Below are positions 1-44,322 of a stretch of 44,322 nt of DNA, piece by piece. The position numbers were made by a program, and so were the translations under genes. Origin of the DNA: Nitrospirota bacterium (GTDB lineage: Bacteria > Nitrospirota > Nitrospiria > JACRHA01); the NCBI GenBank assembly GCA_016234185.1, contig JACRHA010000032.1:1-44322 (forward strand), given 5' to 3'. How positions within the stretch are numbered: the stretch's first letter is position 1; each line of letters starts with the position of its first letter. A model generated the notes under the pieces. That model did not search any database. It was not told the DNA's origin and saw only the letters and a list, made by a program, of their open reading frames with translations.

Positions 1-80
1 CCCGCAGTCTTTAGGCGGGAATCCAGAGCTTCTTTGTTTCTTAAAGAGACTGGATTCCCGATTACTACCTCGGGAATGAC
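1..80. repeat. REP/MITE-like hairpin element, left part cut by window edge
   Basis: Perfect 10-bp inverted repeat GGGAATCCAG (17-26) / CTGGATTCCC (50-59). CCCGC/GCGGG hairpin at 1-19. Ends in GGAATGAC (73-80). Shares ACTGGATTCC and the terminal GGAATGAC with the element at 31431-31537. Confidence 0.5.
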
Positions 81-144
81 AATAATTGACTTTTTTCAAG
101 AGGTTCAATGTAAAGGGATTTATGACTCACTACACTAGCCATCA

Positions 145-173
145 TTGATAATCGCATAAATTTAATCTATATT
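145..173 (+). promoter_or_regulatory. candidate sigma70-type promoter (TTGATA-17 nt-TATATT) upstream of ORF 202-534
   Basis: Hexamers read directly: TTGATA 145-150, 17-nt spacer, TATATT 168-173. About 30 nt upstream of the GGAGGG RBS and ATG at 202. Confidence 0.35.
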
Positions 174-201
174 GCATAGATAAAATAATCTGGAGGGATT
201 C

Positions 202-534
202 ATGCCATATATTGCAAAAGAAAAAAGATCACGGCTCGATCCATTAATTGATGAGCTTGCAGGACGTATCGTTGCTGAGGCGAAAGGGGAGGGGGGTGAT
301 GCCGCCTTTGCCGGCCTTTTAAATTATACATGCACACGCCTTGCACTTAAGATCTTAAGATTGCAATTCGGGGAGATCCGTTACTGGCTTATCGCCGTTG
401 TTACAGGTGTTTTCAGGAATATCTCTGATGAATTCTATCGCCGCGTCGCTATTCCATACGAAGATAAGCAGATCAAAAAGAATGGGGATGTGGATCTTTA
501 TAGGGAGTTTTCGCTGGATACAGGAAAGATGTAA
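202..534 (+). CDS. small conserved hypothetical protein (110 aa)
   Basis: ATG preceded by GGAGGG. Protein-like composition with a C-terminal FYRR..PYED..NGDV motif that I recall from uncharacterised small bacterial/archaeal proteins. No function assignable. Confidence 0.6.
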   Translation: MPYIAKEKRSRLDPLIDELAGRIVAEAKGEGGDAAFAGLLNYTCTRLALKILRLQFGEIRYWLIAVVTGVFRNISDEFYRRVAIPYEDKQIKKNGDVDLYREFSLDTGKM

Positions 535-627
535 AGGCGAACAACGTAGCTGCTCTTATCATTTGCAACCTTGACACCTATTCTTCCAAACAAATATAAT
601 CAGGCTAACGTTTTCAGGGAGAACTGG

Positions 628-1644
628 TTGGAGAACATTGCGGTTATAGGGGGCGGGGGCTGGGGTACTGCCCTTGCTTTTCTTCTGGCTGATAAGGGAT
701 ATACTGTAAGGCTATGGGTATATGAGAAAGAGCTTGCAGGCGATATCCAGAACACAAGGGAGAATAAGTTATACCTGCCAGGGGTAGAGCTTCCAGAGAA
801 TATAGCCGCCACGTCATCCCTGGATGAGGCGCTGGCCGGATCAGGCATTATAGTCTTTGTAGTCCCATCACAGGCTGCCAGATCGGTATTGAAACAGATG
901 CCTGATCTGGTCGGGAAGGACTCCGTGCTTATTAGTTGCACAAAAGGGATAGAGAATGACTCCCTTATGCTCATGTCAGATGTGATTAGAGATGTATTTC
1001 CCGCTCAATACCACAGAAGGCTGATGTTTCTTTCCGGCCCAAGCTTTGCCGAGGAGGTTTCAAAAAGACTTCCAACGGCAGTATCCCTTGCCGGTTTTGA
1101 CAATCAGTTGTGCTCAAAGATACAGAAGACATTTACCACGCCATATTTCAAGGTATTTACCTCATCCGATGTAACGGGTGTCCAGCTTGGAGGTGCATTA
1201 AAGAATGTTATAGCCCTGGCATCAGGCGGGTCAGATGGGTTAGGGTTTGGCCACAACACAAGGGCTGCCCTGATAACCAGGGGCCTTGCCGAGATCACAA
1301 GGCTTGGCGTGGCTATGGGCGCCGATCCTGTAACATTTGCCGGGCTTTCCGGCATGGGCGACTTGGTGCTTACATGCACAGGTCATTTGAGCAGAAACAG
1401 GATGGTGGGATACAAGATAGGACAGGGGATTAAACTTTCAGAGATCCTGGAAAATATGAAGACGGTGGCAGAAGGGGTAAAGACAACAAGGTCGGCCTAT
1501 GAGCTCGCAAAGAAATATAACGTCCGGATGCCTATTGTGGAGCAGATATATGCAGTCCTGTTTGAGGATAAAGACCCGCGTAAGGCCGTCTCTGACCTTA
1601 TGGAGCAGGATGTAGGTGGTGAGGTGGGAGGGAAGAATTTTTGA
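628..1644 (+). CDS. gpsA: NAD(P)H-dependent glycerol-3-phosphate dehydrogenase
   Basis: N-terminal Rossmann motif IAVIGGGGWGTALA, and GpsA-typical GALKNVIA and NRxVG motifs. The ORF is open from TTG 571. TTG 628 is preferred because GGGAGA lies 5 nt upstream and it gives the usual GpsA N-terminus. Confidence 0.9.
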   Translation: MENIAVIGGGGWGTALAFLLADKGYTVRLWVYEKELAGDIQNTRENKLYLPGVELPENIAATSSLDEALAGSGIIVFVVPSQAARSVLKQMPDLVGKDSVLISCTKGIENDSLMLMSDVIRDVFPAQYHRRLMFLSGPSFAEEVSKRLPTAVSLAGFDNQLCSKIQKTFTTPYFKVFTSSDVTGVQLGGALKNVIALASGGSDGLGFGHNTRAALITRGLAEITRLGVAMGADPVTFAGLSGMGDLVLTCTGHLSRNRMVGYKIGQGIKLSEILENMKTVAEGVKTTRSAYELAKKYNVRMPIVEQIYAVLFEDKDPRKAVSDLMEQDVGGEVGGKNF

Positions 1645-1881
1645 ATGCCGAGATCCTTTTAACAAATTGTGGCAGATTTTGCTTATTTCAGGATTTTAAT
1701 ATTATCCTGCTATAATGCTCCTGGTTATTGAAGTATCCGTCAATAAGGCATGAAAAAAGTATATTTGACCCAACCATTCCTTTGTCTAGCGACATTTTTA
1801 ATGAGTTTACAAGACGCGACAGAAAGAAAGAGGAATAAACTCTTTATTGCCTCGAGATTGATGAATTTACTTACAACGACT

Positions 1882-3154
1882 CACTACTGTCCGGTTAAAA
1901 TAGAGCCCCTTGCATGGGTGCATTTCGCACTGCAAGGAGACGCCCTGGTTTAAGTGTTAGAATATCTATAAGAACCTTTCTTTCAAAAAGCATTTCCGAA
2001 TCACACGGCTCAATTGAAGCAAGGAATAACCGTATTTGGTCTGGTATTTGATATAGGTCAATAGCAGGTAATAGCACATAGCTATCCATATCTGGGTGAG
2101 CACGGCATTCTTGCTGGTACCGAGGAAAGATTTGATCTTTAGATTCTGCTTGATCCACTTGAAAAACAATTCTATCTGCCATCGTGATTTATATATCTGG
2201 GCAATCGTCCTGGTGGCAAGCTTGAAATTATTGGTCAGGAACGTCAATATCTTTTGCCGCTCTTCGTCATAGTACCGGATAAGCCTTAAATCTTTAGGAT
2301 ATAGGGTCTTTGTCTTAATGCCGGAAAGGGAAATACGCTCATCGCTTAAGACCCCTTTGCCTGTAACCTGATGCTGTCCGGTTACAGCATAATCTATATT
2401 GGACTTGGCCCTCGTGACAAACCATACCCCTTGTTCTGCAAGTGAATAAAGCCACTTGTAATCTATGTATGCCTTATCCACCGAAACGATGCTGTCCGGT
2501 GATAGGGGATGAGAGGTCTCCTTCGCTGCCCTGACATCATTCCTCTTGCCATCGGTCACGGTCAGAAAGCAAGGCATGGCCCCCGAATGGTCATAAAGAC
2601 AGTGCATCTTGATTGCCCCTTTGGTTTTTCTGAACTTTGCCCAGGGGAATACTGAAAGACACAGGTCAATCGTCGTGGAATCTATCGTATACAAGGGATT
2701 TTTGAAACGAAACTTATGCTTTGGCGTCAGATCCCTACATCGTGCAAGAAGGTGATAAAATGTATCCTCGAATATCCGATAATCCCTCTTTGTATTGGCA
2801 TCGGATAAAGTGCTTCTGTGCACACCAGTAAGCCCGAGGTGATACCACCTGGTACTATGTGATGAAAGTCCCGTTTCTATATCCCGCAGGCTATCCTTCA
2901 GCGTGATCTGGGAATAGAGAATGGTAATATATTGTTGCCAAGTGCCAAATGTCTTCATGTATCGGTCTCCCTGGTACCGCTCTACTGCTCTCTCAAATTG
3001 ATATCTCGGACAAAGTTTCAATATCTCCGAGAAGATGGTGTATACTATCTGCATGGTCTGTTCCTCCTTGTCAGATGAAGGTTTGGTCGCCTATATTATC
3101 TAACAAGTATAAAGAACAGGCCTTGCTTTTATAAGCTTTTACCGGACACTAGTG
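1882..3154 (-). mobile_element. IS4-family insertion sequence (about 1.27 kb)
   Basis: Terminal inverted repeats CACTACTGTCCGGT (1882-1895) and ACCGGACACTAGTG (3141-3154), 13/14 matching, enclose the single transposase ORF. No clear target-site duplication seen. Confidence 0.75.
1966..3054 (-). CDS. IS4-family DDE transposase
   Basis: 362-aa ORF with N-terminal DUF4372-like region and DDE_Tnp_1-like core (TIDSTTIDLC, VSVDKAYIDY, YKSRWQIELFFKWIKQ). Flanked by inverted repeats. Confidence 0.9.
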   Translation of the reverse strand: MQIVYTIFSEILKLCPRYQFERAVERYQGDRYMKTFGTWQQYITILYSQITLKDSLRDIETGLSSHSTRWYHLGLTGVHRSTLSDANTKRDYRIFEDTFYHLLARCRDLTPKHKFRFKNPLYTIDSTTIDLCLSVFPWAKFRKTKGAIKMHCLYDHSGAMPCFLTVTDGKRNDVRAAKETSHPLSPDSIVSVDKAYIDYKWLYSLAEQGVWFVTRAKSNIDYAVTGQHQVTGKGVLSDERISLSGIKTKTLYPKDLRLIRYYDEERQKILTFLTNNFKLATRTIAQIYKSRWQIELFFKWIKQNLKIKSFLGTSKNAVLTQIWIAMCYYLLLTYIKYQTKYGYSLLQLSRVIRKCFLKERFL

Positions 3155-3264
3155 GGATTACATCTGGAAATTATTATTGTGTTGTCAATTAAAGCAAAAA
3201 AAGCTGAGATAATATCTATTATACTGTTTATAGATGCTTGCGGCTGCTGAGGGCGAAAAGGAAT

Positions 3265-3585
3265 ATGAGAAAAAGTAAGGTAGATAAGGTATCTAAGGAG
3301 TTTGCACAGGTTGTGAGGAATAAATTAAAGAATCATTTAAAAGAGATTGTTTTGTTTGGTTCTCATGCAAGAGGTGATTTTAAAGAAGGTTCAGATTATG
3401 ATTTTCTTGTCGTTGTCGACAGAAGAAGAAAGACATTCGAAAAAACTCTTCTGAATATTGGCAATGATTTTATGTATAAGTATGATGTTTTAATTGGAGA
3501 TATTATTTGTGATGAAGTAGAATGGGAAAGAAAAAAGAGATTTCCTATAGGGCTGAATATATTGCATGAAGGGATCAAATTATGA
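3265..3585 (+). CDS. nucleotidyltransferase-domain protein (MNT/MntA-like antitoxin)
   Basis: LFGSHARGDFKEGSDYDFLVVV is the minimal nucleotidyltransferase GS..D.D signature. ATGA overlap with the downstream HEPN gene. ATG 3265 preferred over TTG 3238. Confidence 0.85.
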   Translation: MRKSKVDKVSKEFAQVVRNKLKNHLKEIVLFGSHARGDFKEGSDYDFLVVVDRRRKTFEKTLLNIGNDFMYKYDVLIGDIICDEVEWERKKRFPIGLNILHEGIKL

Positions 3586-4004
3586 AGGCAGGAGATATTG
3601 ATGTTATTAAGATGATGCTGATAAAGGCGCACAAAAAACTAAAAGCAGCCAAAATAGATCTTGATAACGATCAATATGACGATTCTGTTTCCCGTGCATA
3701 TTATGCGGTCTATCATGCTATTTCTGCAGCATTGTTTTCAAAGGGATTACATTTTTCATCCCATGGACAGACTATCGGGGCATTTAACAGGGAATTTATA
3801 AAAACAAAAAACTTCCCTTCTTCTTTTGCCGCAACAATAAGAAAATTATTTAAAGAGCGACAAACAGGTGATTATGATTTTGAAAGCTATATTGATGCAG
3901 ATGTTGCAAGAGAAGATCTAAATTATGCAGAAAAGATAGTAAATGCATGTGAAAAATATCTTTCAAAGATATATAAAGTTAAGAATAGCTATTGGAAAGA
4001 ATAA
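3582..4004 (+). CDS. HEPN-domain protein (HepT-like toxin partner)
   Basis: SRAYYAVYHAISA (R-x6-H) and a helical 140-aa protein typical of HEPN. Translationally coupled to the NT gene. Confidence 0.8.
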   Translation: MKAGDIDVIKMMLIKAHKKLKAAKIDLDNDQYDDSVSRAYYAVYHAISAALFSKGLHFSSHGQTIGAFNREFIKTKNFPSSFAATIRKLFKERQTGDYDFESYIDADVAREDLNYAEKIVNACEKYLSKIYKVKNSYWKE

Positions 4005-4009
4005 TACTG

Positions 4010-4084
4010 ATGCATACCAACGACATAAAAGAGGTCCTTGAGATGGTGAGGGATCAACAATTATCAGCAGAAGGGGCCAAATGA
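4010..4084 (+). pseudogene. diverged duplicate of the larB 5' end (24-codon remnant)
   Basis: MHTNDIKEVLEMVRDQQLSAEGAK* aligns with the LarB N-terminus MHTDGIKKILGLVRDRRLSAEEAL (14/24 identical). The DNA is also alignable. Its stop overlaps the hicB ATG. Confidence 0.55.
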
Positions 4085-4302
4085 AGACATTTGATTATAC
4101 AGTGGTGGTCTGGAAGGAAAAGGAAGGGTATGTTTCAAAATGTCCTGAGTTAGGAGTTGCCAGTTGTGGAGACTCCATTTCTGAGGCAGTGGAAAATCTA
4201 AAGGAAGCTGTAGACCTTTATCTTGAGAATGCAGAGTCTCTCGGATTACTGGAAGACATAGAGGAAAGCCTTGTGGAGAATCAGTGCATACTGATGGAAT
4301 AA
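4081..4302 (+). CDS. hicB: HicB-family antitoxin-like protein (UPF0150 fold)
   Basis: YTVVVWKEKEGYVSKCPELGVASCGDSISEAVENLKEAVDLYLE matches the HicB N-terminal domain pattern. No hicA gene adjacent. Confidence 0.75.
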   Translation: MKTFDYTVVVWKEKEGYVSKCPELGVASCGDSISEAVENLKEAVDLYLENAESLGLLEDIEESLVENQCILME

Positions 4303-5042
4303 AGAAGATCCTTGGTCTGGTGAGGGACAGGCGATTGTCGGCAGAAGAGGCCCTTGAGAGACTAAAGGTTCTTCCCTATGAGGATATAGGTTTTGCCACC
4401 ATAGACCACCACAGGCATATCCGTCAGGGGATGCCGGAGGTGATACTTGCCGATGGTAAGACAAAGGAGCAGGTGACAGAGATAACAAAGAAGATGCTGA
4501 TGAATAAGGGCGATATACTGATTACGAGGGCCACTGAAGAGGTTTTCAAGGGGATAAAGGCAATAGATAAGAGGGCAAGATACAACCGGCTCGGAAGGAC
4601 TATAGTGATTAATGTAAAGAGGAGGGGAAATGGGAAAGGCAATATCCTCCTTGTCACTGCTGGGACAGCCGATATCCCTTTTGCAGAGGAGGCAAGAGAG
4701 ACCGCCCTTCTTTTCGGGAGTAATGTTACATCCCTCTATGATGTTGGTGTGGCAGGACTTCATCGCATACTGGACAGGAAGGAACAGATCCTCTCGGCAA
4801 GGGTGATAATAGTTGTTGCCGGGATGGATGGGGTGCTTCCGAGCGTAATAGGCGGCCTTGTGGATAAACCGGTTATTGCCGTACCGACCAGCAGGGGCTA
4901 TGGGGCAAGTTTTGGCGGGCTTGCAGCGCTCCTTACCATGCTCAACTCATGTGCAGCGGGTGTTGCCGTGGTGAATATAGATAATGGGTTTGGCGCTGCT
5001 TCTCTGGCCCATAAGATCAATATGCTCGGAGAGGGAGAATGA
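4284..5042 (+). CDS. larB: nickel-pincer cofactor biosynthesis protein LarB (PurE-like carboxylase/hydrolase)
   Basis: PurE-like core LLVTAGTADIPFAEEA...DVGVAGLHR...VIIVVAGMDG..PSV. ATGA overlap with larC. Confidence 0.85.
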   Translation: MHTDGIKKILGLVRDRRLSAEEALERLKVLPYEDIGFATIDHHRHIRQGMPEVILADGKTKEQVTEITKKMLMNKGDILITRATEEVFKGIKAIDKRARYNRLGRTIVINVKRRGNGKGNILLVTAGTADIPFAEEARETALLFGSNVTSLYDVGVAGLHRILDRKEQILSARVIIVVAGMDGVLPSVIGGLVDKPVIAVPTSRGYGASFGGLAALLTMLNSCAAGVAVVNIDNGFGAASLAHKINMLGEGE

Positions 5043-6202
5043 GGATAGGATACTTTGACTGCTCATCAGGGATCTCCGGGGACATGATCCTTGGCGCCCT
5101 TATAGATGCAGGATTAAAAGAGGATGATCTCAGTTTAGGACTTCAGGCGCTCAAAATAAAGGGGTTCAAGTTATCTTCAAAAAAGGTTAAGCGGGCAGGG
5201 CTTGTCGGAACAAAGGTTGAACTTGGGATCAAAGACCGGAAGAAAAAGGCAGGTTTCCAGGAAATAGACCGGATCATTAAGAATTCAGCCCTGGATTCCG
5301 GCATAAAGGATAGGGCAGGGCAGATTATGGAAAGGCTTTCCAGGGCAGAGGCCCTTGCGCATGGGGAAAGCCAAAAGATTTATTTTGGCCATATAGATTC
5401 TATTGATCTTATATTAGATGTAGTTGGTTCCCTTATAGGGATAAAATATCTAGGCATAGGGGAGATATCCTCATCGCCCATTAATACAGGATCAGGCTTT
5501 ATTGACAGCCATCATGGAAGGCTTCCAGTGCCTGCCCCTGCCACTGCGGCATTATTAGAAGGGGCGCCCATATATTCCAATGGTATTCCTCATGAGCTTA
5601 CAACCCCCACCGGTGCGGCAATAATAACTACTATTGCCGATAGCTTTGGACATATGCCTTTGATGAAGCTTAATGTTGTCGGATCCGGTGCGGGGAGTCT
5701 TGATATTGCCTCCCAGTCTAATCTGCTTCGTCTCTTCATAGGTGAGGGGGATGGGGAAGATAAGGGTGACCGGCTTGTCCTGATCGAGGCCAACATCGAC
5801 GATATGAACCCCCAGATCTATGAGTATCTCATGGAGAGGCTCTTTGATGCAGGGGCGCTTGATGTATACCTGACCCCGATTATTATGAAAAAAGGGAGGC
5901 CAGGCATTATCCTCAGCATACTTGCCAAGCCCGATCAGATAGCCGTAATAAAGAAGATAGTATTTGATGAGACTACCACAATAGGCATTAGAATTAAGGA
6001 GGTGAGACGGGAGATCCTTAAGCGGTCAATAAGGCATGTCTCAACAAGTTTTGGCAGGATAAGGGTAAAGGTGATCAAAGGATGTACAGGCGAGGTTAGG
6101 TTAATGCCCGAATACGACGACCTGAAAAATATAGCAAGATCAAAAGGGATTCCATTGATGAGGCTGATGGAGGAGATCAGGAGGGAAATAGCGGATGAAT
6201 AG
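5039..6202 (+). CDS. larC: nickel insertion protein LarC (DUF111 family)
   Basis: N-terminal YFDCSSGISGDMILGALIDAG, the characteristic LarC/DUF111 start. Length 387 aa. Confidence 0.88.
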   Translation: MRIGYFDCSSGISGDMILGALIDAGLKEDDLSLGLQALKIKGFKLSSKKVKRAGLVGTKVELGIKDRKKKAGFQEIDRIIKNSALDSGIKDRAGQIMERLSRAEALAHGESQKIYFGHIDSIDLILDVVGSLIGIKYLGIGEISSSPINTGSGFIDSHHGRLPVPAPATAALLEGAPIYSNGIPHELTTPTGAAIITTIADSFGHMPLMKLNVVGSGAGSLDIASQSNLLRLFIGEGDGEDKGDRLVLIEANIDDMNPQIYEYLMERLFDAGALDVYLTPIIMKKGRPGIILSILAKPDQIAVIKKIVFDETTTIGIRIKEVRREILKRSIRHVSTSFGRIRVKVIKGCTGEVRLMPEYDDLKNIARSKGIPLMRLMEEIRREIADE

Positions 6203-7085
6203 GCCGTCCATTTCTATTATAGGTGCAGGTGTTTTGGGGGCCTCCCTGGGTTATCTCCTGATGCGAAAGGGATACAGGATTGCAGGGGTTTCTGCTCACA
6301 GTATGAGGTCTGCAAGGGGGAGCGCAAAGTTCATCGGTGGGGGGATTCCATATGATTCTAATCTGGATGCGGTGCTTGGTGCGAAGATAATATTTATTAC
6401 CACACCTGATGATATGATTAAAAGGGTATGCGATGAATTGGCCATCGGGGGCACAATCAGAGATGGTTCTTTTGTATTTCATATGTCCGGTGCCCTTCCC
6501 TCAAATATCCTGGCCTCTGCCAGGAGAAAGGGGGCTTCTATAGGGTCAATCCATCCGCTTCAAAGTCTTGCAACACGCCGGGAGGCCATTACAAACCTGA
6601 TCGGATCTTACTATAATATAGAGGGGGACAAAAAGGCTGTTATCATTGCCAAAAGGATAGTAAAAGACCTGGGCAGCAAGGAGATGGTTATCCCTGCAAA
6701 GGGAAAGGTTCTCTATCATAGCGGCGCGGTCTTTACCTCCAATTATCTGATAACCATATTCTCTGCTGGAATTGAGTTATTAGGGGTCGCGGGTATACCA
6801 AGATCAAAGGCCCTGCCAGGGCTCCTGTCCCTTATTAAGGGAACTGTTAAAAATATAGAAAATGTTGGCATCCCGATGGCCCTAACAGGGCCGATACAAA
6901 GGGGCGATATCTCAATTATTGAAGGACACATAGACGAGATCCGGAAGTCTACCCCGGAGCTTTTAAGTTTATATTGTCAGCTTGGAAAGGAGACAGTAAA
7001 GATAGCCCTTGAAAAAGGTGGTATCTCTGAGAAAGAAGGAGAGAGGCTAACCTCGTTATTTAATCGAAATATAAAAAAGGGATAA
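6195..7085 (+). CDS. Rossmann-like plus DUF2520-like domain protein (putative oxidoreductase)
   Basis: ISIIGAGVLGASLG dinucleotide-binding motif at the N-terminus, and a C-terminal region resembling DUF2520. 8-nt overlap with the larC stop. Confidence 0.7.
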   Translation: MNRPSISIIGAGVLGASLGYLLMRKGYRIAGVSAHSMRSARGSAKFIGGGIPYDSNLDAVLGAKIIFITTPDDMIKRVCDELAIGGTIRDGSFVFHMSGALPSNILASARRKGASIGSIHPLQSLATRREAITNLIGSYYNIEGDKKAVIIAKRIVKDLGSKEMVIPAKGKVLYHSGAVFTSNYLITIFSAGIELLGVAGIPRSKALPGLLSLIKGTVKNIENVGIPMALTGPIQRGDISIIEGHIDEIRKSTPELLSLYCQLGKETVKIALEKGGISEKEGERLTSLFNRNIKKG

Positions 7086-7203
7086 TGGTACGAGTTCTTG
7101 AGAAGGGCAAAGCCTTGGGTGTTAACCTCACCGACTGTCGGCACCTGGCTGGTGGTAGGCAGAGACCGAAGCACTCTGTTATCTGTTGCTGCAGACAATG
7201 TTT

Positions 7204-7392
7204 TCAAGTTCCTTTGTGCTGTTTTTCTTTCAAAGAGATCGTCTTTAATTTAATCTGACCCTCCGTAAGAAGTTTTGTTGCATCCTCTTTAATTCTCTCG
7301 ATATACTCTTTGGCCGATAAATTTTTTACATCATGATAGACTTTCTCTTTCCACTCCCACACTTCAATTAAGGATTTGTCATACTTCTTCAT
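7204..7392 (-). CDS. small protein (62 aa), partner of the upstream PIN-like gene
   Basis: Overlaps the stop of the PIN-like ORF by 14 nt. Charged helical composition. No family recognised. Confidence 0.5.
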   Translation of the reverse strand: MKKYDKSLIEVWEWKEKVYHDVKNLSAKEYIERIKEDATKLLTEGQIKLKTISLKEKQHKGT

Positions 7393-7858
7393 CAGACACC
7401 TCCATTGGAGTTATTAACTCCAGTCTCTTAAAATATCCAGCCTTTATATTTATTGCGTTAATCAATTCCATTTTTTTAAAATTCGCCAAATGCTTTAAAT
7501 TCCAACTGATTAGTGCATCTACTTCAAAAACTGTTGCAACGGCGGCATGCATAGCATCCTCAATTTTTGAGGCAGGCAATACCCCCTCTGAAATATACTT
7601 TTGTGCAAGCTCTGTAACCTCTTCATCGATTACCAGCCTTGTAGGACTATATTCAGCAATTATGCTCAAGAGCAACCGTTTTTTATTATCATCAGCCCTG
7701 CCTGTCTCCTCTATGACAACATCAGATATAAATATCTCATATTCATCTTGTTTCACCTTGTCAAAAAATCTCATGGTTATTTCTCTCTTTTCAGGAGCAT
7801 CATCGGCAAAATAAAAATTCCAAACAGATGTCTCCAAATAAAGCTGAGGTCTTTTCAT
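7379..7858 (-). CDS. PIN-like domain protein (VapC-like)
   Basis: LYLETSVWN near the N-terminus (the position of the first PIN acidic residue), DAMHAAVA and ISWN.KH later. 159 aa. The assignment is by pattern only. Confidence 0.6.
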   Translation of the reverse strand: MKRPQLYLETSVWNFYFADDAPEKREITMRFFDKVKQDEYEIFISDVVIEETGRADDNKKRLLLSIIAEYSPTRLVIDEEVTELAQKYISEGVLPASKIEDAMHAAVATVFEVDALISWNLKHLANFKKMELINAINIKAGYFKRLELITPMEVSDEEV

Positions 7859-7981
7859 AATTTTATATTATATCTCTCTTTCATTATTATTTCCCACAAT
7901 TTCCTATAACTCGTTCACAAGCGACAATGACACGTTTTGTTAAATTATGAGATGATTGATGACAATGTCGTCTATTCACAC

Positions 7982-8285
7982 CTATGTGTGTGCGTATTGG
8001 GTCAGACTGGAATGACATTTCTTGTTGAAATACAATGTATAACTCTGATTAATGCCTTGCATGATCCTGGACAGAGGTATGTCCTGAGTTTCCAGGAGCA
8101 GGTGGAAGGATTACCCATGAGGACATAGGCGTAGAGGGCGCAATGATAACGGTTTTGTAAATGGTGAGGAATTTGTGATATTTGTCGTAATACGCGGCAT
8201 ACTTGAATATCTTCTGTTACTGATTGCCGTGCGTAATAACGTAGTAAAAAGCTCCTTCAAACTCTATGCCGGGCTTTCTTGCCAT
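7982..8285 (-). pseudogene. decayed Y1 (IS200/IS605-like, RayT-like) tyrosine transposase
   Basis: Minus strand reads MARKPGIEFEGAFYYVITHGNQ*. After two frame changes it reads RYHCALYAYVLMGN and then HLLLETQDIPLSRIMQGINQSYTLYFNKK. These are classic transposase_17 motifs. The gene is interrupted by one stop and at least two frameshifts and is truncated after about 100 codons. Confidence 0.75.
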
Positions 8286-8331
8286 GCAGCAACCATATCC
8301 AGGAGGAAAGTGCTTTGTGAAAATATCAATT

Positions 8332-8487
8332 TCAAAGTCTGATCCCATATACATATATTAAATAGAGTGCACATGCATCAGCATTGGCGAGTTTTCTATA
8401 AGCTTTAAGAAAAGAACGAATAGGCTCTCTTAATTCAAATCTATTTGTTTGAAAATCATCGTGTGTTAGAGGGTCACCATTGGTCAT
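8332..8487 (-). CDS. 51-codon ORF with a good RBS, probably the stump of a gene truncated by the Y1 transposase insertion
   Basis: AAAGGAGAGG then ATG at 8487. It ends 47 nt before the Y1 pseudogene start. The IS630 element sits about 70 nt upstream. Confidence 0.25.
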   Translation of the reverse strand: MTNGDPLTHDDFQTNRFELREPIRSFLKAYRKLANADACALYLIYVYGIRL

Positions 8488-8570
8488 ATTCCTCTCCTTT
8501 CTTTAAAATAAGAGTCATTCTGGTATATGCCCTTTTTAACAAGACACAAGGGTCTAGTACCATGTAACGC

Positions 8571-9191
8571 CTATAAATTCGGATAAAGACGCTTCAGCTT
8601 GATCCGAGCGTCCGGTGTCGTAAATTGCCAGACAATTTTTCTCGCGCTGTTATTTCTGTCACTTTCCCATGCAGCCACTTGAGCCTGCATGGTTGCCATG
8701 TCGGGAATCCGGCGATCAAGGCACTGTCCTTTCAGGACGCTGAATTCGATCTCCGCCATGTTCAACCAGCTGCCGTGTTTCGGCGTGTAATGGATATCCA
8801 GTCGTTCCGCCAGACGTCTGGCTTCCTTGGGTTCGAATGTTTCATAGAGTGAGGCAATACTGTGGGTGTTTAGATTATCCATAACCAGGCGTACCTTGGT
8901 CGCGCTCAAATAGCGTTCATCAAGCATCTGTTTGATCTGCATCGCCCAATCCTTTCTGGTACGATGTTCAGTGACCGCTACATGTCTTTTGCCGGCCAGT
9001 GGTTCTACTTCCATAAATATTTCTGCCGTCCCGTTTCTGACGTATTCATCGTCAATGCGTACCGGATGTCCAGGTGTGCACGGTATTGGCTCGCGGACTT
9101 CGCCGATCATTTGTTTGCAAGATTCATCCATGCACACCACCGGGTAGTCAGGATCATACGGCATGTGATAGATTTCCAGGACATCCTCCAT
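8571..9191 (-). CDS. IS630-family transposase, DDE catalytic part (orfB)
   Basis: DDE_3-like motifs (VVCMDE, VMDNLNTHS, TPKHGSWLNMAEIEF). Continues from orfA after a -1 shift. Confidence 0.9.
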   Translation of the reverse strand: MEDVLEIYHMPYDPDYPVVCMDESCKQMIGEVREPIPCTPGHPVRIDDEYVRNGTAEIFMEVEPLAGKRHVAVTEHRTRKDWAMQIKQMLDERYLSATKVRLVMDNLNTHSIASLYETFEPKEARRLAERLDIHYTPKHGSWLNMAEIEFSVLKGQCLDRRIPDMATMQAQVAAWESDRNNSARKIVWQFTTPDARIKLKRLYPNL

Positions 9192-9196
9192 ATTTG

Positions 9197-9703
9197 CTAC
9201 AAAGGCTGCGCTCCCTTCCGGGGGGATTTTCCAGTACTTGCTGAGGTGAGGCTTAAGTTCGTTTTTTTTAAAACCCGCTGCACGGTCATATGCGACACTG
9301 ATTCGGCAAAGCTAAGCTCGACGGCCTTGTCGGCAAGGAGTCTGACAGTCCATTGTCGGCGCCCATCCGGGGCGTCTGAACAGGCCAATGCTATCAATCT
9401 TGCTTCAAATGCTCCGTCAAAGATGACTTCTCGTGGCGGCTTTTCCCTTGGCTTACGCTCAAGCGCCGCTTCGAGCCCCTCCTCCACAAAGCGTTTTTTG
9501 AGGTGTTCAATCGCCCGGCTGGTCACCCCCAGCGCTGTTGCAACATCAGCAACATTCCAAGCCGGACCATCCGCTCCGGCGTCACACAGCAGCAAAGCAC
9601 GGGCATGGATAAATCTTCTGGCGTAGGCCCTTCCGCGGCGTGTCATTGCTTCGAGATCTTTGCGCTCCTCCTTGGTCAGTGTTACTCGATATCTTGGCGA
9701 CAT
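9197..9703 (-). CDS. IS630-family transposase, N-terminal HTH part (orfA)
   Basis: Helix-turn-helix-rich N-terminal region. In the -1 frame after the A8 run (9262-9269 on the + strand as T8) the sequence reads KKNELKPHLSKYWKIPPEGSAAFVANMEDV, joining orfB. Confidence 0.85.
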   Translation of the reverse strand: MSPRYRVTLTKEERKDLEAMTRRGRAYARRFIHARALLLCDAGADGPAWNVADVATALGVTSRAIEHLKKRFVEEGLEAALERKPREKPPREVIFDGAFEARLIALACSDAPDGRRQWTVRLLADKAVELSFAESVSHMTVQRVLKKTNLSLTSASTGKSPRKGAQPL

Positions 9704-10147
9704 GGCAACCCCCTTTTATTGAGTTGTCGCCAGAATATCATACTTTCTCAATATACGAAAGATATAATGTTACATGGTACTAGTCGGGCTTGAAGGACAG
9801 AGTTTACGTGGGTGACTTCTTCTTTGATTATCATTACTACCCCATAAGGGATTTCCTGATTTGAAGGAATTTCTTATAGTGTAATTATAGCCTGCCTGCA
9901 TATTTTGTCAAGGAATTGTTTATGAATTGTTTATATGATCCGAAGGGTGTATGGCAATCTGACCCGAAAGGTCATTCCAAACCCTTTACATCATGTCATT
10001 CTGATATTTATTTGCAAAGAAAATAAACTCAATTATAAAACCATCCCTCACACACAGGTAAAAGTGTAACGCTCAAATATTTTTATAATTTTGTCCATTA
10101 TGTGCTAAAATATACAAATCAAAACAAGGAGGCAGGGAGGCGCGATA

Positions 10148-10357
10148 ATGTTAGAATTACATAAAAATATAGTACTCGATGAACATCAGAAGCCTTTTGC
10201 TGTTCAAATACCCATTGAGGAATTTGAGCGATTAGAAGAAATTCTCGAGAACTATGGATTGTCAAAAATAATGGATGAGGTTAAGGACGATGAAAGGCTG
10301 TCAGTGGAGGATGCGAAAGTATATTATCAGTCATTGAAGACAAATGTGGAAGGTTGA
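10148..10357 (+). CDS. antitoxin of the RelE/ParE module
   Basis: 69-aa acidic protein overlapping the toxin start by 14 nt. Strong AAGGAGG RBS. Confidence 0.65.
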   Translation: MLELHKNIVLDEHQKPFAVQIPIEEFERLEEILENYGLSKIMDEVKDDERLSVEDAKVYYQSLKTNVEG

Positions 10358-10616
10358 GTATACAAAGCGTTTTCTCAAAGAACTATCCGAATTGCCTAAT
10401 GAAATACAATCTCAAATGGAAGATATAGTTTTTGAAAAACTATTGACGGCTAATCCCTTTACACTTGGATACCTTGAACGTATGAAAGGTTATTACAATA
10501 AATACAAAATTCGGGTTGGTGAATATAGAATTGGTATTACCATAGATAAACAGAGCAACTTGATAATTTGTCAGCGTGTTGCCCATCGTAAAGACATATA
10601 TAGAATATTTCCATAA
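10344..10616 (+). CDS. RelE/ParE-family toxin
   Basis: 90 aa with YKIRVGEYRIGITID...I.QRVAHRKDIYR, the typical RelE/ParE C-terminal pattern. Confidence 0.8.
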   Translation: MWKVEYTKRFLKELSELPNEIQSQMEDIVFEKLLTANPFTLGYLERMKGYYNKYKIRVGEYRIGITIDKQSNLIICQRVAHRKDIYRIFP

Positions 10617-10804
10617 ATATTACATAATAAATCATTCCAGCGCCAGTTTCGTAATTGCCCTTAGCTCCTTCCTCAATTGCTCTACACACCGAAATTCCAA
10701 ACATGCTTGCCGGAAGATTTGCCATAATCTCTCGGCTCGTGAAATAAGAGCGTAGCAACCTTAGTGCTTTGCCTGCCACAACCATGACCTTTGATTCGAA
10801 TGTT

Positions 10805-10833
10805 TTGCCAAAGATTAAGCCTTTTGATATAAT
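10805..10833 (+). promoter_or_regulatory. candidate sigma70-type promoter (TTGCCA-17 nt-TATAAT) for queD-ndk
   Basis: TTGCCA 10805-10810, 17-nt spacer, TATAAT 10828-10833. About 25 nt upstream of the queD ATG with a GGGAGG RBS. Confidence 0.45.
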
Positions 10834-10857
10834 TTTAAATTGGTAAGGGAGGTTAAA

Positions 10858-11229
10858 ATGTACAGATTATTGATAGAGGATAGCTTTGCTGCGGCCCATC
10901 AGCTCCGGGGATATATGGGTAAGTGTGAAAGACTGCACGGCCATAACTGGAAGGTGCAGGCTGAGGTTAAGGCGAATGAGCTCAATGATATAGGTCTTGC
11001 AATCGACTTTAAGGATCTCAAGACCTGTCTGAAGTCTCTTCTGGATCAGGTGGAACATCATTTCTTAAATGAGATACCGCCTTTTGATAAGGTTAATCCC
11101 TCATCTGAAAATATGGCTAAATGGCTCTATTATCAGATGGGGAATAAGATAAATAGTGACAGGGTAAAGGTCTCAAGGATTGTAGTCTGGGAATCGGATA
11201 CAGCGGCTGCCGTCTATTCTGAAGATTAA
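10858..11229 (+). CDS. queD: 6-carboxy-5,6,7,8-tetrahydropterin synthase
   Basis: FAAAHQL......C.RLHGHNWKV is the PTPS/QueD Zn-binding and catalytic motif. ATG 10858 follows GGGAGG. Confidence 0.88.
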   Translation: MYRLLIEDSFAAAHQLRGYMGKCERLHGHNWKVQAEVKANELNDIGLAIDFKDLKTCLKSLLDQVEHHFLNEIPPFDKVNPSSENMAKWLYYQMGNKINSDRVKVSRIVVWESDTAAAVYSED

Positions 11230-11253
11230 AAAACATAGGGGAGGTCAAAGGTA

Positions 11254-11670
11254 ATGGAGAGGACACTGGCAATAGTCAAGCCTGATGCTGTTGAGAAGGG
11301 ATTTATCGGGGAGATCATAAAGAGGTATGAGACAAACGGACTTGGCATTGTCGGTATGAAGATGTTGCGTCTGTCGAGGGAAGAGGCTGAGGGATTCTAC
11401 TATGTTCACAGAGAAAGACCCTTCTTTAAAAGTCTTGTGGATTTTATGTCATCAGGCCCGGTTGTTGTACTGGCACTGGAGGGCGATGGGGCGATCAAGA
11501 AGAACAGGGATCTGATGGGTGCGACTGATCCGGCAAAGGCAGAACCCGGCACCATAAGGAAACTCTTTGCTGCGAATATAGAGAGGAATGCGGTGCACGG
11601 CTCTGACTCTAAGGATTCGGCGGCCTTTGAGATAGCCTATTTCTTTAACAGGCTGGAAATGATGAGATGA
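11254..11670 (+). CDS. ndk: nucleoside-diphosphate kinase
   Basis: [12 protein letters not shown]...NAVHGSDS (active-site His motif). 138 aa. Confidence 0.95.
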
Positions 11671-13004
11671 CCAATGCTTCCGGATACGACGTAATTGTTT
11701 GCGGAAGCGGATACAACCATCTTATTTTATCTGCACTGCTGGCAAGCAGGGGCGTTAATCTTCTTCTCCTTTCAACATCAAATGGAAAGAGGTTCGGGAG
11801 GGGCGGGTATCAGTTCCCGGATGAGTACCCTTTATTTATAGATTTTGGCCCCGATGGGATACTGGGCGAAGTCTTTGCTGATATTGACATCCCCTTCTCA
11901 TACCTAAAGGGAGAGGAGCAGCTCTTCAGGGATCTATCACCGGCCTTCCAGGTAGTTTTCCCGGATTATCGGATCGATATCTTCAAGGAAGAGGAAGATC
12001 TCCTGGATGAGCTATGCAGGGAACTCAGAGAAGATGGCGGGCAGATCATCTCCCTTTTCAATGAGGTCAACCGGATTAATGCATTGTTCGATGACAATGG
12101 TGAGCCATCTCTCTATAGAAAGATTAAGGCATTGGCTAAAAAGATCAGCTTCTCAGGAAAGAGCGGGAGAAATATCCTGAATCGTTTCAATCCATCTGAA
12201 AGACTTATTCGATTCCTGGATGTTATAAGCCTTGCCTTCTACGGGATCGGGATAGCGGAGTTAGATGCCTTAAGATTTATTGCCATCTTGCGGATGTTAA
12301 AGGGCGGGGGAAGGTCTGTAAAGGGAGGGGTTGAGATATTAACCGATCTTCTCGTCAAGAAGGTAAGATCCGAAGGCGGAGAGTTTTATGATGGAGAGAT
12401 TGATGAATTTCAAATAAAGAGAAACAGAATAGCAGGGATCAAGACCAGCAGGGGAGATATATTTGATTGTAAGGCAGTAGTGATGGAATCCAATAAGGCA
12501 AAAGAAGATAATAAGATCGCCAAGCAAAAAAGGTTCTCATCATATTTTGGGGTCGATGCAGGCTTTATCCCCTCCCCAATGGCTGATTATCTTATTCTAA
12601 CAAGGGATTACTCAAAGGCGGTGCAAGCCGATAATCTTCTAATGCTCTCATTGAGCCCTTCAGACGACTTAAGTTGGGCGCCGGCGGACAAGAGGTTGAT
12701 TACAGTGTCTACCCTTATACCCTCCTCTCAAATCTTATCAGCGTCATACTTAGATGGGTTAAATAATTTAGTGCTGGCTAATCTGATCTGGCTTATGCCC
12801 TTCTCAGGGGGACATATAGAATTTATTGGTGACGATCTCAACTTCGGGCGGGTTAAAGAGAAGACAGCGAACCCTCTTTCATCGCTCTCTGCTGATCCTA
12901 AGAACCTACATTTAATCGAAGATGGCAGTCCTGCATGGATCAGGACGAGTGAGGACATTAGGGCCTCTTACAAGATAGCAGACCAGATATTAGACAAGAT
13001 CTAA
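11667..13004 (+). CDS. NAD(P)/FAD-dependent oxidoreductase, phytoene-desaturase-like
   Basis: N-terminal [23 protein letters not shown] dinucleotide-binding fold. ATGA overlap with the ndk stop. Function not assignable. Confidence 0.6.
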
Positions 13005-13129
13005 GGGGTTGCCTTTCTTAGTCAATAGAAATATAATACCAAATAGATTTATTACAGGGATATTTGACCGGAGTGCTTCCTGCAAACATAGTTTATTGGA
13101 GGAGGACTTCACAGGCTAGGGTGCGTAGT

Positions 13130-14806
13130 ATGAATCTTTTCTTAATAGCATTGCTTGTAATCAGTCTGTTTATCCTGGCTTATCGAAGCTATGGCAGGTT
13201 TCTTGCGGCTGAGGCCGGGCTTGATAACAGCCGGCCAACCCCGGCAACCACTATCAATGACGGCATGGACTTCGTGCCTGCAAGCACCCCTATATTGCTT
13301 GCACAGCATTTTTCATCCATTGCAGCCGCAGGGCCAATAGTGGGGCCTATCCTTGCAGGCCTCTGGTTTGGCTGGCTGCCCACCCTCTTGTGGATCGTTC
13401 TCGGCTGCATCTTCATCGGTTCGGCCCATGACTTTGCAAATATCGTCGCATCTATAAGGCACAAGGCGATGTCTATCGCAGAGATAGTGAGGGAAAACCT
13501 GGGCCTGCGGGCATACATGTTATTTCTGGCTTTTATATGGATATCCCTGAATTATGTAATCGTTGCATTCACCGACCTTACGGCATCTACATTCCTTGCA
13601 AAGGATATAGGGCCTGGTGTTGCCTCCTCCTCGATACTCTATCTCCTTCTTGCAATAATTGTGGGGATTGCCCTTTATAAGTGGAAGATCCCCCTCTCAT
13701 TAGCCACTGCAGTTGCCCTCCCGCTTCTGATATTGATTGTATGGTATGGCCAGAAGATCCCCATTACTATTCCGGACTGGTTTCCGGGCGGACAGAACAA
13801 GGGATGGGTGCTCATTATCCTTGCTTACTGCTTTGTCGCCTCCATCCTCCCATTCTGGCTGCTGTTGCAGCCGAGGGGATACCTTGGCGGGTATTTCTTG
13901 TACAGTTCGCTTGTTGTAGGTATCTTCGGTATTATGCTGGGTGGTTACAAGGTAAGTTATCCTGCCTTTGTAGGCTTTAAGAATGCGCTTGGCGCGCCGC
14001 TCTTTCCGATCCTCTTCATTACTGTTGCCTGCGGGGCCTGCTCCGGCTTCCATGGTCTTGTCTGCTCAGGCACTACTTCAAAACAGATCAGCAAAGAGGG
14101 CGATGCCCATCTTGTAGGTTATGGCGGGATGCTCCTTGAGGGGCTTGTAGCGCTGATCGCCCTTGCTACCATTATGATTCTGGCGCCAGGCAGCGAGGCA
14201 TTGAAACTCCAGCCTACGGAGATATACGCTCATGGCCTTGCAAGGTTTGCCATGGTTCTAGGCGTTCCTGTGGAACTTGCGCTTACCTTTGGTCTCCTGG
14301 CCTTTGCCACATTCGTATATGATACCCTCGATGTATCAACCAGACTCGGCAGATATATCCTTCAAGAATTAACGGGCTGGCAGGACCATACCGGACGGGT
14401 TTTAGCTACCTTTATCACCATATTGGTACCAGCCATATTTCTGATATCCACAAAGGAGCAGGCATATCTGAAATTCTGGCCTGTCTTCGGAAGCTCCAAT
14501 CAGCTCCTTGCTGCGCTAAGCCTCCTTGGGATCTCTGTCTGGCTGATGAAAGAGGGGAAGAATTACCTTATCACCTTTATACCGATGATCTTTGTGATGA
14601 TAATGACCATCTGGTCACTGATTATTCAGGCGGGCCCTATGATAAAGATGGTCTTAGAGGGCCGCATAGGATTTGACATAAATGGTACAATAGCCATCAT
14701 ACTAATAGCCCTTGCGACCCTTCTTGTCAGGGAGGCATACCGTGTGATTTATGCCTACAGGGCAGGGGAGATGATGGTAACAAAGAGGGAGGGAAAATCG
14801 GGGTGA
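13130..14806 (+). CDS. cstA: carbon starvation protein A family transporter
   Basis: YRSYGRFLA...NDGMDFVP...LLAQHFSSIAAAGPIVGP matches the CstA N-terminal signature. Polytopic membrane protein. ATG 13130 chosen by analogy to CstA N-termini; the ORF is open from 13064. Confidence 0.88.
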   Translation: MNLFLIALLVISLFILAYRSYGRFLAAEAGLDNSRPTPATTINDGMDFVPASTPILLAQHFSSIAAAGPIVGPILAGLWFGWLPTLLWIVLGCIFIGSAHDFANIVASIRHKAMSIAEIVRENLGLRAYMLFLAFIWISLNYVIVAFTDLTASTFLAKDIGPGVASSSILYLLLAIIVGIALYKWKIPLSLATAVALPLLILIVWYGQKIPITIPDWFPGGQNKGWVLIILAYCFVASILPFWLLLQPRGYLGGYFLYSSLVVGIFGIMLGGYKVSYPAFVGFKNALGAPLFPILFITVACGACSGFHGLVCSGTTSKQISKEGDAHLVGYGGMLLEGLVALIALATIMILAPGSEALKLQPTEIYAHGLARFAMVLGVPVELALTFGLLAFATFVYDTLDVSTRLGRYILQELTGWQDHTGRVLATFITILVPAIFLISTKEQAYLKFWPVFGSSNQLLAALSLLGISVWLMKEGKNYLITFIPMIFVMIMTIWSLIIQAGPMIKMVLEGRIGFDINGTIAIILIALATLLVREAYRVIYAYRAGEMMVTKREGKSG

Positions 14807-17244
14807 TACAGGAATTGCTGCCTGAGCAGCTGCGGCGTACATTTGATCATAAGGCATCGTGCATTGATACCACAGAGAACTTAAAACCCCTTGAGGGGAT
14901 CATCGGACAAAAGCGTGCCGTTTCTGCGCTCCTGTTTGGGCTGGACATCCGGGAGAGAGGATTTAATATCTATGTGGCAGGACCGCCAGGCATGGGAAAA
15001 ATGACTGCTGTTAAATCTTTTCTGGAAGAGCTTGCCAGCCGGAAAGATATCCCGGCCGATTGGTGCTATGTGAACAACTTTGATGACTCCTATAAGCCCA
15101 GGGTAGTTAAACTCCCTGCCGGCCGGGGCCGCCAGCTCCAGCAGGATATGAAGACGCTGATCGAGCATATCCAGCGTGAGATCCCTAATTCCTTTGAGAG
15201 CGAAGAGTATGGAGCCAGGCGGGATGAAATTGCAAAGGCCATGGAAGGCCAGAGATCTGGGGTACTGGAAAGGCTTAATACGCAGGCGAATGAGGCCGGC
15301 TTTACGATAGAGGCGACTTCATTTGGTATCATTATGATCCCGATGCTTGGAGGCAGGCCATTGAGTGAGGCAGAGCTTGCAGCGCTGCCTGTTGCTGCCC
15401 GCGAGGATTTCCAGCGCAAACGTGATCTCCTCCAGGAGGAGCTCACGTCCAGCCTAAAACAGGTCCGCGGCATTGAACGCGAGGCCCATAAAAAGATGGA
15501 AGAGATTGACAGGAAGGTAGCCCTATATATCGTAGGCGGGCTGATTGATGACCTTGAAGAGAAATATCGCGACCTGCCTGAGATTGTGGAATATCTTAGG
15601 GCCGTTCAGAAGGACATACTTGAGAATATCAAGATCTTTAAATCCGGGCAATCCGGTCCTGCGGGTCAGGTCCTGGAAGGCCTTTCTCTGCAGGCCCCAT
15701 GGCTGCAGGAGATGCCTTTCAGGAGGTATCAGGTCAATGTGCTTGTAGATAACAGCAGGCTTGGCGGTGCGCCTGTGGTAGTTGAACTCAACCCAAGCTA
15801 CAATAATCTCTTCGGTCGGATCGAAAAGGAGACCCAGCTCGGCGCCCTCTATACCGACTTCACGATGATAAAGGCCGGGTCGCTTCACCGCGCCAATGGC
15901 GGGTTTCTTGTTGTCCCGGTGGAAGACGTCCTTAGGAACCTCTTCAGTTGGGATGGCCTTAAGCGGGCGCTCAGGAGTCGTGAGATCCAGATTGAAGAGC
16001 CTGGAGAGAGGTTGGGGTTTCTAACCACCAAGAGCCTGCGGCCGGAGCCGGTCGGTTTTGACATCAAGGTTGTGCTCATCGGGCACCCTATGCTCTATTA
16101 TCTTCTCCATGCCTACGATGAAGAGTTTCCCGAACTATTTAAGGTCAAGGCGGACTTTGATACACGCATGGACTGCATTGACGAAAATATTCAGGATTTT
16201 CTGGCCTTCCTGTCCACCTTCTGCCAAAAGGAAAACTTAAAGCCTCTCGATAGCGGCGCCGTCGCAAGGCTGTTAGAGCACGCTGCGCGCCTGGCAGAGG
16301 ACCAGGAGAAGCTCTCTACCCATTTTGGGGCGCTGGTGGATGTCGTAAGGGAGGCCCATTTCTGGGCTCATCAGGAGGGGGCTGTACGTGTAGGCGCAGC
16401 ACATATGCAAAAGTCTTTAGATCAGAAGGTATACCGCTCAAGTCTCATTCAGGAGCGGATTTGTGAGATGATCTCGAGGGGGACAATATTAATAGATACT
16501 GCCGGCCAGGCCGTAGGACAGGTCAATGGGCTGTCAGTAATAAGCCTTGGCGATTACATGTTCGGAAAGCCGAGCAGGATTACGGCCAGCGTGGAACCCG
16601 GACAGGGAGGTATTATAGACATCGAGCGGGAGGTTGAGCTTGGCGGGCCGATCCATAGCAAAGGGATCTTAATCCTGGGTGGATACCTGGCGCAAAAATA
16701 TGCACAGGAAAAACCACTCACGCTTGCGGCAAGGCTTGTTTTTGAGCAGAGCTATGATGGCGTGGAGGGCGATAGCGCTTCTTCAACGGAACTCTATGCA
16801 TTGCTTTCCGCATTAGCCGGCCTGCCGATTAAACAGGGGATTGCCGTGACAGGATCAGTAAATCAGCATGGTGACGTCCAGGCCATAGGAGGGGTTAATC
16901 AGAAGATTGAGGGTTTTTTTGATATATGCAAGGCCAAGGGTATGACTGGGGAGCAGGGTGTGATCATCCCCCAAAGCAATGCTAAGAACCTCATGCTCCG
17001 CGAGGATGTTGTTGAGGCGGTCAGGTCAAAGACGTTCCACATCTGGGGAGTAAAGTCAATCGATGAGGGGATCGAGATACTCACAGGAAGTCTATCCGGG
17101 GATAGGGGGCCGGATAGAAGATTTCCTGAGGGGACAATAAACTATCTTGTCGAGAAGCGGCTTCATGACTTTGCTGAGTCCCTGAAGGAACTGCCAAAGG
17201 ATGGAAGGCCGCCCGGATCCAAAAGAAGATCAAAGGCAAAATAG
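14803..17244 (+). CDS. Lon-like protease (LonB/LonC-type, S16 peptidase domain, AAA+ module with large insertion)
   Basis: Walker A GPPGMGKM near aa 60, and a putative Walker B-like FLVVPVED near aa 370, so about 300 aa are inserted between them. C-terminal EGDSASS (catalytic Ser) and GGVNQKIEG (Lys). GTGA overlap with the cstA stop. Confidence 0.85.
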   Translation: MIQELLPEQLRRTFDHKASCIDTTENLKPLEGIIGQKRAVSALLFGLDIRERGFNIYVAGPPGMGKMTAVKSFLEELASRKDIPADWCYVNNFDDSYKPRVVKLPAGRGRQLQQDMKTLIEHIQREIPNSFESEEYGARRDEIAKAMEGQRSGVLERLNTQANEAGFTIEATSFGIIMIPMLGGRPLSEAELAALPVAAREDFQRKRDLLQEELTSSLKQVRGIEREAHKKMEEIDRKVALYIVGGLIDDLEEKYRDLPEIVEYLRAVQKDILENIKIFKSGQSGPAGQVLEGLSLQAPWLQEMPFRRYQVNVLVDNSRLGGAPVVVELNPSYNNLFGRIEKETQLGALYTDFTMIKAGSLHRANGGFLVVPVEDVLRNLFSWDGLKRALRSREIQIEEPGERLGFLTTKSLRPEPVGFDIKVVLIGHPMLYYLLHAYDEEFPELFKVKADFDTRMDCIDENIQDFLAFLSTFCQKENLKPLDSGAVARLLEHAARLAEDQEKLSTHFGALVDVVREAHFWAHQEGAVRVGAAHMQKSLDQKVYRSSLIQERICEMISRGTILIDTAGQAVGQVNGLSVISLGDYMFGKPSRITASVEPGQGGIIDIEREVELGGPIHSKGILILGGYLAQKYAQEKPLTLAARLVFEQSYDGVEGDSASSTELYALLSALAGLPIKQGIAVTGSVNQHGDVQAIGGVNQKIEGFFDICKAKGMTGEQGVIIPQSNAKNLMLREDVVEAVRSKTFHIWGVKSIDEGIEILTGSLSGDRGPDRRFPEGTINYLVEKRLHDFAESLKELPKDGRPPGSKRRSKAK

Positions 17245-17271
17245 CAGGGGCGCATCGAGATACGCCCCTGC
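17244..17271. terminator. bidirectional hairpin between convergent genes (also REP-like GC hairpin)
   Basis: Perfect 9-bp stem GCAGGGGCG (17244-17252) / CGCCCCTGC (17263-17271) with a 10-nt loop, directly at the Lon-like stop. Confidence 0.55.
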
Positions 17272-17323
17272 GCAGATATCTGTTGCGCTATCCTTTGGGT
17301 GACAGGCAACAGGTTTAATTATA

Positions 17324-17698
17324 TTATTTTTCAATCTTCATCCCGTAGTCCTTCCATGTCTGGAATCCCCCCTCCAGTTCCATTACAGGATATCCCTTGG
17401 AAGAAAAGTTTAAAGCTCCAGCAGCAGCCAGGTGGCATACCTGGGAGTAGCAGTAAAGGACATTGACCTTGTCTTTGCTGAGGCCTGCATAGGTATCCCA
17501 TTTGTCTTTGGAGAGATTTACAGAGCCAGGGATATGGCCCTGTTCATAATCCTCAGATGCCCTGACATCTATTACGTTAACATTATTTGCCTCCTTTATC
17601 ATCCGCTCAAGTTCAACGGGGCCTGTTGTGAAGGCCATCTTGCTCTCAAAAAATACCCTTGCCTTCTCCGGGTCATGGATTTTTACCTTGGTATTCAT
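17324..17698 (-). CDS. rhodanese-like domain protein
   Basis: VIDVR...Y..GHIPGSVNL and a Cys-containing loop VLYCYSQVCH. 124 aa. Confidence 0.8.
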   Translation of the reverse strand: MNTKVKIHDPEKARVFFESKMAFTTGPVELERMIKEANNVNVIDVRASEDYEQGHIPGSVNLSKDKWDTYAGLSKDKVNVLYCYSQVCHLAAAGALNFSSKGYPVMELEGGFQTWKDYGMKIEK

Positions 17699-17710
17699 TT
17701 TTTCCTCCTT

Positions 17711-18124
17711 TTATTGTTTGTCAAAACTCTCCTTTAGTTTGAGAAGCATATATTGCAGGTCTTTCATCTGTGTCTGGCTAAGGGCTTCTTCAAAAAAAGG
17801 TTTTAAGTATTGGACCTGCCTTGGAAATACCTTCCGAAACAGATCATCCCCCTTTGGTGTGAGACGGATAATGGTAGATCGCCTGTCTTCCCGCGAAGGT
17901 ATCCGTCCAATTAGGCCCTTTGCCTCGAGCCTGTCCATGACGCCTGTAAGGGTTCCTTTGGTAACAAGAGTCTTATCTGACAACTCCCTGCAGGTCATCC
18001 CATCTGTATCACCAAGCGTTACAATAACGTCGAATTGCGGGGGGGTAAGCCCAAGGGAGCGGATGTGGCGGTCAGATTTCCGTAAAAAGGCGAAGAAGGC
18101 CTCAACCAGGGGTCTTAAGACCAT
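17711..18124 (-). CDS. MarR-family transcriptional regulator
   Basis: LTPPQFDVIVTL......T..ELS......KGTLTGVMDRLE.KGLI.R......DRR is the winged-helix MarR pattern. Confidence 0.88.
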   Translation of the reverse strand: MVLRPLVEAFFAFLRKSDRHIRSLGLTPPQFDVIVTLGDTDGMTCRELSDKTLVTKGTLTGVMDRLEAKGLIGRIPSREDRRSTIIRLTPKGDDLFRKVFPRQVQYLKPFFEEALSQTQMKDLQYMLLKLKESFDKQ

Positions 18125-18428
18125 CAGGAAGGGCTCATCTCCCGGATCGGCCCGCTCAGACCTTGCAGATCTTGTTTTTATTTTAATCCTTCCTCCATGC
18201 TTATTGTTATTATCAGGATAATCCTAACTAGAACAAATGTCAAGAAGAAATTGTTATGGATTATTTTTTGATTAATTACCATTGAGAGGAGGCACTGTAG
18301 TAGGGACTTCGCCGCCACTTCAAATAACAACAGGCTTTGCGGCGCTCCGATTTCTTTGAAATTTACAGCTTACCCCACCAAACCTGATTGTTTCTTTCTG
18401 CAGTACTTGCATTCTGTGTATGATTACC

Positions 18429-18457
18429 TTGTCAAGAAAGTAGATTAATGTTATATT
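18429..18457 (+). promoter_or_regulatory. candidate sigma70-type promoter (TTGTCA-17 nt-TATATT) for the NUDIX gene
   Basis: TTGTCA 18429-18434, 17-nt spacer, TATATT 18452-18457. 14 nt upstream of the ATG, which would give a very short leader. Confidence 0.35.
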
Positions 18458-18470
18458 TTGGTTAATTATT

Positions 18471-18926
18471 ATGTCAGTAAGAGAGAAGGTCAAAGAACAG
18501 GTCTCCTCCGGTGGGGTGATATTCAGGGAGGTGGATGGAAGGATAAATGTTGGTCTCATAACCAGGACTGCAAGGAGCGGGCTAACGGTTTATTGCCTCC
18601 CTAAGGGGTGGATTGAAAAAGATGAAACCCCTGAGGAGGCAGCAATCAGAGAGGTAAGGGAGGAGACCGGACTTACCGGCCGCATCCTTAATAAGATCGG
18701 AGAGATCAATTACTTTTTCTATTCAGATAAGAAGGAAAAGATAGTTAAGGATGTCCATTTCTATCTCCTTGAGTACATCTCCGGCATTACTGCAGACCAT
18801 GACGAAGAGGTTGATGATGCGGGCTGGTTTCCTTTTGAGGAGGCAATTCCGCTTTTATCATATAAGAATGAGAGGGAGATACTAATTAAGGCTGGTGACA
18901 TGATAAGGAATATTATATCGAAGTGA
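18471..18926 (+). CDS. NUDIX hydrolase
   Basis: Nudix box GWIEKDETPEEAAIREVREETGL. Confidence 0.9.
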   Translation: MSVREKVKEQVSSGGVIFREVDGRINVGLITRTARSGLTVYCLPKGWIEKDETPEEAAIREVREETGLTGRILNKIGEINYFFYSDKKEKIVKDVHFYLLEYISGITADHDEEVDDAGWFPFEEAIPLLSYKNEREILIKAGDMIRNIISK

Positions 18927-19026
18927 TAGTGGCTAAAGGCGCCTCCTTGTACAATATATATCCCGGAATAATATCATCTATCATTCAACCGGATAGAGGC
19001 TCCGGGTCAAGACCAATATTACCGGT

Positions 19027-19224
19027 ATGAAAATAATATGTCCCATATGTAAGGAGGAGACCATCTGGGAAGAGAACCCATATAGGCCCTTCTGTTCAGA
19101 GAGGTGCAAACTTATTGATTTGGGTGCCTGGGCAAGCGAGAAATATAGGATTGAAGGGGAAGATATCAAAGGGGAGAGTGAGAACGGGGACAAAGGCGAC
19201 GATGAAGACAACGCAGTTAGTTGA
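19027..19224 (+). CDS. yacG: DNA gyrase inhibitor YacG (zinc finger)
   Basis: CPICKEE......[24 protein letters not shown] is the YacG signature, followed by an acidic tail. Confidence 0.85.
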
Positions 19225-19260
19225 ATAAGGGTAAATTGGTGTAAATGGAAAAAATAACTT

Positions 19261-19354
19261 TGGCGGAGAGGCAGGGATTTGAACCCTGGGTGAGGTTTTA
19301 CCCCCACAACCGCTTAGCAGGCGGCTGCCTTAAGCCGTACTCGGCCACCTCTCC
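19261..19354 (-). tRNA. tRNA-Ser (anticodon GCT), CCA encoded
   Basis: Folded by hand. Acceptor GGAGAGG/CCTCTCC, anticodon stem GCCGC/GCGGT with loop CTGCTAA, long variable arm, T-arm CAGGG-TTCAAAT-CCCTG, discriminator G plus CCA. Confidence 0.9.
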
Positions 19355-19410
19355 GAGATTCGCTTCGCTCATACCTTTAGCTGATAGCTCATAGATATTA
19401 GAGGAAGCAC

Positions 19411-19761
19411 TTATTTATTCAATGTTGAGCGCAAAGCACTCAATTGTTTTACCAAGTTCTCCGCCATTTTTTCAACATCCAAGTTTAAAACAGGAATGAT
19501 CATACCATAAGTCTCTGCCAAATCAAACCCGGCAACTACTTCATAGACAGATCTAATAGATATGCCCAAAAATCTAGCAAACTCTGCGTCTGAAGCATCG
19601 GCTGAACCTTCTGCAATGTTAAGAACAATTGAGTTCAACGCTCTCAGTATTTGCTCTAATAGTCCCTTATCAGTGATCTTAGTTTGAACTTGATCTCTGC
19701 AAAACTTACAAAACTCTTTTGCCTCGGCATATACCCTAAATTTCTTAAACCTAAAAGCCAT
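19411..19761 (-). CDS. four-helix-bundle protein (23S rRNA intervening-sequence protein family)
   Basis: FRFKKF.VY..A.EF......Q........L..Q..RA..SI.LNIAEGS is the typical pattern of this family. 116 aa. Sits between two tRNA-Ser genes. Confidence 0.8.
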   Translation of the reverse strand: MAFRFKKFRVYAEAKEFCKFCRDQVQTKITDKGLLEQILRALNSIVLNIAEGSADASDAEFARFLGISIRSVYEVVAGFDLAETYGMIIPVLNLDVEKMAENLVKQLSALRSTLNK

Positions 19762-19812
19762 TCATTCGCCATAAGCTATTAGCTGAAGGTGAAATTTGCG
19801 GAGCAAATTTCC

Positions 19813-19899
19813 TGGCGGAGGGGGTAGGATTCGAACCCACGGTGCTCGTCGCACAACGGTTTTCAAGACCGCCGCCATCGTCCACTCGGCCACCCCTCC
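19813..19899 (-). tRNA. tRNA-Ser (anticodon TGA), CCA encoded
   Basis: Folded by hand. Acceptor GGAGGGG/CCCCTCC, anticodon stem GCGGT/ACCGT with loop CTTGAAA, long variable arm, T-loop TTCGAAT, G plus CCA. Confidence 0.9.
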
Positions 19900-19950
19900 T
19901 AAGATGCTTCGCATCACTTATAGCTTATAGCTATTAACTGATAACTAAGA

Positions 19951-21222
19951 CTAAGCTATCCTCTCCATCCCATCCATATAAGGTCTTAAGGCCTCAGGGA
20001 TCAGTATGCTCCCATCCTTCTGCTGGAAATTCTCCAGTATTGCCACAAGGGTCCTTCCTACTGCCAGGCCTGAGCCATTTAAGGTATGTACAAACCCCCT
20101 TCTCTTTCCTCCCGTGGAGACATATCTGATTCCGGCGCGTCTTGCCTGGAATTCCTCAAAGTTGCTGCAGGATGATATCTCCCTGAATGTCTCCTGGCTT
20201 GGGAGCCATACCTCTATGTCATAGGTCTTGGCAGAGGCAAAACCGAGGTCGCCTGTGCAGAGCTGAACAACCCTGTAGTGCACCCCGAGTCTCCTTAATA
20301 CCTCCTCAGCATCCAAGAGAAGCCTTTCCAGTTCTTCGTAGGATTTATCAGGCATAACAAACTTTACAAGCTCAACCTTATTAAATTGATGCTGCCTTAT
20401 AAGGCCCCTGGTGTCTTTCCCATAAGAGCCTGCCTCCCTTCTAAAGCATGGCGTATAGGCGACATATGAGATGGGAAGCTTCTCTTCGGATATTACCTCA
20501 TTCTGATGGATATTTGTCACGGGTACCTCAGCAGTTGGAATCAAAAAATAGTCATCGTCTTTACACTTGAAAAGGTCCTCCTCAAACTTGGGGAGCTGGC
20601 CTGTCCCGGTCATGCTGACCCTGTTTACCATAAATGGAGGAAGCACCTCAATATATCCATGCTCTTTTGTATGAAGGTCGAGCATAAAGTTTATCAGCGC
20701 CCTCTCAAGCCTGGCACCTGTTCCTTTATATAGGGTAAACCGACTTCCCGCTATCTTTGTGCCCCTTTCGAAATCGAGTATATCAAGTGATTCACCAATA
20801 TCCCAGTGGGGTCTTGGCTTAAAATCAAACTGTGGCGGTTCACCCAGCCTCCTAATCTCCTTATTCTCATTCGAATCCTTCCCTTTAGGTGTCGACGGAT
20901 GGGGGATATTCGGGATTACCAGCAAAAAACTGTTCAGCCTCTCCTCAATATCCCTTGCCTTTACCTCAATCTCCTTAATCCTGTCCGATACTGACTTCAT
21001 CTCAGAGATCAGTTGTTCGGTCTTTTGTCCTGTGGCCTTAAGTCTTCCTATCTCATCAGAGACGGCATTCCTCTTTTGACGCAGTTCGTCCCCTGACAGG
21101 AGAAGCCGCTTCCTCTCTGAGGAAAGGTCGGTAAATCCTGAAAAATCAATCCTCTGGCCCCGCGCAGAAAGAGCTTCCTGAACAAAATCAAGATTTTCAA
21201 TAACAAATTTCACGTCAAGCAT
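19951..21222 (-). CDS. serS: serine--tRNA ligase
   Basis: [14 protein letters not shown] start typical of SerS. Class II motifs ([22 protein letters not shown]). ATG 21222 preferred over the upstream 21270. Confidence 0.95.
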
Positions 21223-21486
21223 ATTAGCGTACCCGAACAAATTGAAGATCAATACTATCAAATTTAGCATTTATAAGGCAACTTGTAAATTATCCATATC
21301 AAGACGACAAAGGGCACAACGGCTTATCAGAACCTCCGCTACGGTTATGACAATGCGGGCAATATCACCGCTATTACTGACCCGATTAACGGAAATCAAA
21401 CATTTGTAAATGATGATTTAAGCCGCCTTACCCAGGCCACAGGCGCATACGGCACGATCACCTATAGTTACGATCAGATAGGGAAC

Positions 21487-23031
21487 ATGACCTATAACTC
21501 CCAGATCGGAAACTACGCATATCCGGCAAGCGGGACAACCAGCACCAGGCCCCATGCAGTGACAAGTGCCGGGACAAACAGCTACTCCTATGATGCCAAC
21601 GGGAATATGACCTCTAATGTAGGCAAGACCATCAGTTATGATTTTGAGAACAGGCCAACAAGCATAACTTCAGGCACAAACACCACAACATTTGTATATG
21701 ACGGGGATGGTGGGAGGGTAAAAAAGACAGCAAGCGGGACTACCACTATCTACATAGGAAAGCTCTATGAATGCGTATCAGGATCATGCAGTAAATATAT
21801 CTTTGCAAGTGGTCAGAGGATCGCCATAAAGCCTGTAGGCGGTACCTCGATCAATTACTATCACACAGATCATCTTGGCTCAAGCAGTGTCATCACGAAT
21901 TCCGCAGGGACAAAGGTGCAGAGCCTTGCCTATTTCCCCTATGGCCAGACACGGGTTAGCACCGGTTCTATAGATGTACATCACAAATATACCTCCCAGG
22001 AGCTAGATGACAGCACGGGGCTTTACTTCTATAATGCAAGATATTATGATCCAGCCTTGGGGAGGTTTATAAGTGCGGATAGTATTATACCGAATCCAAG
22101 AGATCCCCAGGCTTTAAACCGATATTCCTATGCAAGAAATAACCCGATTATTTATATTGATCCATCAGGGCATCGTTGGAAGTGGCTTGATAGACAGATG
22201 GATCGGCTCAGGGAGAACGAAACCATTCAAATCGCTGTGGGTGTTGGCCTGCAGCTCTTCGGAGGACCCATCGGCCTAGTTGCTGGTAGCTATCTATTGA
22301 CTCAGAGCGAGACAGGGCGAAATATTCTGGCTGGGGAGGTTATTGTTGCGACGGCCATTGCGACAGCGTATTGTGGAGGATGCGGAGGCGTGGCATTAGG
22401 TGCATTGGTTGGTGAGGCGGTGGGGGGTTATAGCGCTTATCGGGCAGGAGGGGATATCGCATCAGGAATTATTGTGGGTGGAGCGCTAGGGGCAATCACC
22501 GGAGGCATAGGGAATTATGCGGGCGCTTCCGTGGGTGGACAATTTGGTACAGGCTGGGTAGGTCATGTGGCAGGCGGGGCAGTAAAAGGGGCGATCCTTG
22601 GCGCAGGAAGTGGTGCCAGTGCTGGGTATGCTGGCGGGGTCGGAAGCTGGAAGATGATGCTCCGAGGGGCCTATCAAGGGGCCTTGATCGGGGCGGCTGC
22701 TGGAGGGGCGATCGGGTATGGGGAATATCGCTTTACAGGTGGTGGCCTAGAGGATCTTAGCGGGCCAGAGATTGTTGACAAGGCAAAACAAGGGGTCTTA
22801 GATGGAATAACACAAGCAGCCAAGAAGGGCGATCTGGGGGCTATTATTGGAGATGTGGCTAAATCGGTTGGAAAACAATTCTTAGAACCTGCGTTGAGCA
22901 CAATGGTACGATATCCCAACTTAATCTACGGGCTAGCTTATGTAGGGGTTGGGATTGAGCAGACTGATCGTTCAATTTCCCAGGAAATGGGTGATCGTGG
23001 GGTGAGTGGAGAACTAGGAATTGATTTCTAG
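21487..23031 (+). CDS. 5'-truncated Rhs/YD-repeat core fragment with a glycine-zipper-rich C-terminal domain
   Basis: YD repeats (YSYDANGNMTS, YDFENRPTS, FVYDGDGGRVKK). Core end YFYNARYYDPALGRFISADS...NPIIYIDPSGH. The reading frame is open and Rhs-like from 21289 (YGYDNAGNITAITD, YSYDQIGNMTY), but there is no N-terminal part or start upstream. ATG 21487 is the first ATG. Confidence 0.8.
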   Translation: MTYNSQIGNYAYPASGTTSTRPHAVTSAGTNSYSYDANGNMTSNVGKTISYDFENRPTSITSGTNTTTFVYDGDGGRVKKTASGTTTIYIGKLYECVSGSCSKYIFASGQRIAIKPVGGTSINYYHTDHLGSSSVITNSAGTKVQSLAYFPYGQTRVSTGSIDVHHKYTSQELDDSTGLYFYNARYYDPALGRFISADSIIPNPRDPQALNRYSYARNNPIIYIDPSGHRWKWLDRQMDRLRENETIQIAVGVGLQLFGGPIGLVAGSYLLTQSETGRNILAGEVIVATAIATAYCGGCGGVALGALVGEAVGGYSAYRAGGDIASGIIVGGALGAITGGIGNYAGASVGGQFGTGWVGHVAGGAVKGAILGAGSGASAGYAGGVGSWKMMLRGAYQGALIGAAAGGAIGYGEYRFTGGGLEDLSGPEIVDKAKQGVLDGITQAAKKGDLGAIIGDVAKSVGKQFLEPALSTMVRYPNLIYGLAYVGVGIEQTDRSISQEMGDRGVSGELGIDF

Positions 23032-23059
23032 ACAGATCTTTTATAAGAGCGTGACTTCA

Positions 23060-23794
23060 ATGAAGCTAAGGGCGCTAATAATGTTTATCATGATGGGCAC
23101 CCTTTTTTCGAGCTGTCTGGGTGTCTATAATCGGGTGATCATCGAAGATAATAAAATAAGGTACAAGGGACTATACGAAGTCAATGCCTTGGATGGCGAA
23201 TGGAAGTGGCACGAGGTTAATCAAGGGGGACGTAGCCTTAACTCTTTTTATAAATATGATGGCGTGTATTTTCGCTGCTCCAACCAGCAGGAGCAGATGA
23301 TCACGATCGAACAGGAGTCTTATAATTGGCCACCCGGGAAGAAACCGAGAAGGATCTTAGGGCAGGAGGGATCCCCCTTCGAAACTATAGTTATGGATTT
23401 TTTGGATGAGCATTACGATGCGATGAAGCCGAAAATTCCCAAAAGGGAACTCATTTCATTTCAAGAAATCCACCTGGCAGACTATAAAGCTGTGGAGGCC
23501 ATGTTCGTAACAGAATTGAGTTATCCCGGGTCTTGCGATTCAAAAGAAAAAAGCATACGTTCTTTGAAATTCAAGTATGTTGTGATCAAGCGTGGAGAGT
23601 GGAAAGAATCTTACGCATGGTTCGGGTTCCCATTATCTAGTCTACCCAATCTGATTGTTCTATGGTATAGAAGCCCCGTTGAGGCCTTCGATACGGGGGT
23701 GGATGAGTTCGACCGAATGGTGCAGAGCTTCCGGTTTATAAAGGAGCAGCCATTTCTTCCATTGAGAAAAAAAATAAAAGAAATTAGGTTGTGA
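23060..23794 (+). CDS. predicted lipoprotein, candidate immunity protein
   Basis: MKLRALIMFIMMGTLFSSC signal peptide with a lipobox-like LFSSC. Immediately after the Rhs stop; the ORF from TTG 23021 overlaps it by 11 nt. No family recognised. Confidence 0.65.
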   Translation: MKLRALIMFIMMGTLFSSCLGVYNRVIIEDNKIRYKGLYEVNALDGEWKWHEVNQGGRSLNSFYKYDGVYFRCSNQQEQMITIEQESYNWPPGKKPRRILGQEGSPFETIVMDFLDEHYDAMKPKIPKRELISFQEIHLADYKAVEAMFVTELSYPGSCDSKEKSIRSLKFKYVVIKRGEWKESYAWFGFPLSSLPNLIVLWYRSPVEAFDTGVDEFDRMVQSFRFIKEQPFLPLRKKIKEIRL

Positions 23795-23801
23795 TGATTT
23801 C

Positions 23802-24473
23802 GTGATGATAAAAAAGCTTATATCTGCAATCTGGATCAGTATAGTAGTTTTCTTTTTCATAACTACGACTGTGTCTGCAAAGGAAGGATTTTATCTTGGG
23901 TTAGGTCTTCCCTACAATACTATTGATGGCGATTTCAAGGGGAATTCCGTCCTGAGCGGACATAATGACCTCATCATCATCCCGGATATTGATGGGGCAT
24001 TTGGTGTTGGGCTTCTCTTTGGTTATGTGACGCATTATGGGTTTGCCCCTGATCAATTATTCGCAATCGAGGGAAGCTTTCTTTTATCTGTGCACGATGC
24101 TGAATTCCAAGGGCAAAGGGGTACTGTCGATTACTCCCTGGTAAATTTCGATTTAAAGTATCTATTCATGACCTCCAAGGCCATTGAGCCCTATCTCTTA
24201 ATAGGCATCTCCCTTGCTGATTTAACGATAGAAAATGGCGCAGTTAGCCTTACTACAGGAAAAGAAGGAGATGCCCTGTTGACAGGAGTTGGATTAAACC
24301 TAGGGATCGGCCTTGATTATTATCTAACAAAAAATATCTCGTTAGGTACGGGAGTCATTTATCGGATCATCAGCTATGATATAGCAGAAGGTGTGGAAGA
24401 TAAGAGTGGGATTAAAGATGGCTTCAGTGGAAGCGGGTTAGGGATAATACTTAGCACCGCTTATCATTTTTGA
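23802..24473 (+). CDS. outer-membrane beta-barrel protein (OmpA/OmpW-like porin-family fold)
   Basis: Signal peptide ...TTTVSA/KEGFYLGLG. Alternating amphipathic strands. C-terminal ...LSTAYHF aromatic terminus. Confidence 0.75.
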   Translation: MMIKKLISAIWISIVVFFFITTTVSAKEGFYLGLGLPYNTIDGDFKGNSVLSGHNDLIIIPDIDGAFGVGLLFGYVTHYGFAPDQLFAIEGSFLLSVHDAEFQGQRGTVDYSLVNFDLKYLFMTSKAIEPYLLIGISLADLTIENGAVSLTTGKEGDALLTGVGLNLGIGLDYYLTKNISLGTGVIYRIISYDIAEGVEDKSGIKDGFSGSGLGIILSTAYHF

Positions 24474-24629
24474 TCTTATTTAGCAAGATCTAGCTTTTTT
24501 TATTTAATTATATAAAGGAGGGATAGAGATGATTAACGCTATCTTTATGAGAAAAATGAGCATGATGGCCAAAAGAGTTCGACTACACCCTCAAATTATT
24601 ACTAAGCTAATCATATCTGGTTGTAATCT

Positions 24630-25247
24630 TTGTCGCAGGGGTGTGCAACGGATAGACATCTATCGGGAAGTGAATTGCAAAAGATCGCTACCCTTAAAAT
24701 AGCTAGATTTAATTCTCCTCTACTTTTAAAAGAGACGACCGGTTCTAAAGTAGCTGGCGTTACAGGGGTCCTATTTGGTGCAATCGGCGGCGGAATAGGC
24801 GGGGGGATCCAGTATAAGATGGAAGAGGGTAACGGCAGGGAATTACAGGAGAGGTTTAAATTACCGGATTATGGTGAATTGGTAATGAATAATTTCCTTA
24901 AAAGGGCCCCTATTGAAGTATCAAATTGGCCACAGATGATCCCAGAGAATAGTCCTGTAAAGGATGATTCCAATATCTCCGGTCATAGATTGCTAATAAA
25001 AGTAGATATGATTAAAGTAAAAGATGGGGCAGGGTTTTTGGCAGAAACTACGGCCAGCCTACAAGATGCAGAAAAAAATATTCTTTGGCAAAAGAAATTC
25101 AGATATGAATCAAAGAATCATAGCAGGGTCTCTGATTTAGGAAAACTTGAAGAAGAAAATGGAGGGCTGCTCCGGGAAGAGTACGAATTTGCGGCTGAAA
25201 AGACCACTTCAAACCTTATAGAAGACTTAAATGGTAGTGGAAAATGA
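24630..25247 (+). CDS. hypothetical protein with a glycine-zipper segment; start uncertain
   Basis: GVTGVLFGAIGGGIGGGI glycine zipper followed by a soluble domain. A strong RBS plus ATG at 24529 opens a different frame containing a lipobox-like LIISGC, so a frameshift or misassigned start is possible. Confidence 0.5.
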   Translation: MSQGCATDRHLSGSELQKIATLKIARFNSPLLLKETTGSKVAGVTGVLFGAIGGGIGGGIQYKMEEGNGRELQERFKLPDYGELVMNNFLKRAPIEVSNWPQMIPENSPVKDDSNISGHRLLIKVDMIKVKDGAGFLAETTASLQDAEKNILWQKKFRYESKNHSRVSDLGKLEEENGGLLREEYEFAAEKTTSNLIEDLNGSGK

Positions 25248-25311
25248 CGTGGTCTGGAAAGGTAAAGGTGGGTAGAGTGATAATGATTAAATGGTAAATG
25301 AAGGCAGAAGG

Positions 25312-25833
25312 TTATATGGCCGTAGGTTTTAACACATCAAGGCCCTTGATATTATCGAAATCGTTATCATTAGTAGCGATGGCAGATATGTTATGTCGTT
25401 TGATCAGGGAAACATTTATGGCATCGTTGGGGAGGAGATTATGAAGTTTCATCATGCTATAAGAATCTTTTACGGCGGCATTGCCGATCGGTAAGCTCTT
25501 AAGAATAGTAAAGAGGATCTGTGGTTTCTGAAAGTTGACTTCATTGATTAGGCCTCGATGTTGTTTGAGATATTCGAGGACTTTTTTGGGGGCTATTTTC
25601 TTATGCTTGATTATCCAGACGCGAAGGTAGATAAACAACGATTCAGCTATAACAATAGGGGAAGTGAATGCCGTTAACTCTTTTTCTTCAACCCGCTTTA
25701 GAAAATTTTTACAGGATACCCCATAGAGTTCATCTTCCAGCAGATGATATATCAGTATATTCGTATCTACAAAAATGGATACACCAGGTGAGGCCTTCTC
25801 AAGGGCCTTATTCTCCATATCTTGTCTGCTCAA
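25312..25833 (-). CDS. PIN-domain protein (VapC-like toxin)
   Basis: IFVDTNILIYHL near the N-terminus, SPIVIAES, and C-terminal AIATNDNDFDNI. These are the PIN acidic residues in canonical spacing. Confidence 0.8.
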   Translation of the reverse strand: MSRQDMENKALEKASPGVSIFVDTNILIYHLLEDELYGVSCKNFLKRVEEKELTAFTSPIVIAESLFIYLRVWIIKHKKIAPKKVLEYLKQHRGLINEVNFQKPQILFTILKSLPIGNAAVKDSYSMMKLHNLLPNDAINVSLIKRHNISAIATNDNDFDNIKGLDVLKPTAI

Positions 25834-26026
25834 TAACCTCTTTGATTAACTTATGATTTTTGATCGATAATGAAGCAAATGTCTCGTCAACAATGCTTCT
25901 TGCAGGTTTTTGTCGCGGAGTCTTAAGGAGTTTGAGGCCAAGCCTTAAAACCTTCTGAATATCCTCTTGTTTCTTAGGTAATTTTTGGAACAGATCATTG
26001 GAAACCTTTATCCTGACTTCAGCCAT
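25808..26026 (-). CDS. putative VapB-like antitoxin
   Basis: 72-aa ORF overlapping the PIN gene start. GGAG RBS. No family recognised. Confidence 0.55.
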   Translation of the reverse strand: MAEVRIKVSNDLFQKLPKKQEDIQKVLRLGLKLLKTPRQKPARSIVDETFASLSIKNHKLIKEVIEQTRYGE

Positions 26027-26400
26027 TGGTCAATCTCCTTTTATAAGCCTTATATACTAAGAAAATTTATCATAAATATATGTGCCTGTCAAAAGTCGGA
26101 TTCACATGTAGCTCAAATGCATCATCCGATAGGATATGGGGGTTACTTTTCCTTCTAAGGTCTATGAGGGGACAACCAACTATGCCCAATACGCGGGTTA
26201 CAATGAGGAAAGGAGATAGACTCTTTCAACATTGTGGAGATGCAGGCGGGGGATATTTTGGATTTCTGGCCGGGTATCATTGGTAAAAGAATCCATTTCG
26301 AGATTGTTCGGAGCATTGAAGAGGATAAATTATTTGTTTAGAAATTAAGGTGATATCGTTGGCCTTGCTCTATTCGCCAAGTACGGTGGAGATCGACCTC

Positions 26401-26448
26401 TTACTGATCCGTGAAGGGGAAGGGCACCAGCACGATATCACCAAACTT
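26401..26448 (-). pseudogene. remnant of a MazF/PemK-family toxin gene
   Basis: Minus strand reads KFGDIVLVPFPFTDQ* directly after the antitoxin stop. GDIVLVPFPFTD is the conserved MazF/PemK N-terminal strand. There is no start codon and the frame decays after 16 codons. Confidence 0.5.
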
Positions 26449-26656
26449 ATAGCTTGTCGTAGGAGGCATCGTCCGGATTATCCCACACATTTCGGAAGGC
26501 ATCCTCAGACAACGTCATCGCGGCCTGTGTCAAGCGACGGTCCTCCAGTCTCAGTCGCAGGAAGTCTATATAATCTTCTACCTCAGCGACTTTTTCGGGT
26601 GGCAATGCAGCAATCTTTTCCATGAGGATCTTCTGGTCATTGTTGCAAATAGACAT
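26447..26656 (-). CDS. type II antitoxin-like protein (orphaned)
   Basis: LMEKIAALPPEKVAEVEDYIDFLR is a motif typical of small antitoxins paired with PIN/MazF toxins. 69 aa. Confidence 0.6.
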   Translation of the reverse strand: MSICNNDQKILMEKIAALPPEKVAEVEDYIDFLRLRLEDRRLTQAAMTLSEDAFRNVWDNPDDASYDKL

Positions 26657-26702
26657 CTTGTACCTCCGATGCCCAGTATACTGTTTATGATTTGAGGTGT
26701 CA

Positions 26703-26822
26703 ATGTTTTTTTATCCCTTCCAGTATACAGGAAGAGAGAATGATCAGCCTGCCCTGAGCGATGTCGAAGGGGGGCTGTATTATTATAGGGCTAGGTATTA
26801 TAGTCCGATCTTGACCTCCTGA
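26703..26822 (+). pseudogene. Rhs core-end remnant
   Basis: MFFYPFQYTGRENDQPALSDVEGGLYYYRARYYSPILTS*. The YTGRE..D...GLYYYRARYY(D/S)P motif is the conserved Rhs core end and matches YTSQELDDSTGLYFYNARYYDP in the 21487-23031 ORF. Truncated right after it. Confidence 0.6.
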
Positions 26823-26897
26823 ATTGCCTTAGAAACTCCTTGACTTCCATAGGTGTATTATGATAAAAAAAGATCTGTTTTGAACAAAGGAGAGGAT

Positions 26898-27176
26898 ATG
26901 GCCAAGAGACACAAATCAGCAATAAAAGCAGACAAGCAATCAAAACGGAAGAGAGAGAGGAACCGTGCCACTTTATCCAAGGTAAAATCTGTTATGAAGA
27001 AGACCAGTTCGGCTGTAGAATCAAAACAGATCGAGGCAGGGAAGACATTACTTCCGCAACTGACATCAATTATCCAGAAGGCTGTATCAAAGGGTATGCT
27101 GCACAAAAATACTGCCGCCAGGAAGATCTCGCGGATGGCAACAAAGATCAACGGCCTTATTGGAAAACCGGCCTAA
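26898..27176 (+). CDS. rpsT: 30S ribosomal protein S20
   Basis: MAKRHKSAIKADKQSKRKRERNRA is the typical S20 N-terminus. GGAG RBS before ATG 26898. Confidence 0.92.
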   Translation: MAKRHKSAIKADKQSKRKRERNRATLSKVKSVMKKTSSAVESKQIEAGKTLLPQLTSIIQKAVSKGMLHKNTAARKISRMATKINGLIGKPA

Positions 27177-28168
27177 ACAGGTAAGCAGATCTTAAGTATC
27201 AATGCCTCTAAAACAATCCTTGGGGCAATCCTGCTCGATTTCAGCTCAAGATCAGCCTTAAGAAAAAGCGATAAGATGCGGGAAAGTTCCCGGTATGTGT
27301 ATCCTTCGCTCTGCTTTATTATCTTGTCTCTTTTGCCATGCGGGATGCCTATCTCCTGAAGGAGATCACCCATTGACCGGCCGGTCTCCTTTGACTCCAC
27401 TATCCTCCAGATAATCCTGAATTGGCGTACCATCATGGAGAGCACGACAAGCGGAGGTTCTCCTGAGATGAGAAGGAGTGATAATAGCCTGAGCGAGTCA
27501 CCGGCATTTTTCTCACCTAAAGAGCCTGTCAGGTCAAATATGGACGGGGTCTCTTCTCCAGATATAACAGCCTTGACATCTTCAAGCCTTGCAACTTTTT
27601 TTTCTTCAAGATATAGGGAGAGCTTCTCGATCTCGCTTAACAGGCCCCACAGGTCATCGCCCTTTCTTTCAATAAGAAAGGAAATAGCATCATCCGATAT
27701 TGTAAAATCCAGATACTTTGCCTTTGATTTGATCCATGAAATCAACCGGATGCCGGACAATGGCTGTATCTGGATGGGCGAAAGGATCTCTTTGACCTCC
27801 CGGAAAAACCTCTTCCGCATATCCGGCTTCGCCGCGACAAGAATAAGACAGGTTGTTGGCGATGGTTTCTTGATATATTGGAGGAGGAGTTCAAGTCCTT
27901 CTGCCGGCATGAGATTAATATTCTTAATCTGGATTACCCTCCATGGAGAGCAGAATGGAAAACTCTCCGCAATTGCCAGGACATCAGATATATTTGTTTT
28001 ATCACCATCAAAGATATCATAATTAAACCCTCTTGAATCAACCACCATTGTCCTGTCCAGTATCCTTGATAGGGCATCACCAATGAGGAGTTCTTCTTCT
28101 CCATAAAAAAGGTATAGAGGTTCAATTTCACCTTTTTCAGTCATCTTCAGGAATTCACTGTAGTTCAT
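27173..28168 (-). CDS. holA: DNA polymerase III subunit delta
   Basis: 331 aa with N-terminal ...PLYLFYGEEELLI typical of HolA. Conserved position after lptE, as in the leuS-lptE-holA order known from E. coli. Confidence 0.85.
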   Translation of the reverse strand: MNYSEFLKMTEKGEIEPLYLFYGEEELLIGDALSRILDRTMVVDSRGFNYDIFDGDKTNISDVLAIAESFPFCSPWRVIQIKNINLMPAEGLELLLQYIKKPSPTTCLILVAAKPDMRKRFFREVKEILSPIQIQPLSGIRLISWIKSKAKYLDFTISDDAISFLIERKGDDLWGLLSEIEKLSLYLEEKKVARLEDVKAVISGEETPSIFDLTGSLGEKNAGDSLRLLSLLLISGEPPLVVLSMMVRQFRIIWRIVESKETGRSMGDLLQEIGIPHGKRDKIIKQSEGYTYRELSRILSLFLKADLELKSSRIAPRIVLEALILKICLPV

Positions 28169-28211
28169 AATTTACCTTGGCGGGTAGGGGGCGTTACCCT
28201 GTTGTAGTCCT

Positions 28212-28233
28212 GGGCAGGCACAGAGGCCTGCCC
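28212..28233. repeat. GC-rich REP-like hairpin / possible terminator after lptE
   Basis: Perfect 8-bp stem GGGCAGGC (28212-28219) / GCCTGCCC (28226-28233) with a 6-nt loop, abutting the lptE stop codon. Confidence 0.5.
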
Positions 28234-28836
28234 CTACAGGCCTTCCAGGATCTGGCTTACAAGATCCTCTGCAAAAAGCTTTGCAGCCTCCTCAATAGCC
28301 CTATTCTCTGCTGTGCTGTTGGCAGTTATATCGTCTGTTACAAAATACTCGGCTGTTACCTCTCTTCCCTTCTCTGTCCAGATATTTGCCTTGTCAGTCA
28401 ATCCCGGTTTGTTGTTCTTGCCTGTGAGGCCCACATCAATCGTTATCGATACCCTGTACTCAGTAGCCCTGTTATTGCTTGATGAAATAGGTGCCAGACT
28501 AAAGCTTGTTATCCTTCCGGTAAGGGTTAGATCTGCCAGAGACGGGTCATTGATTAACTGAAAGCCTCCATTAGAGACAATCTCCTCTTTTATGAATCCC
28601 GTAACCTTTTTTCCAATTAATGGGTCGAATGTATCATTGTGAAAGGTTGGAACGGCTATCTTTCTGGACTGGGTATCAGATATGCTCCTGCCAAGGAAAC
28701 GATAACCGCATCCAGTAGATAAAGCCAAGGTTAAGGCTAAGGTTACGAAGAAGGCTAAGGTTGAGGCTGAGGTTAAGAATTTCCTTAACCTATATATAAA
28801 CCTTAACCTGCTTTTTCCCCTCAACCTAAACCTCAA
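28234..28836 (-). CDS. lptE: LPS-assembly lipoprotein LptE
   Basis: Lipobox LALSTGC followed by GYRF, and an LptE-like mature part (IAVPTFHNDT). Position between leuS and holA. The start is uncertain: there is no ATG downstream of the leuS stop, so TTG 28836 after GAGAGG is proposed. The ORF is open to 28932. Confidence 0.75.
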   Translation of the reverse strand: MRFRLRGKSRLRFIYRLRKFLTSASTLAFFVTLALTLALSTGCGYRFLGRSISDTQSRKIAVPTFHNDTFDPLIGKKVTGFIKEEIVSNGGFQLINDPSLADLTLTGRITSFSLAPISSSNNRATEYRVSITIDVGLTGKNNKPGLTDKANIWTEKGREVTAEYFVTDDITANSTAENRAIEEAAKLFAEDLVSQILEGL

Positions 28837-28856
28837 CCTTAACCTCTCTTTTGTGC
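28737..28856. repeat. imperfect palindrome built from AAGGYT / ARCCTY hexamer repeats
   Basis: Left arm: aaggtt aaggct aaggtt acgaag aaggct aaggtt gaggct gaggtt aag. Central hairpin: GGTTAAG (28781-28787) / CTTAACC (28794-28800). Right arm: accttaacc...cctcaacct aaacct caacct taacctc. Confidence 0.7.
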
Positions 28857-28859
28857 TTT

Positions 28860-31364
28860 CTATCCGGCCACAATATTTATTAGCCTCCCCTGGACATAGA
28901 TCACCTTTTTGATTGCCTTCCCCTTTGTCCATTCCATTAATTTTGGCAAGGCAAGCACCCTTGCCCTGACCTCCTCTTCTTTCAGGTCAGGCGGTACATC
29001 TATCTTCCCTTTGAGCTTTCCATTTATCTGGATAACAATGAGTACCTCATCTGTCTTTATAACATCCGGGTCATAGTCCGGCCAGCCAGCCCTAAATATA
29101 GTAGGCATGTGACCAAGCTTGGTCCATAGCTCCTCTGCAATGTGGGGTGCAAAGGGGGATAAGAGGATTACTGCTGCTTCAACGGCCTCCTTCATTACTG
29201 CCAGGCCGTTCTTTTCATTATCAAGCTTTACAAGATATATGCTGTTGACAAGCTCCATAATAGCGCTTATAGCGGTATTAAAATGGAATCCCCCCTCTAT
29301 ATCTCTTGTAACGTCCCTGATGGTGGCATGGGTCTTTCTTCTCAGATCTTTAAGTTCTTTTGAGAGGCCAGCCTGCCCTGTCAGTTCAACTGACAAACCG
29401 GATAGATTGGGGGCTAATTCAATCACCTTTCTCCATATCCTGTTTAAGAACCTGAATGCGCCTTCCACGGCCCTGTCATTCCATTCAGCATCCTTTTCAG
29501 GAGGACCAATGAAGAGCGTATAGAGCCGTAGTGTATCCGCACCATATTTCCCGATGAGTTCATCGGGGCTCACTACATTCCCTTTTGATTTCGACATCTT
29601 CTCGAGCCTGCCGGTAATGCTGCTTGTCTTGCATATCATACCCTGCGTAAATAGCGCCTGGAATGGTTCCTTAAATGGGATATATCCTTCGTCATAAAGG
29701 ACCTTCACGATAAACCTTGAGTAGAGGAGATGCAGGACGGCATGCTCAATACCGCCAATATACTGATCCACAGGAAGCCACCTGCCTGCGAGTGATTTAT
29801 CAAAGGCCTTCTGGGTATCCCGAGGGGAAAGGTATCTTAGGAAATACCAGCATGAGCAGAGCCACTGGGCGATGGTATCCGTCTCCCTTTTTGCCGGACC
29901 GCCGCACCCTGGACATCTGGTGTTAACAAATGCCTCTGCATGGGCAAGGGGAGATCTCCCCTCCTTTGGCCTGAAATTCCCTATCTCAGGAAGCATAACA
30001 GGAAGATCGGCCTCAGGCACAGGCACCTCTCCGCATTTCCCGCAATAGACGATCGGGATAGGAGTCCCCCAGTATCTTTGCCTTGAGATCAACCAGTCCC
30101 TTATCTTATAACTGATCCTGTGTCTCCCGACCTTCCTCTCTTCCATGTGGCCCACTATCTTCTGCATTGCCTCTCTGTTCCTCAGTCCGTTGAAATGGCC
30201 TGAGTTTATCTGGATGCCGTCATCTGTATATGCAGCCTCCATGGACGTCGCCTCAAGATCAGCCCCCTCAGGCATGATTACGGGGATGACAGGCAGGCCA
30301 TACTTTCTTGCAAACTCAAAATCCCTCTGATCATGTGCAGGGACACCCATCACAGCGCCTGTCCCATATTCCATCAGGGCATAATTGGTTATCCATAGGG
30401 GGACAGCCTTCCCGTTGATCGGGTTTATCACATTCCTGTTAATGGGGATACCCTTTTTTTCTGCTGCCGCCTCCTCCCTGCTGATCTTCTTCTCCCTCCG
30501 GACCTCATTTATAAATTGCAGGATCTCCTCCCTGTTGGGAGAATCGATTATCAGCTCCTCAATTGCGGGATGCTCCGGGGCCAGGGCCATAAAGGTGACC
30601 CCATAGATGGTGTCAGGCCTTGTGGTAAAACAGGGGAGGAGCCTTTGGGTCCCCTCTATCTTAAAATCAATTTCTGCCCCTTCGCTCCTGCCGATCCAGT
30701 TCTCCTGCATTACCTTGACGCGCTCAGGCCATTCTGTGAGCATGGAGAGGTCATCAAGCAGTTTTTGTGCATATTCTGTTATCTTGAAAAACCATTGCTC
30801 CTGATTTTTCTGTTCAACAGGGGTATCACATCGCTCGCATGATCCTCCGATCACCTCTTCGTTGGCAAGTGTTGTGGCGCAGGAAGGACACCAGTTCACA
30901 CCGGCGAGCTTTTTGTATGCGAGGACCCTACGGTAAAGTACAAGGAAGACCCACTGGGTCCACTTATAATAACCAGGATGACATGTAGCTATCTCCCGAT
31001 CCCAGTCGTACCCTATGCCCCACCGGATGAGCTGTTCCTTCATCCTCCTGATGTTGCTGATTGTCCAATCCTTAGGATGTATATTATTTTTTATGGCGGC
31101 ATTTTCAGCCGGAAGCCCGAAGGCATCCCATCCGATCGGCGAGAGGACGTTGTATCCATCAAGGATCTTATATCTTGCCAGCGCATCCCCGATAATATAG
31201 TTTCTGCCATGGCCGACATGGAGGGTGCCGGACGGGTAGGGGAACATGACAAGGCAGTAAAACTTATCTCTGTTATCATTGAGATCTATGCTGAACAGAT
31301 TTATCTCATCCCAGTATTTTTGCCATTTTTTCTCGATAGCTTCCGGATTGTACATATCATCCAT
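28860..31364 (-). CDS. leuS: leucine--tRNA ligase
   Basis: 834 aa with class I motifs [11 protein letters not shown] (HIGH) and KMSKSKGN (KMSKS). Confidence 0.97.
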
Positions 31365-31430
31365 TCGAATACCCCTTGATATTACATAATACCAACGAAT
31401 TAAATAAGTTTATATATACCGAATAATGCT

Positions 31431-31537
31431 GTCATTCCCGTGTATGTGGGAAACTAGACTTATCATCGGTACTGGATTCCTGCTCCCCGCTTTAGCGGGG
31501 ACAAGTTTACCCCTGCGGAGGCAGGGGCAGGAATGAC
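31431..31537. repeat. REP/MITE-like element (107 bp) with terminal inverted repeats and internal hairpins
   Basis: GTCATTCC (31431-31438) / GGAATGAC (31530-31537). Internal hairpins CCCCGC-TTTA-GCGGGG (31485-31500) and CCCCTGC-GGAG-GCAGGGG (31510-31527). Shares ACTGGATTCC and GGAATGAC with the element at 1-80. Confidence 0.65.
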
Positions 31538-31620
31538 CTGCATATTGGCATTTTACTTATAGCGTTTGTATTAGTTATTTATCATATTATTCGATTTTTT
31601 TCAAGGAAGGATCGTAATAT

Positions 31621-33948
31621 CTACGGGTCAATATCCAGGTCAATCCTGATCCCGGAGGTGGATGCCTCCGTATTTAGCTCTTCCATTGATCTCCTGATGA
31701 TTTCCTGTACGGGGCGGTCACCTTTTATGATCATCTGCCATCTGTGCCTTCCCCTCAGTATTTCCGGATACCCCCTGGCCGGTCCAAGTAGCTCTGTTCC
31801 TTTGTCAAGATTCCTGTGCAGGATCTTGCCAAGTCTTTGCGACCTATCCATGCACCTCTCTGCATTGCCCCCTTCTAATGTTATTATGACCATCGATGAA
31901 AATGGTGGATACCCTAGTTCTCTCCGAAACCCGATCTCCTTCTGGTAGAACCGGTCAAGTCCCATATTTGTTGGGTCAGATACTGCCTCTATCGCATGGT
32001 GGCTGGGGTTATGGGTCTGGATAATCACCTCACCTTTCCCTGCCAGATCGATCAGCCCGCGCAAGAGTTTGTATACCCTGTGGGATAATCGAAAATCAGG
32101 AAGGTGCAGGCATGTATCTGCCGAGACAACCCCAACCAATGCAAAGGGGTGGTTGCCGGGACTTCTTAATACAATATCCGTCCCTATGACAATCTCGCCC
32201 TCTTTTCTGAGAGTCCCAGGGTTCGCGGGTTCCAGGGTTCGATGACTTGACCCCTTGACCCCTTGACCCCTTGACCCCTTAATTGTATCCTTATCTAACC
32301 TAACTACCTTTGCGCTTGGAAATATCTTCCTGACCTCCTCCTCCACCCGCTCTGTGCCGATACCGACTTCCGTCAACCTGCTTGACCCGCAATCAGGGCA
32401 TGTTTCCGGGACACATGCAGATTTATTGCAATAATGACATGAGAGTCTTTTTAACCCTTTATAGTAGGTCATGGATAGGGCGCAGTCCGGGCATCTGAAA
32501 GAATAGCCGCAATCCTGACATATAATACTATTGGAAAACCCTCTCTTGTTAACAAAAAGAAGCACTCGGTCTCCCTTTGAAATCCTGTTGGCTATTGAAG
32601 AATTAAGTTGATCGGAAAGGATGGTCCTCCCATTGGCACCCCTCATATCGACAATCTTTATGAGTGGCTGCGGGGTCGAGGGGTCTTTGGTCCTTGGGTT
32701 TGCGGGTTCATTTGACCCCTTAGACCCTTGAATCCTTGGACCCTCCTCTTCCGGTAGGGTCCTGAGTTTGTATACCCCTGTCATCCCATAGTAGAAGTCC
32801 TCCACAGATGGCGCGGATGAACCCAGTATTACAGGGATGTTTAATCTCTCTCCCCTCTTTAAGGCAACTCCTTTTGCGTTATATCTGAGTCCTTTGTCCT
32901 GTTTGTATGATGGGTCATCTTCCTCGTCCACTATTATCATGCCTGGCAGATCAATGGGGGCAAATATGGCAGACCTGGTTCCGACAATTATATCTATCTT
33001 CCCTTCCCTTATCCGTGAGAGGATGTCAAACCTCCTGCCTTCTGAGATGCGGCTATGAAGAAGGCCTACCCTTCCACTGAATGTATCCTCCAGGGTTTTT
33101 ATCAGGGATAGATTTGGTGATATTTCAGGTATCAATAGCAGTACCCCCTTTCCCTTTTCTATACACAGAGAGATAAGGTGAAGGTAGATCCTCTGCCTTG
33201 TATCCTTTTTTATTTCGGCAAGGAGGTAAGGGGTATAAGTGCCCTTATTTATGAGGTCTTTGACCTCATTTACCAGGTCCGCTTCTCTTCCGTAAAGAGA
33301 GGGGAGGCTTGCCGGATGTTTGATGTCACTGGCCGTCTTTCTCTTTTTCCTGGAAGGATCCCTTTTCCCGATTATCCGGATATCTTCATCCAGTATCCCA
33401 TCCCTCTTCATATTTGATAGTATCCGGGTAAGACGGTTTTCCCTTAATTCAACACCGATATCTTTTGAGAGTTCAGAAATCGGCACCCACCCGGTCTTAT
33501 CCTTAAGTACCGATAGGATCCTGCCCTTCATGCTGTTAGGGGTTGCCTTGATCTTGGTGCCCTGATCTGTTAGCTTGAAATACTCCCTGCTCTTAAGATT
33601 ATTACCTCCTGGTATGGCTGCCCTTATCATCAGACCTAATGGCTGCATATAGTATTCGGAGGCCCATCTCGCAAGTTCCAATATCTCATTATTTATAATA
33701 GGTGTATCATTAAGGGCTTCAATTATCTCTTTAAGGCTATGGGATCCGTCTTGCACTGATACCCCAATCAGGTAACCGGTGATCTTTGACCTTCCAAGCG
33801 GGACAAGGAGCCTCATTCCAGGTGAGAGCCTTCCGATAAGCCGATCGGGGATTGCATAGCTGAGTACCTTGTCAAGCCTCCTTGGTATAGCTACCAGGGC
33901 TATTCTTCCCTTTGAGGTGTCGGAAGGAATTTTCACACTTGAAGACAT
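31621..33948 (-). CDS. priA: primosomal protein N' (replication restart helicase PriA)
   Basis: Helicase motifs (IIVDEEDDPSYKQ), and a Cys-rich zinc-binding region CQDCG....CPDC...... CHYC......CPDCGS. 775 aa. Contains two repeat-derived insertions. Confidence 0.93.
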   Translation of the reverse strand: MSSSVKIPSDTSKGRIALVAIPRRLDKVLSYAIPDRLIGRLSPGMRLLVPLGRSKITGYLIGVSVQDGSHSLKEIIEALNDTPIINNEILELARWASEYYMQPLGLMIRAAIPGGNNLKSREYFKLTDQGTKIKATPNSMKGRILSVLKDKTGWVPISELSKDIGVELRENRLTRILSNMKRDGILDEDIRIIGKRDPSRKKRKTASDIKHPASLPSLYGREADLVNEVKDLINKGTYTPYLLAEIKKDTRQRIYLHLISLCIEKGKGVLLLIPEISPNLSLIKTLEDTFSGRVGLLHSRISEGRRFDILSRIREGKIDIIVGTRSAIFAPIDLPGMIIVDEEDDPSYKQDKGLRYNAKGVALKRGERLNIPVILGSSAPSVEDFYYGMTGVYKLRTLPEEEGPRIQGSKGSNEPANPRTKDPSTPQPLIKIVDMRGANGRTILSDQLNSSIANRISKGDRVLLFVNKRGFSNSIICQDCGYSFRCPDCALSMTYYKGLKRLSCHYCNKSACVPETCPDCGSSRLTEVGIGTERVEEEVRKIFPSAKVVRLDKDTIKGSRGQGVKGSSHRTLEPANPGTLRKEGEIVIGTDIVLRSPGNHPFALVGVVSADTCLHLPDFRLSHRVYKLLRGLIDLAGKGEVIIQTHNPSHHAIEAVSDPTNMGLDRFYQKEIGFRRELGYPPFSSMVIITLEGGNAERCMDRSQRLGKILHRNLDKGTELLGPARGYPEILRGRHRWQMIIKGDRPVQEIIRRSMEELNTEASTSGIRIDLDIDP
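32216..32285. repeat. in-frame short-repeat insertion in priA (4 tandem CCCCTTGA octamers plus GGGTTCGCGGGTTC core)
   Basis: ccagggttcgcgggttccagggttcgatgac followed by ttgacccc x4. Translated on the minus strand as KGSRGQGVKGSSHRTLEPANPGTL. Confidence 0.7.
32671..32750. repeat. second, related in-frame repeat insertion in priA
   Basis: Contains gggtttgcgggttca and ttgacccctt, the same cores as 32216-32285. Translated as GPRIQGSKGSNEPANPRTKDPSTP. Confidence 0.65.
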
Positions 33949-34041
33949 GAATCGATTTTATCAGGTAAAGATCGGACATGACAATAAGAAAGAAATCCTT
34001 TGACTTTTATATAGGCGTATATATAATAACCGAACGTATAC

Positions 34042-34803
34042 ATGATTAAAACAATGAGCGAGGGGGCACTTATGAATGACAAGCAGTCTGGTCTTGTAAC
34101 AGGAGAATTTGATGAAGGCTTAAAGGAAGGGGTTTATAGGGCAATATACTCACGAAGGGATATAAGGGCCCAATTTAAAAACGATCCGATCCCAGAAGAG
34201 GTGTTATCGCGTATCCTCCATGCCGCCCACCATGCCCCTTCGGTCGGGTTCATGCAGCCCTGGAACTTTATCCTAGTCCGAAAAGAGGGGATTCGTGAGA
34301 AGATCCATGCCGCCTTTCAGCAGGCAAATGCTGAGGCTGCCATGATGTTCTCAGGTGAAAAGAGGGAGCAGTATAAGGGTTTCAAGCTGGAAGGGATCAT
34401 GGAGTCGCCGCTTAACATTTGCATAACCCGCGACCGGGAACGCTTTGGCCCTGTGGTAATAGGCCGCACTGCGAATCAGATTATGGATCTCTATAGTTGT
34501 GTCTGCGCAGTTCAGAATTTATGGCTGGCGGCCAGGGCTGAAGGAATGGGGGTAGGCTGGGTAAGCATTATTCACGACCGTGAAATTCGGGAAATACTTC
34601 ATCTGCCATCCCATGTTGCCCCTGTCGCATATCTTTGCATTGGTTACGTTACCCATTTTCCGGAAAGGCCGGAACTTGAGGCTGCCGGATGGCTTCCCCG
34701 CCTTCCCCTTAATGAGCTTGTCTTTTGTGATCAGTGGGGAGAGGAGTGCAAGCCATCCTGGCCTGAACTTCACAAAGAGATAGTTAAGCAGAAAGATATT
34801 TGA
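34042..34803 (+). CDS. bluB: 5,6-dimethylbenzimidazole synthase (nitroreductase-fold BluB)
   Basis: YRAIYSRRDIRAQF...P.PEEVL.RILHAAHHAPSVGFMQPWNF is the BluB signature. An internal ATG could be the true start. Confidence 0.8.
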   Translation: MIKTMSEGALMNDKQSGLVTGEFDEGLKEGVYRAIYSRRDIRAQFKNDPIPEEVLSRILHAAHHAPSVGFMQPWNFILVRKEGIREKIHAAFQQANAEAAMMFSGEKREQYKGFKLEGIMESPLNICITRDRERFGPVVIGRTANQIMDLYSCVCAVQNLWLAARAEGMGVGWVSIIHDREIREILHLPSHVAPVAYLCIGYVTHFPERPELEAAGWLPRLPLNELVFCDQWGEECKPSWPELHKEIVKQKDI

Positions 34804-34887
34804 CCCTTCCTCCGGTTATAGCCCTTTCCGGCAAGGGGATGGTGGCCTAGGATAAAGTTTTGAGATTATACTTATGAGGAGGGTGCA

Positions 34888-35925
34888 ATGGATGAGACCC
34901 TGAAGATTGCACGTCTGATTTTACCGCTCGCCTTGATCGCAGGCGGGCTTCTTGCGGGAATAATCTTCGATAAAATTATATTAAAAAGACTCAGGAAGAT
35001 AGCAGAAAAAACGGAGTGGGAGGGTGATGAGATTATAATCTCAGCCCTTTCCCATATGACAATCCTCTGGTTCGTTATTGCAGGAATTTATGGGGCCATC
35101 CTAAGTATCCCTATGAATCCGGTCTTTTTAAATATCTCAAAACAGATCCTCCTTGCCATTGTGATATTTTCGGTTACTGTTGTATCTTCAAGGGTTTCAG
35201 TCGGCTTTGTTAACCTCTATGCCAACAGGATGAAAGGCGTCTTGCCCTCAACGTCGATCTTTGTAAATCTGACAAAACTTCTGGTATTTCTTGTTGGTAT
35301 ACTAATTATGCTTCAGACCCTTGGAGTTTCTATAGCTCCGATACTCACTGCCCTTGGGGTTGGCGGGCTTGCCGTTGCCCTGGCCCTTCAAGATACGCTT
35401 TCTAATCTCTTTTCGGGGTTGCAGATCATCATTTCAAGGCAGGTAAAGCCGGGAGATTATATAAGGCTTGCCGGCGGCGAAGAAGGTTATGTTTCCGATA
35501 TAACATGGCGAAATACAACCATAAGGGCGCTCCCGAATAATTTGATAGTAGTCCCAAACTCCAAGCTGGCATCTGCCATAGTTACAAACTACTTTCTTCC
35601 GGAAAAGGAGATGACCCTCTTTGTTGAGGTCGGTGTCAGCTACGATTGTGACCTTGATAAGGTAGAAAAGATAACGGTTGAGATTGCAAAAGTGGTCATG
35701 AAGGAGGTGCCCGGAGGCATTCCGCAATTTGAACCTTCTGTAAGGTATCACACCTTTGGCGATTACTCTGTTAAATTTACTGTGGTACTGCGTGCAAGGG
35801 AGTTCACTGACCAGAACCTGATTAAGCATGAATTCATAAAAAGACTACATGAACGGTATAAGAAAGAGGGGATAGAGATCCCGTTTCCGACCAGGACTGT
35901 CTACATGAAGGGGAGGGAGGAGTAG
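34888..35925 (+). CDS. mechanosensitive ion channel family protein (MscS-like)
   Basis: N-terminal TM helices. Pore-lining GVGGLAVALALQDTLSNLFSG followed by the beta-domain PGDYIRL..GEEGYV.DI.WR.T. Confidence 0.88.
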   Translation: MDETLKIARLILPLALIAGGLLAGIIFDKIILKRLRKIAEKTEWEGDEIIISALSHMTILWFVIAGIYGAILSIPMNPVFLNISKQILLAIVIFSVTVVSSRVSVGFVNLYANRMKGVLPSTSIFVNLTKLLVFLVGILIMLQTLGVSIAPILTALGVGGLAVALALQDTLSNLFSGLQIIISRQVKPGDYIRLAGGEEGYVSDITWRNTTIRALPNNLIVVPNSKLASAIVTNYFLPEKEMTLFVEVGVSYDCDLDKVEKITVEIAKVVMKEVPGGIPQFEPSVRYHTFGDYSVKFTVVLRAREFTDQNLIKHEFIKRLHERYKKEGIEIPFPTRTVYMKGREE

Positions 35926-35932
35926 CTGCCCA

Positions 35933-38149
35933 TCAGTCCCCTTTAGCGCCAAGTTCAAGCCATCCTTTGACTTCTGACCCAGGGATCGGCCGGCTTATAA
36001 AATATCCCTGGGCCATATCGCACCCGAGAAGGGTAAGCCTCTTCATTGTCTCTTTATTTTCTACGCCCTCGGCTACGACCTTAATACGGAGACTATGGGC
36101 AAGCTCTATTATTGAATGGACTATGGCAATACTGTTTTCATCTGCCATCATATTAATGACAAATGATTTGTCTATCTTGATCTCGTCAACCGGTAATTTT
36201 TGAAGATAGCCAAGCGAAGAGTAACCGGTGCCAAAGTCATCAATAGAAAAATGTATGCCCATAGCGGCCATCTGTGTCAGTATCTCCATGGATCGTTCAG
36301 GATCTCTCATTATGGTGCTTTCAGTTAATTCAAGCCTTAAATTTGCCGGCGCCATGCTGGATCTGGAGATGAGTAGTTTTATCTGTTTTAAGAGTTCCGG
36401 AACCTGGAGGTTTTGCATCGAGAGGTTTACAGCCACACAAACCTGAAGGCCTTCCTGCTTCCAGATGCGGGATTGTTTTAGCGATTCCTTTATTACCCAG
36501 AGGGTGAGATCCTTTATCAGACCTGTATGTTCGGCAAGCGCTATAAACTGATTAGGCGGGATAACCCCAAGTCTTGGGTGCTGCCAGCGGACAAGGGACT
36601 CGACACCTACGGGACTGCCGGTTTTAAGATCTATCTTTGGCTGATAGAGGAGGAACATCTGATCAGAGTCTATGGAGTGTCTGAGCTCACTGATAAGTGC
36701 AAGACGTTCCGGGCTGTACTGGTTATGCTGAGGTGAGTAGATGGTCAGACCGCTTTTTGTATTTTTTGCCCTATACATGGCCATGTCTGCATATTGCATC
36801 AGGGTATTGGCGTCATCACCATATCCGGGATAGGTTACCATGCCGATACTTGCGTTGACATTTATCGCTATCCCTTCCAAGGTAAAAGGTTCTTTTAAGC
36901 TTTTTATGAAACTGTCTGCTATTCTATTTGCGCCTTCTGCGTCTGTATCAGGCAGGACCACCGCAAACTCGTCCCCGCCGGTCCGCGCCAATGTAGCGGT
37001 CTCAGGCAGGGCAATCCGAAGGCGATCCCCTGTCTGCTTTAGTATGATGTCACCGCTATGGTGGCCAAGGGTATTGTTGATCTCTTTGAAACGGTCCAGG
37101 TCCATAACAAGCAGGACAAGGGGTCTATTTCCGGACTTTGCCTCAAATATGGCCTGCTGCAGGCGGTCATGGAGCAGGGTCCGGTTAGGAAGACCGGTCA
37201 GGACATCGTAATAGGCCAGTTGCTGGATCATATCTTCTGAGTGCTTGCGTTCAGTGATGTCGCGAAAGATCTCTAGTTTGGAGATACTCCCATCATAATT
37301 ACGTAATGGGGTGTCCAGCAGGTCATATGTCTTATTGTTTTTAGCGGAATACCATTCCCATCTGACAGTCTTTCCTGCAAAGACCTTCTGGTTCTTGCAC
37401 CATGGACAAACCTCATCCCTGTCATGAAAATATTCATAGCATTTCCGCCCTTCCACAGGACCAAACTCCCTTTCAATGACAGGGTTGATATATTCTATAT
37501 CATAAGCCTGATTTACAATATATACACCATCCTCCATAGATTCCAGGATATTGATGAGCTTGTCCCGCTCCACCCTCAGCGCCTCTTCGGCCTTCACGGT
37601 CTGAATGACATGGGTGGTTATGCCGGCAAGGCCCTCCAGCATGGCATCCTCTTCAGTGGTGATAGATTGTTTTGAGAAGAGCGCCAGAACGCCCATAGGT
37701 CCGCCATTGGTATCTTGAAGCTTATACCCTGCAAATGAGACGAGGCCAAGCCCCTTTGCCCATTTGTGATCCATAATCTGCTGGTCATTTACTACATCAT
37801 TAGTGAGGAACTTGGTTATCTTTCCGTTGGCTACCCGCCCCAGCTTGTACAGGCCAAATGGCATCCGGCTATGAGGGCCCTCTATATGTGTATAACGGCT
37901 GGAGCTGGCGACAAGGTGAAGGCAACGTTCTCGCAAACGGCATATCTTATCCTCTTCCTTGGCCTTGGCGTGAATACAGCCGGAATCACAGCGGTCCCCA
38001 GGCATGCTAAGCCATATGCGACAAAAATCGGCATTAAAGATCTCTACAACGCCTTCCGTAATCTTTTTTAGCTTTTCCTCAAGACATCCAGGGGCAAGCA
38101 AGGTCTCTTGAAGTTGGTTGAGTCTTTGCAGGCGATCAGCATTAGGCAT
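35933..38149 (-). CDS. GAF-PAS-GGDEF-EAL signalling protein (putative diguanylate cyclase/phosphodiesterase)
   Basis: RTGGDEFAVV (GGDEF), ELTES and DDFGTGYSSL (EAL domain), a PAS region with ITERK linker, and an N-terminal GAF-like region with Cys clusters. Confidence 0.9.
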   Translation of the reverse strand: MPNADRLQRLNQLQETLLAPGCLEEKLKKITEGVVEIFNADFCRIWLSMPGDRCDSGCIHAKAKEEDKICRLRERCLHLVASSSRYTHIEGPHSRMPFGLYKLGRVANGKITKFLTNDVVNDQQIMDHKWAKGLGLVSFAGYKLQDTNGGPMGVLALFSKQSITTEEDAMLEGLAGITTHVIQTVKAEEALRVERDKLINILESMEDGVYIVNQAYDIEYINPVIEREFGPVEGRKCYEYFHDRDEVCPWCKNQKVFAGKTVRWEWYSAKNNKTYDLLDTPLRNYDGSISKLEIFRDITERKHSEDMIQQLAYYDVLTGLPNRTLLHDRLQQAIFEAKSGNRPLVLLVMDLDRFKEINNTLGHHSGDIILKQTGDRLRIALPETATLARTGGDEFAVVLPDTDAEGANRIADSFIKSLKEPFTLEGIAINVNASIGMVTYPGYGDDANTLMQYADMAMYRAKNTKSGLTIYSPQHNQYSPERLALISELRHSIDSDQMFLLYQPKIDLKTGSPVGVESLVRWQHPRLGVIPPNQFIALAEHTGLIKDLTLWVIKESLKQSRIWKQEGLQVCVAVNLSMQNLQVPELLKQIKLLISRSSMAPANLRLELTESTIMRDPERSMEILTQMAAMGIHFSIDDFGTGYSSLGYLQKLPVDEIKIDKSFVINMMADENSIAIVHSIIELAHSLRIKVVAEGVENKETMKRLTLLGCDMAQGYFISRPIPGSEVKGWLELGAKGD

Positions 38150-38249
38150 AATGCTTCATTTTCCTTAATAATCCTAGGGATTATAGACACTCCTATATTA
38201 TTTATTAAAACATAAAATCGATCAATTTACAATTCGATTTACCACCTCC

Positions 38250-38279
38250 TTGACTAGACTAGAGGCCGGAAGGTAGAAT
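38250..38279 (+). promoter_or_regulatory. candidate sigma70-type promoter (TTGACT-18 nt-TAGAAT) for the 1039-aa gene
   Basis: TTGACT 38250-38255, 18-nt spacer, TAGAAT 38274-38279. 58 nt upstream of ATG 38338. Confidence 0.4.
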
Positions 38280-38337
38280 AATACATTCAATGTGTTACGC
38301 CCTTCCAGATGGTGCCTTTTATAATTGGCAATAAAAA

Positions 38338-41300
38338 ATGGATAACATGGACAGCAAAGAGATATATAAATCTTTTTTAAGGGAGCACTACCCCTTTAAT
38401 TTAATCCCTGATCAGATTGTTGATGATCTGATCTCCTGCATCAAGGAAGAGCAATATGGCACAGGTCAGACTATTTACCAAAAGGGGGAAGAGGGGGGTA
38501 TCTTTAATATTGTCCATACGGGTGAGGTGTATGAATTGATTACGGACAGGAACGGGGAGGAGATCATCGTTTCGCTTCTCCGCGAGGGGAGCTGCTTTGG
38601 CGCAATATCCGTATTAACAGGCGAGCCACATTCAGTAACAACAAGGGCAAAGGGGGATGTGGAGCTATATGTTATAGAAAGAGGGGATTTGGAGGCTTTA
38701 CTCTCCCGCCATCCCTCCCTCAATAAATATCTGACGCGGATCCTCACTGAGAAGATAAGGAACCTATTCCTCTTCTTTGAGACAGAAGGGATAAGGGTAT
38801 TTGAAAAGGCAGGGAGTATAGATGAGAAGGAGAGGGAGATCTCATTTCTCAACAGGATTACCAATCTGATCGGTTCTAAAGAGGATTATGAAAAGCTCCT
38901 TGATACCATAGTCAGCGAGGTCCGGGGATACACGGGCGCAGATGTATGCTCTGTCTATCTACTGGATCCGATAACAAGCGAACTCATTTTGGAGGCGGCA
39001 GATGGTGTAGGGGAGGGGATGGTAAGAAAGATAAAGATGGATCTCTCCCAGGGGATCACCGGATGGGTTATCAGAAATAGCGAGCCTGTTGCAGTATATG
39101 ATGTCCATAAGGATCCAAGGGTGCATATCATCTCTGACATCCAGGAGGACAGGTTAAAGTCGCTCTTATCCCTTCCACTTGTTATAAGGGGGAAATGCAT
39201 AGGCGCACTTAACCTGGCTAATGTGAACTACAGGGACTATTCATACAATGATATTCAGAGCATGGGTATTATTGCCAATCATATAGCCATGGCTATCTCA
39301 AACTTCAGATTGCGGAAGAGGATATTTGCAGCCACCGGAGTTTCAAGTTCAAAACTGGGCGGGCTTGATCATTTTGTAGGTGAAACAAGTTATGTGAGGG
39401 GTATAAACAGATTTATAGATCTGAATGCAAAGGATGACGGGCATGCCCTCTTAAAAGGAGAAGAGGGGACGGGAAAGAATCTCCTCGCATCGCTGATCCA
39501 TAGAAGGAGCAGGAGGGCAAAGGGGCCATTTATAACAGTCGACTGTGAATCATTCCGAAAGGAATCGTGGGGCGAAGAGCTCTTTGGTGATGATAGGGAT
39601 CCATCGTCGGGTGAGATTGCGTTCGGTTTTCTTGAGTTGGCCCATGGCGGGACTATCCTCTTAAGAAATATAGAGTCGCTTAATCAGGCCAATCAGATAG
39701 CCATCTACAAGTTTCTGAACGACGGGCGGTTTGTCCGGGTGCACGGGCATGATACGATCTACTCAAACACCAGGGTTATTGCCACTGTTAATGGAGACAC
39801 AAAGGCTGATGACAGGGTAGACCTGAACAAGGATCTTTATGATCTTCTATCGGCCAATTCATTCTCTATGGTACCTCTCAGGAAGATGCGGAAGGATATC
39901 CCTGTCCTTTCCACACACCTTTTGAAAAATATCGATGACGAACTCCATAAAGGGATCATGGAGATATCAGGGAACGCCATGGAGAGGCTTTTGAGTTATG
40001 ACTGGCCTGGGAATGTCCTTGAGCTTGAGAACGTCTTAAGAAGGGCGGTAATCCTTGCCAATGAGGGCACGATACTCTCCAATCAGATATTCTTCGGCAT
40101 CCCCAGGGTGGAGAAGAGGTGGGAATTTAATCTGTTTTCTATGGAACCAATAAAAAGGTTTTTCTATACAACTCGCCTTCAAAAGGGGGTCCAGATCACA
40201 GCCATAATATTGATGTTTTATATAATCTACACCCTTATCTTGCACAATGGGACTGGCTATAGTCTCTCAAATATCATCCTATGGTCTTTCGGTTGGTTCG
40301 GCCTTTTTGTGTCTGCCTTCTCTATAGGGAGGATATGGTGTACTGTGTGTCCATTTTCAAGTTTCGGGGATCTTCTGAAAAGGATAAAAAAGAAGAAGAT
40401 TCCGATACCAAACGATGTGGGCAAGAAGAGCGAGAGATACCTTGTCGGATTGATACTCCTTGTGCTTTTTGCGGAAGGCATTACTGTGATGCCTGCGGTT
40501 CCACTTTTTACCGGACTGCTTATACTATTTATACTGATCGGGGCCATAGTATCTTCAATCCTTTATGATAAGAGGGTCTGGTGCCGGTACATATGCCCGC
40601 TTGGCGGATTATTAGGGATCTATTCCCTTGCGTCCTTTGTAACGATAAAGGCGAATAGAAAGCTCTGTTTGAGTCAGTGCACAACACACGACTGTTATCT
40701 TGGGAGGGATGAGATGGAGGGGTGTCCGATGCTACTTCATCCCTATGGGGTTGAGAACAGCCAGAACTGCACCCTTTGTGGCAGCTGCGTCAGGACATGC
40801 AGGCACAACTCGCTTCGCCTTTCCCTCCACCTTCCGACTACGGGGGTAGAGGACATAGATATATTCAGCCTCCCCTTTTCATTCCTTGCCTCTGCCCTGG
40901 CAGGGATTTTATTGGTAGAGAACGGCTCCATGCTTTCGAGGACATCACCCCTGTTTACATACATAAATAACATAATAAGGATTAACCCAAATAGCCTCTA
41001 CGCATTACTATTCATCGGGGCAATGACCCTCCCTTTTCTGTTGATTATCTCCTTAGACCTATTGATCAACAGATGGTCTAAAGAGGGGATAAAGGAGTAC
41101 CTTACCAATCTGCCTTACTCTTTCATGCCTCTTGCTTTGCTTGGACATATAGCCCTCTACGGGAAGGAACTTGTCTTATATTTGCCAAAGATCGGTAATA
41201 TTGCCATGGAAAGGATAGGACTCAGGATATTATTCTCGCCTATAGGCGTAAAAGGTCAGACATGGGTGGAGATACTACAGGTACTCCTTGTTATCTTTGG

Positions 41301-41457
41301 TGCGGCAGAGAGTATATACCTTCTTCTCAGGATCTATAAGAAATCAGAACATAAGAACCTGCCAAAGAGGAGGACATTGCCGATCTATATCGGGATGATA
41401 TTATTCTTTGCGGTAATCTATGTAATATCATTCCTTGGTATGCCTTCTGGTAATTGA
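38338..41457 (+). CDS. multidomain chimera: cNMP-binding + GAF + degenerate sigma54-interaction AAA+ domain + NapH/NosR-like polytopic 4Fe-4S membrane domain
   Basis: aa 20-140: cNMP-binding pattern (GEEGGIFNIV..G.V.....DRNGEE..V..L..G.CFG..S.LTGEP). aa 165-325: GAF. aa 346-585: GEEGTGKN Walker A, RVIATVNGD, WPGNVLELEN. aa 610-1039: multiple hydrophobic helices, GRIWCTVCPF and KRVWCRYICPLG (CxxCP), and CTLCGSCVRTC. Confidence 0.85.
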   Translation: MDNMDSKEIYKSFLREHYPFNLIPDQIVDDLISCIKEEQYGTGQTIYQKGEEGGIFNIVHTGEVYELITDRNGEEIIVSLLREGSCFGAISVLTGEPHSVTTRAKGDVELYVIERGDLEALLSRHPSLNKYLTRILTEKIRNLFLFFETEGIRVFEKAGSIDEKEREISFLNRITNLIGSKEDYEKLLDTIVSEVRGYTGADVCSVYLLDPITSELILEAADGVGEGMVRKIKMDLSQGITGWVIRNSEPVAVYDVHKDPRVHIISDIQEDRLKSLLSLPLVIRGKCIGALNLANVNYRDYSYNDIQSMGIIANHIAMAISNFRLRKRIFAATGVSSSKLGGLDHFVGETSYVRGINRFIDLNAKDDGHALLKGEEGTGKNLLASLIHRRSRRAKGPFITVDCESFRKESWGEELFGDDRDPSSGEIAFGFLELAHGGTILLRNIESLNQANQIAIYKFLNDGRFVRVHGHDTIYSNTRVIATVNGDTKADDRVDLNKDLYDLLSANSFSMVPLRKMRKDIPVLSTHLLKNIDDELHKGIMEISGNAMERLLSYDWPGNVLELENVLRRAVILANEGTILSNQIFFGIPRVEKRWEFNLFSMEPIKRFFYTTRLQKGVQITAIILMFYIIYTLILHNGTGYSLSNIILWSFGWFGLFVSAFSIGRIWCTVCPFSSFGDLLKRIKKKKIPIPNDVGKKSERYLVGLILLVLFAEGITVMPAVPLFTGLLILFILIGAIVSSILYDKRVWCRYICPLGGLLGIYSLASFVTIKANRKLCLSQCTTHDCYLGRDEMEGCPMLLHPYGVENSQNCTLCGSCVRTCRHNSLRLSLHLPTTGVEDIDIFSLPFSFLASALAGILLVENGSMLSRTSPLFTYINNIIRINPNSLYALLFIGAMTLPFLLIISLDLLINRWSKEGIKEYLTNLPYSFMPLALLGHIALYGKELVLYLPKIGNIAMERIGLRILFSPIGVKGQTWVEILQVLLVIFGAAESIYLLLRIYKKSEHKNLPKRRTLPIYIGMILFFAVIYVISFLGMPSGN

Positions 41458-41570
41458 TTTCATTTTAGACTTTTTATGTAGGCTCATTAGCCAGTCCAGG
41501 ATATTGACCAGGCCTATCGATAGTGTTATTTTAAACTAAACCTTATCGATGGAGGCGTTTAGAGTGCAAG

Positions 41571-41879
41571 ATGAAGGCAGAAAGGCAAAATAAAACAGAT
41601 CCGAAGGAGGTCTTCAATCCTGTCCTCTTTTGGGATGCGGATAAAATAGACATAGAAAGGAATGCAAGCTATATTATCGCCCGGATACTGGACTATGGCG
41701 ATGAAAAGGACATTAAGTTATTAAGGGAAATATATCCTGATAAAAAACTTATTGAAGTAGTAAGAAAAAGTCGTGTATTAATGCCCCAGACCGGCAAATT
41801 CTGGGCTATTTATTTCAATATACCACCAATGGAGATTGCATGTTTGAGAGCGTACTACCAGAAGAAGTCATTGGAGTAG
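41571..41879 (+). CDS. small protein, putative partner (antitoxin-like) of the AbiEii-like gene
   Basis: 102-aa ORF overlapping the start of the downstream nucleotidyltransferase-like gene by 40 nt. No family name recalled with confidence. Confidence 0.55.
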   Translation: MKAERQNKTDPKEVFNPVLFWDADKIDIERNASYIIARILDYGDEKDIKLLREIYPDKKLIEVVRKSRVLMPQTGKFWAIYFNIPPMEIACLRAYYQKKSLE

Positions 41880-42465
41880 TGAATAACCTTGCATCAAAGC
41901 TAGGCGATTTTTATCTGGCCGACGGGACAGGACTGGCGCTTCAATTAGGCCATAGAAGATCAGTCGACTTAGATTTTTCTCGCAAGAGATCTTTAACGCA
42001 GATATCATTTTAGAGCGCTTGTCTCCTGAGAAGATCTTTCTTGTAAGGGAAGGGACGATCCACTGCGAACTTAAAAAGGTGAAGCTTTCATTCCTCTATT
42101 ACAAACAGCCTCTTATCTATCAACCGATTCCCTGGCGGGGCCTGAAGATCGCTGACTGGAAGGATATAGTCGCTGAAAAGTTTAAGGCTATATCACAGAG
42201 GGGGACAAAAAAGGATTTTTATGACCTTTATGCGGTGTTGCAGATGAGATTATCCATTACGGAGGCATGCGATATCTTTAAGTCAAGGTTCTCTTCATCG
42301 GGCATTAACATGTACCATGTTTTAAAAAGTATTACATTTTTCGAGGATGCCGAGAGCGAACCATCACCAATGTTAATTGTAAAAGGTGAGGATTGGGAGT
42401 GGGTAAGGGTGAAAAAATTCTTCGAGCAAAACATAAAGATATTCCAGGAACAACTTATGCCGTAA
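41840..42465 (+). pseudogene. AbiEii/AbiGii-like nucleotidyltransferase toxin gene, frameshifted at a T5 run
   Basis: The N-terminal frame reads ...FYLADGTGLALQLGHRRSVDLDF and then stops at 42011. Adding one T to the T5 run at 41974-41978 restores DLDFFSQEIFNADIILERLSPEKIF..., joining ORF 42019-42465 for 208 aa in total. Confidence 0.7.
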
Positions 42466-42574
42466 TGTCTATGTCCCGACATATTCGAAGAACCGTGACG
42501 GGGCATGAAATGATTGAAAACTATAGCAGACGTAATAATTATTGTTACATATTAGCGGAATGTGCAATTTAATT

Positions 42575-42819
42575 TAAAATCCCCCTTGATCAGTTGCAGG
42601 GGAGCGACCGTCCCCCTCCACCGGCATAGCCGGATGGAGCCTCCCCCTCCCTACGCTCGACTCCGCTCGCTGTGCTTCTAAGGGGGAAACCCTTTTTCCC
42701 CTCTTTGGAAAAGAGCTTGCTATATTACAGAGAGGAAGGGAAAGCTTAAAAAAGGCTATACTCCTTTTTGCAGACAATAGCCAGTTGGTAAAAACCAACT
42801 TAAAGAAAGGAGTATAGCC
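42575..42819 (+). ncRNA. candidate IS110 bridge-RNA / structured 5' leader
   Basis: Perfect 13-bp stem GGCTATACTCCTT (42754-42766) / AAGGAGTATAGCC (42807-42819) enclosing the hairpin AGTTGGT-AAAA-ACCAACT. Further stems CCGGC-ATA-GCCGG and GGGGA...TCCCC lie upstream. Confidence 0.3.
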
Positions 42820-44079
42820 ATGGGAAATAGTATCACAAAGAAACTCAAAAGGATAAGTGAGAAAACGCTTCTTGTGACAGTGGATATAGGAAAGGTGAAA
42901 CATACGGGATATTACAGGTTTCCTGATGGTACCGATGGGAAGACTTTTGAGTTCTGTAGCAGTAGGAAGGGCTTTGAAGAGATGTGGCAATGGGTGTTCG
43001 ACGCTAAGAGATCCCGTAACCTTACGGATGTAGTAGTGGGATTTGAATCCACAGGTCCTTATGCTGAACCACTGTTGCACTTTTTGAGGAGGCACAATGT
43101 GCGTCTTGTGCAGGTAAATCCTTTGCATACGAAGAGACTGAAAGAACTTGAGGGGAATTCTCCGAACAAGACAGATCAGAAAGATCCCAAGGTTATTGCC
43201 GATATCGTAGAGCTTGGACATGCGCTCACTGTAATAATTCCTGAAGGCACAGTGGCGGAACTGCGCAGGTTGACACAGGCCAGGGAAAGAAGCATACAGA
43301 GAATGAGTATGCTTATGAGTCAGCTTCAGGATTTGGTTTTTCTTATTTTTCCAGAGTTCATGGCGGTTATGAAAGATATAACCACAAAAAGCACTCAGTA
43401 TATTTTGAAAAACTATCCTCGGCCTCAGGATTCTGTGGACGCGGGAGTAGAGCTTCTGACTGAGATACTTAAGAAAGTAAGCAGGGGCAGACTGGGTAAA
43501 GAAAGAGCTGAAGCATTGTATCAGGCGGCTGGGGAATCTATAGGGCTTATAGAAGGCCGAGAGAGTATTGTTCTTGAGATAAAGGAGAGCATTTCTACCA
43601 TAGAGAGCATTGAGAGCTTCGCCAAAGAGCTTAAAAGACATATGAGCTTGCACCTGAAGGATGTTCCTTACAGTCGATGCATCCTTTCGATGAAGGGGAT
43701 CGGTGAGATTACGGCAGCCGGTCTTATTGGTGAGATGGGTGATTTTAAGAAATATGGAACGATAGCCGAGGTGATCAAACATGCCGGACTGGACCTTTTT
43801 GAGATTAGCTCCGGCAAGCACAAAGGAAAGAGGCGAATTTCCAAAAGAGGACGCCCACTTTTGAGGAAACTTCTGTTTTTTGCCTCTATAAATGTTGTCA
43901 GAAAAGGCGGGATACTGCATACGCAATACTGGCGTCATATTGAAAAGGGGATGCCAAAGATAAAGGCATTGATTGCCATATCCCGTAAGCTGCTCAGTAT
44001 AATTTTTGCGCTTGTTCGCGATCATAGCGTGTACATAGCTCAGTATTCAAAAACACAACAGTTAAAGGAGGCTGCATAG
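42820..44079 (+). CDS. IS110-family transposase/recombinase (DEDD RuvC-like plus Tnp_20 domain)
   Basis: LLVTVDIGKVKH, VVGFESTGPYAEPL, VQVNPLHTKR....NKTDQKDPKVIADI, and C-terminal LSMKGIGEITAAGLIGEMGD...RRISKRGRPLLRK are the family hallmarks. Confidence 0.92.
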   Translation: MGNSITKKLKRISEKTLLVTVDIGKVKHTGYYRFPDGTDGKTFEFCSSRKGFEEMWQWVFDAKRSRNLTDVVVGFESTGPYAEPLLHFLRRHNVRLVQVNPLHTKRLKELEGNSPNKTDQKDPKVIADIVELGHALTVIIPEGTVAELRRLTQARERSIQRMSMLMSQLQDLVFLIFPEFMAVMKDITTKSTQYILKNYPRPQDSVDAGVELLTEILKKVSRGRLGKERAEALYQAAGESIGLIEGRESIVLEIKESISTIESIESFAKELKRHMSLHLKDVPYSRCILSMKGIGEITAAGLIGEMGDFKKYGTIAEVIKHAGLDLFEISSGKHKGKRRISKRGRPLLRKLLFFASINVVRKGGILHTQYWRHIEKGMPKIKALIAISRKLLSIIFALVRDHSVYIAQYSKTQQLKEAA

Positions 44080-44322
44080 ATAAAACCTGAGTTCTTAAAG
44101 CGTAAGCGGAGAGATTATAACCCATTAAGGCGGCAATTGCCGACCTTCAAAAAAGAGCTTGTATAACTCTCCGCTTGCACCTTAGCCCATCTTCCGCAGT
44201 TTGAGATTCAAAATTTTTGCAAATCAATAAGTTAGCTCACTCAGTCGGCCAAAGTCGGCACTACATTTTCAATAATCTTCGGTCTGTTGGGCAGAGGCAG
44301 TTTCAGACGCTGGAGCAAAATC

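Follow-up and report, generated by a model that had tools for sequence, protein, structure and literature searches.

A 5'-truncated Rhs gene in a Nitrospirota bacterium carries a conserved glycine-zipper C-terminal domain next to a lipoprotein gene: a candidate membrane-depolarising toxin with a putative immunity partner

The window analysed here is a stretch of 44,322 nucleotides from a Nitrospirota bacterium (assembly GCA_016234185.1, contig JACRHA010000032.1). On its forward strand an open reading frame of 514 residues (nt 21487..23031) encodes the end of an Rhs shell and a glycine-rich C-terminal domain (CT), and is followed by a lipoprotein gene that starts 28 nt past the toxin stop codon (Table 1). 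The TIGR03696 Rhs_assc_core profile covers residues 149-229 from end to end (profile positions 1-76 of 76, E 3.5e-23), YD_repeat_2x matches residues 51-83, and PF05593 (RHS_repeat) also matches. The core closes with the motif DPSGH (D225-H229, nt 22159-22173), exactly where an earlier sequence-only reading had placed its end, and the translation across the junction runs ...NNPIIYIDPSGH/RWKW....

Table 1. Features of the Rhs-CT and lipoprotein module, with their positions in the window
Feature	Position (nt)	Strand	Remarks
Rhs-homologous open frame, 5' stump of the truncated rhs gene	21289..21486	+	without a start codon
C-terminal fragment of the Rhs/YD-repeat shell	21487..22173	+	ends in the autoproteolysis motif DPSGH
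Sigma-70-like promoter match in the Rhs fragment (uncertain)	22007..22035	+	ATGACA-17-TATAAT, 11/12 positions
CT module A	22174..22383	+	charged helix (RWKWLDRQMDRLRE) followed by a hairpin of hydrophobic helices that includes LLTQSETGR and a CGGC turn
CT core, four conserved glycine-zipper helices	22399..22716	+	CT positions 76-181
Polymorphic tail, ~95 aa	22741..23031 (including stop codon)	+	ends ...GELGIDF; 67 tail clusters
Candidate cognate immunity protein, 244-aa lipoprotein	23060..23794	+	lipobox LFSS/C

Only about 295 residues of shell homology are left in the window (nt 21289-22173), and the Rhs and TcC cocoons of the PDB align solely to the last ~110-220 residues of the shell fragment. 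The frame is open from a stop codon immediately 5' of nt 21289, its first ATG, GTG or TTG being that at 21487, and it adjoins the divergent serS gene, which starts at 21270. Alignment with the Rhs protein of locus L011, from a Nitrospirae genome, extends over 531 aa at 44% identity (E 7e-115), and the first codon of the stump already pairs with L011 residue 1131. Because this homology begins both at the first codon after the stop and at residue 1131 of L011, the alignment indicates that the window gene is 5'-truncated, with at least 1130 residues missing. The window copy has no complete YD-repeat shell (>1000 aa) and no N-terminal secretion or delivery domain (PAAR or VgrG-binding, signal peptide, SpvB/TcdB), and no other rhs ORF is present within the 44 kb. 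As a 5'-truncated gene without a secretion or shell N-terminus, it is an orphan toxin/immunity module that cannot be deployed as it stands. The sequence-only reading had missed the truncation, and the Rhs region that it described upstream of the domain is a 3' fragment only. A scan of the region for promoters and terminators gave no more matches than shuffled sequence, and the one sigma-70-like match in Table 1 may serve only as an uncertain lead to how the CT and immunity gene are expressed.

The CT comprises residues 230-514 (285 aa, nt 22174-23028), directly after the end of the Rhs core. Glycine accounts for 22.8% of its residues and alanine for 13.0% (36% together), glycine reaching 33% at CT positions 100-200, while charged residues are very scarce at positions 16-190 and the zipper core is nearly charge-free. 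Measured against 2000 composition-preserving shuffles, the CT holds 24 GxxxG motifs where 14.3 ± 2.9 are expected (0.05% of shuffles reach 24) and 32 triple small-xxx-small zippers where the shuffles give 18.3 ± 4.1. Within module A, whose CGGC turn lies at nt 22372-22383, conservation extends to about 60-105 of 154 relatives and is highest at G38 (97%), L42 (90%), G48 (99%) and R49 (82%), with C67 at 63%; a CxxC is present in 53 of the 104 sequences that cover the site. In two relatives, P0004 and P0132, module A is the only shared part, and the C-terminal halves are different. The four zippers of the core have conserved glycines at CT positions 76/80/84(/A88), 98/102/106/110, 135/139/143/147/151 and 169/173/177/181. 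Conservation is 85-99% in most of the columns, over the 130-146 sequences that cover them among the 154 aligned relatives, and 60-77% in columns 110, 135, 151, 177 and 181. Since it is specific columns that are conserved, beyond mere composition, the alignment indicates that the glycine-rich domain is not low-complexity noise. The claim of a Gly/Ala-rich stretch with repeated GxxxG spacing, put at roughly 190 of the some 285 residues after the Rhs core, is upheld, and every peptide quoted in support of it occurs in the translation.

A soluble tail of about 90 residues had also been proposed. The tail exists, at about 95 aa, but it is the segment in which members of the family are polymorphic: BLAST sorts the tails of 131 relatives into 67 clusters, most tails are short (median 109 aa), and the window tail groups with those of P0001, P0007, P0009, P0010, P0023 and P0064. 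The window tail has no evident catalytic motif. P0050 was considered as a natural tail-less member and set aside: although a true stop codon directly follows its fourth zipper, it is itself a truncated, possibly frameshifted orphan.

A profile search of 1.84e9 representatives recovered 209 clusters at E<=1e-3 and 97 at E<=1e-10, counted at 50% identity, and in nearly all matches for which upstream sequence exists the domain is preceded, at a distance of 5-40 aa, by a DPxG[H/Y] motif. A genome-locus search of the GTDB representative set with alignment A2 gave four loci. Full-length relatives, of which P0021, P0022, P0029, L011 and L012 are examples, combine SpvB, FG-GAP, TcdB_toxin_midN and RHS repeats, a cocoon architecture that is absent from the truncated window copy. 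By their domain content the relatives are TcB/TcC-like BC fusions and not Rhs proteins of the PAAR/VgrG (T6SS) types, and they come from genomes of Nitrospirae, Elusimicrobia and Omnitrophica. A non-exhaustive scan of the short contigs L011, L012, L014 and L015 (8-20 kb) showed no TcA-like gene. Two relatives retain only part of the core: L012, which is distant, has zipper helices and a 210-aa soluble tail, and L007/P0004 has module A joined to an unrelated domain of 170 aa; in both, the next ORF has no signal peptide. Neither the BC-fusion relatives nor the combination of a shared core with a hypervariable tail had been noticed from the window alone.

No Pfam or NCBIfam family matches the CT above its curated threshold. 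The best Pfam match, PF13441 (Gly-zipper_YMGG), scores 17.2 bits against a cut-off of 28.9, and the CT likewise falls below the gathering thresholds of PF05433, PF13436 and PF13488. Matches to Gly-zipper_YMGG, Rick_17kDa_Anti, Romo1 and Tim17 are all sub-threshold (E 3e-4 to 0.08), and such matches occur in only 4 of 22 and 1-2 of 82 relatives. PF13441, PF05433 (Rick_17kDa_Anti / Glycine zipper 2TM), PF13436 and Romo1/Tim17 do contain Gly-zipper hairpins of similar composition, but in those families they are short two-helix modules that belong to lipoproteins of the outer membrane or to mitochondrial carriers, and not to the cargo of Rhs proteins. Neither the single sequence nor profile A3 found a genuine match among PDB sequences, those to an acetate CoA-transferase (E 0.005, through a Gly-rich loop) and to a repetitive pyridoxal kinase being spurious. 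Neither the window CT nor the 82 relatives scanned showed a known enzymatic toxin domain (nuclease, deaminase, ADP-ribosyltransferase (ART) or peptidase), the exception being eCIS_core/DUF4157 in 4 of the 82. Leaving aside the Rhs and Gly-zipper families, this is the only Pfam domain that recurs; there is also a single Sel1 match. The comparison with pore formers, made through Pfam families and predicted fold, gave no match to Colicin or any other pore-forming family. Taken on sequence, the CT represents an undescribed but widespread Rhs-CT family, built of a hairpin with a CGGC turn, four zipper-bearing helices and, at about 100 aa, a hypervariable tail. The sequence-only reading was thus right that the domain is unrecognised and has no nuclease, deaminase or ADP-ribosyltransferase motif, and the profile and Foldseek comparisons that it had proposed as a check for a known non-toxic family assigned none.

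An AlphaFold2 (AF2) model of the CT was built on a shallow alignment of 22 sequences; it replaced an earlier model from 5 sequences that was uninformative (pLDDT 44). Confidence is moderate overall (mean pLDDT 68), falling below 50 in the tail and reaching 77-86 in the zipper block. The model places helices at H16-29, H31-43 and H46-67 in module A and at H70-91, H95-123, H128-155 and H159-189 in the core, with one zipper per helix. The motif of channel formers, in the form in which PMC12744356 quotes it from Kim et al. (2005), is (G/A/S)xxxGxxxG or GxxxGxxx(G/S/T) on a membrane-length helix; the CT has four such zippers, all conserved, on predicted helices of 22-31 residues. Kyte-Doolittle means of the predicted helices are 0.2-1.0. 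Because their summed Hessa insertion energies are positive (+10 to +20 kcal/mol), these helices are, as modelled, marginally hydrophobic and not classical transmembrane helices, a property that had previously been overlooked. A Foldseek search of the model against the PDB and BFVD returned nothing with E<0.1 and TM>0.3; the weak matches are to generic helical membrane proteins and tape-measure proteins.

The protein encoded by the ORF downstream of the CT has one N-terminal signal sequence, of the lipoprotein type (MKLRALIMFIMMGTLFSS/C), which corrects the sequence-only reading on this gene. Wherever the window-type tail occurs in L001-L005 (35% identity, E 7e-38), L017 (62% identity) and L016 (22% over a partial sequence), a homologous lipoprotein lies 3' of it, on contigs that are independent of one another. 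The protein has no Pfam, NCBIfam or PDB match, and a word-indexed homologue search recovered only its own sequence. Other tail types precede other lipoproteins, namely an ankyrin lipoprotein (L006, L010), one of 168 aa (L008) and one of 255 aa (L014), the P0003-type tail being paired with the ankyrin form. The L014 lipoprotein, which shares a C-terminal DEFD...RF, was considered as a homologue of the window protein and rejected (BLASTP E 0.53, hhalign probability 1.6%). Sequence comparison across these loci thus shows that the linkage of toxin and lipoprotein goes with tail type, and the window lipoprotein is likely to be a periplasmic immunity protein.

An unrecognised domain with no enzyme, zippers on helices and a conserved lipoprotein partner fit a toxin directed at the periplasm or membrane. 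We propose that nt 21289-23794 form an orphan polymorphic-toxin module whose CT inserts in the membrane as a depolarising pore and whose lipoprotein confers immunity, a proposal to which we give an even chance of being correct. The sequence data establish the anatomy of the module, its conservation and family context, the truncation and the pairing of toxin with lipoprotein; insertion in the membrane, the pore, where the toxin acts and how immunity works are what we infer, as follows. In a full-length relative, the CT would be cleaved at DPxGH and kept unfolded within the Rhs cocoon until, after delivery, it is freed on the periplasmic side of a Gram-negative target. Its marginally hydrophobic Gly/Ala helices would then partition into the cytoplasmic membrane, where the glycine zippers would pack them into an oligomeric, ion-conducting pore and the membrane potential would collapse. 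The periplasmic lipoprotein would intercept incoming toxin, probably via the variable tail, giving allele-specific immunity. There are precedents. The Rhs toxin domain Tse5-CT is a pore former that its shell brings to the membrane (PMC9637101, PMC10684867); membranes are depolarised by EsxX, TelE and TspA, toxins with glycine zippers (PMC12744356); and the pore former Ssp6 is neutralised in the periplasm by an immunity protein anchored in the outer membrane (PMC6889166).

Tse5 (PA2684, Pseudomonas aeruginosa), whose family is characterised by measured ion-selective pores and depolarisation, resembles the window CT in several ways: the toxin lies just behind the site at which the Rhs aspartyl protease cuts, it carries no enzyme domain, it is both helical and hydrophobic, and the presumption is that it stays unfolded inside its cocoon until it is let out to the membrane on the periplasmic side. 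No sequence similarity between the two was found in a PDB library that includes the Tse5 shell chain (8cp6_B) and perhaps the separate Tse5-CT chain. Tse5-CT is also smaller (~150 aa against 285), Tse5 is PAAR-like and VgrG-dependent (T6SS) whereas the CT relatives are SpvB/FG-GAP/TcdB-type BC fusions, the immunity protein Tsi5 spans the inner membrane with two TM segments whereas the window partner is a lipoprotein, and no polymorphic tail has been described for Tse5, unlike the window CT family. The T7SS toxins EsxX, TelE and TspA (PMC12744356) and the CdzC/CdzD bacteriocins (PMC5380434) share with the CT the lack of a Pfam toxin domain and (G/A/S)xxxGxxxG helix zippers as the proposed inserting or oligomerising element. 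They differ from it in carrier (LXG or T1SS, in Bacillota and Caulobacter, against Rhs), in having one zipper against four conserved ones, with no detectable homology, and in immunity, which is by polytopic membrane proteins or DUF5085 dimers and not by a lipoprotein. The cargo of Tc toxins, the TcC HVR held in the TcB-TcC cocoon, follows the same motif in proteins with the SpvB, FG-GAP, TcdB_toxin_midN and RHS architecture of the full-length relatives. Known TcC HVRs are enzymes such as ADP-ribosyltransferases that target eukaryotic cells, and have no immunity gene; the CT, in contrast, adjoins an immunity-like lipoprotein, and its hosts belong to free-living uncultivated phyla.

Several observations speak against a pore. 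The positive Hessa energies and low Kyte-Doolittle means imply that standard criteria would not call the helices transmembrane; the candidate membrane-targeting toxin of the sequence-only reading is partly supported, by the conserved zippers on predicted helices and the lipoprotein partner among other points. The immunity proteins of most known pore formers (Tsi5, colicin immunity proteins, the ionophore CdiI, ExiCD) are integral membrane proteins and not lipoproteins. The two partial-core relatives precede ORFs without a signal peptide, and the characterised T6SS Rhs cocoon cargos are ~15-16 kDa, smaller than the 285-aa CT (PMC10684867). Immunity type, moreover, varies with the tail and not with the conserved core, as would be expected if the tail were the toxic or specific element.

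This last point leads to the main alternative, in which the zipper core serves as a translocation or delivery module rather than as the toxin, and the tail is the warhead or specificity element; parallels would be the glycine zippers at the N-terminus of Tde1 and the domains through which CdiA-CTs enter the cytoplasm. We regard this as rather unlikely but as a serious rival. A conserved core joined to 67 clusters among 131 tails is the architecture of polymorphic toxins that share delivery modules, and the tracking of immunity by tail type (one lipoprotein family with the window tail, the ankyrin lipoprotein with the P0003 type) is of a piece with it, as are the class of tails bearing an HExxH eCIS_core/DUF4157 metallopeptidase-like domain, the long soluble tail of L012 and the unrelated domain that follows module A in P0004 (L007), these last two with their signal-less downstream ORFs. 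Tde1 itself has consecutive GxxxG motifs beside a separate C-terminal domain; its zipper permeabilises the membrane and is required for translocation into prey (PMC10240207). That zipper, however, is N-terminal to an Ntox15 DNase and the immunity protein is cytoplasmic, whereas the CT tail has no known fold and its partner is a lipoprotein. The near absence of known enzyme domains, the four eCIS_core tails apart, would be unusual for a generic entry module, the tails are mostly short and that of the window lacks an evident catalytic motif, and the periplasmic lipoprotein partners of the window tail and of several other types argue against a cytoplasmic target for those alleles.

A variant in which core and tail act together, the four-zipper core inserting itself and placing the ~100-aa tail in the target envelope, where the tails, many of which end in an OMP-like beta-signal, could attack machinery such as BAM or trigger PDZ proteases, is to our minds a long shot; if true, a zipper anchor with a beta-signal mimic would make a bipartite toxin with periplasmic lipoprotein immunity, unprecedented among polymorphic toxins. 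Slightly harder still to credit is the narrower envelope-biogenesis reading, with zippers as anchor and a Phi-x-Phi-x-F strand of the tail mimicking the OMP beta-signal and engaging BamA/BamD or DegS/Prc. Tails ending in Phe number 26 of 131 (40 of 131 end in an aromatic residue), Phe ends are in the majority in 11 of the 67 tail clusters, and the Phe-terminal tails have hydrophobic residues at -3 (15/26) and -5 (16/26) and hardly any at -2 (1/26) or -4 (0/26), a pattern that the window end ...GELGIDF also fits. The lipoprotein partners could be outer-membrane proteins, and the weakly similar Pfam families (YMGG, Rick_17kDa_Anti, Gly-zipper_OmpA) are families of outer-membrane lipoproteins. 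Yet this is a sequence pattern, absent as a signature from most tail clusters, the 4% background for its enrichment is assumed and not measured, and the low pLDDT of the tail gives it no structural confidence; a terminal aromatic strand is ordinary in small beta domains and could instead aid C-terminus-first threading through a TcA-like channel. Finally, that the domain is no toxin but a low-complexity Gly/Ala-rich linker, or the membrane anchor, of some surface protein of the Rhs type, with an unrelated lipoprotein nearby, is highly improbable, for although its compositional bias, the want of an enzymatic motif and the weak matches to generic Gly-zipper models would suit such a part, it sits in the position of encapsulated cargo after the Rhs autoproteolytic motif, is conserved at specific columns, has polymorphic tails and a tail-linked downstream gene kept at 22-62% identity in independent contigs, and in orphans decays while that gene is retained, as is typical of toxin/immunity pairs.

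To our knowledge, non-enzymatic membrane-depolarising Rhs cargos are known from essentially one studied case, the T6SS-delivered Tse5. As a cargo family the CT family is distinct from it: it numbers at least 200 clusters at the 50% identity level, has no Pfam, NCBIfam or PDB entry, is tied to Tc-like BC cocoons of little-studied environmental phyla (Nitrospirota, Elusimicrobiota, Omnitrophota) and has a modular grammar of hairpin, four zippers, polymorphic tail and lipoprotein partner. Should the predictions made here be borne out, the range of pore-forming interbacterial toxins would grow, the question of zipper as weapon or zipper as delivery would acquire a tractable system, and BC-fusion Rhs proteins without a TcA partner would prove to act in competition between bacteria.

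The fragment most likely persists as an immunity gene and toxin cassette for recombination, probably kept for the immunity gene. In Enterobacteria (Salmonella, E. coli), orphan rhs-CT/rhsI modules likewise lack a functional 5' end and comprise a 3' core fragment, a CT and an immunity gene; truncation affects the toxin fragment to varying extents and spares the immunity gene. Classical modules of this kind lie directly downstream of a full-length rhs gene, whereas the window fragment abuts serS. The tRNA-Ser genes at 19.3-19.9 kb, from which serS separates the module, give no sign of an integration site. The orphan state is common in the family, with L017, L010, L007 and L001 cut at differing points and the immunity gene intact in each.

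The toxin ORF carries the end of an Rhs protein: the Rhs-associated core model TIGR03696 is matched over its whole length by residues 149-229 (E 3.5e-23), and the match terminates in ...NNPIIYIDPSGH, with the DPSGH motif at nt 22159-22173. The C-terminal region that follows (CT; 285 aa, residues 230-514) consists of 22.8% Gly and 13% Ala, and contains 24 GxxxG motifs against 14.3 ± 2.9 expected from composition-preserving shuffles, 0.05% of which reached 24. CT positions 16 to 190 are nearly free of charged residues. Searches of the CT against Pfam and NCBIfam gave no match at curated threshold, the best being Gly-zipper_YMGG (17.2 bits, cut-off 28.9); its profile matched no PDB sequence, and its predicted model showed no likeness to solved structures or predicted viral structures. 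The sequence-only reading, which had described an unrecognised, Gly/Ala-rich domain with repeated GxxxG spacing after the DPSGH end of the Rhs core, was therefore correct as a description of the sequence.

Positions of the toxin ORF, the parts of its CT and the downstream gene (CT, numbered from residue 230 of the ORF; other positions, window nt)
Feature	Position	Strand	Description
Toxin ORF	21487-23031	+	514 aa
Module A	CT ~20-70		motif LLTQSxxGR...AGEII..TA.AT.YCGGCG
Universal core	CT 76-181		glycines at every fourth residue, in four blocks
Core zipper blocks	CT 76/80/84(/A88); 98/102/106/110; 135/139/143/147/151; 169/173/177/181		
Downstream gene	23060-23794	+	begins 28 nt past toxin stop

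No start codon occurs in the open frame that reaches upstream from the first ATG to nt 21289, and the first codon of this frame aligns with residue 1131 onward of the Rhs protein of L011, a locus from a Nitrospirae genome (44% identity over 531 aa, E 7e-115). The divergent serS gene starts at 21270. Elsewhere the window is housekeeping in content (CstA, LonC, serS, leuS, holA, priA and a sigma-54 activator) and holds no second rhs gene or secretion-system gene. What remains is an orphan module made up of the 3' end of rhs, the toxin tip and the downstream gene. The fragment has neither the N-terminal delivery domain nor most of the shell, and this copy is a non-deployable remnant. A near-consensus sigma-70-like promoter (ATGACA-17-TATAAT, 11/12; 22007-22035, forward strand) falls within the Rhs core fragment and precedes the DPSGH codons by ~125 nt; it might drive the orphan's CT and immunity genes, promoter-like matches overall being no more numerous than in shuffles.

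A word-indexed search with the CT returned only five relatives. The profile built from these five, run on 1.84 billion representative proteins, matched 209 clusters (E≤1e-3), of which 97 reach E≤1e-10. In nearly all matches with upstream sequence the domain is preceded, at a distance of 5-40 residues, by a DPxG[H/Y] Rhs cleavage motif. The CT domain defines a real family, absent from the libraries searched and with no description found in the literature; its genome matches lie in MAGs of Elusimicrobia, Nitrospira, Nitrospirae and Omnitrophica. Full-length members (1800-2500 aa) combine SpvB, FG-GAP, TcdB_toxin_midN and RHS repeats, the fused TcB-TcC (BC) cocoon architecture and not the PAAR/VgrG T6SS type. 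Type II secretion or type IV pilus genes stand just downstream of two full-length members (T2SSF and a prepilin N-methylation motif protein; L014 9135-10355 and L011 5519-6187), which may be coincidence or a hint of export.

Alignment of 154 sequences to the CT profile distinguished three parts. Roughly between half and two thirds of members have module A, whose CGGC (window 22372-22383) sits at a predicted turn between two helices. Of the 104 relatives covering that site, 53 have a CxxC-spaced Cys pair, which could form a disulfide lock in the periplasm or bind a metal. In the core, most zipper columns are 85-99% conserved across the alignment, with columns 110, 135, 151, 177 and 181 at 60-77%, and GGD and YAGGxG turns are further features. 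An AlphaFold2 model made with a 22-sequence alignment places one helix on each zipper block (H70-91, H95-123, H128-155 and H159-189; block pLDDT 77-86). These predicted helices are membrane-spanning in length but only marginally hydrophobic (positive summed Hessa free energy, Kyte-Doolittle means 0.2-1.0); this would be expected of a protein kept soluble or unfolded before insertion, but falls short of proving that insertion occurs.

The tail after the core (median 109 aa) is hypervariable, 131 tails falling into 67 BLAST clusters; that of the window shares its cluster with P0001, P0007, P0009, P0010, P0023 and P0064. Phe is the last residue of 26 of the 131 tails, and of the majority in 11 of the 67 clusters, with hydrophobic residues at -3 and -5 and almost never at -2 or -4. 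The window tail ends in this way (...GELGIDF, 23008-23028), and the Phi-x-Phi-x-F signature resembles the outer-membrane-protein beta-signal. The signature might indicate that the tail interacts with BAM or a PDZ protease, or that it is threaded C-terminus-first through a Tc-like channel, or it might be no more than a terminal beta strand.

The downstream gene encodes a protein with an N-terminal lipoprotein signal (MKLRALIMFIMMGTLFSS-C). In independent metagenome contigs, homologues occur after the same tail type: L001-L005 (35% identity, E 7e-38), L017 (62%) and L016 (partial sequence, 22%). Different lipoproteins come after the other tail types: an ankyrin-repeat protein in L006 and L010, a 168-aa protein in L008 and a 255-aa protein in L014, the last with no demonstrable homology to that of the window. 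Among L017, L010, L007, L001-L005, L008 and L012, many relatives are orphan fragments, cut at differing points and with the downstream gene intact; homology of L017 to the window starts only at nt 22487, 102 aa of CT remain in L010, and in L007 an IS3-OrfA-like fragment is fused exactly at IDPSGH. The pattern is the signature of a toxin/immunity pair whose immunity gene is the part under selection. IS200/Y1 transposase genes adjoin the modules in L008 and L012.

We infer that the CT, which sits as cargo behind the Rhs cleavage site, is a toxin that would insert into a membrane and depolarise it. This reading draws on that cargo position, on the four conserved zippers on predicted membrane-length helices, on periplasmic partner proteins, and on the absence of enzymatic domains from the window CT and 82 relatives, except for eCIS_core in four. 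One tail class (P0002, P0019, P0021 and P0052) carries HExxHxxQ[Y/W] and matches PF13699 (eCIS_core, formerly DUF4157; best E 1e-6), a metallopeptidase-like domain behind the glycine-zipper core. Such a tail class would also suit the main rival reading, a core that serves as a membrane-entry device for the tail and is not itself the toxin, the role shown for the Tde1 glycine zipper (PMC10240207). Immunity type likewise tracks the tail rather than the conserved core, and the partial relatives in L012 and L007 (P0004) have soluble C-terminal domains and downstream ORFs without a signal peptide. However, known toxin folds are nearly absent from the tails and the partner of the window-type tail is periplasmic, and we regard an entry role as rather unlikely.

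A membrane toxin of this kind, Rhs-borne and non-enzymatic, is already known in Tse5-CT, an Rhs cargo whose pores are ion-selective and which the shell delivers from the periplasmic side (PMC9637101, PMC10684867). Further precedents are orphan rhs modules and the membrane-depolarising glycine-zipper toxins EsxX, TelE and TspA (PMC12744356); the pore former Ssp6 is neutralised in the periplasm by an outer-membrane-anchored immunity protein (PMC6889166). Both Tse5 and the T7SS zipper toxins differ from the present family in carrier and size, and in its four-zipper core, modular tail and lipoprotein partners.

Directly after the immunity-like lipoprotein lies a gene for a 223-aa outer-membrane beta-barrel protein (PF13505, E 1.8e-11; 23802-24473, forward strand), which is not conserved beside relatives and is therefore probably outside the module. 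A 205-aa ORF (24630-25247, forward strand) with a hydrophobic Gly-rich stretch, VAGVTGVLFGAIGGGIGGGIQY, has no Pfam or NCBIfam match. At 25312-26026 on the reverse strand, a PIN-domain gene (PF01850, E 3.7e-16) and its small overlapping upstream ORF (25808-26026) look like a VapBC-type toxin-antitoxin pair. Serine-decoding genes are clustered: next to serS, at 19261-19899 on the reverse strand, a pair of tRNA-Ser genes with anticodons gct and tga flank a 23S-rRNA-intervening-sequence-protein family gene (19411-19761).

Follow-up and report, generated by a model that had tools for sequence, protein, structure and literature searches.

The window analysed here, the whole 44,322-nucleotide stretch of Nitrospirota DNA, contains a gene that raises a question: is a protein that carries an AAA+ domain of the kind seen in enhancer-binding proteins of bacteria (bEBPs) together with a NapH/NosR-like membrane iron-sulfur part a transcription factor, or a redox protein? 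To answer it, we compared domain content, motif states, sequence conservation and gene neighbourhoods of the protein and its relatives.

Domain architecture and gene context

The open reading frame, described in a sequence-only reading of the window, is present without an internal stop (Table 1), and a second possible start (ATG at 38347) gives a 1036-aa form that is found in the protein database (100% identity). The domains follow in the order cNMP_binding, GAF, Sigma54_activat with an AAA+ lid, and a membrane part of nine helices that bears Fer4_5 motifs and eight ferredoxin-type cysteines. All of them passed the Pfam gathering scores except for a small, weak Fer4 match (aa 809-825). The Crp-type and GAF domains, the sigma54-type AAA+ module (Sigma54_activat: aa 349-505, E 1e-25; AAA_lid_14: aa 515-583, E 5e-18) and the Fer4_5 assignment (two stretches, the best at aa 647-691, E 7e-11) that had been proposed from the letters alone were all supported by Pfam. 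The first transmembrane (TM) helix begins within about 30 aa of the end of the AAA+ lid, and neither HTH_8 nor any other DNA-binding domain was matched by Pfam in the 1039-aa protein, in line with the reported absence of a C-terminal HTH.

The fusion gene is solitary in the window, with a divergent GGDEF-EAL gene on one side, across a 188-bp gap that holds the candidate promoter, and mobile elements on the other (mobile elements in the window: IS110 at 42820-44079; DDE transposase at 1966-3054). No napG, napA or mau genes were found among the scanned window ORFs or adjoining the orthologues, and the surveyed neighbourhoods revealed no family-wide conserved neighbour that points to an electron donor or acceptor.

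Table 1 Features of the fusion gene and its product (nucleotide positions in the window)
Feature	Position	Strand	Evidence
Candidate sigma-70-type promoter, TTGACT-18-TAGAAT	38250..38279	+	Consensus scan, 10/12 positions match; pattern match alone
Whole gene, 1039 aa	38338..41457	+	ORF without internal stop
Crp-type cNMP_binding fold, aa 38-125	38449..38712	+	Pfam, E 1e-18
Phosphate-binding cassette, aa 87-101, non-canonical	38596-38640	+	Cassette comparison across 69 domains
GAF domain, NifA/FhlA/PtsP type, aa 182-320	38881..39297	+	Pfam, E 1e-17
bEBP-type AAA+ domain and lid, aa 349-583	39382..40086	+	Pfam; PDB sequence matches; Foldseek
Walker A GEEGTGKN, aa 374-381, retained	39457..39480	+	NifA/NtrC4 alignment
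L1 loop region EELFGDDRDPSSGE, aa 413-426, at GAFTGA site	39574..39615	+	NifA/NtrC4 alignment
Walker B equivalent GGTILLRNIE, aa 437-446; DE pair is R443 N444	39646..39675	+	NifA/NtrC4 alignment
Arginine-finger region LNKDLYDLLS, aa 496-505, both arginines gone	39823..39852	+	NifA/NtrC4 alignment
Sensor II region WPGNVLELEN, aa 556-565, Arg to Leu	40003..40032	+	NifA/NtrC4 alignment
NapH/NosR-like core, aa 612-840, four TM helices	40171..40857	+	Fer4_5; TIGR02163; AlphaFold models; hydropathy
CX2CP motif, aa 668-672 (C668xxC671P)	40339-40353	+	Translation/alignment
CX3CP motif, aa 749-754 (C749-RYI-C753-P)	40582-40599	+	Translation/alignment
Cytoplasmic domain, eight Cys for two predicted [4Fe-4S] clusters, aa 777-821	40666-40800	+	Sequence motifs
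Five further TM helices, aa 842-1034	40861..41439	+	AlphaFold models; hydropathy

The fusion defines a large, multi-phylum family

We define the cNMP-AAA+-NapH-like fusion family by a degenerate Sigma54_activat domain followed directly by a 12-Cys membrane module, a combination that the window protein has. The same fusion occurs in independent assemblies of Nitrospirota, Ca. Scalindua, Nitrospinota, Desulfobacterota, Acidobacteriota, Cyanobacteria and others. Full-length orthologues share 92-93%, 70-77% and 36-42% identity in independent MAGs of Nitrospirota, Scalindua/Brocadiaceae and Nitrospinota, and AAA+-membrane fusions at 24-34% identity extend to at least eight further phyla. The membrane module was matched by 1953 clusters (E<=1e-3), and an AAA+ domain lies directly upstream of it in 110 of the 150 best 50%-identity cluster representatives, about 13 of which have the extra GAF domain seen in the window protein. 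The sequence-only reading knew of no characterised protein with this architecture; the architecture is not rare but common across many phyla, even though the family does appear to be uncharacterised (literature searches turned up no paper on a protein with the cNMP/GAF-AAA+-NapH-like architecture).

The metagenomic origin of the assembly and the mobile elements nearby (see above) might suggest a misassembled chimera, or a decaying pseudogene that arose from two fused neighbouring genes. We regard such an artefact as scarcely credible, given that the reading frame is uninterrupted in two independent assemblies at 92-93% identity and that dozens more across phyla have the same junction; a linker motif around aa 585-600 is common to the Nitrospirota and Scalindua clades, and every domain is under purifying selection (dN/dS 0.03-0.33). 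An assembly chimera is excluded by the conservation of the AAA+/membrane junction across independent assemblies, not by read mapping, and the same conservation refutes the pseudogene. Judging from these comparisons, the fusion is genuine and old.

The family is widespread in cyanobacteria, including most of the lineages sampled, and members are present in the cultured species Tolypothrix tenuis PCC 7101, Nodosilinea nodulosa and Spirulina subsalsa. The cyanobacterial gene was followed by cysK in all six loci examined, and MerR, ArsP, TehB and thioredoxin genes were also found near cyanobacterial copies.

The AAA+ domain has lost catalytic and sigma-54 contact motifs

PDB sequence matches of the AAA+ domain include NifA, NtrC1, NtrC4 and others (E down to 4e-37), and its predicted fold superposes on the AAA+ domains of NtrC1 and FlrC (Foldseek target TM-score about 0.9), with VpsR and NtrX structures also among the fold matches. 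The window protein shares the order of GAF, Sigma54_activat and AAA_lid with bEBPs such as NifA, NtrC and FhlA, aligns with the NCBIfam nifA model over aa 167-586, and keeps the Walker A, ELFG and WPGN..ELEN framework motifs. In contrast to these proteins, it lacks GAFTGA, the Walker B Asp-Glu pair, the arginine finger, the sensor II Arg and the HTH, and ends in a 450-aa membrane redox module. These motif states were read from a residue-level alignment with NifA (PDB 9qq6) and NtrC4 (3dzd), which bore out what had been noticed at first sight about Walker A, the Walker B pair (RN) and the replaced contact loop, where NifA GAFTGA pairs with DPSSGE inside ELFGDDRDPSSGE (aa 413-426). Two further losses emerged: FRED of the arginine finger has become LNKD (aa 496-499), and NVRELEN of sensor II reads NVLELEN.

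When 93 fused AAA+ domains were surveyed in one alignment run with eight genuine bEBPs, the latter kept all catalytic and contact motifs. GAFTGA was degenerate in every fusion-family member (93/93), the catalytic Glu of Walker B was replaced by N (45/93) or H (29/93) and kept as E in only 5/93, most members had D, S, N or H at the arginine finger, and 11/93 retained the Arg of sensor II. The loss of sigma-54 function is family-wide and not a local defect. The Walker A Lys was retained in 72/93 (Arg in 12/93), and its loss in about a fifth of members implies that the family may not depend on nucleotide binding. Nonetheless, dN/dS in the clade of the window protein is lower for the AAA+ domain (0.06-0.07) than for the whole gene (0.14), and constraint is tighter on this domain than on the TM helices. 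Judged by its motifs, the AAA+ domain is catalytically dead and unable to contact sigma-54. The family clearly illustrates how strong selection can maintain an AAA+ motor whose substrate-contact loop and catalysis are both gone, and is well suited to studying the function of pseudo-ATPases.

A C-terminal HTH is absent from a few genuine bEBPs, and Helicobacter FlgR and Chlamydia CtcC act from solution without a DNA-binding domain, so the strong Sigma54_activat and NifA-type matches, together with source annotations such as 'sigma 54-interacting transcriptional regulator', could be taken to indicate a genuine sigma-54 activator that works from the membrane without such a domain. We consider this very improbable, since the contact and catalytic motifs named above as missing from the window protein are lost in most members, the Scalindua clade tolerates a 25-30 aa insertion in the L1 loop, and all NCBIfam bEBP equivalog scores fall far below their cut-offs (best: nifA, 193 bits vs 529). 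In addition, the family is abundant in cyanobacteria, in which genome surveys found no sigma-54 genes (PMC11119718, PMC3162934) and one of them neither sigma-54 nor its activators (PMC3162934). The motif tests contradict the activator reading, and the earlier judgement that this is not a transcription activator holds, because the contact loop, the catalytic residues and the DNA-binding domain are all missing, family-wide. Automated names in use, which are wrong or vague ('sigma 54-interacting transcriptional regulator', 'RNA polymerase subunit sigma-54', 'polyferredoxin/CRP-like cAMP-binding protein'), include a database label of sigma-54 transcription activator that, from the motif evidence, is almost certainly wrong for the family. 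The mislabelling affects regulon reconstructions and bEBP counts, and the genes concerned span Nitrospirota, anammox Scalindua, Nitrospinota, Desulfobacterota, Acidobacteriota and most cyanobacterial lineages sampled.

The membrane module resembles NapH and keeps all cysteines

The proposed NapH/NosR-like nature of the membrane part was borne out by the NapH/MauN model TIGR02163 (E 4e-14, aa 660-828, model positions 74-253 of 255), whose alignment starts at the first Cys motif and takes in both clusters; the score (52.7 bits) lies far below the family cut-off of 213. NapH is described as a quinol-oxidising membrane subunit whose module is common to NosR and RdhC (PMC5928378). As in NapH/MauN, TM helices with two cytoplasmic-side Cys-x(2-3)-Cys-Pro motifs are followed by two [4Fe-4S] motifs. 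The sequence-only reading had described two CxxCP motifs and one ferredoxin motif: the first CxxCP motif is indeed CX2CP, but the second is CX3CP, and there are two cluster motifs, an atypical C777x3C781x4C786...C796P ahead of C811xxC814xxC817xxxC821. Differences from NapH/MauN are the CX2CP (not CX3CP) form of the first motif, the atypical first cluster (Cx3Cx4C...CP), the five additional C-terminal TM helices, and, relative to NapH, the added 590-aa cytoplasmic sensor/AAA+ part and the lack of napG or a nap operon nearby. The NosR model NF046105 matched the C-terminal module only (17.7 bits vs a cut-off of 1000), and the N-terminal periplasmic FMN-binding domain of NosR is missing (no FMN_bind match by Pfam in the 1039-aa protein). 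No structural match for the membrane module was found in the PDB, which leaves no solved relative from which to deduce how the module works. The C-terminal end is predicted to lie in the periplasm. A weak Yip1-like resemblance was seen in the C-terminal helix region of some relatives.

None of the 12 cysteines varies across 59 fused proteins, and their conservation is 96-100% in 27 relatives that stand alone. This invariance and the NapH/MauN alignment indicate that the redox module is functional, with predicted cofactors. Operons that contain stand-alone copies also encode a molybdopterin oxidoreductase, two ferredoxins and a further Fer4_5 protein, and other relatives are fused at the C-terminus to a periplasmic cupredoxin or a SoxA/TsdA cytochrome c, which fits the predicted periplasmic C-terminus.

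Membership of the Fer4_5 group also invites comparison with CcoG/FixG/YccM, in which CcoG is a membrane-bound cupric reductase with two [4Fe-4S] clusters that, as predicted here, face the cytoplasm (PMC7558416). A sensor-tuned, CcoG-like reductase that acts on Cu(II) or some other metal or metalloid on the cytoplasmic side, which would be a specific version of the explanation favoured below, is unlikely in our estimation. Relatives of the module carry fused YHS, cupredoxin and Caa3_CtaG domains, one is encoded beside a Cus-like RND efflux system and a PCYCGC protein, and the MerR, ArsP, TehB and thioredoxin genes near cyanobacterial copies would suit this function; however, the copper-related fusions are confined to a few distant relatives. 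The CcoG model TIGR02745 reached only E 0.08 (11.8 bits vs a cut-off of 316.7), far from the NapH value, the periplasmic Ig-like domain of CcoG is absent (the C-terminus consists of the five TM helices), and no ccoHIS or copper genes, hence no cco context, were found in the window.

Sensor domains

Canonical cAMP/cGMP-binding CNB domains have a conserved Glu and Arg in the phosphate-binding cassette (FGE...R[ST]A). The window protein shares the fold of Crp/FNR-type effector domains but departs from this pattern: its cassette, FGAISVLTGEPHSVT, has Ala at the ribose-binding Glu position and His at the phosphate-binding Arg position (FGA...PHS vs canonical FGE...PRS). In an alignment of 69 cNMP domains, of which 65 represent the family, with E. 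coli CRP as the reference sequence, the Glu is present in 58 and the Arg in 26. Many other fusion-family members retain the canonical FGE...PR[ST]A cassette, and the GAF-bearing orthologues of the window protein have Ala for Glu and His or Tyr for Arg. The description of the protein as a cyclic-nucleotide sensor is thus sound for the fold and doubtful for the function in this clade, because the pocket lacks both canonical residues; the domain likely binds a ligand other than cAMP/cGMP, or none. The GAF domain is under purifying selection (dN/dS 0.03-0.06).

Across the family, the N-terminal inputs vary (cNMP, cNMP+GAF, GAF, FHA+GAF, or none) and the AAA+-membrane part is constant. By the usual pattern of signalling proteins, this suggests that the constant part is the effector.

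A proposed model of ligand-gated membrane electron transfer

Based on these results, the gene product is best explained as an inner-membrane redox protein and not as a transcription factor. Our favoured explanation, to which we give about an even chance, is an electron-transfer module of the NapH/NosR type, linked to quinol, with cytoplasmic ligands controlling its assembly or activity by way of an AAA+ domain that does not hydrolyse nucleotide and serves as an oligomerisation switch. The membrane module, with two putative cytoplasm-facing [4Fe-4S] clusters, would most likely pass electrons to or from the quinone pool or redox partner proteins, and the AAA+ domain would bind nucleotide without hydrolysis and act by oligomerising. 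In genuine bEBPs, N-terminal sensors govern the assembly of the AAA+ ring; here, the Crp-fold domain with its altered pocket and the NifA-type GAF domain may decide AAA+ assembly, which would bring the attached membrane modules into an active arrangement. The closest analogy for such a role is provided by TyrR, NtrX, VpsR and HupR, sigma-54-independent regulators in which an AAA+ domain without a working GAFTGA is a ligand- or nucleotide-dependent oligomerisation module, even though these end in an HTH that acts on DNA whereas the fusion family ends in a membrane Fe-S module.

Which way the signal runs, from the sensors to the membrane module or in reverse, is a matter that we infer. The data would also accommodate a reversed flow, in which the Fe-S module would sense the redox state of the quinone pool, oxygen, NO or a metal, and the AAA+, GAF and Crp parts would form the output by contacting other proteins, for instance by binding or setting free a soluble partner at the membrane, possibly a true bEBP in mixed rings. 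This is plausible but rather doubtful. Redox and gas sensing by Fe-S clusters is common, the AAA+ domains of bEBPs are made for protein contacts within oligomers, the tighter constraint on the AAA+ domain than on the TM helices would fit, and CysK, whose gene follows the cyanobacterial copies, is a known binding partner in regulatory complexes; moreover, no enzymatic or DNA-binding output domain is recognisable apart from the membrane module. However, the N-terminal domains are classic inputs and vary while the AAA+-membrane part stays constant, and the stand-alone relatives, in respiratory-type operons or fused to periplasmic electron carriers, point to catalytic electron transfer. Poisoning of bEBP rings would also be impossible in cyanobacteria, in which a survey of genomes detected neither sigma-54 nor its activators (PMC3162934).

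Should the NapH-like module indeed be controlled by the sensors, as favoured here, the family would represent direct ligand control of membrane electron transfer, of which few examples are documented, and might illuminate the poorly understood NapH/NosR/RdhC module. More tentatively, the family may embody a new signalling output, in which a ring-forming, non-hydrolysing pseudo-AAA+ domain taken from sigma-54 activators assembles NapH-like modules upon binding of a second messenger or metabolite (with ATP), so that signals in the cytoplasm would switch a branch of membrane electron transport on or off post-translationally. The cyanobacterial branch may then feed reducing power to sulfur/cysteine metabolism, since cysK adjoins the copies examined, and the members in cultured cyanobacteria make the family testable.

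A common family of AAA+-membrane fusion proteins

The sequence-only reading had presented the 1039-aa protein as an architecture without a known characterised counterpart. An exhaustive HMMER search of 50%-identity clusters with the membrane part alone (aa 590-1039) returned 1953 clusters at E ≤ 1e-3 and 231 at E ≤ 1e-30, and the architecture proved to be that of a common but uncharacterised and misannotated family spread over many phyla. The full-length orthologues are among these matches; a homologous-protein query with the C-terminal part alone had missed them, presumably through a word-filter effect. Among the best 150 cluster representatives, the order cNMP-AAA-membrane was the most frequent (61/150; in three, the AAA match comes in two parts), followed by the membrane module alone (39/150), AAA-membrane (36/150), GAF-AAA-membrane (7/150), the cNMP-GAF-AAA-membrane order found in the window (6/150), and cNMP-membrane (1/150). 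Pfam scans of seven 'AAA-membrane' proteins revealed a divergent cNMP domain in four; the other inputs were FHA plus GAF, or none. With one genome scanned per species, the fusion occurs in Desulfobulbaceae and other Thermodesulfobacteriota, Myxococcota, Armatimonadota, Acidobacteriota, Methylomirabilota, and Cyanobacteria. When the Alkalinema protein was the query, 271 cluster representatives were found at E ≤ 1e-20; the best 120 of these show 59-99% identity, those named by organism are nearly all cyanobacterial, and they include the cultured carriers Tolypothrix tenuis PCC 7101, Nodosilinea nodulosa, and Spirulina subsalsa. Database names are either of the regulator type ('sigma 54-interacting transcriptional regulator', 'RNA polymerase subunit sigma-54', 'nitrogen assimilation regulatory protein') or refer to other domains ('cyclic nucleotide-binding domain-containing protein', '4Fe-4S binding protein', 'polyferredoxin/CRP-like cAMP-binding protein'). 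A literature search covering the fusion and membrane-bound, GAFTGA-less, or pseudo-ATPase bacterial enhancer-binding proteins (bEBPs) found no paper on the family.

Integrity of the fusion gene

The 1039-aa translation is free of stop codons, and an in-frame second ATG at 38347 yields the 1036-aa form held in the protein database (P0001). Because the Pfam domains (see table) and a residue alignment with NifA (9qq6) and NtrC4 (3dzd) agree with it, the earlier description of domains and motifs was accurate save for two corrections. The second CxxCP motif is CX3CP instead (C749-C753-P), and the ferredoxin motif is present but not single: eight ferredoxin-type cysteines (C777, C781, C786, C796 and C811, C814, C817, C821) are sufficient for two clusters. 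No HTH was detected in the protein by the Pfam scan.

Features of the window, the fusion protein, and related loci
Sequence	Feature	Position	Strand	Evidence or remark
Window	Fusion gene	38338-41457	+	1039 aa
Fusion protein	cNMP_binding	aa 38-125	+	Pfam, E 1e-18
Fusion protein	GAF	aa 182-320	+	Pfam, E 1e-17
Fusion protein	Sigma54_activat	aa 349-505	+	Pfam, E 1e-25
Fusion protein	AAA_lid_14	aa 515-583	+	Pfam, E 5e-18
Fusion protein	Fer4_5, two stretches	best aa 647-691	+	Pfam, E 7e-11
Fusion protein	Fer4, weak	aa 809-825	+	Pfam
Window	DDE transposase with DUF4372	1966-3054	-	second transposase of the window
Window	Long ORF, 445 aa	11667-13004		no Pfam match at E ≤ 1e-5
Window	Long ORF, 514 aa	21487-23031		no Pfam match at E ≤ 1e-5
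Window	Interval lacking the 394-aa gene	35933-38337
Window	DUF6922 gene, then AbiEii fragment	41571-42465		148-aa fragment; matches only profile positions 136-212 of 238
Window	Antisense ORF, 483 aa	42574-44025	-	overlaps IS110 transposase; no Pfam match
Window	IS110-family transposase	42820-44079	+
L007	Region with the 394-aa gene	3969-7818		closest relative
L009	Region with the 394-aa gene	3560-7816		closest relative
L031	Broken orthologue	255-2792		Ca. Scalindua rubra
L001	cNMP_binding plus weak Zip domain	1-155		near a Scalindua orthologue

The uninterrupted ORF is shared at 92-93% identity by independent MAGs of uncultured Nitrospirota (L007, L009). More distant full-length orthologues, 70-77% and 36-42% identical, come from other Nitrospirota, from numerous Ca. 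Scalindua/Brocadiaceae genomes, and from Nitrospinota. In comparison with L007 and L009, the gene as a whole has a dN/dS of 0.14; by part, the value is 0.03-0.06 in the GAF domain, about 0.06 in the Fe-S region, 0.06-0.07 in the AAA+ domain, and 0.19-0.33 in the transmembrane segments. Purifying selection acts on all parts. The window carries two transposases and a probable toxin-antitoxin remnant adjoins the fusion gene; otherwise it resembles ordinary chromosome, encoding GpsA, SerRS, LeuRS, LptE, HolA, and PriA. The gene is not an artefact, a reading we hold to be next to impossible. In the Ca. Scalindua rubra locus L031, the orthologue frame is broken after ~470 aa and similarity runs on to query residue 761, possibly a frameshift or pseudogene in that assembly.

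Degeneration of the AAA+ domain

Aligned with NifA and NtrC4, the protein keeps an intact Walker A (GEEGTGKN), while ELFGDDRDPSSGE stands where GAFTGA, the sigma-54-contacting motif of loop L1, should be; the Walker B pair DE is changed to RN, the arginine finger FRED to LNKD, and sensor II NVRELEN to NVLELEN. For the family, 93 fused AAA+ domains were aligned with eight genuine GAFTGA-bearing bEBPs, which retain the Walker A Lys, Walker B Asp and Glu, GAFTGA, the arginine finger, and the sensor II Arg. Among the fused domains, the Walker A Lys is kept in 72/93 (Arg in 12/93), the Walker B Asp position is chiefly K, E, or R, and the Glu position holds N in 45/93, H in 29/93, and E in 5/93. The arginine finger is replaced chiefly by D, S, N, or H, the sensor II Arg persists in 11/93, and GAFTGA is present in none of the 93. 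In the Scalindua clade (P0005-P0008), 25-30 extra residues are inserted precisely where the GAFTGA loop (L1 tip) was lost (columns ~448-480 of protein alignment A1).

The AAA+ fold itself is intact in the predicted structure (mean pLDDT 81), which superposes on the AAA+ domains of NtrC1, FlrC, FleQ, and PspF with a target TM-score of ~0.9. Nucleotide binding is plausible in most family members; ATP hydrolysis and sigma-54 contact by the fused domains are not. Cyanobacterial genomes have been surveyed as lacking sigma-54 and its activators (PMC11119718, PMC3162934), and the family is widespread in Cyanobacteria despite this reported absence. That these proteins are true sigma-54 activators without a DNA-binding domain, in keeping with their regulator-type names, is thus very improbable.

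Sensor domains

We compared the phosphate-binding cassettes in an alignment of 69 cNMP domains, of which 65 belong to family representatives, with a CRP reference sequence. The canonical FGE…PR[ST]A cassette is often retained in the family (Glu in 58/69, Arg in 26/69). In the protein of the window and its GAF-bearing orthologues it reads FGA…PHS or FGA…PYL, so this clade has probably lost the usual mode of cAMP or cGMP binding. The label 'cyclic-nucleotide sensor' is therefore doubtful for this clade. To judge from sequence, the same clade has gained a NifA/FhlA/PtsP-like GAF domain, the part of the protein under the strongest constraint by dN/dS. Another membrane fusion of a cNMP domain, with a weak Zip metal-transporter domain, is encoded ~10 kb upstream of a Scalindua orthologue (L001).

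The membrane iron-sulfur module

Hydropathy and two AlphaFold models give nine transmembrane helices, and the model of the C-terminal part reaches pLDDT 83 and pTM 0.87. If the AAA+ domain is intracellular and the charges follow the positive-inside rule, the eight-Cys domain and both Cys-Pro motifs are predicted to face the cytoplasm and the C-terminus to lie outside. Residues 660-828 align to the NapH/MauN NCBIfam model (E 4e-14; 52.7 bits against a cut-off of 213), and the NosR and CcoG models match only marginally. A four-helix, two-motif module is common to NapH, NosR, and RdhC; NapH is regarded as a quinol-oxidising subunit, and both NosR and RdhC were formerly misread as regulators (PMC5928378). 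All 12 cysteines are invariant among 59 fused proteins and 96-100% conserved among 27 stand-alone relatives, and a Glu within the membrane (E713) is conserved in 97% of the fused proteins. No solved structure resembling the module was found: the best Foldseek hit of the C-terminal model in the PDB had an E-value of 0.38, and a PDB sequence search returned only generic ferredoxin fragments.

Some stand-alone relatives share operons with genes for a molybdopterin oxidoreductase, a further Fer4_5 protein, and two ferredoxins. The stand-alone relative P0064 (L086-L088) lies between duplicated AhpC/redoxin (peroxiredoxin) genes and a gene for a PCYCGC-motif protein, beyond which are a guanylate-cyclase-domain protein and a Cus-like RND efflux system. 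Other relatives are fused to YHS, cupredoxin, Caa3_CtaG, or SoxA/TsdA cytochrome c domains, and the C-terminally fused periplasmic carriers agree with the predicted outside C-terminus. Each of these settings concerns electron transfer or metal redox chemistry. A regulated CcoG-like metal reductase, which would be a special case of the mechanism proposed below, seems quite unlikely.

A proposed sensor-set switch

The family combines variants of two known kinds of protein, bEBP-derived AAA+ signalling proteins and NapH-type membrane redox proteins. The constant AAA+-membrane unit could be the effector and the variable N-terminal domains its inputs. By analogy with bEBPs, the sensors would control AAA+ assembly; the AAA+ domain would bind nucleotide without hydrolysing it and so act as a switch that determines how the NapH-like electron-transfer module is arranged and thereby how active it is. 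We rate the chances of this proposal as evenly balanced. The signal might also run in reverse, with the membrane module as sensor and the cytoplasmic half as output, a possible but doubtful alternative. The earlier view that the protein is no transcription activator and is a sensor-coupled membrane redox protein is supported by the motif losses, the lack of an HTH, and the NapH-like 12-Cys module.

Gene neighbourhoods

No family-wide conserved gene partner was found across 66 loci, the window, and selected homologues; neighbours are clade-specific. In the window, a divergent GAF-PAS-GGDEF-EAL gene lies 188 bp from the fusion gene, and a DUF6922/AbiEii remnant, probably a decayed type IV toxin-antitoxin pair, follows downstream, then an IS110 element. 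The GGDEF-EAL protein has 738 aa, compared to 864-999 aa in the closest relatives, where a 394-aa gene absent from the window separates it from the fusion gene; the absence of that gene suggests a local deletion in the window. Downstream genes also differ between the window and these relatives. A c-di-GMP link was considered because of the upstream GGDEF-EAL gene and an HD-GYP-type gene downstream in Scalindua, and was dropped: the post-Walker-A residues that bind c-di-GMP in FleQ are absent by eye, and neither neighbour is conserved.

In all six cyanobacterial loci examined (L048, L053, L056, L092, L093, L094), cysK lies downstream of the fusion gene, at -4 to 155 bp in five and ~1 kb in L053. 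It encodes a bona fide cysteine synthase A (TIGR01139, 417-428 bits against a cut-off of 351), and the adjacency is a lead towards sulfur/cysteine metabolism for the cyanobacterial clade only. TehB, rhodanese, thioredoxin, TauE, MerR, and Rrf2 genes occur near the fusion gene in the Tolypothrix and Nodosilinea loci. In Acidobacteria-type loci (L057, L059, L061, L062, L063, L070, L072), the fusion gene is directly preceded, on the same strand, by a threonine-synthase (thrC)-like gene whose product carries a zinc-ribbon-like CxxC pair at its N-terminus. Its clustering with cysK is due solely to the PALP fold that the two share, and we regard its association with the fusion gene as distinct from that of cysK. 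Downstream of the fusion gene, Acidobacteria-type loci encode a very large secreted repeat protein, and four Desulfobacterota/Myxococcota loci encode downstream a ~1080-aa unannotated protein that, by eye only, looked like a SARP/BTAD-type regulator.
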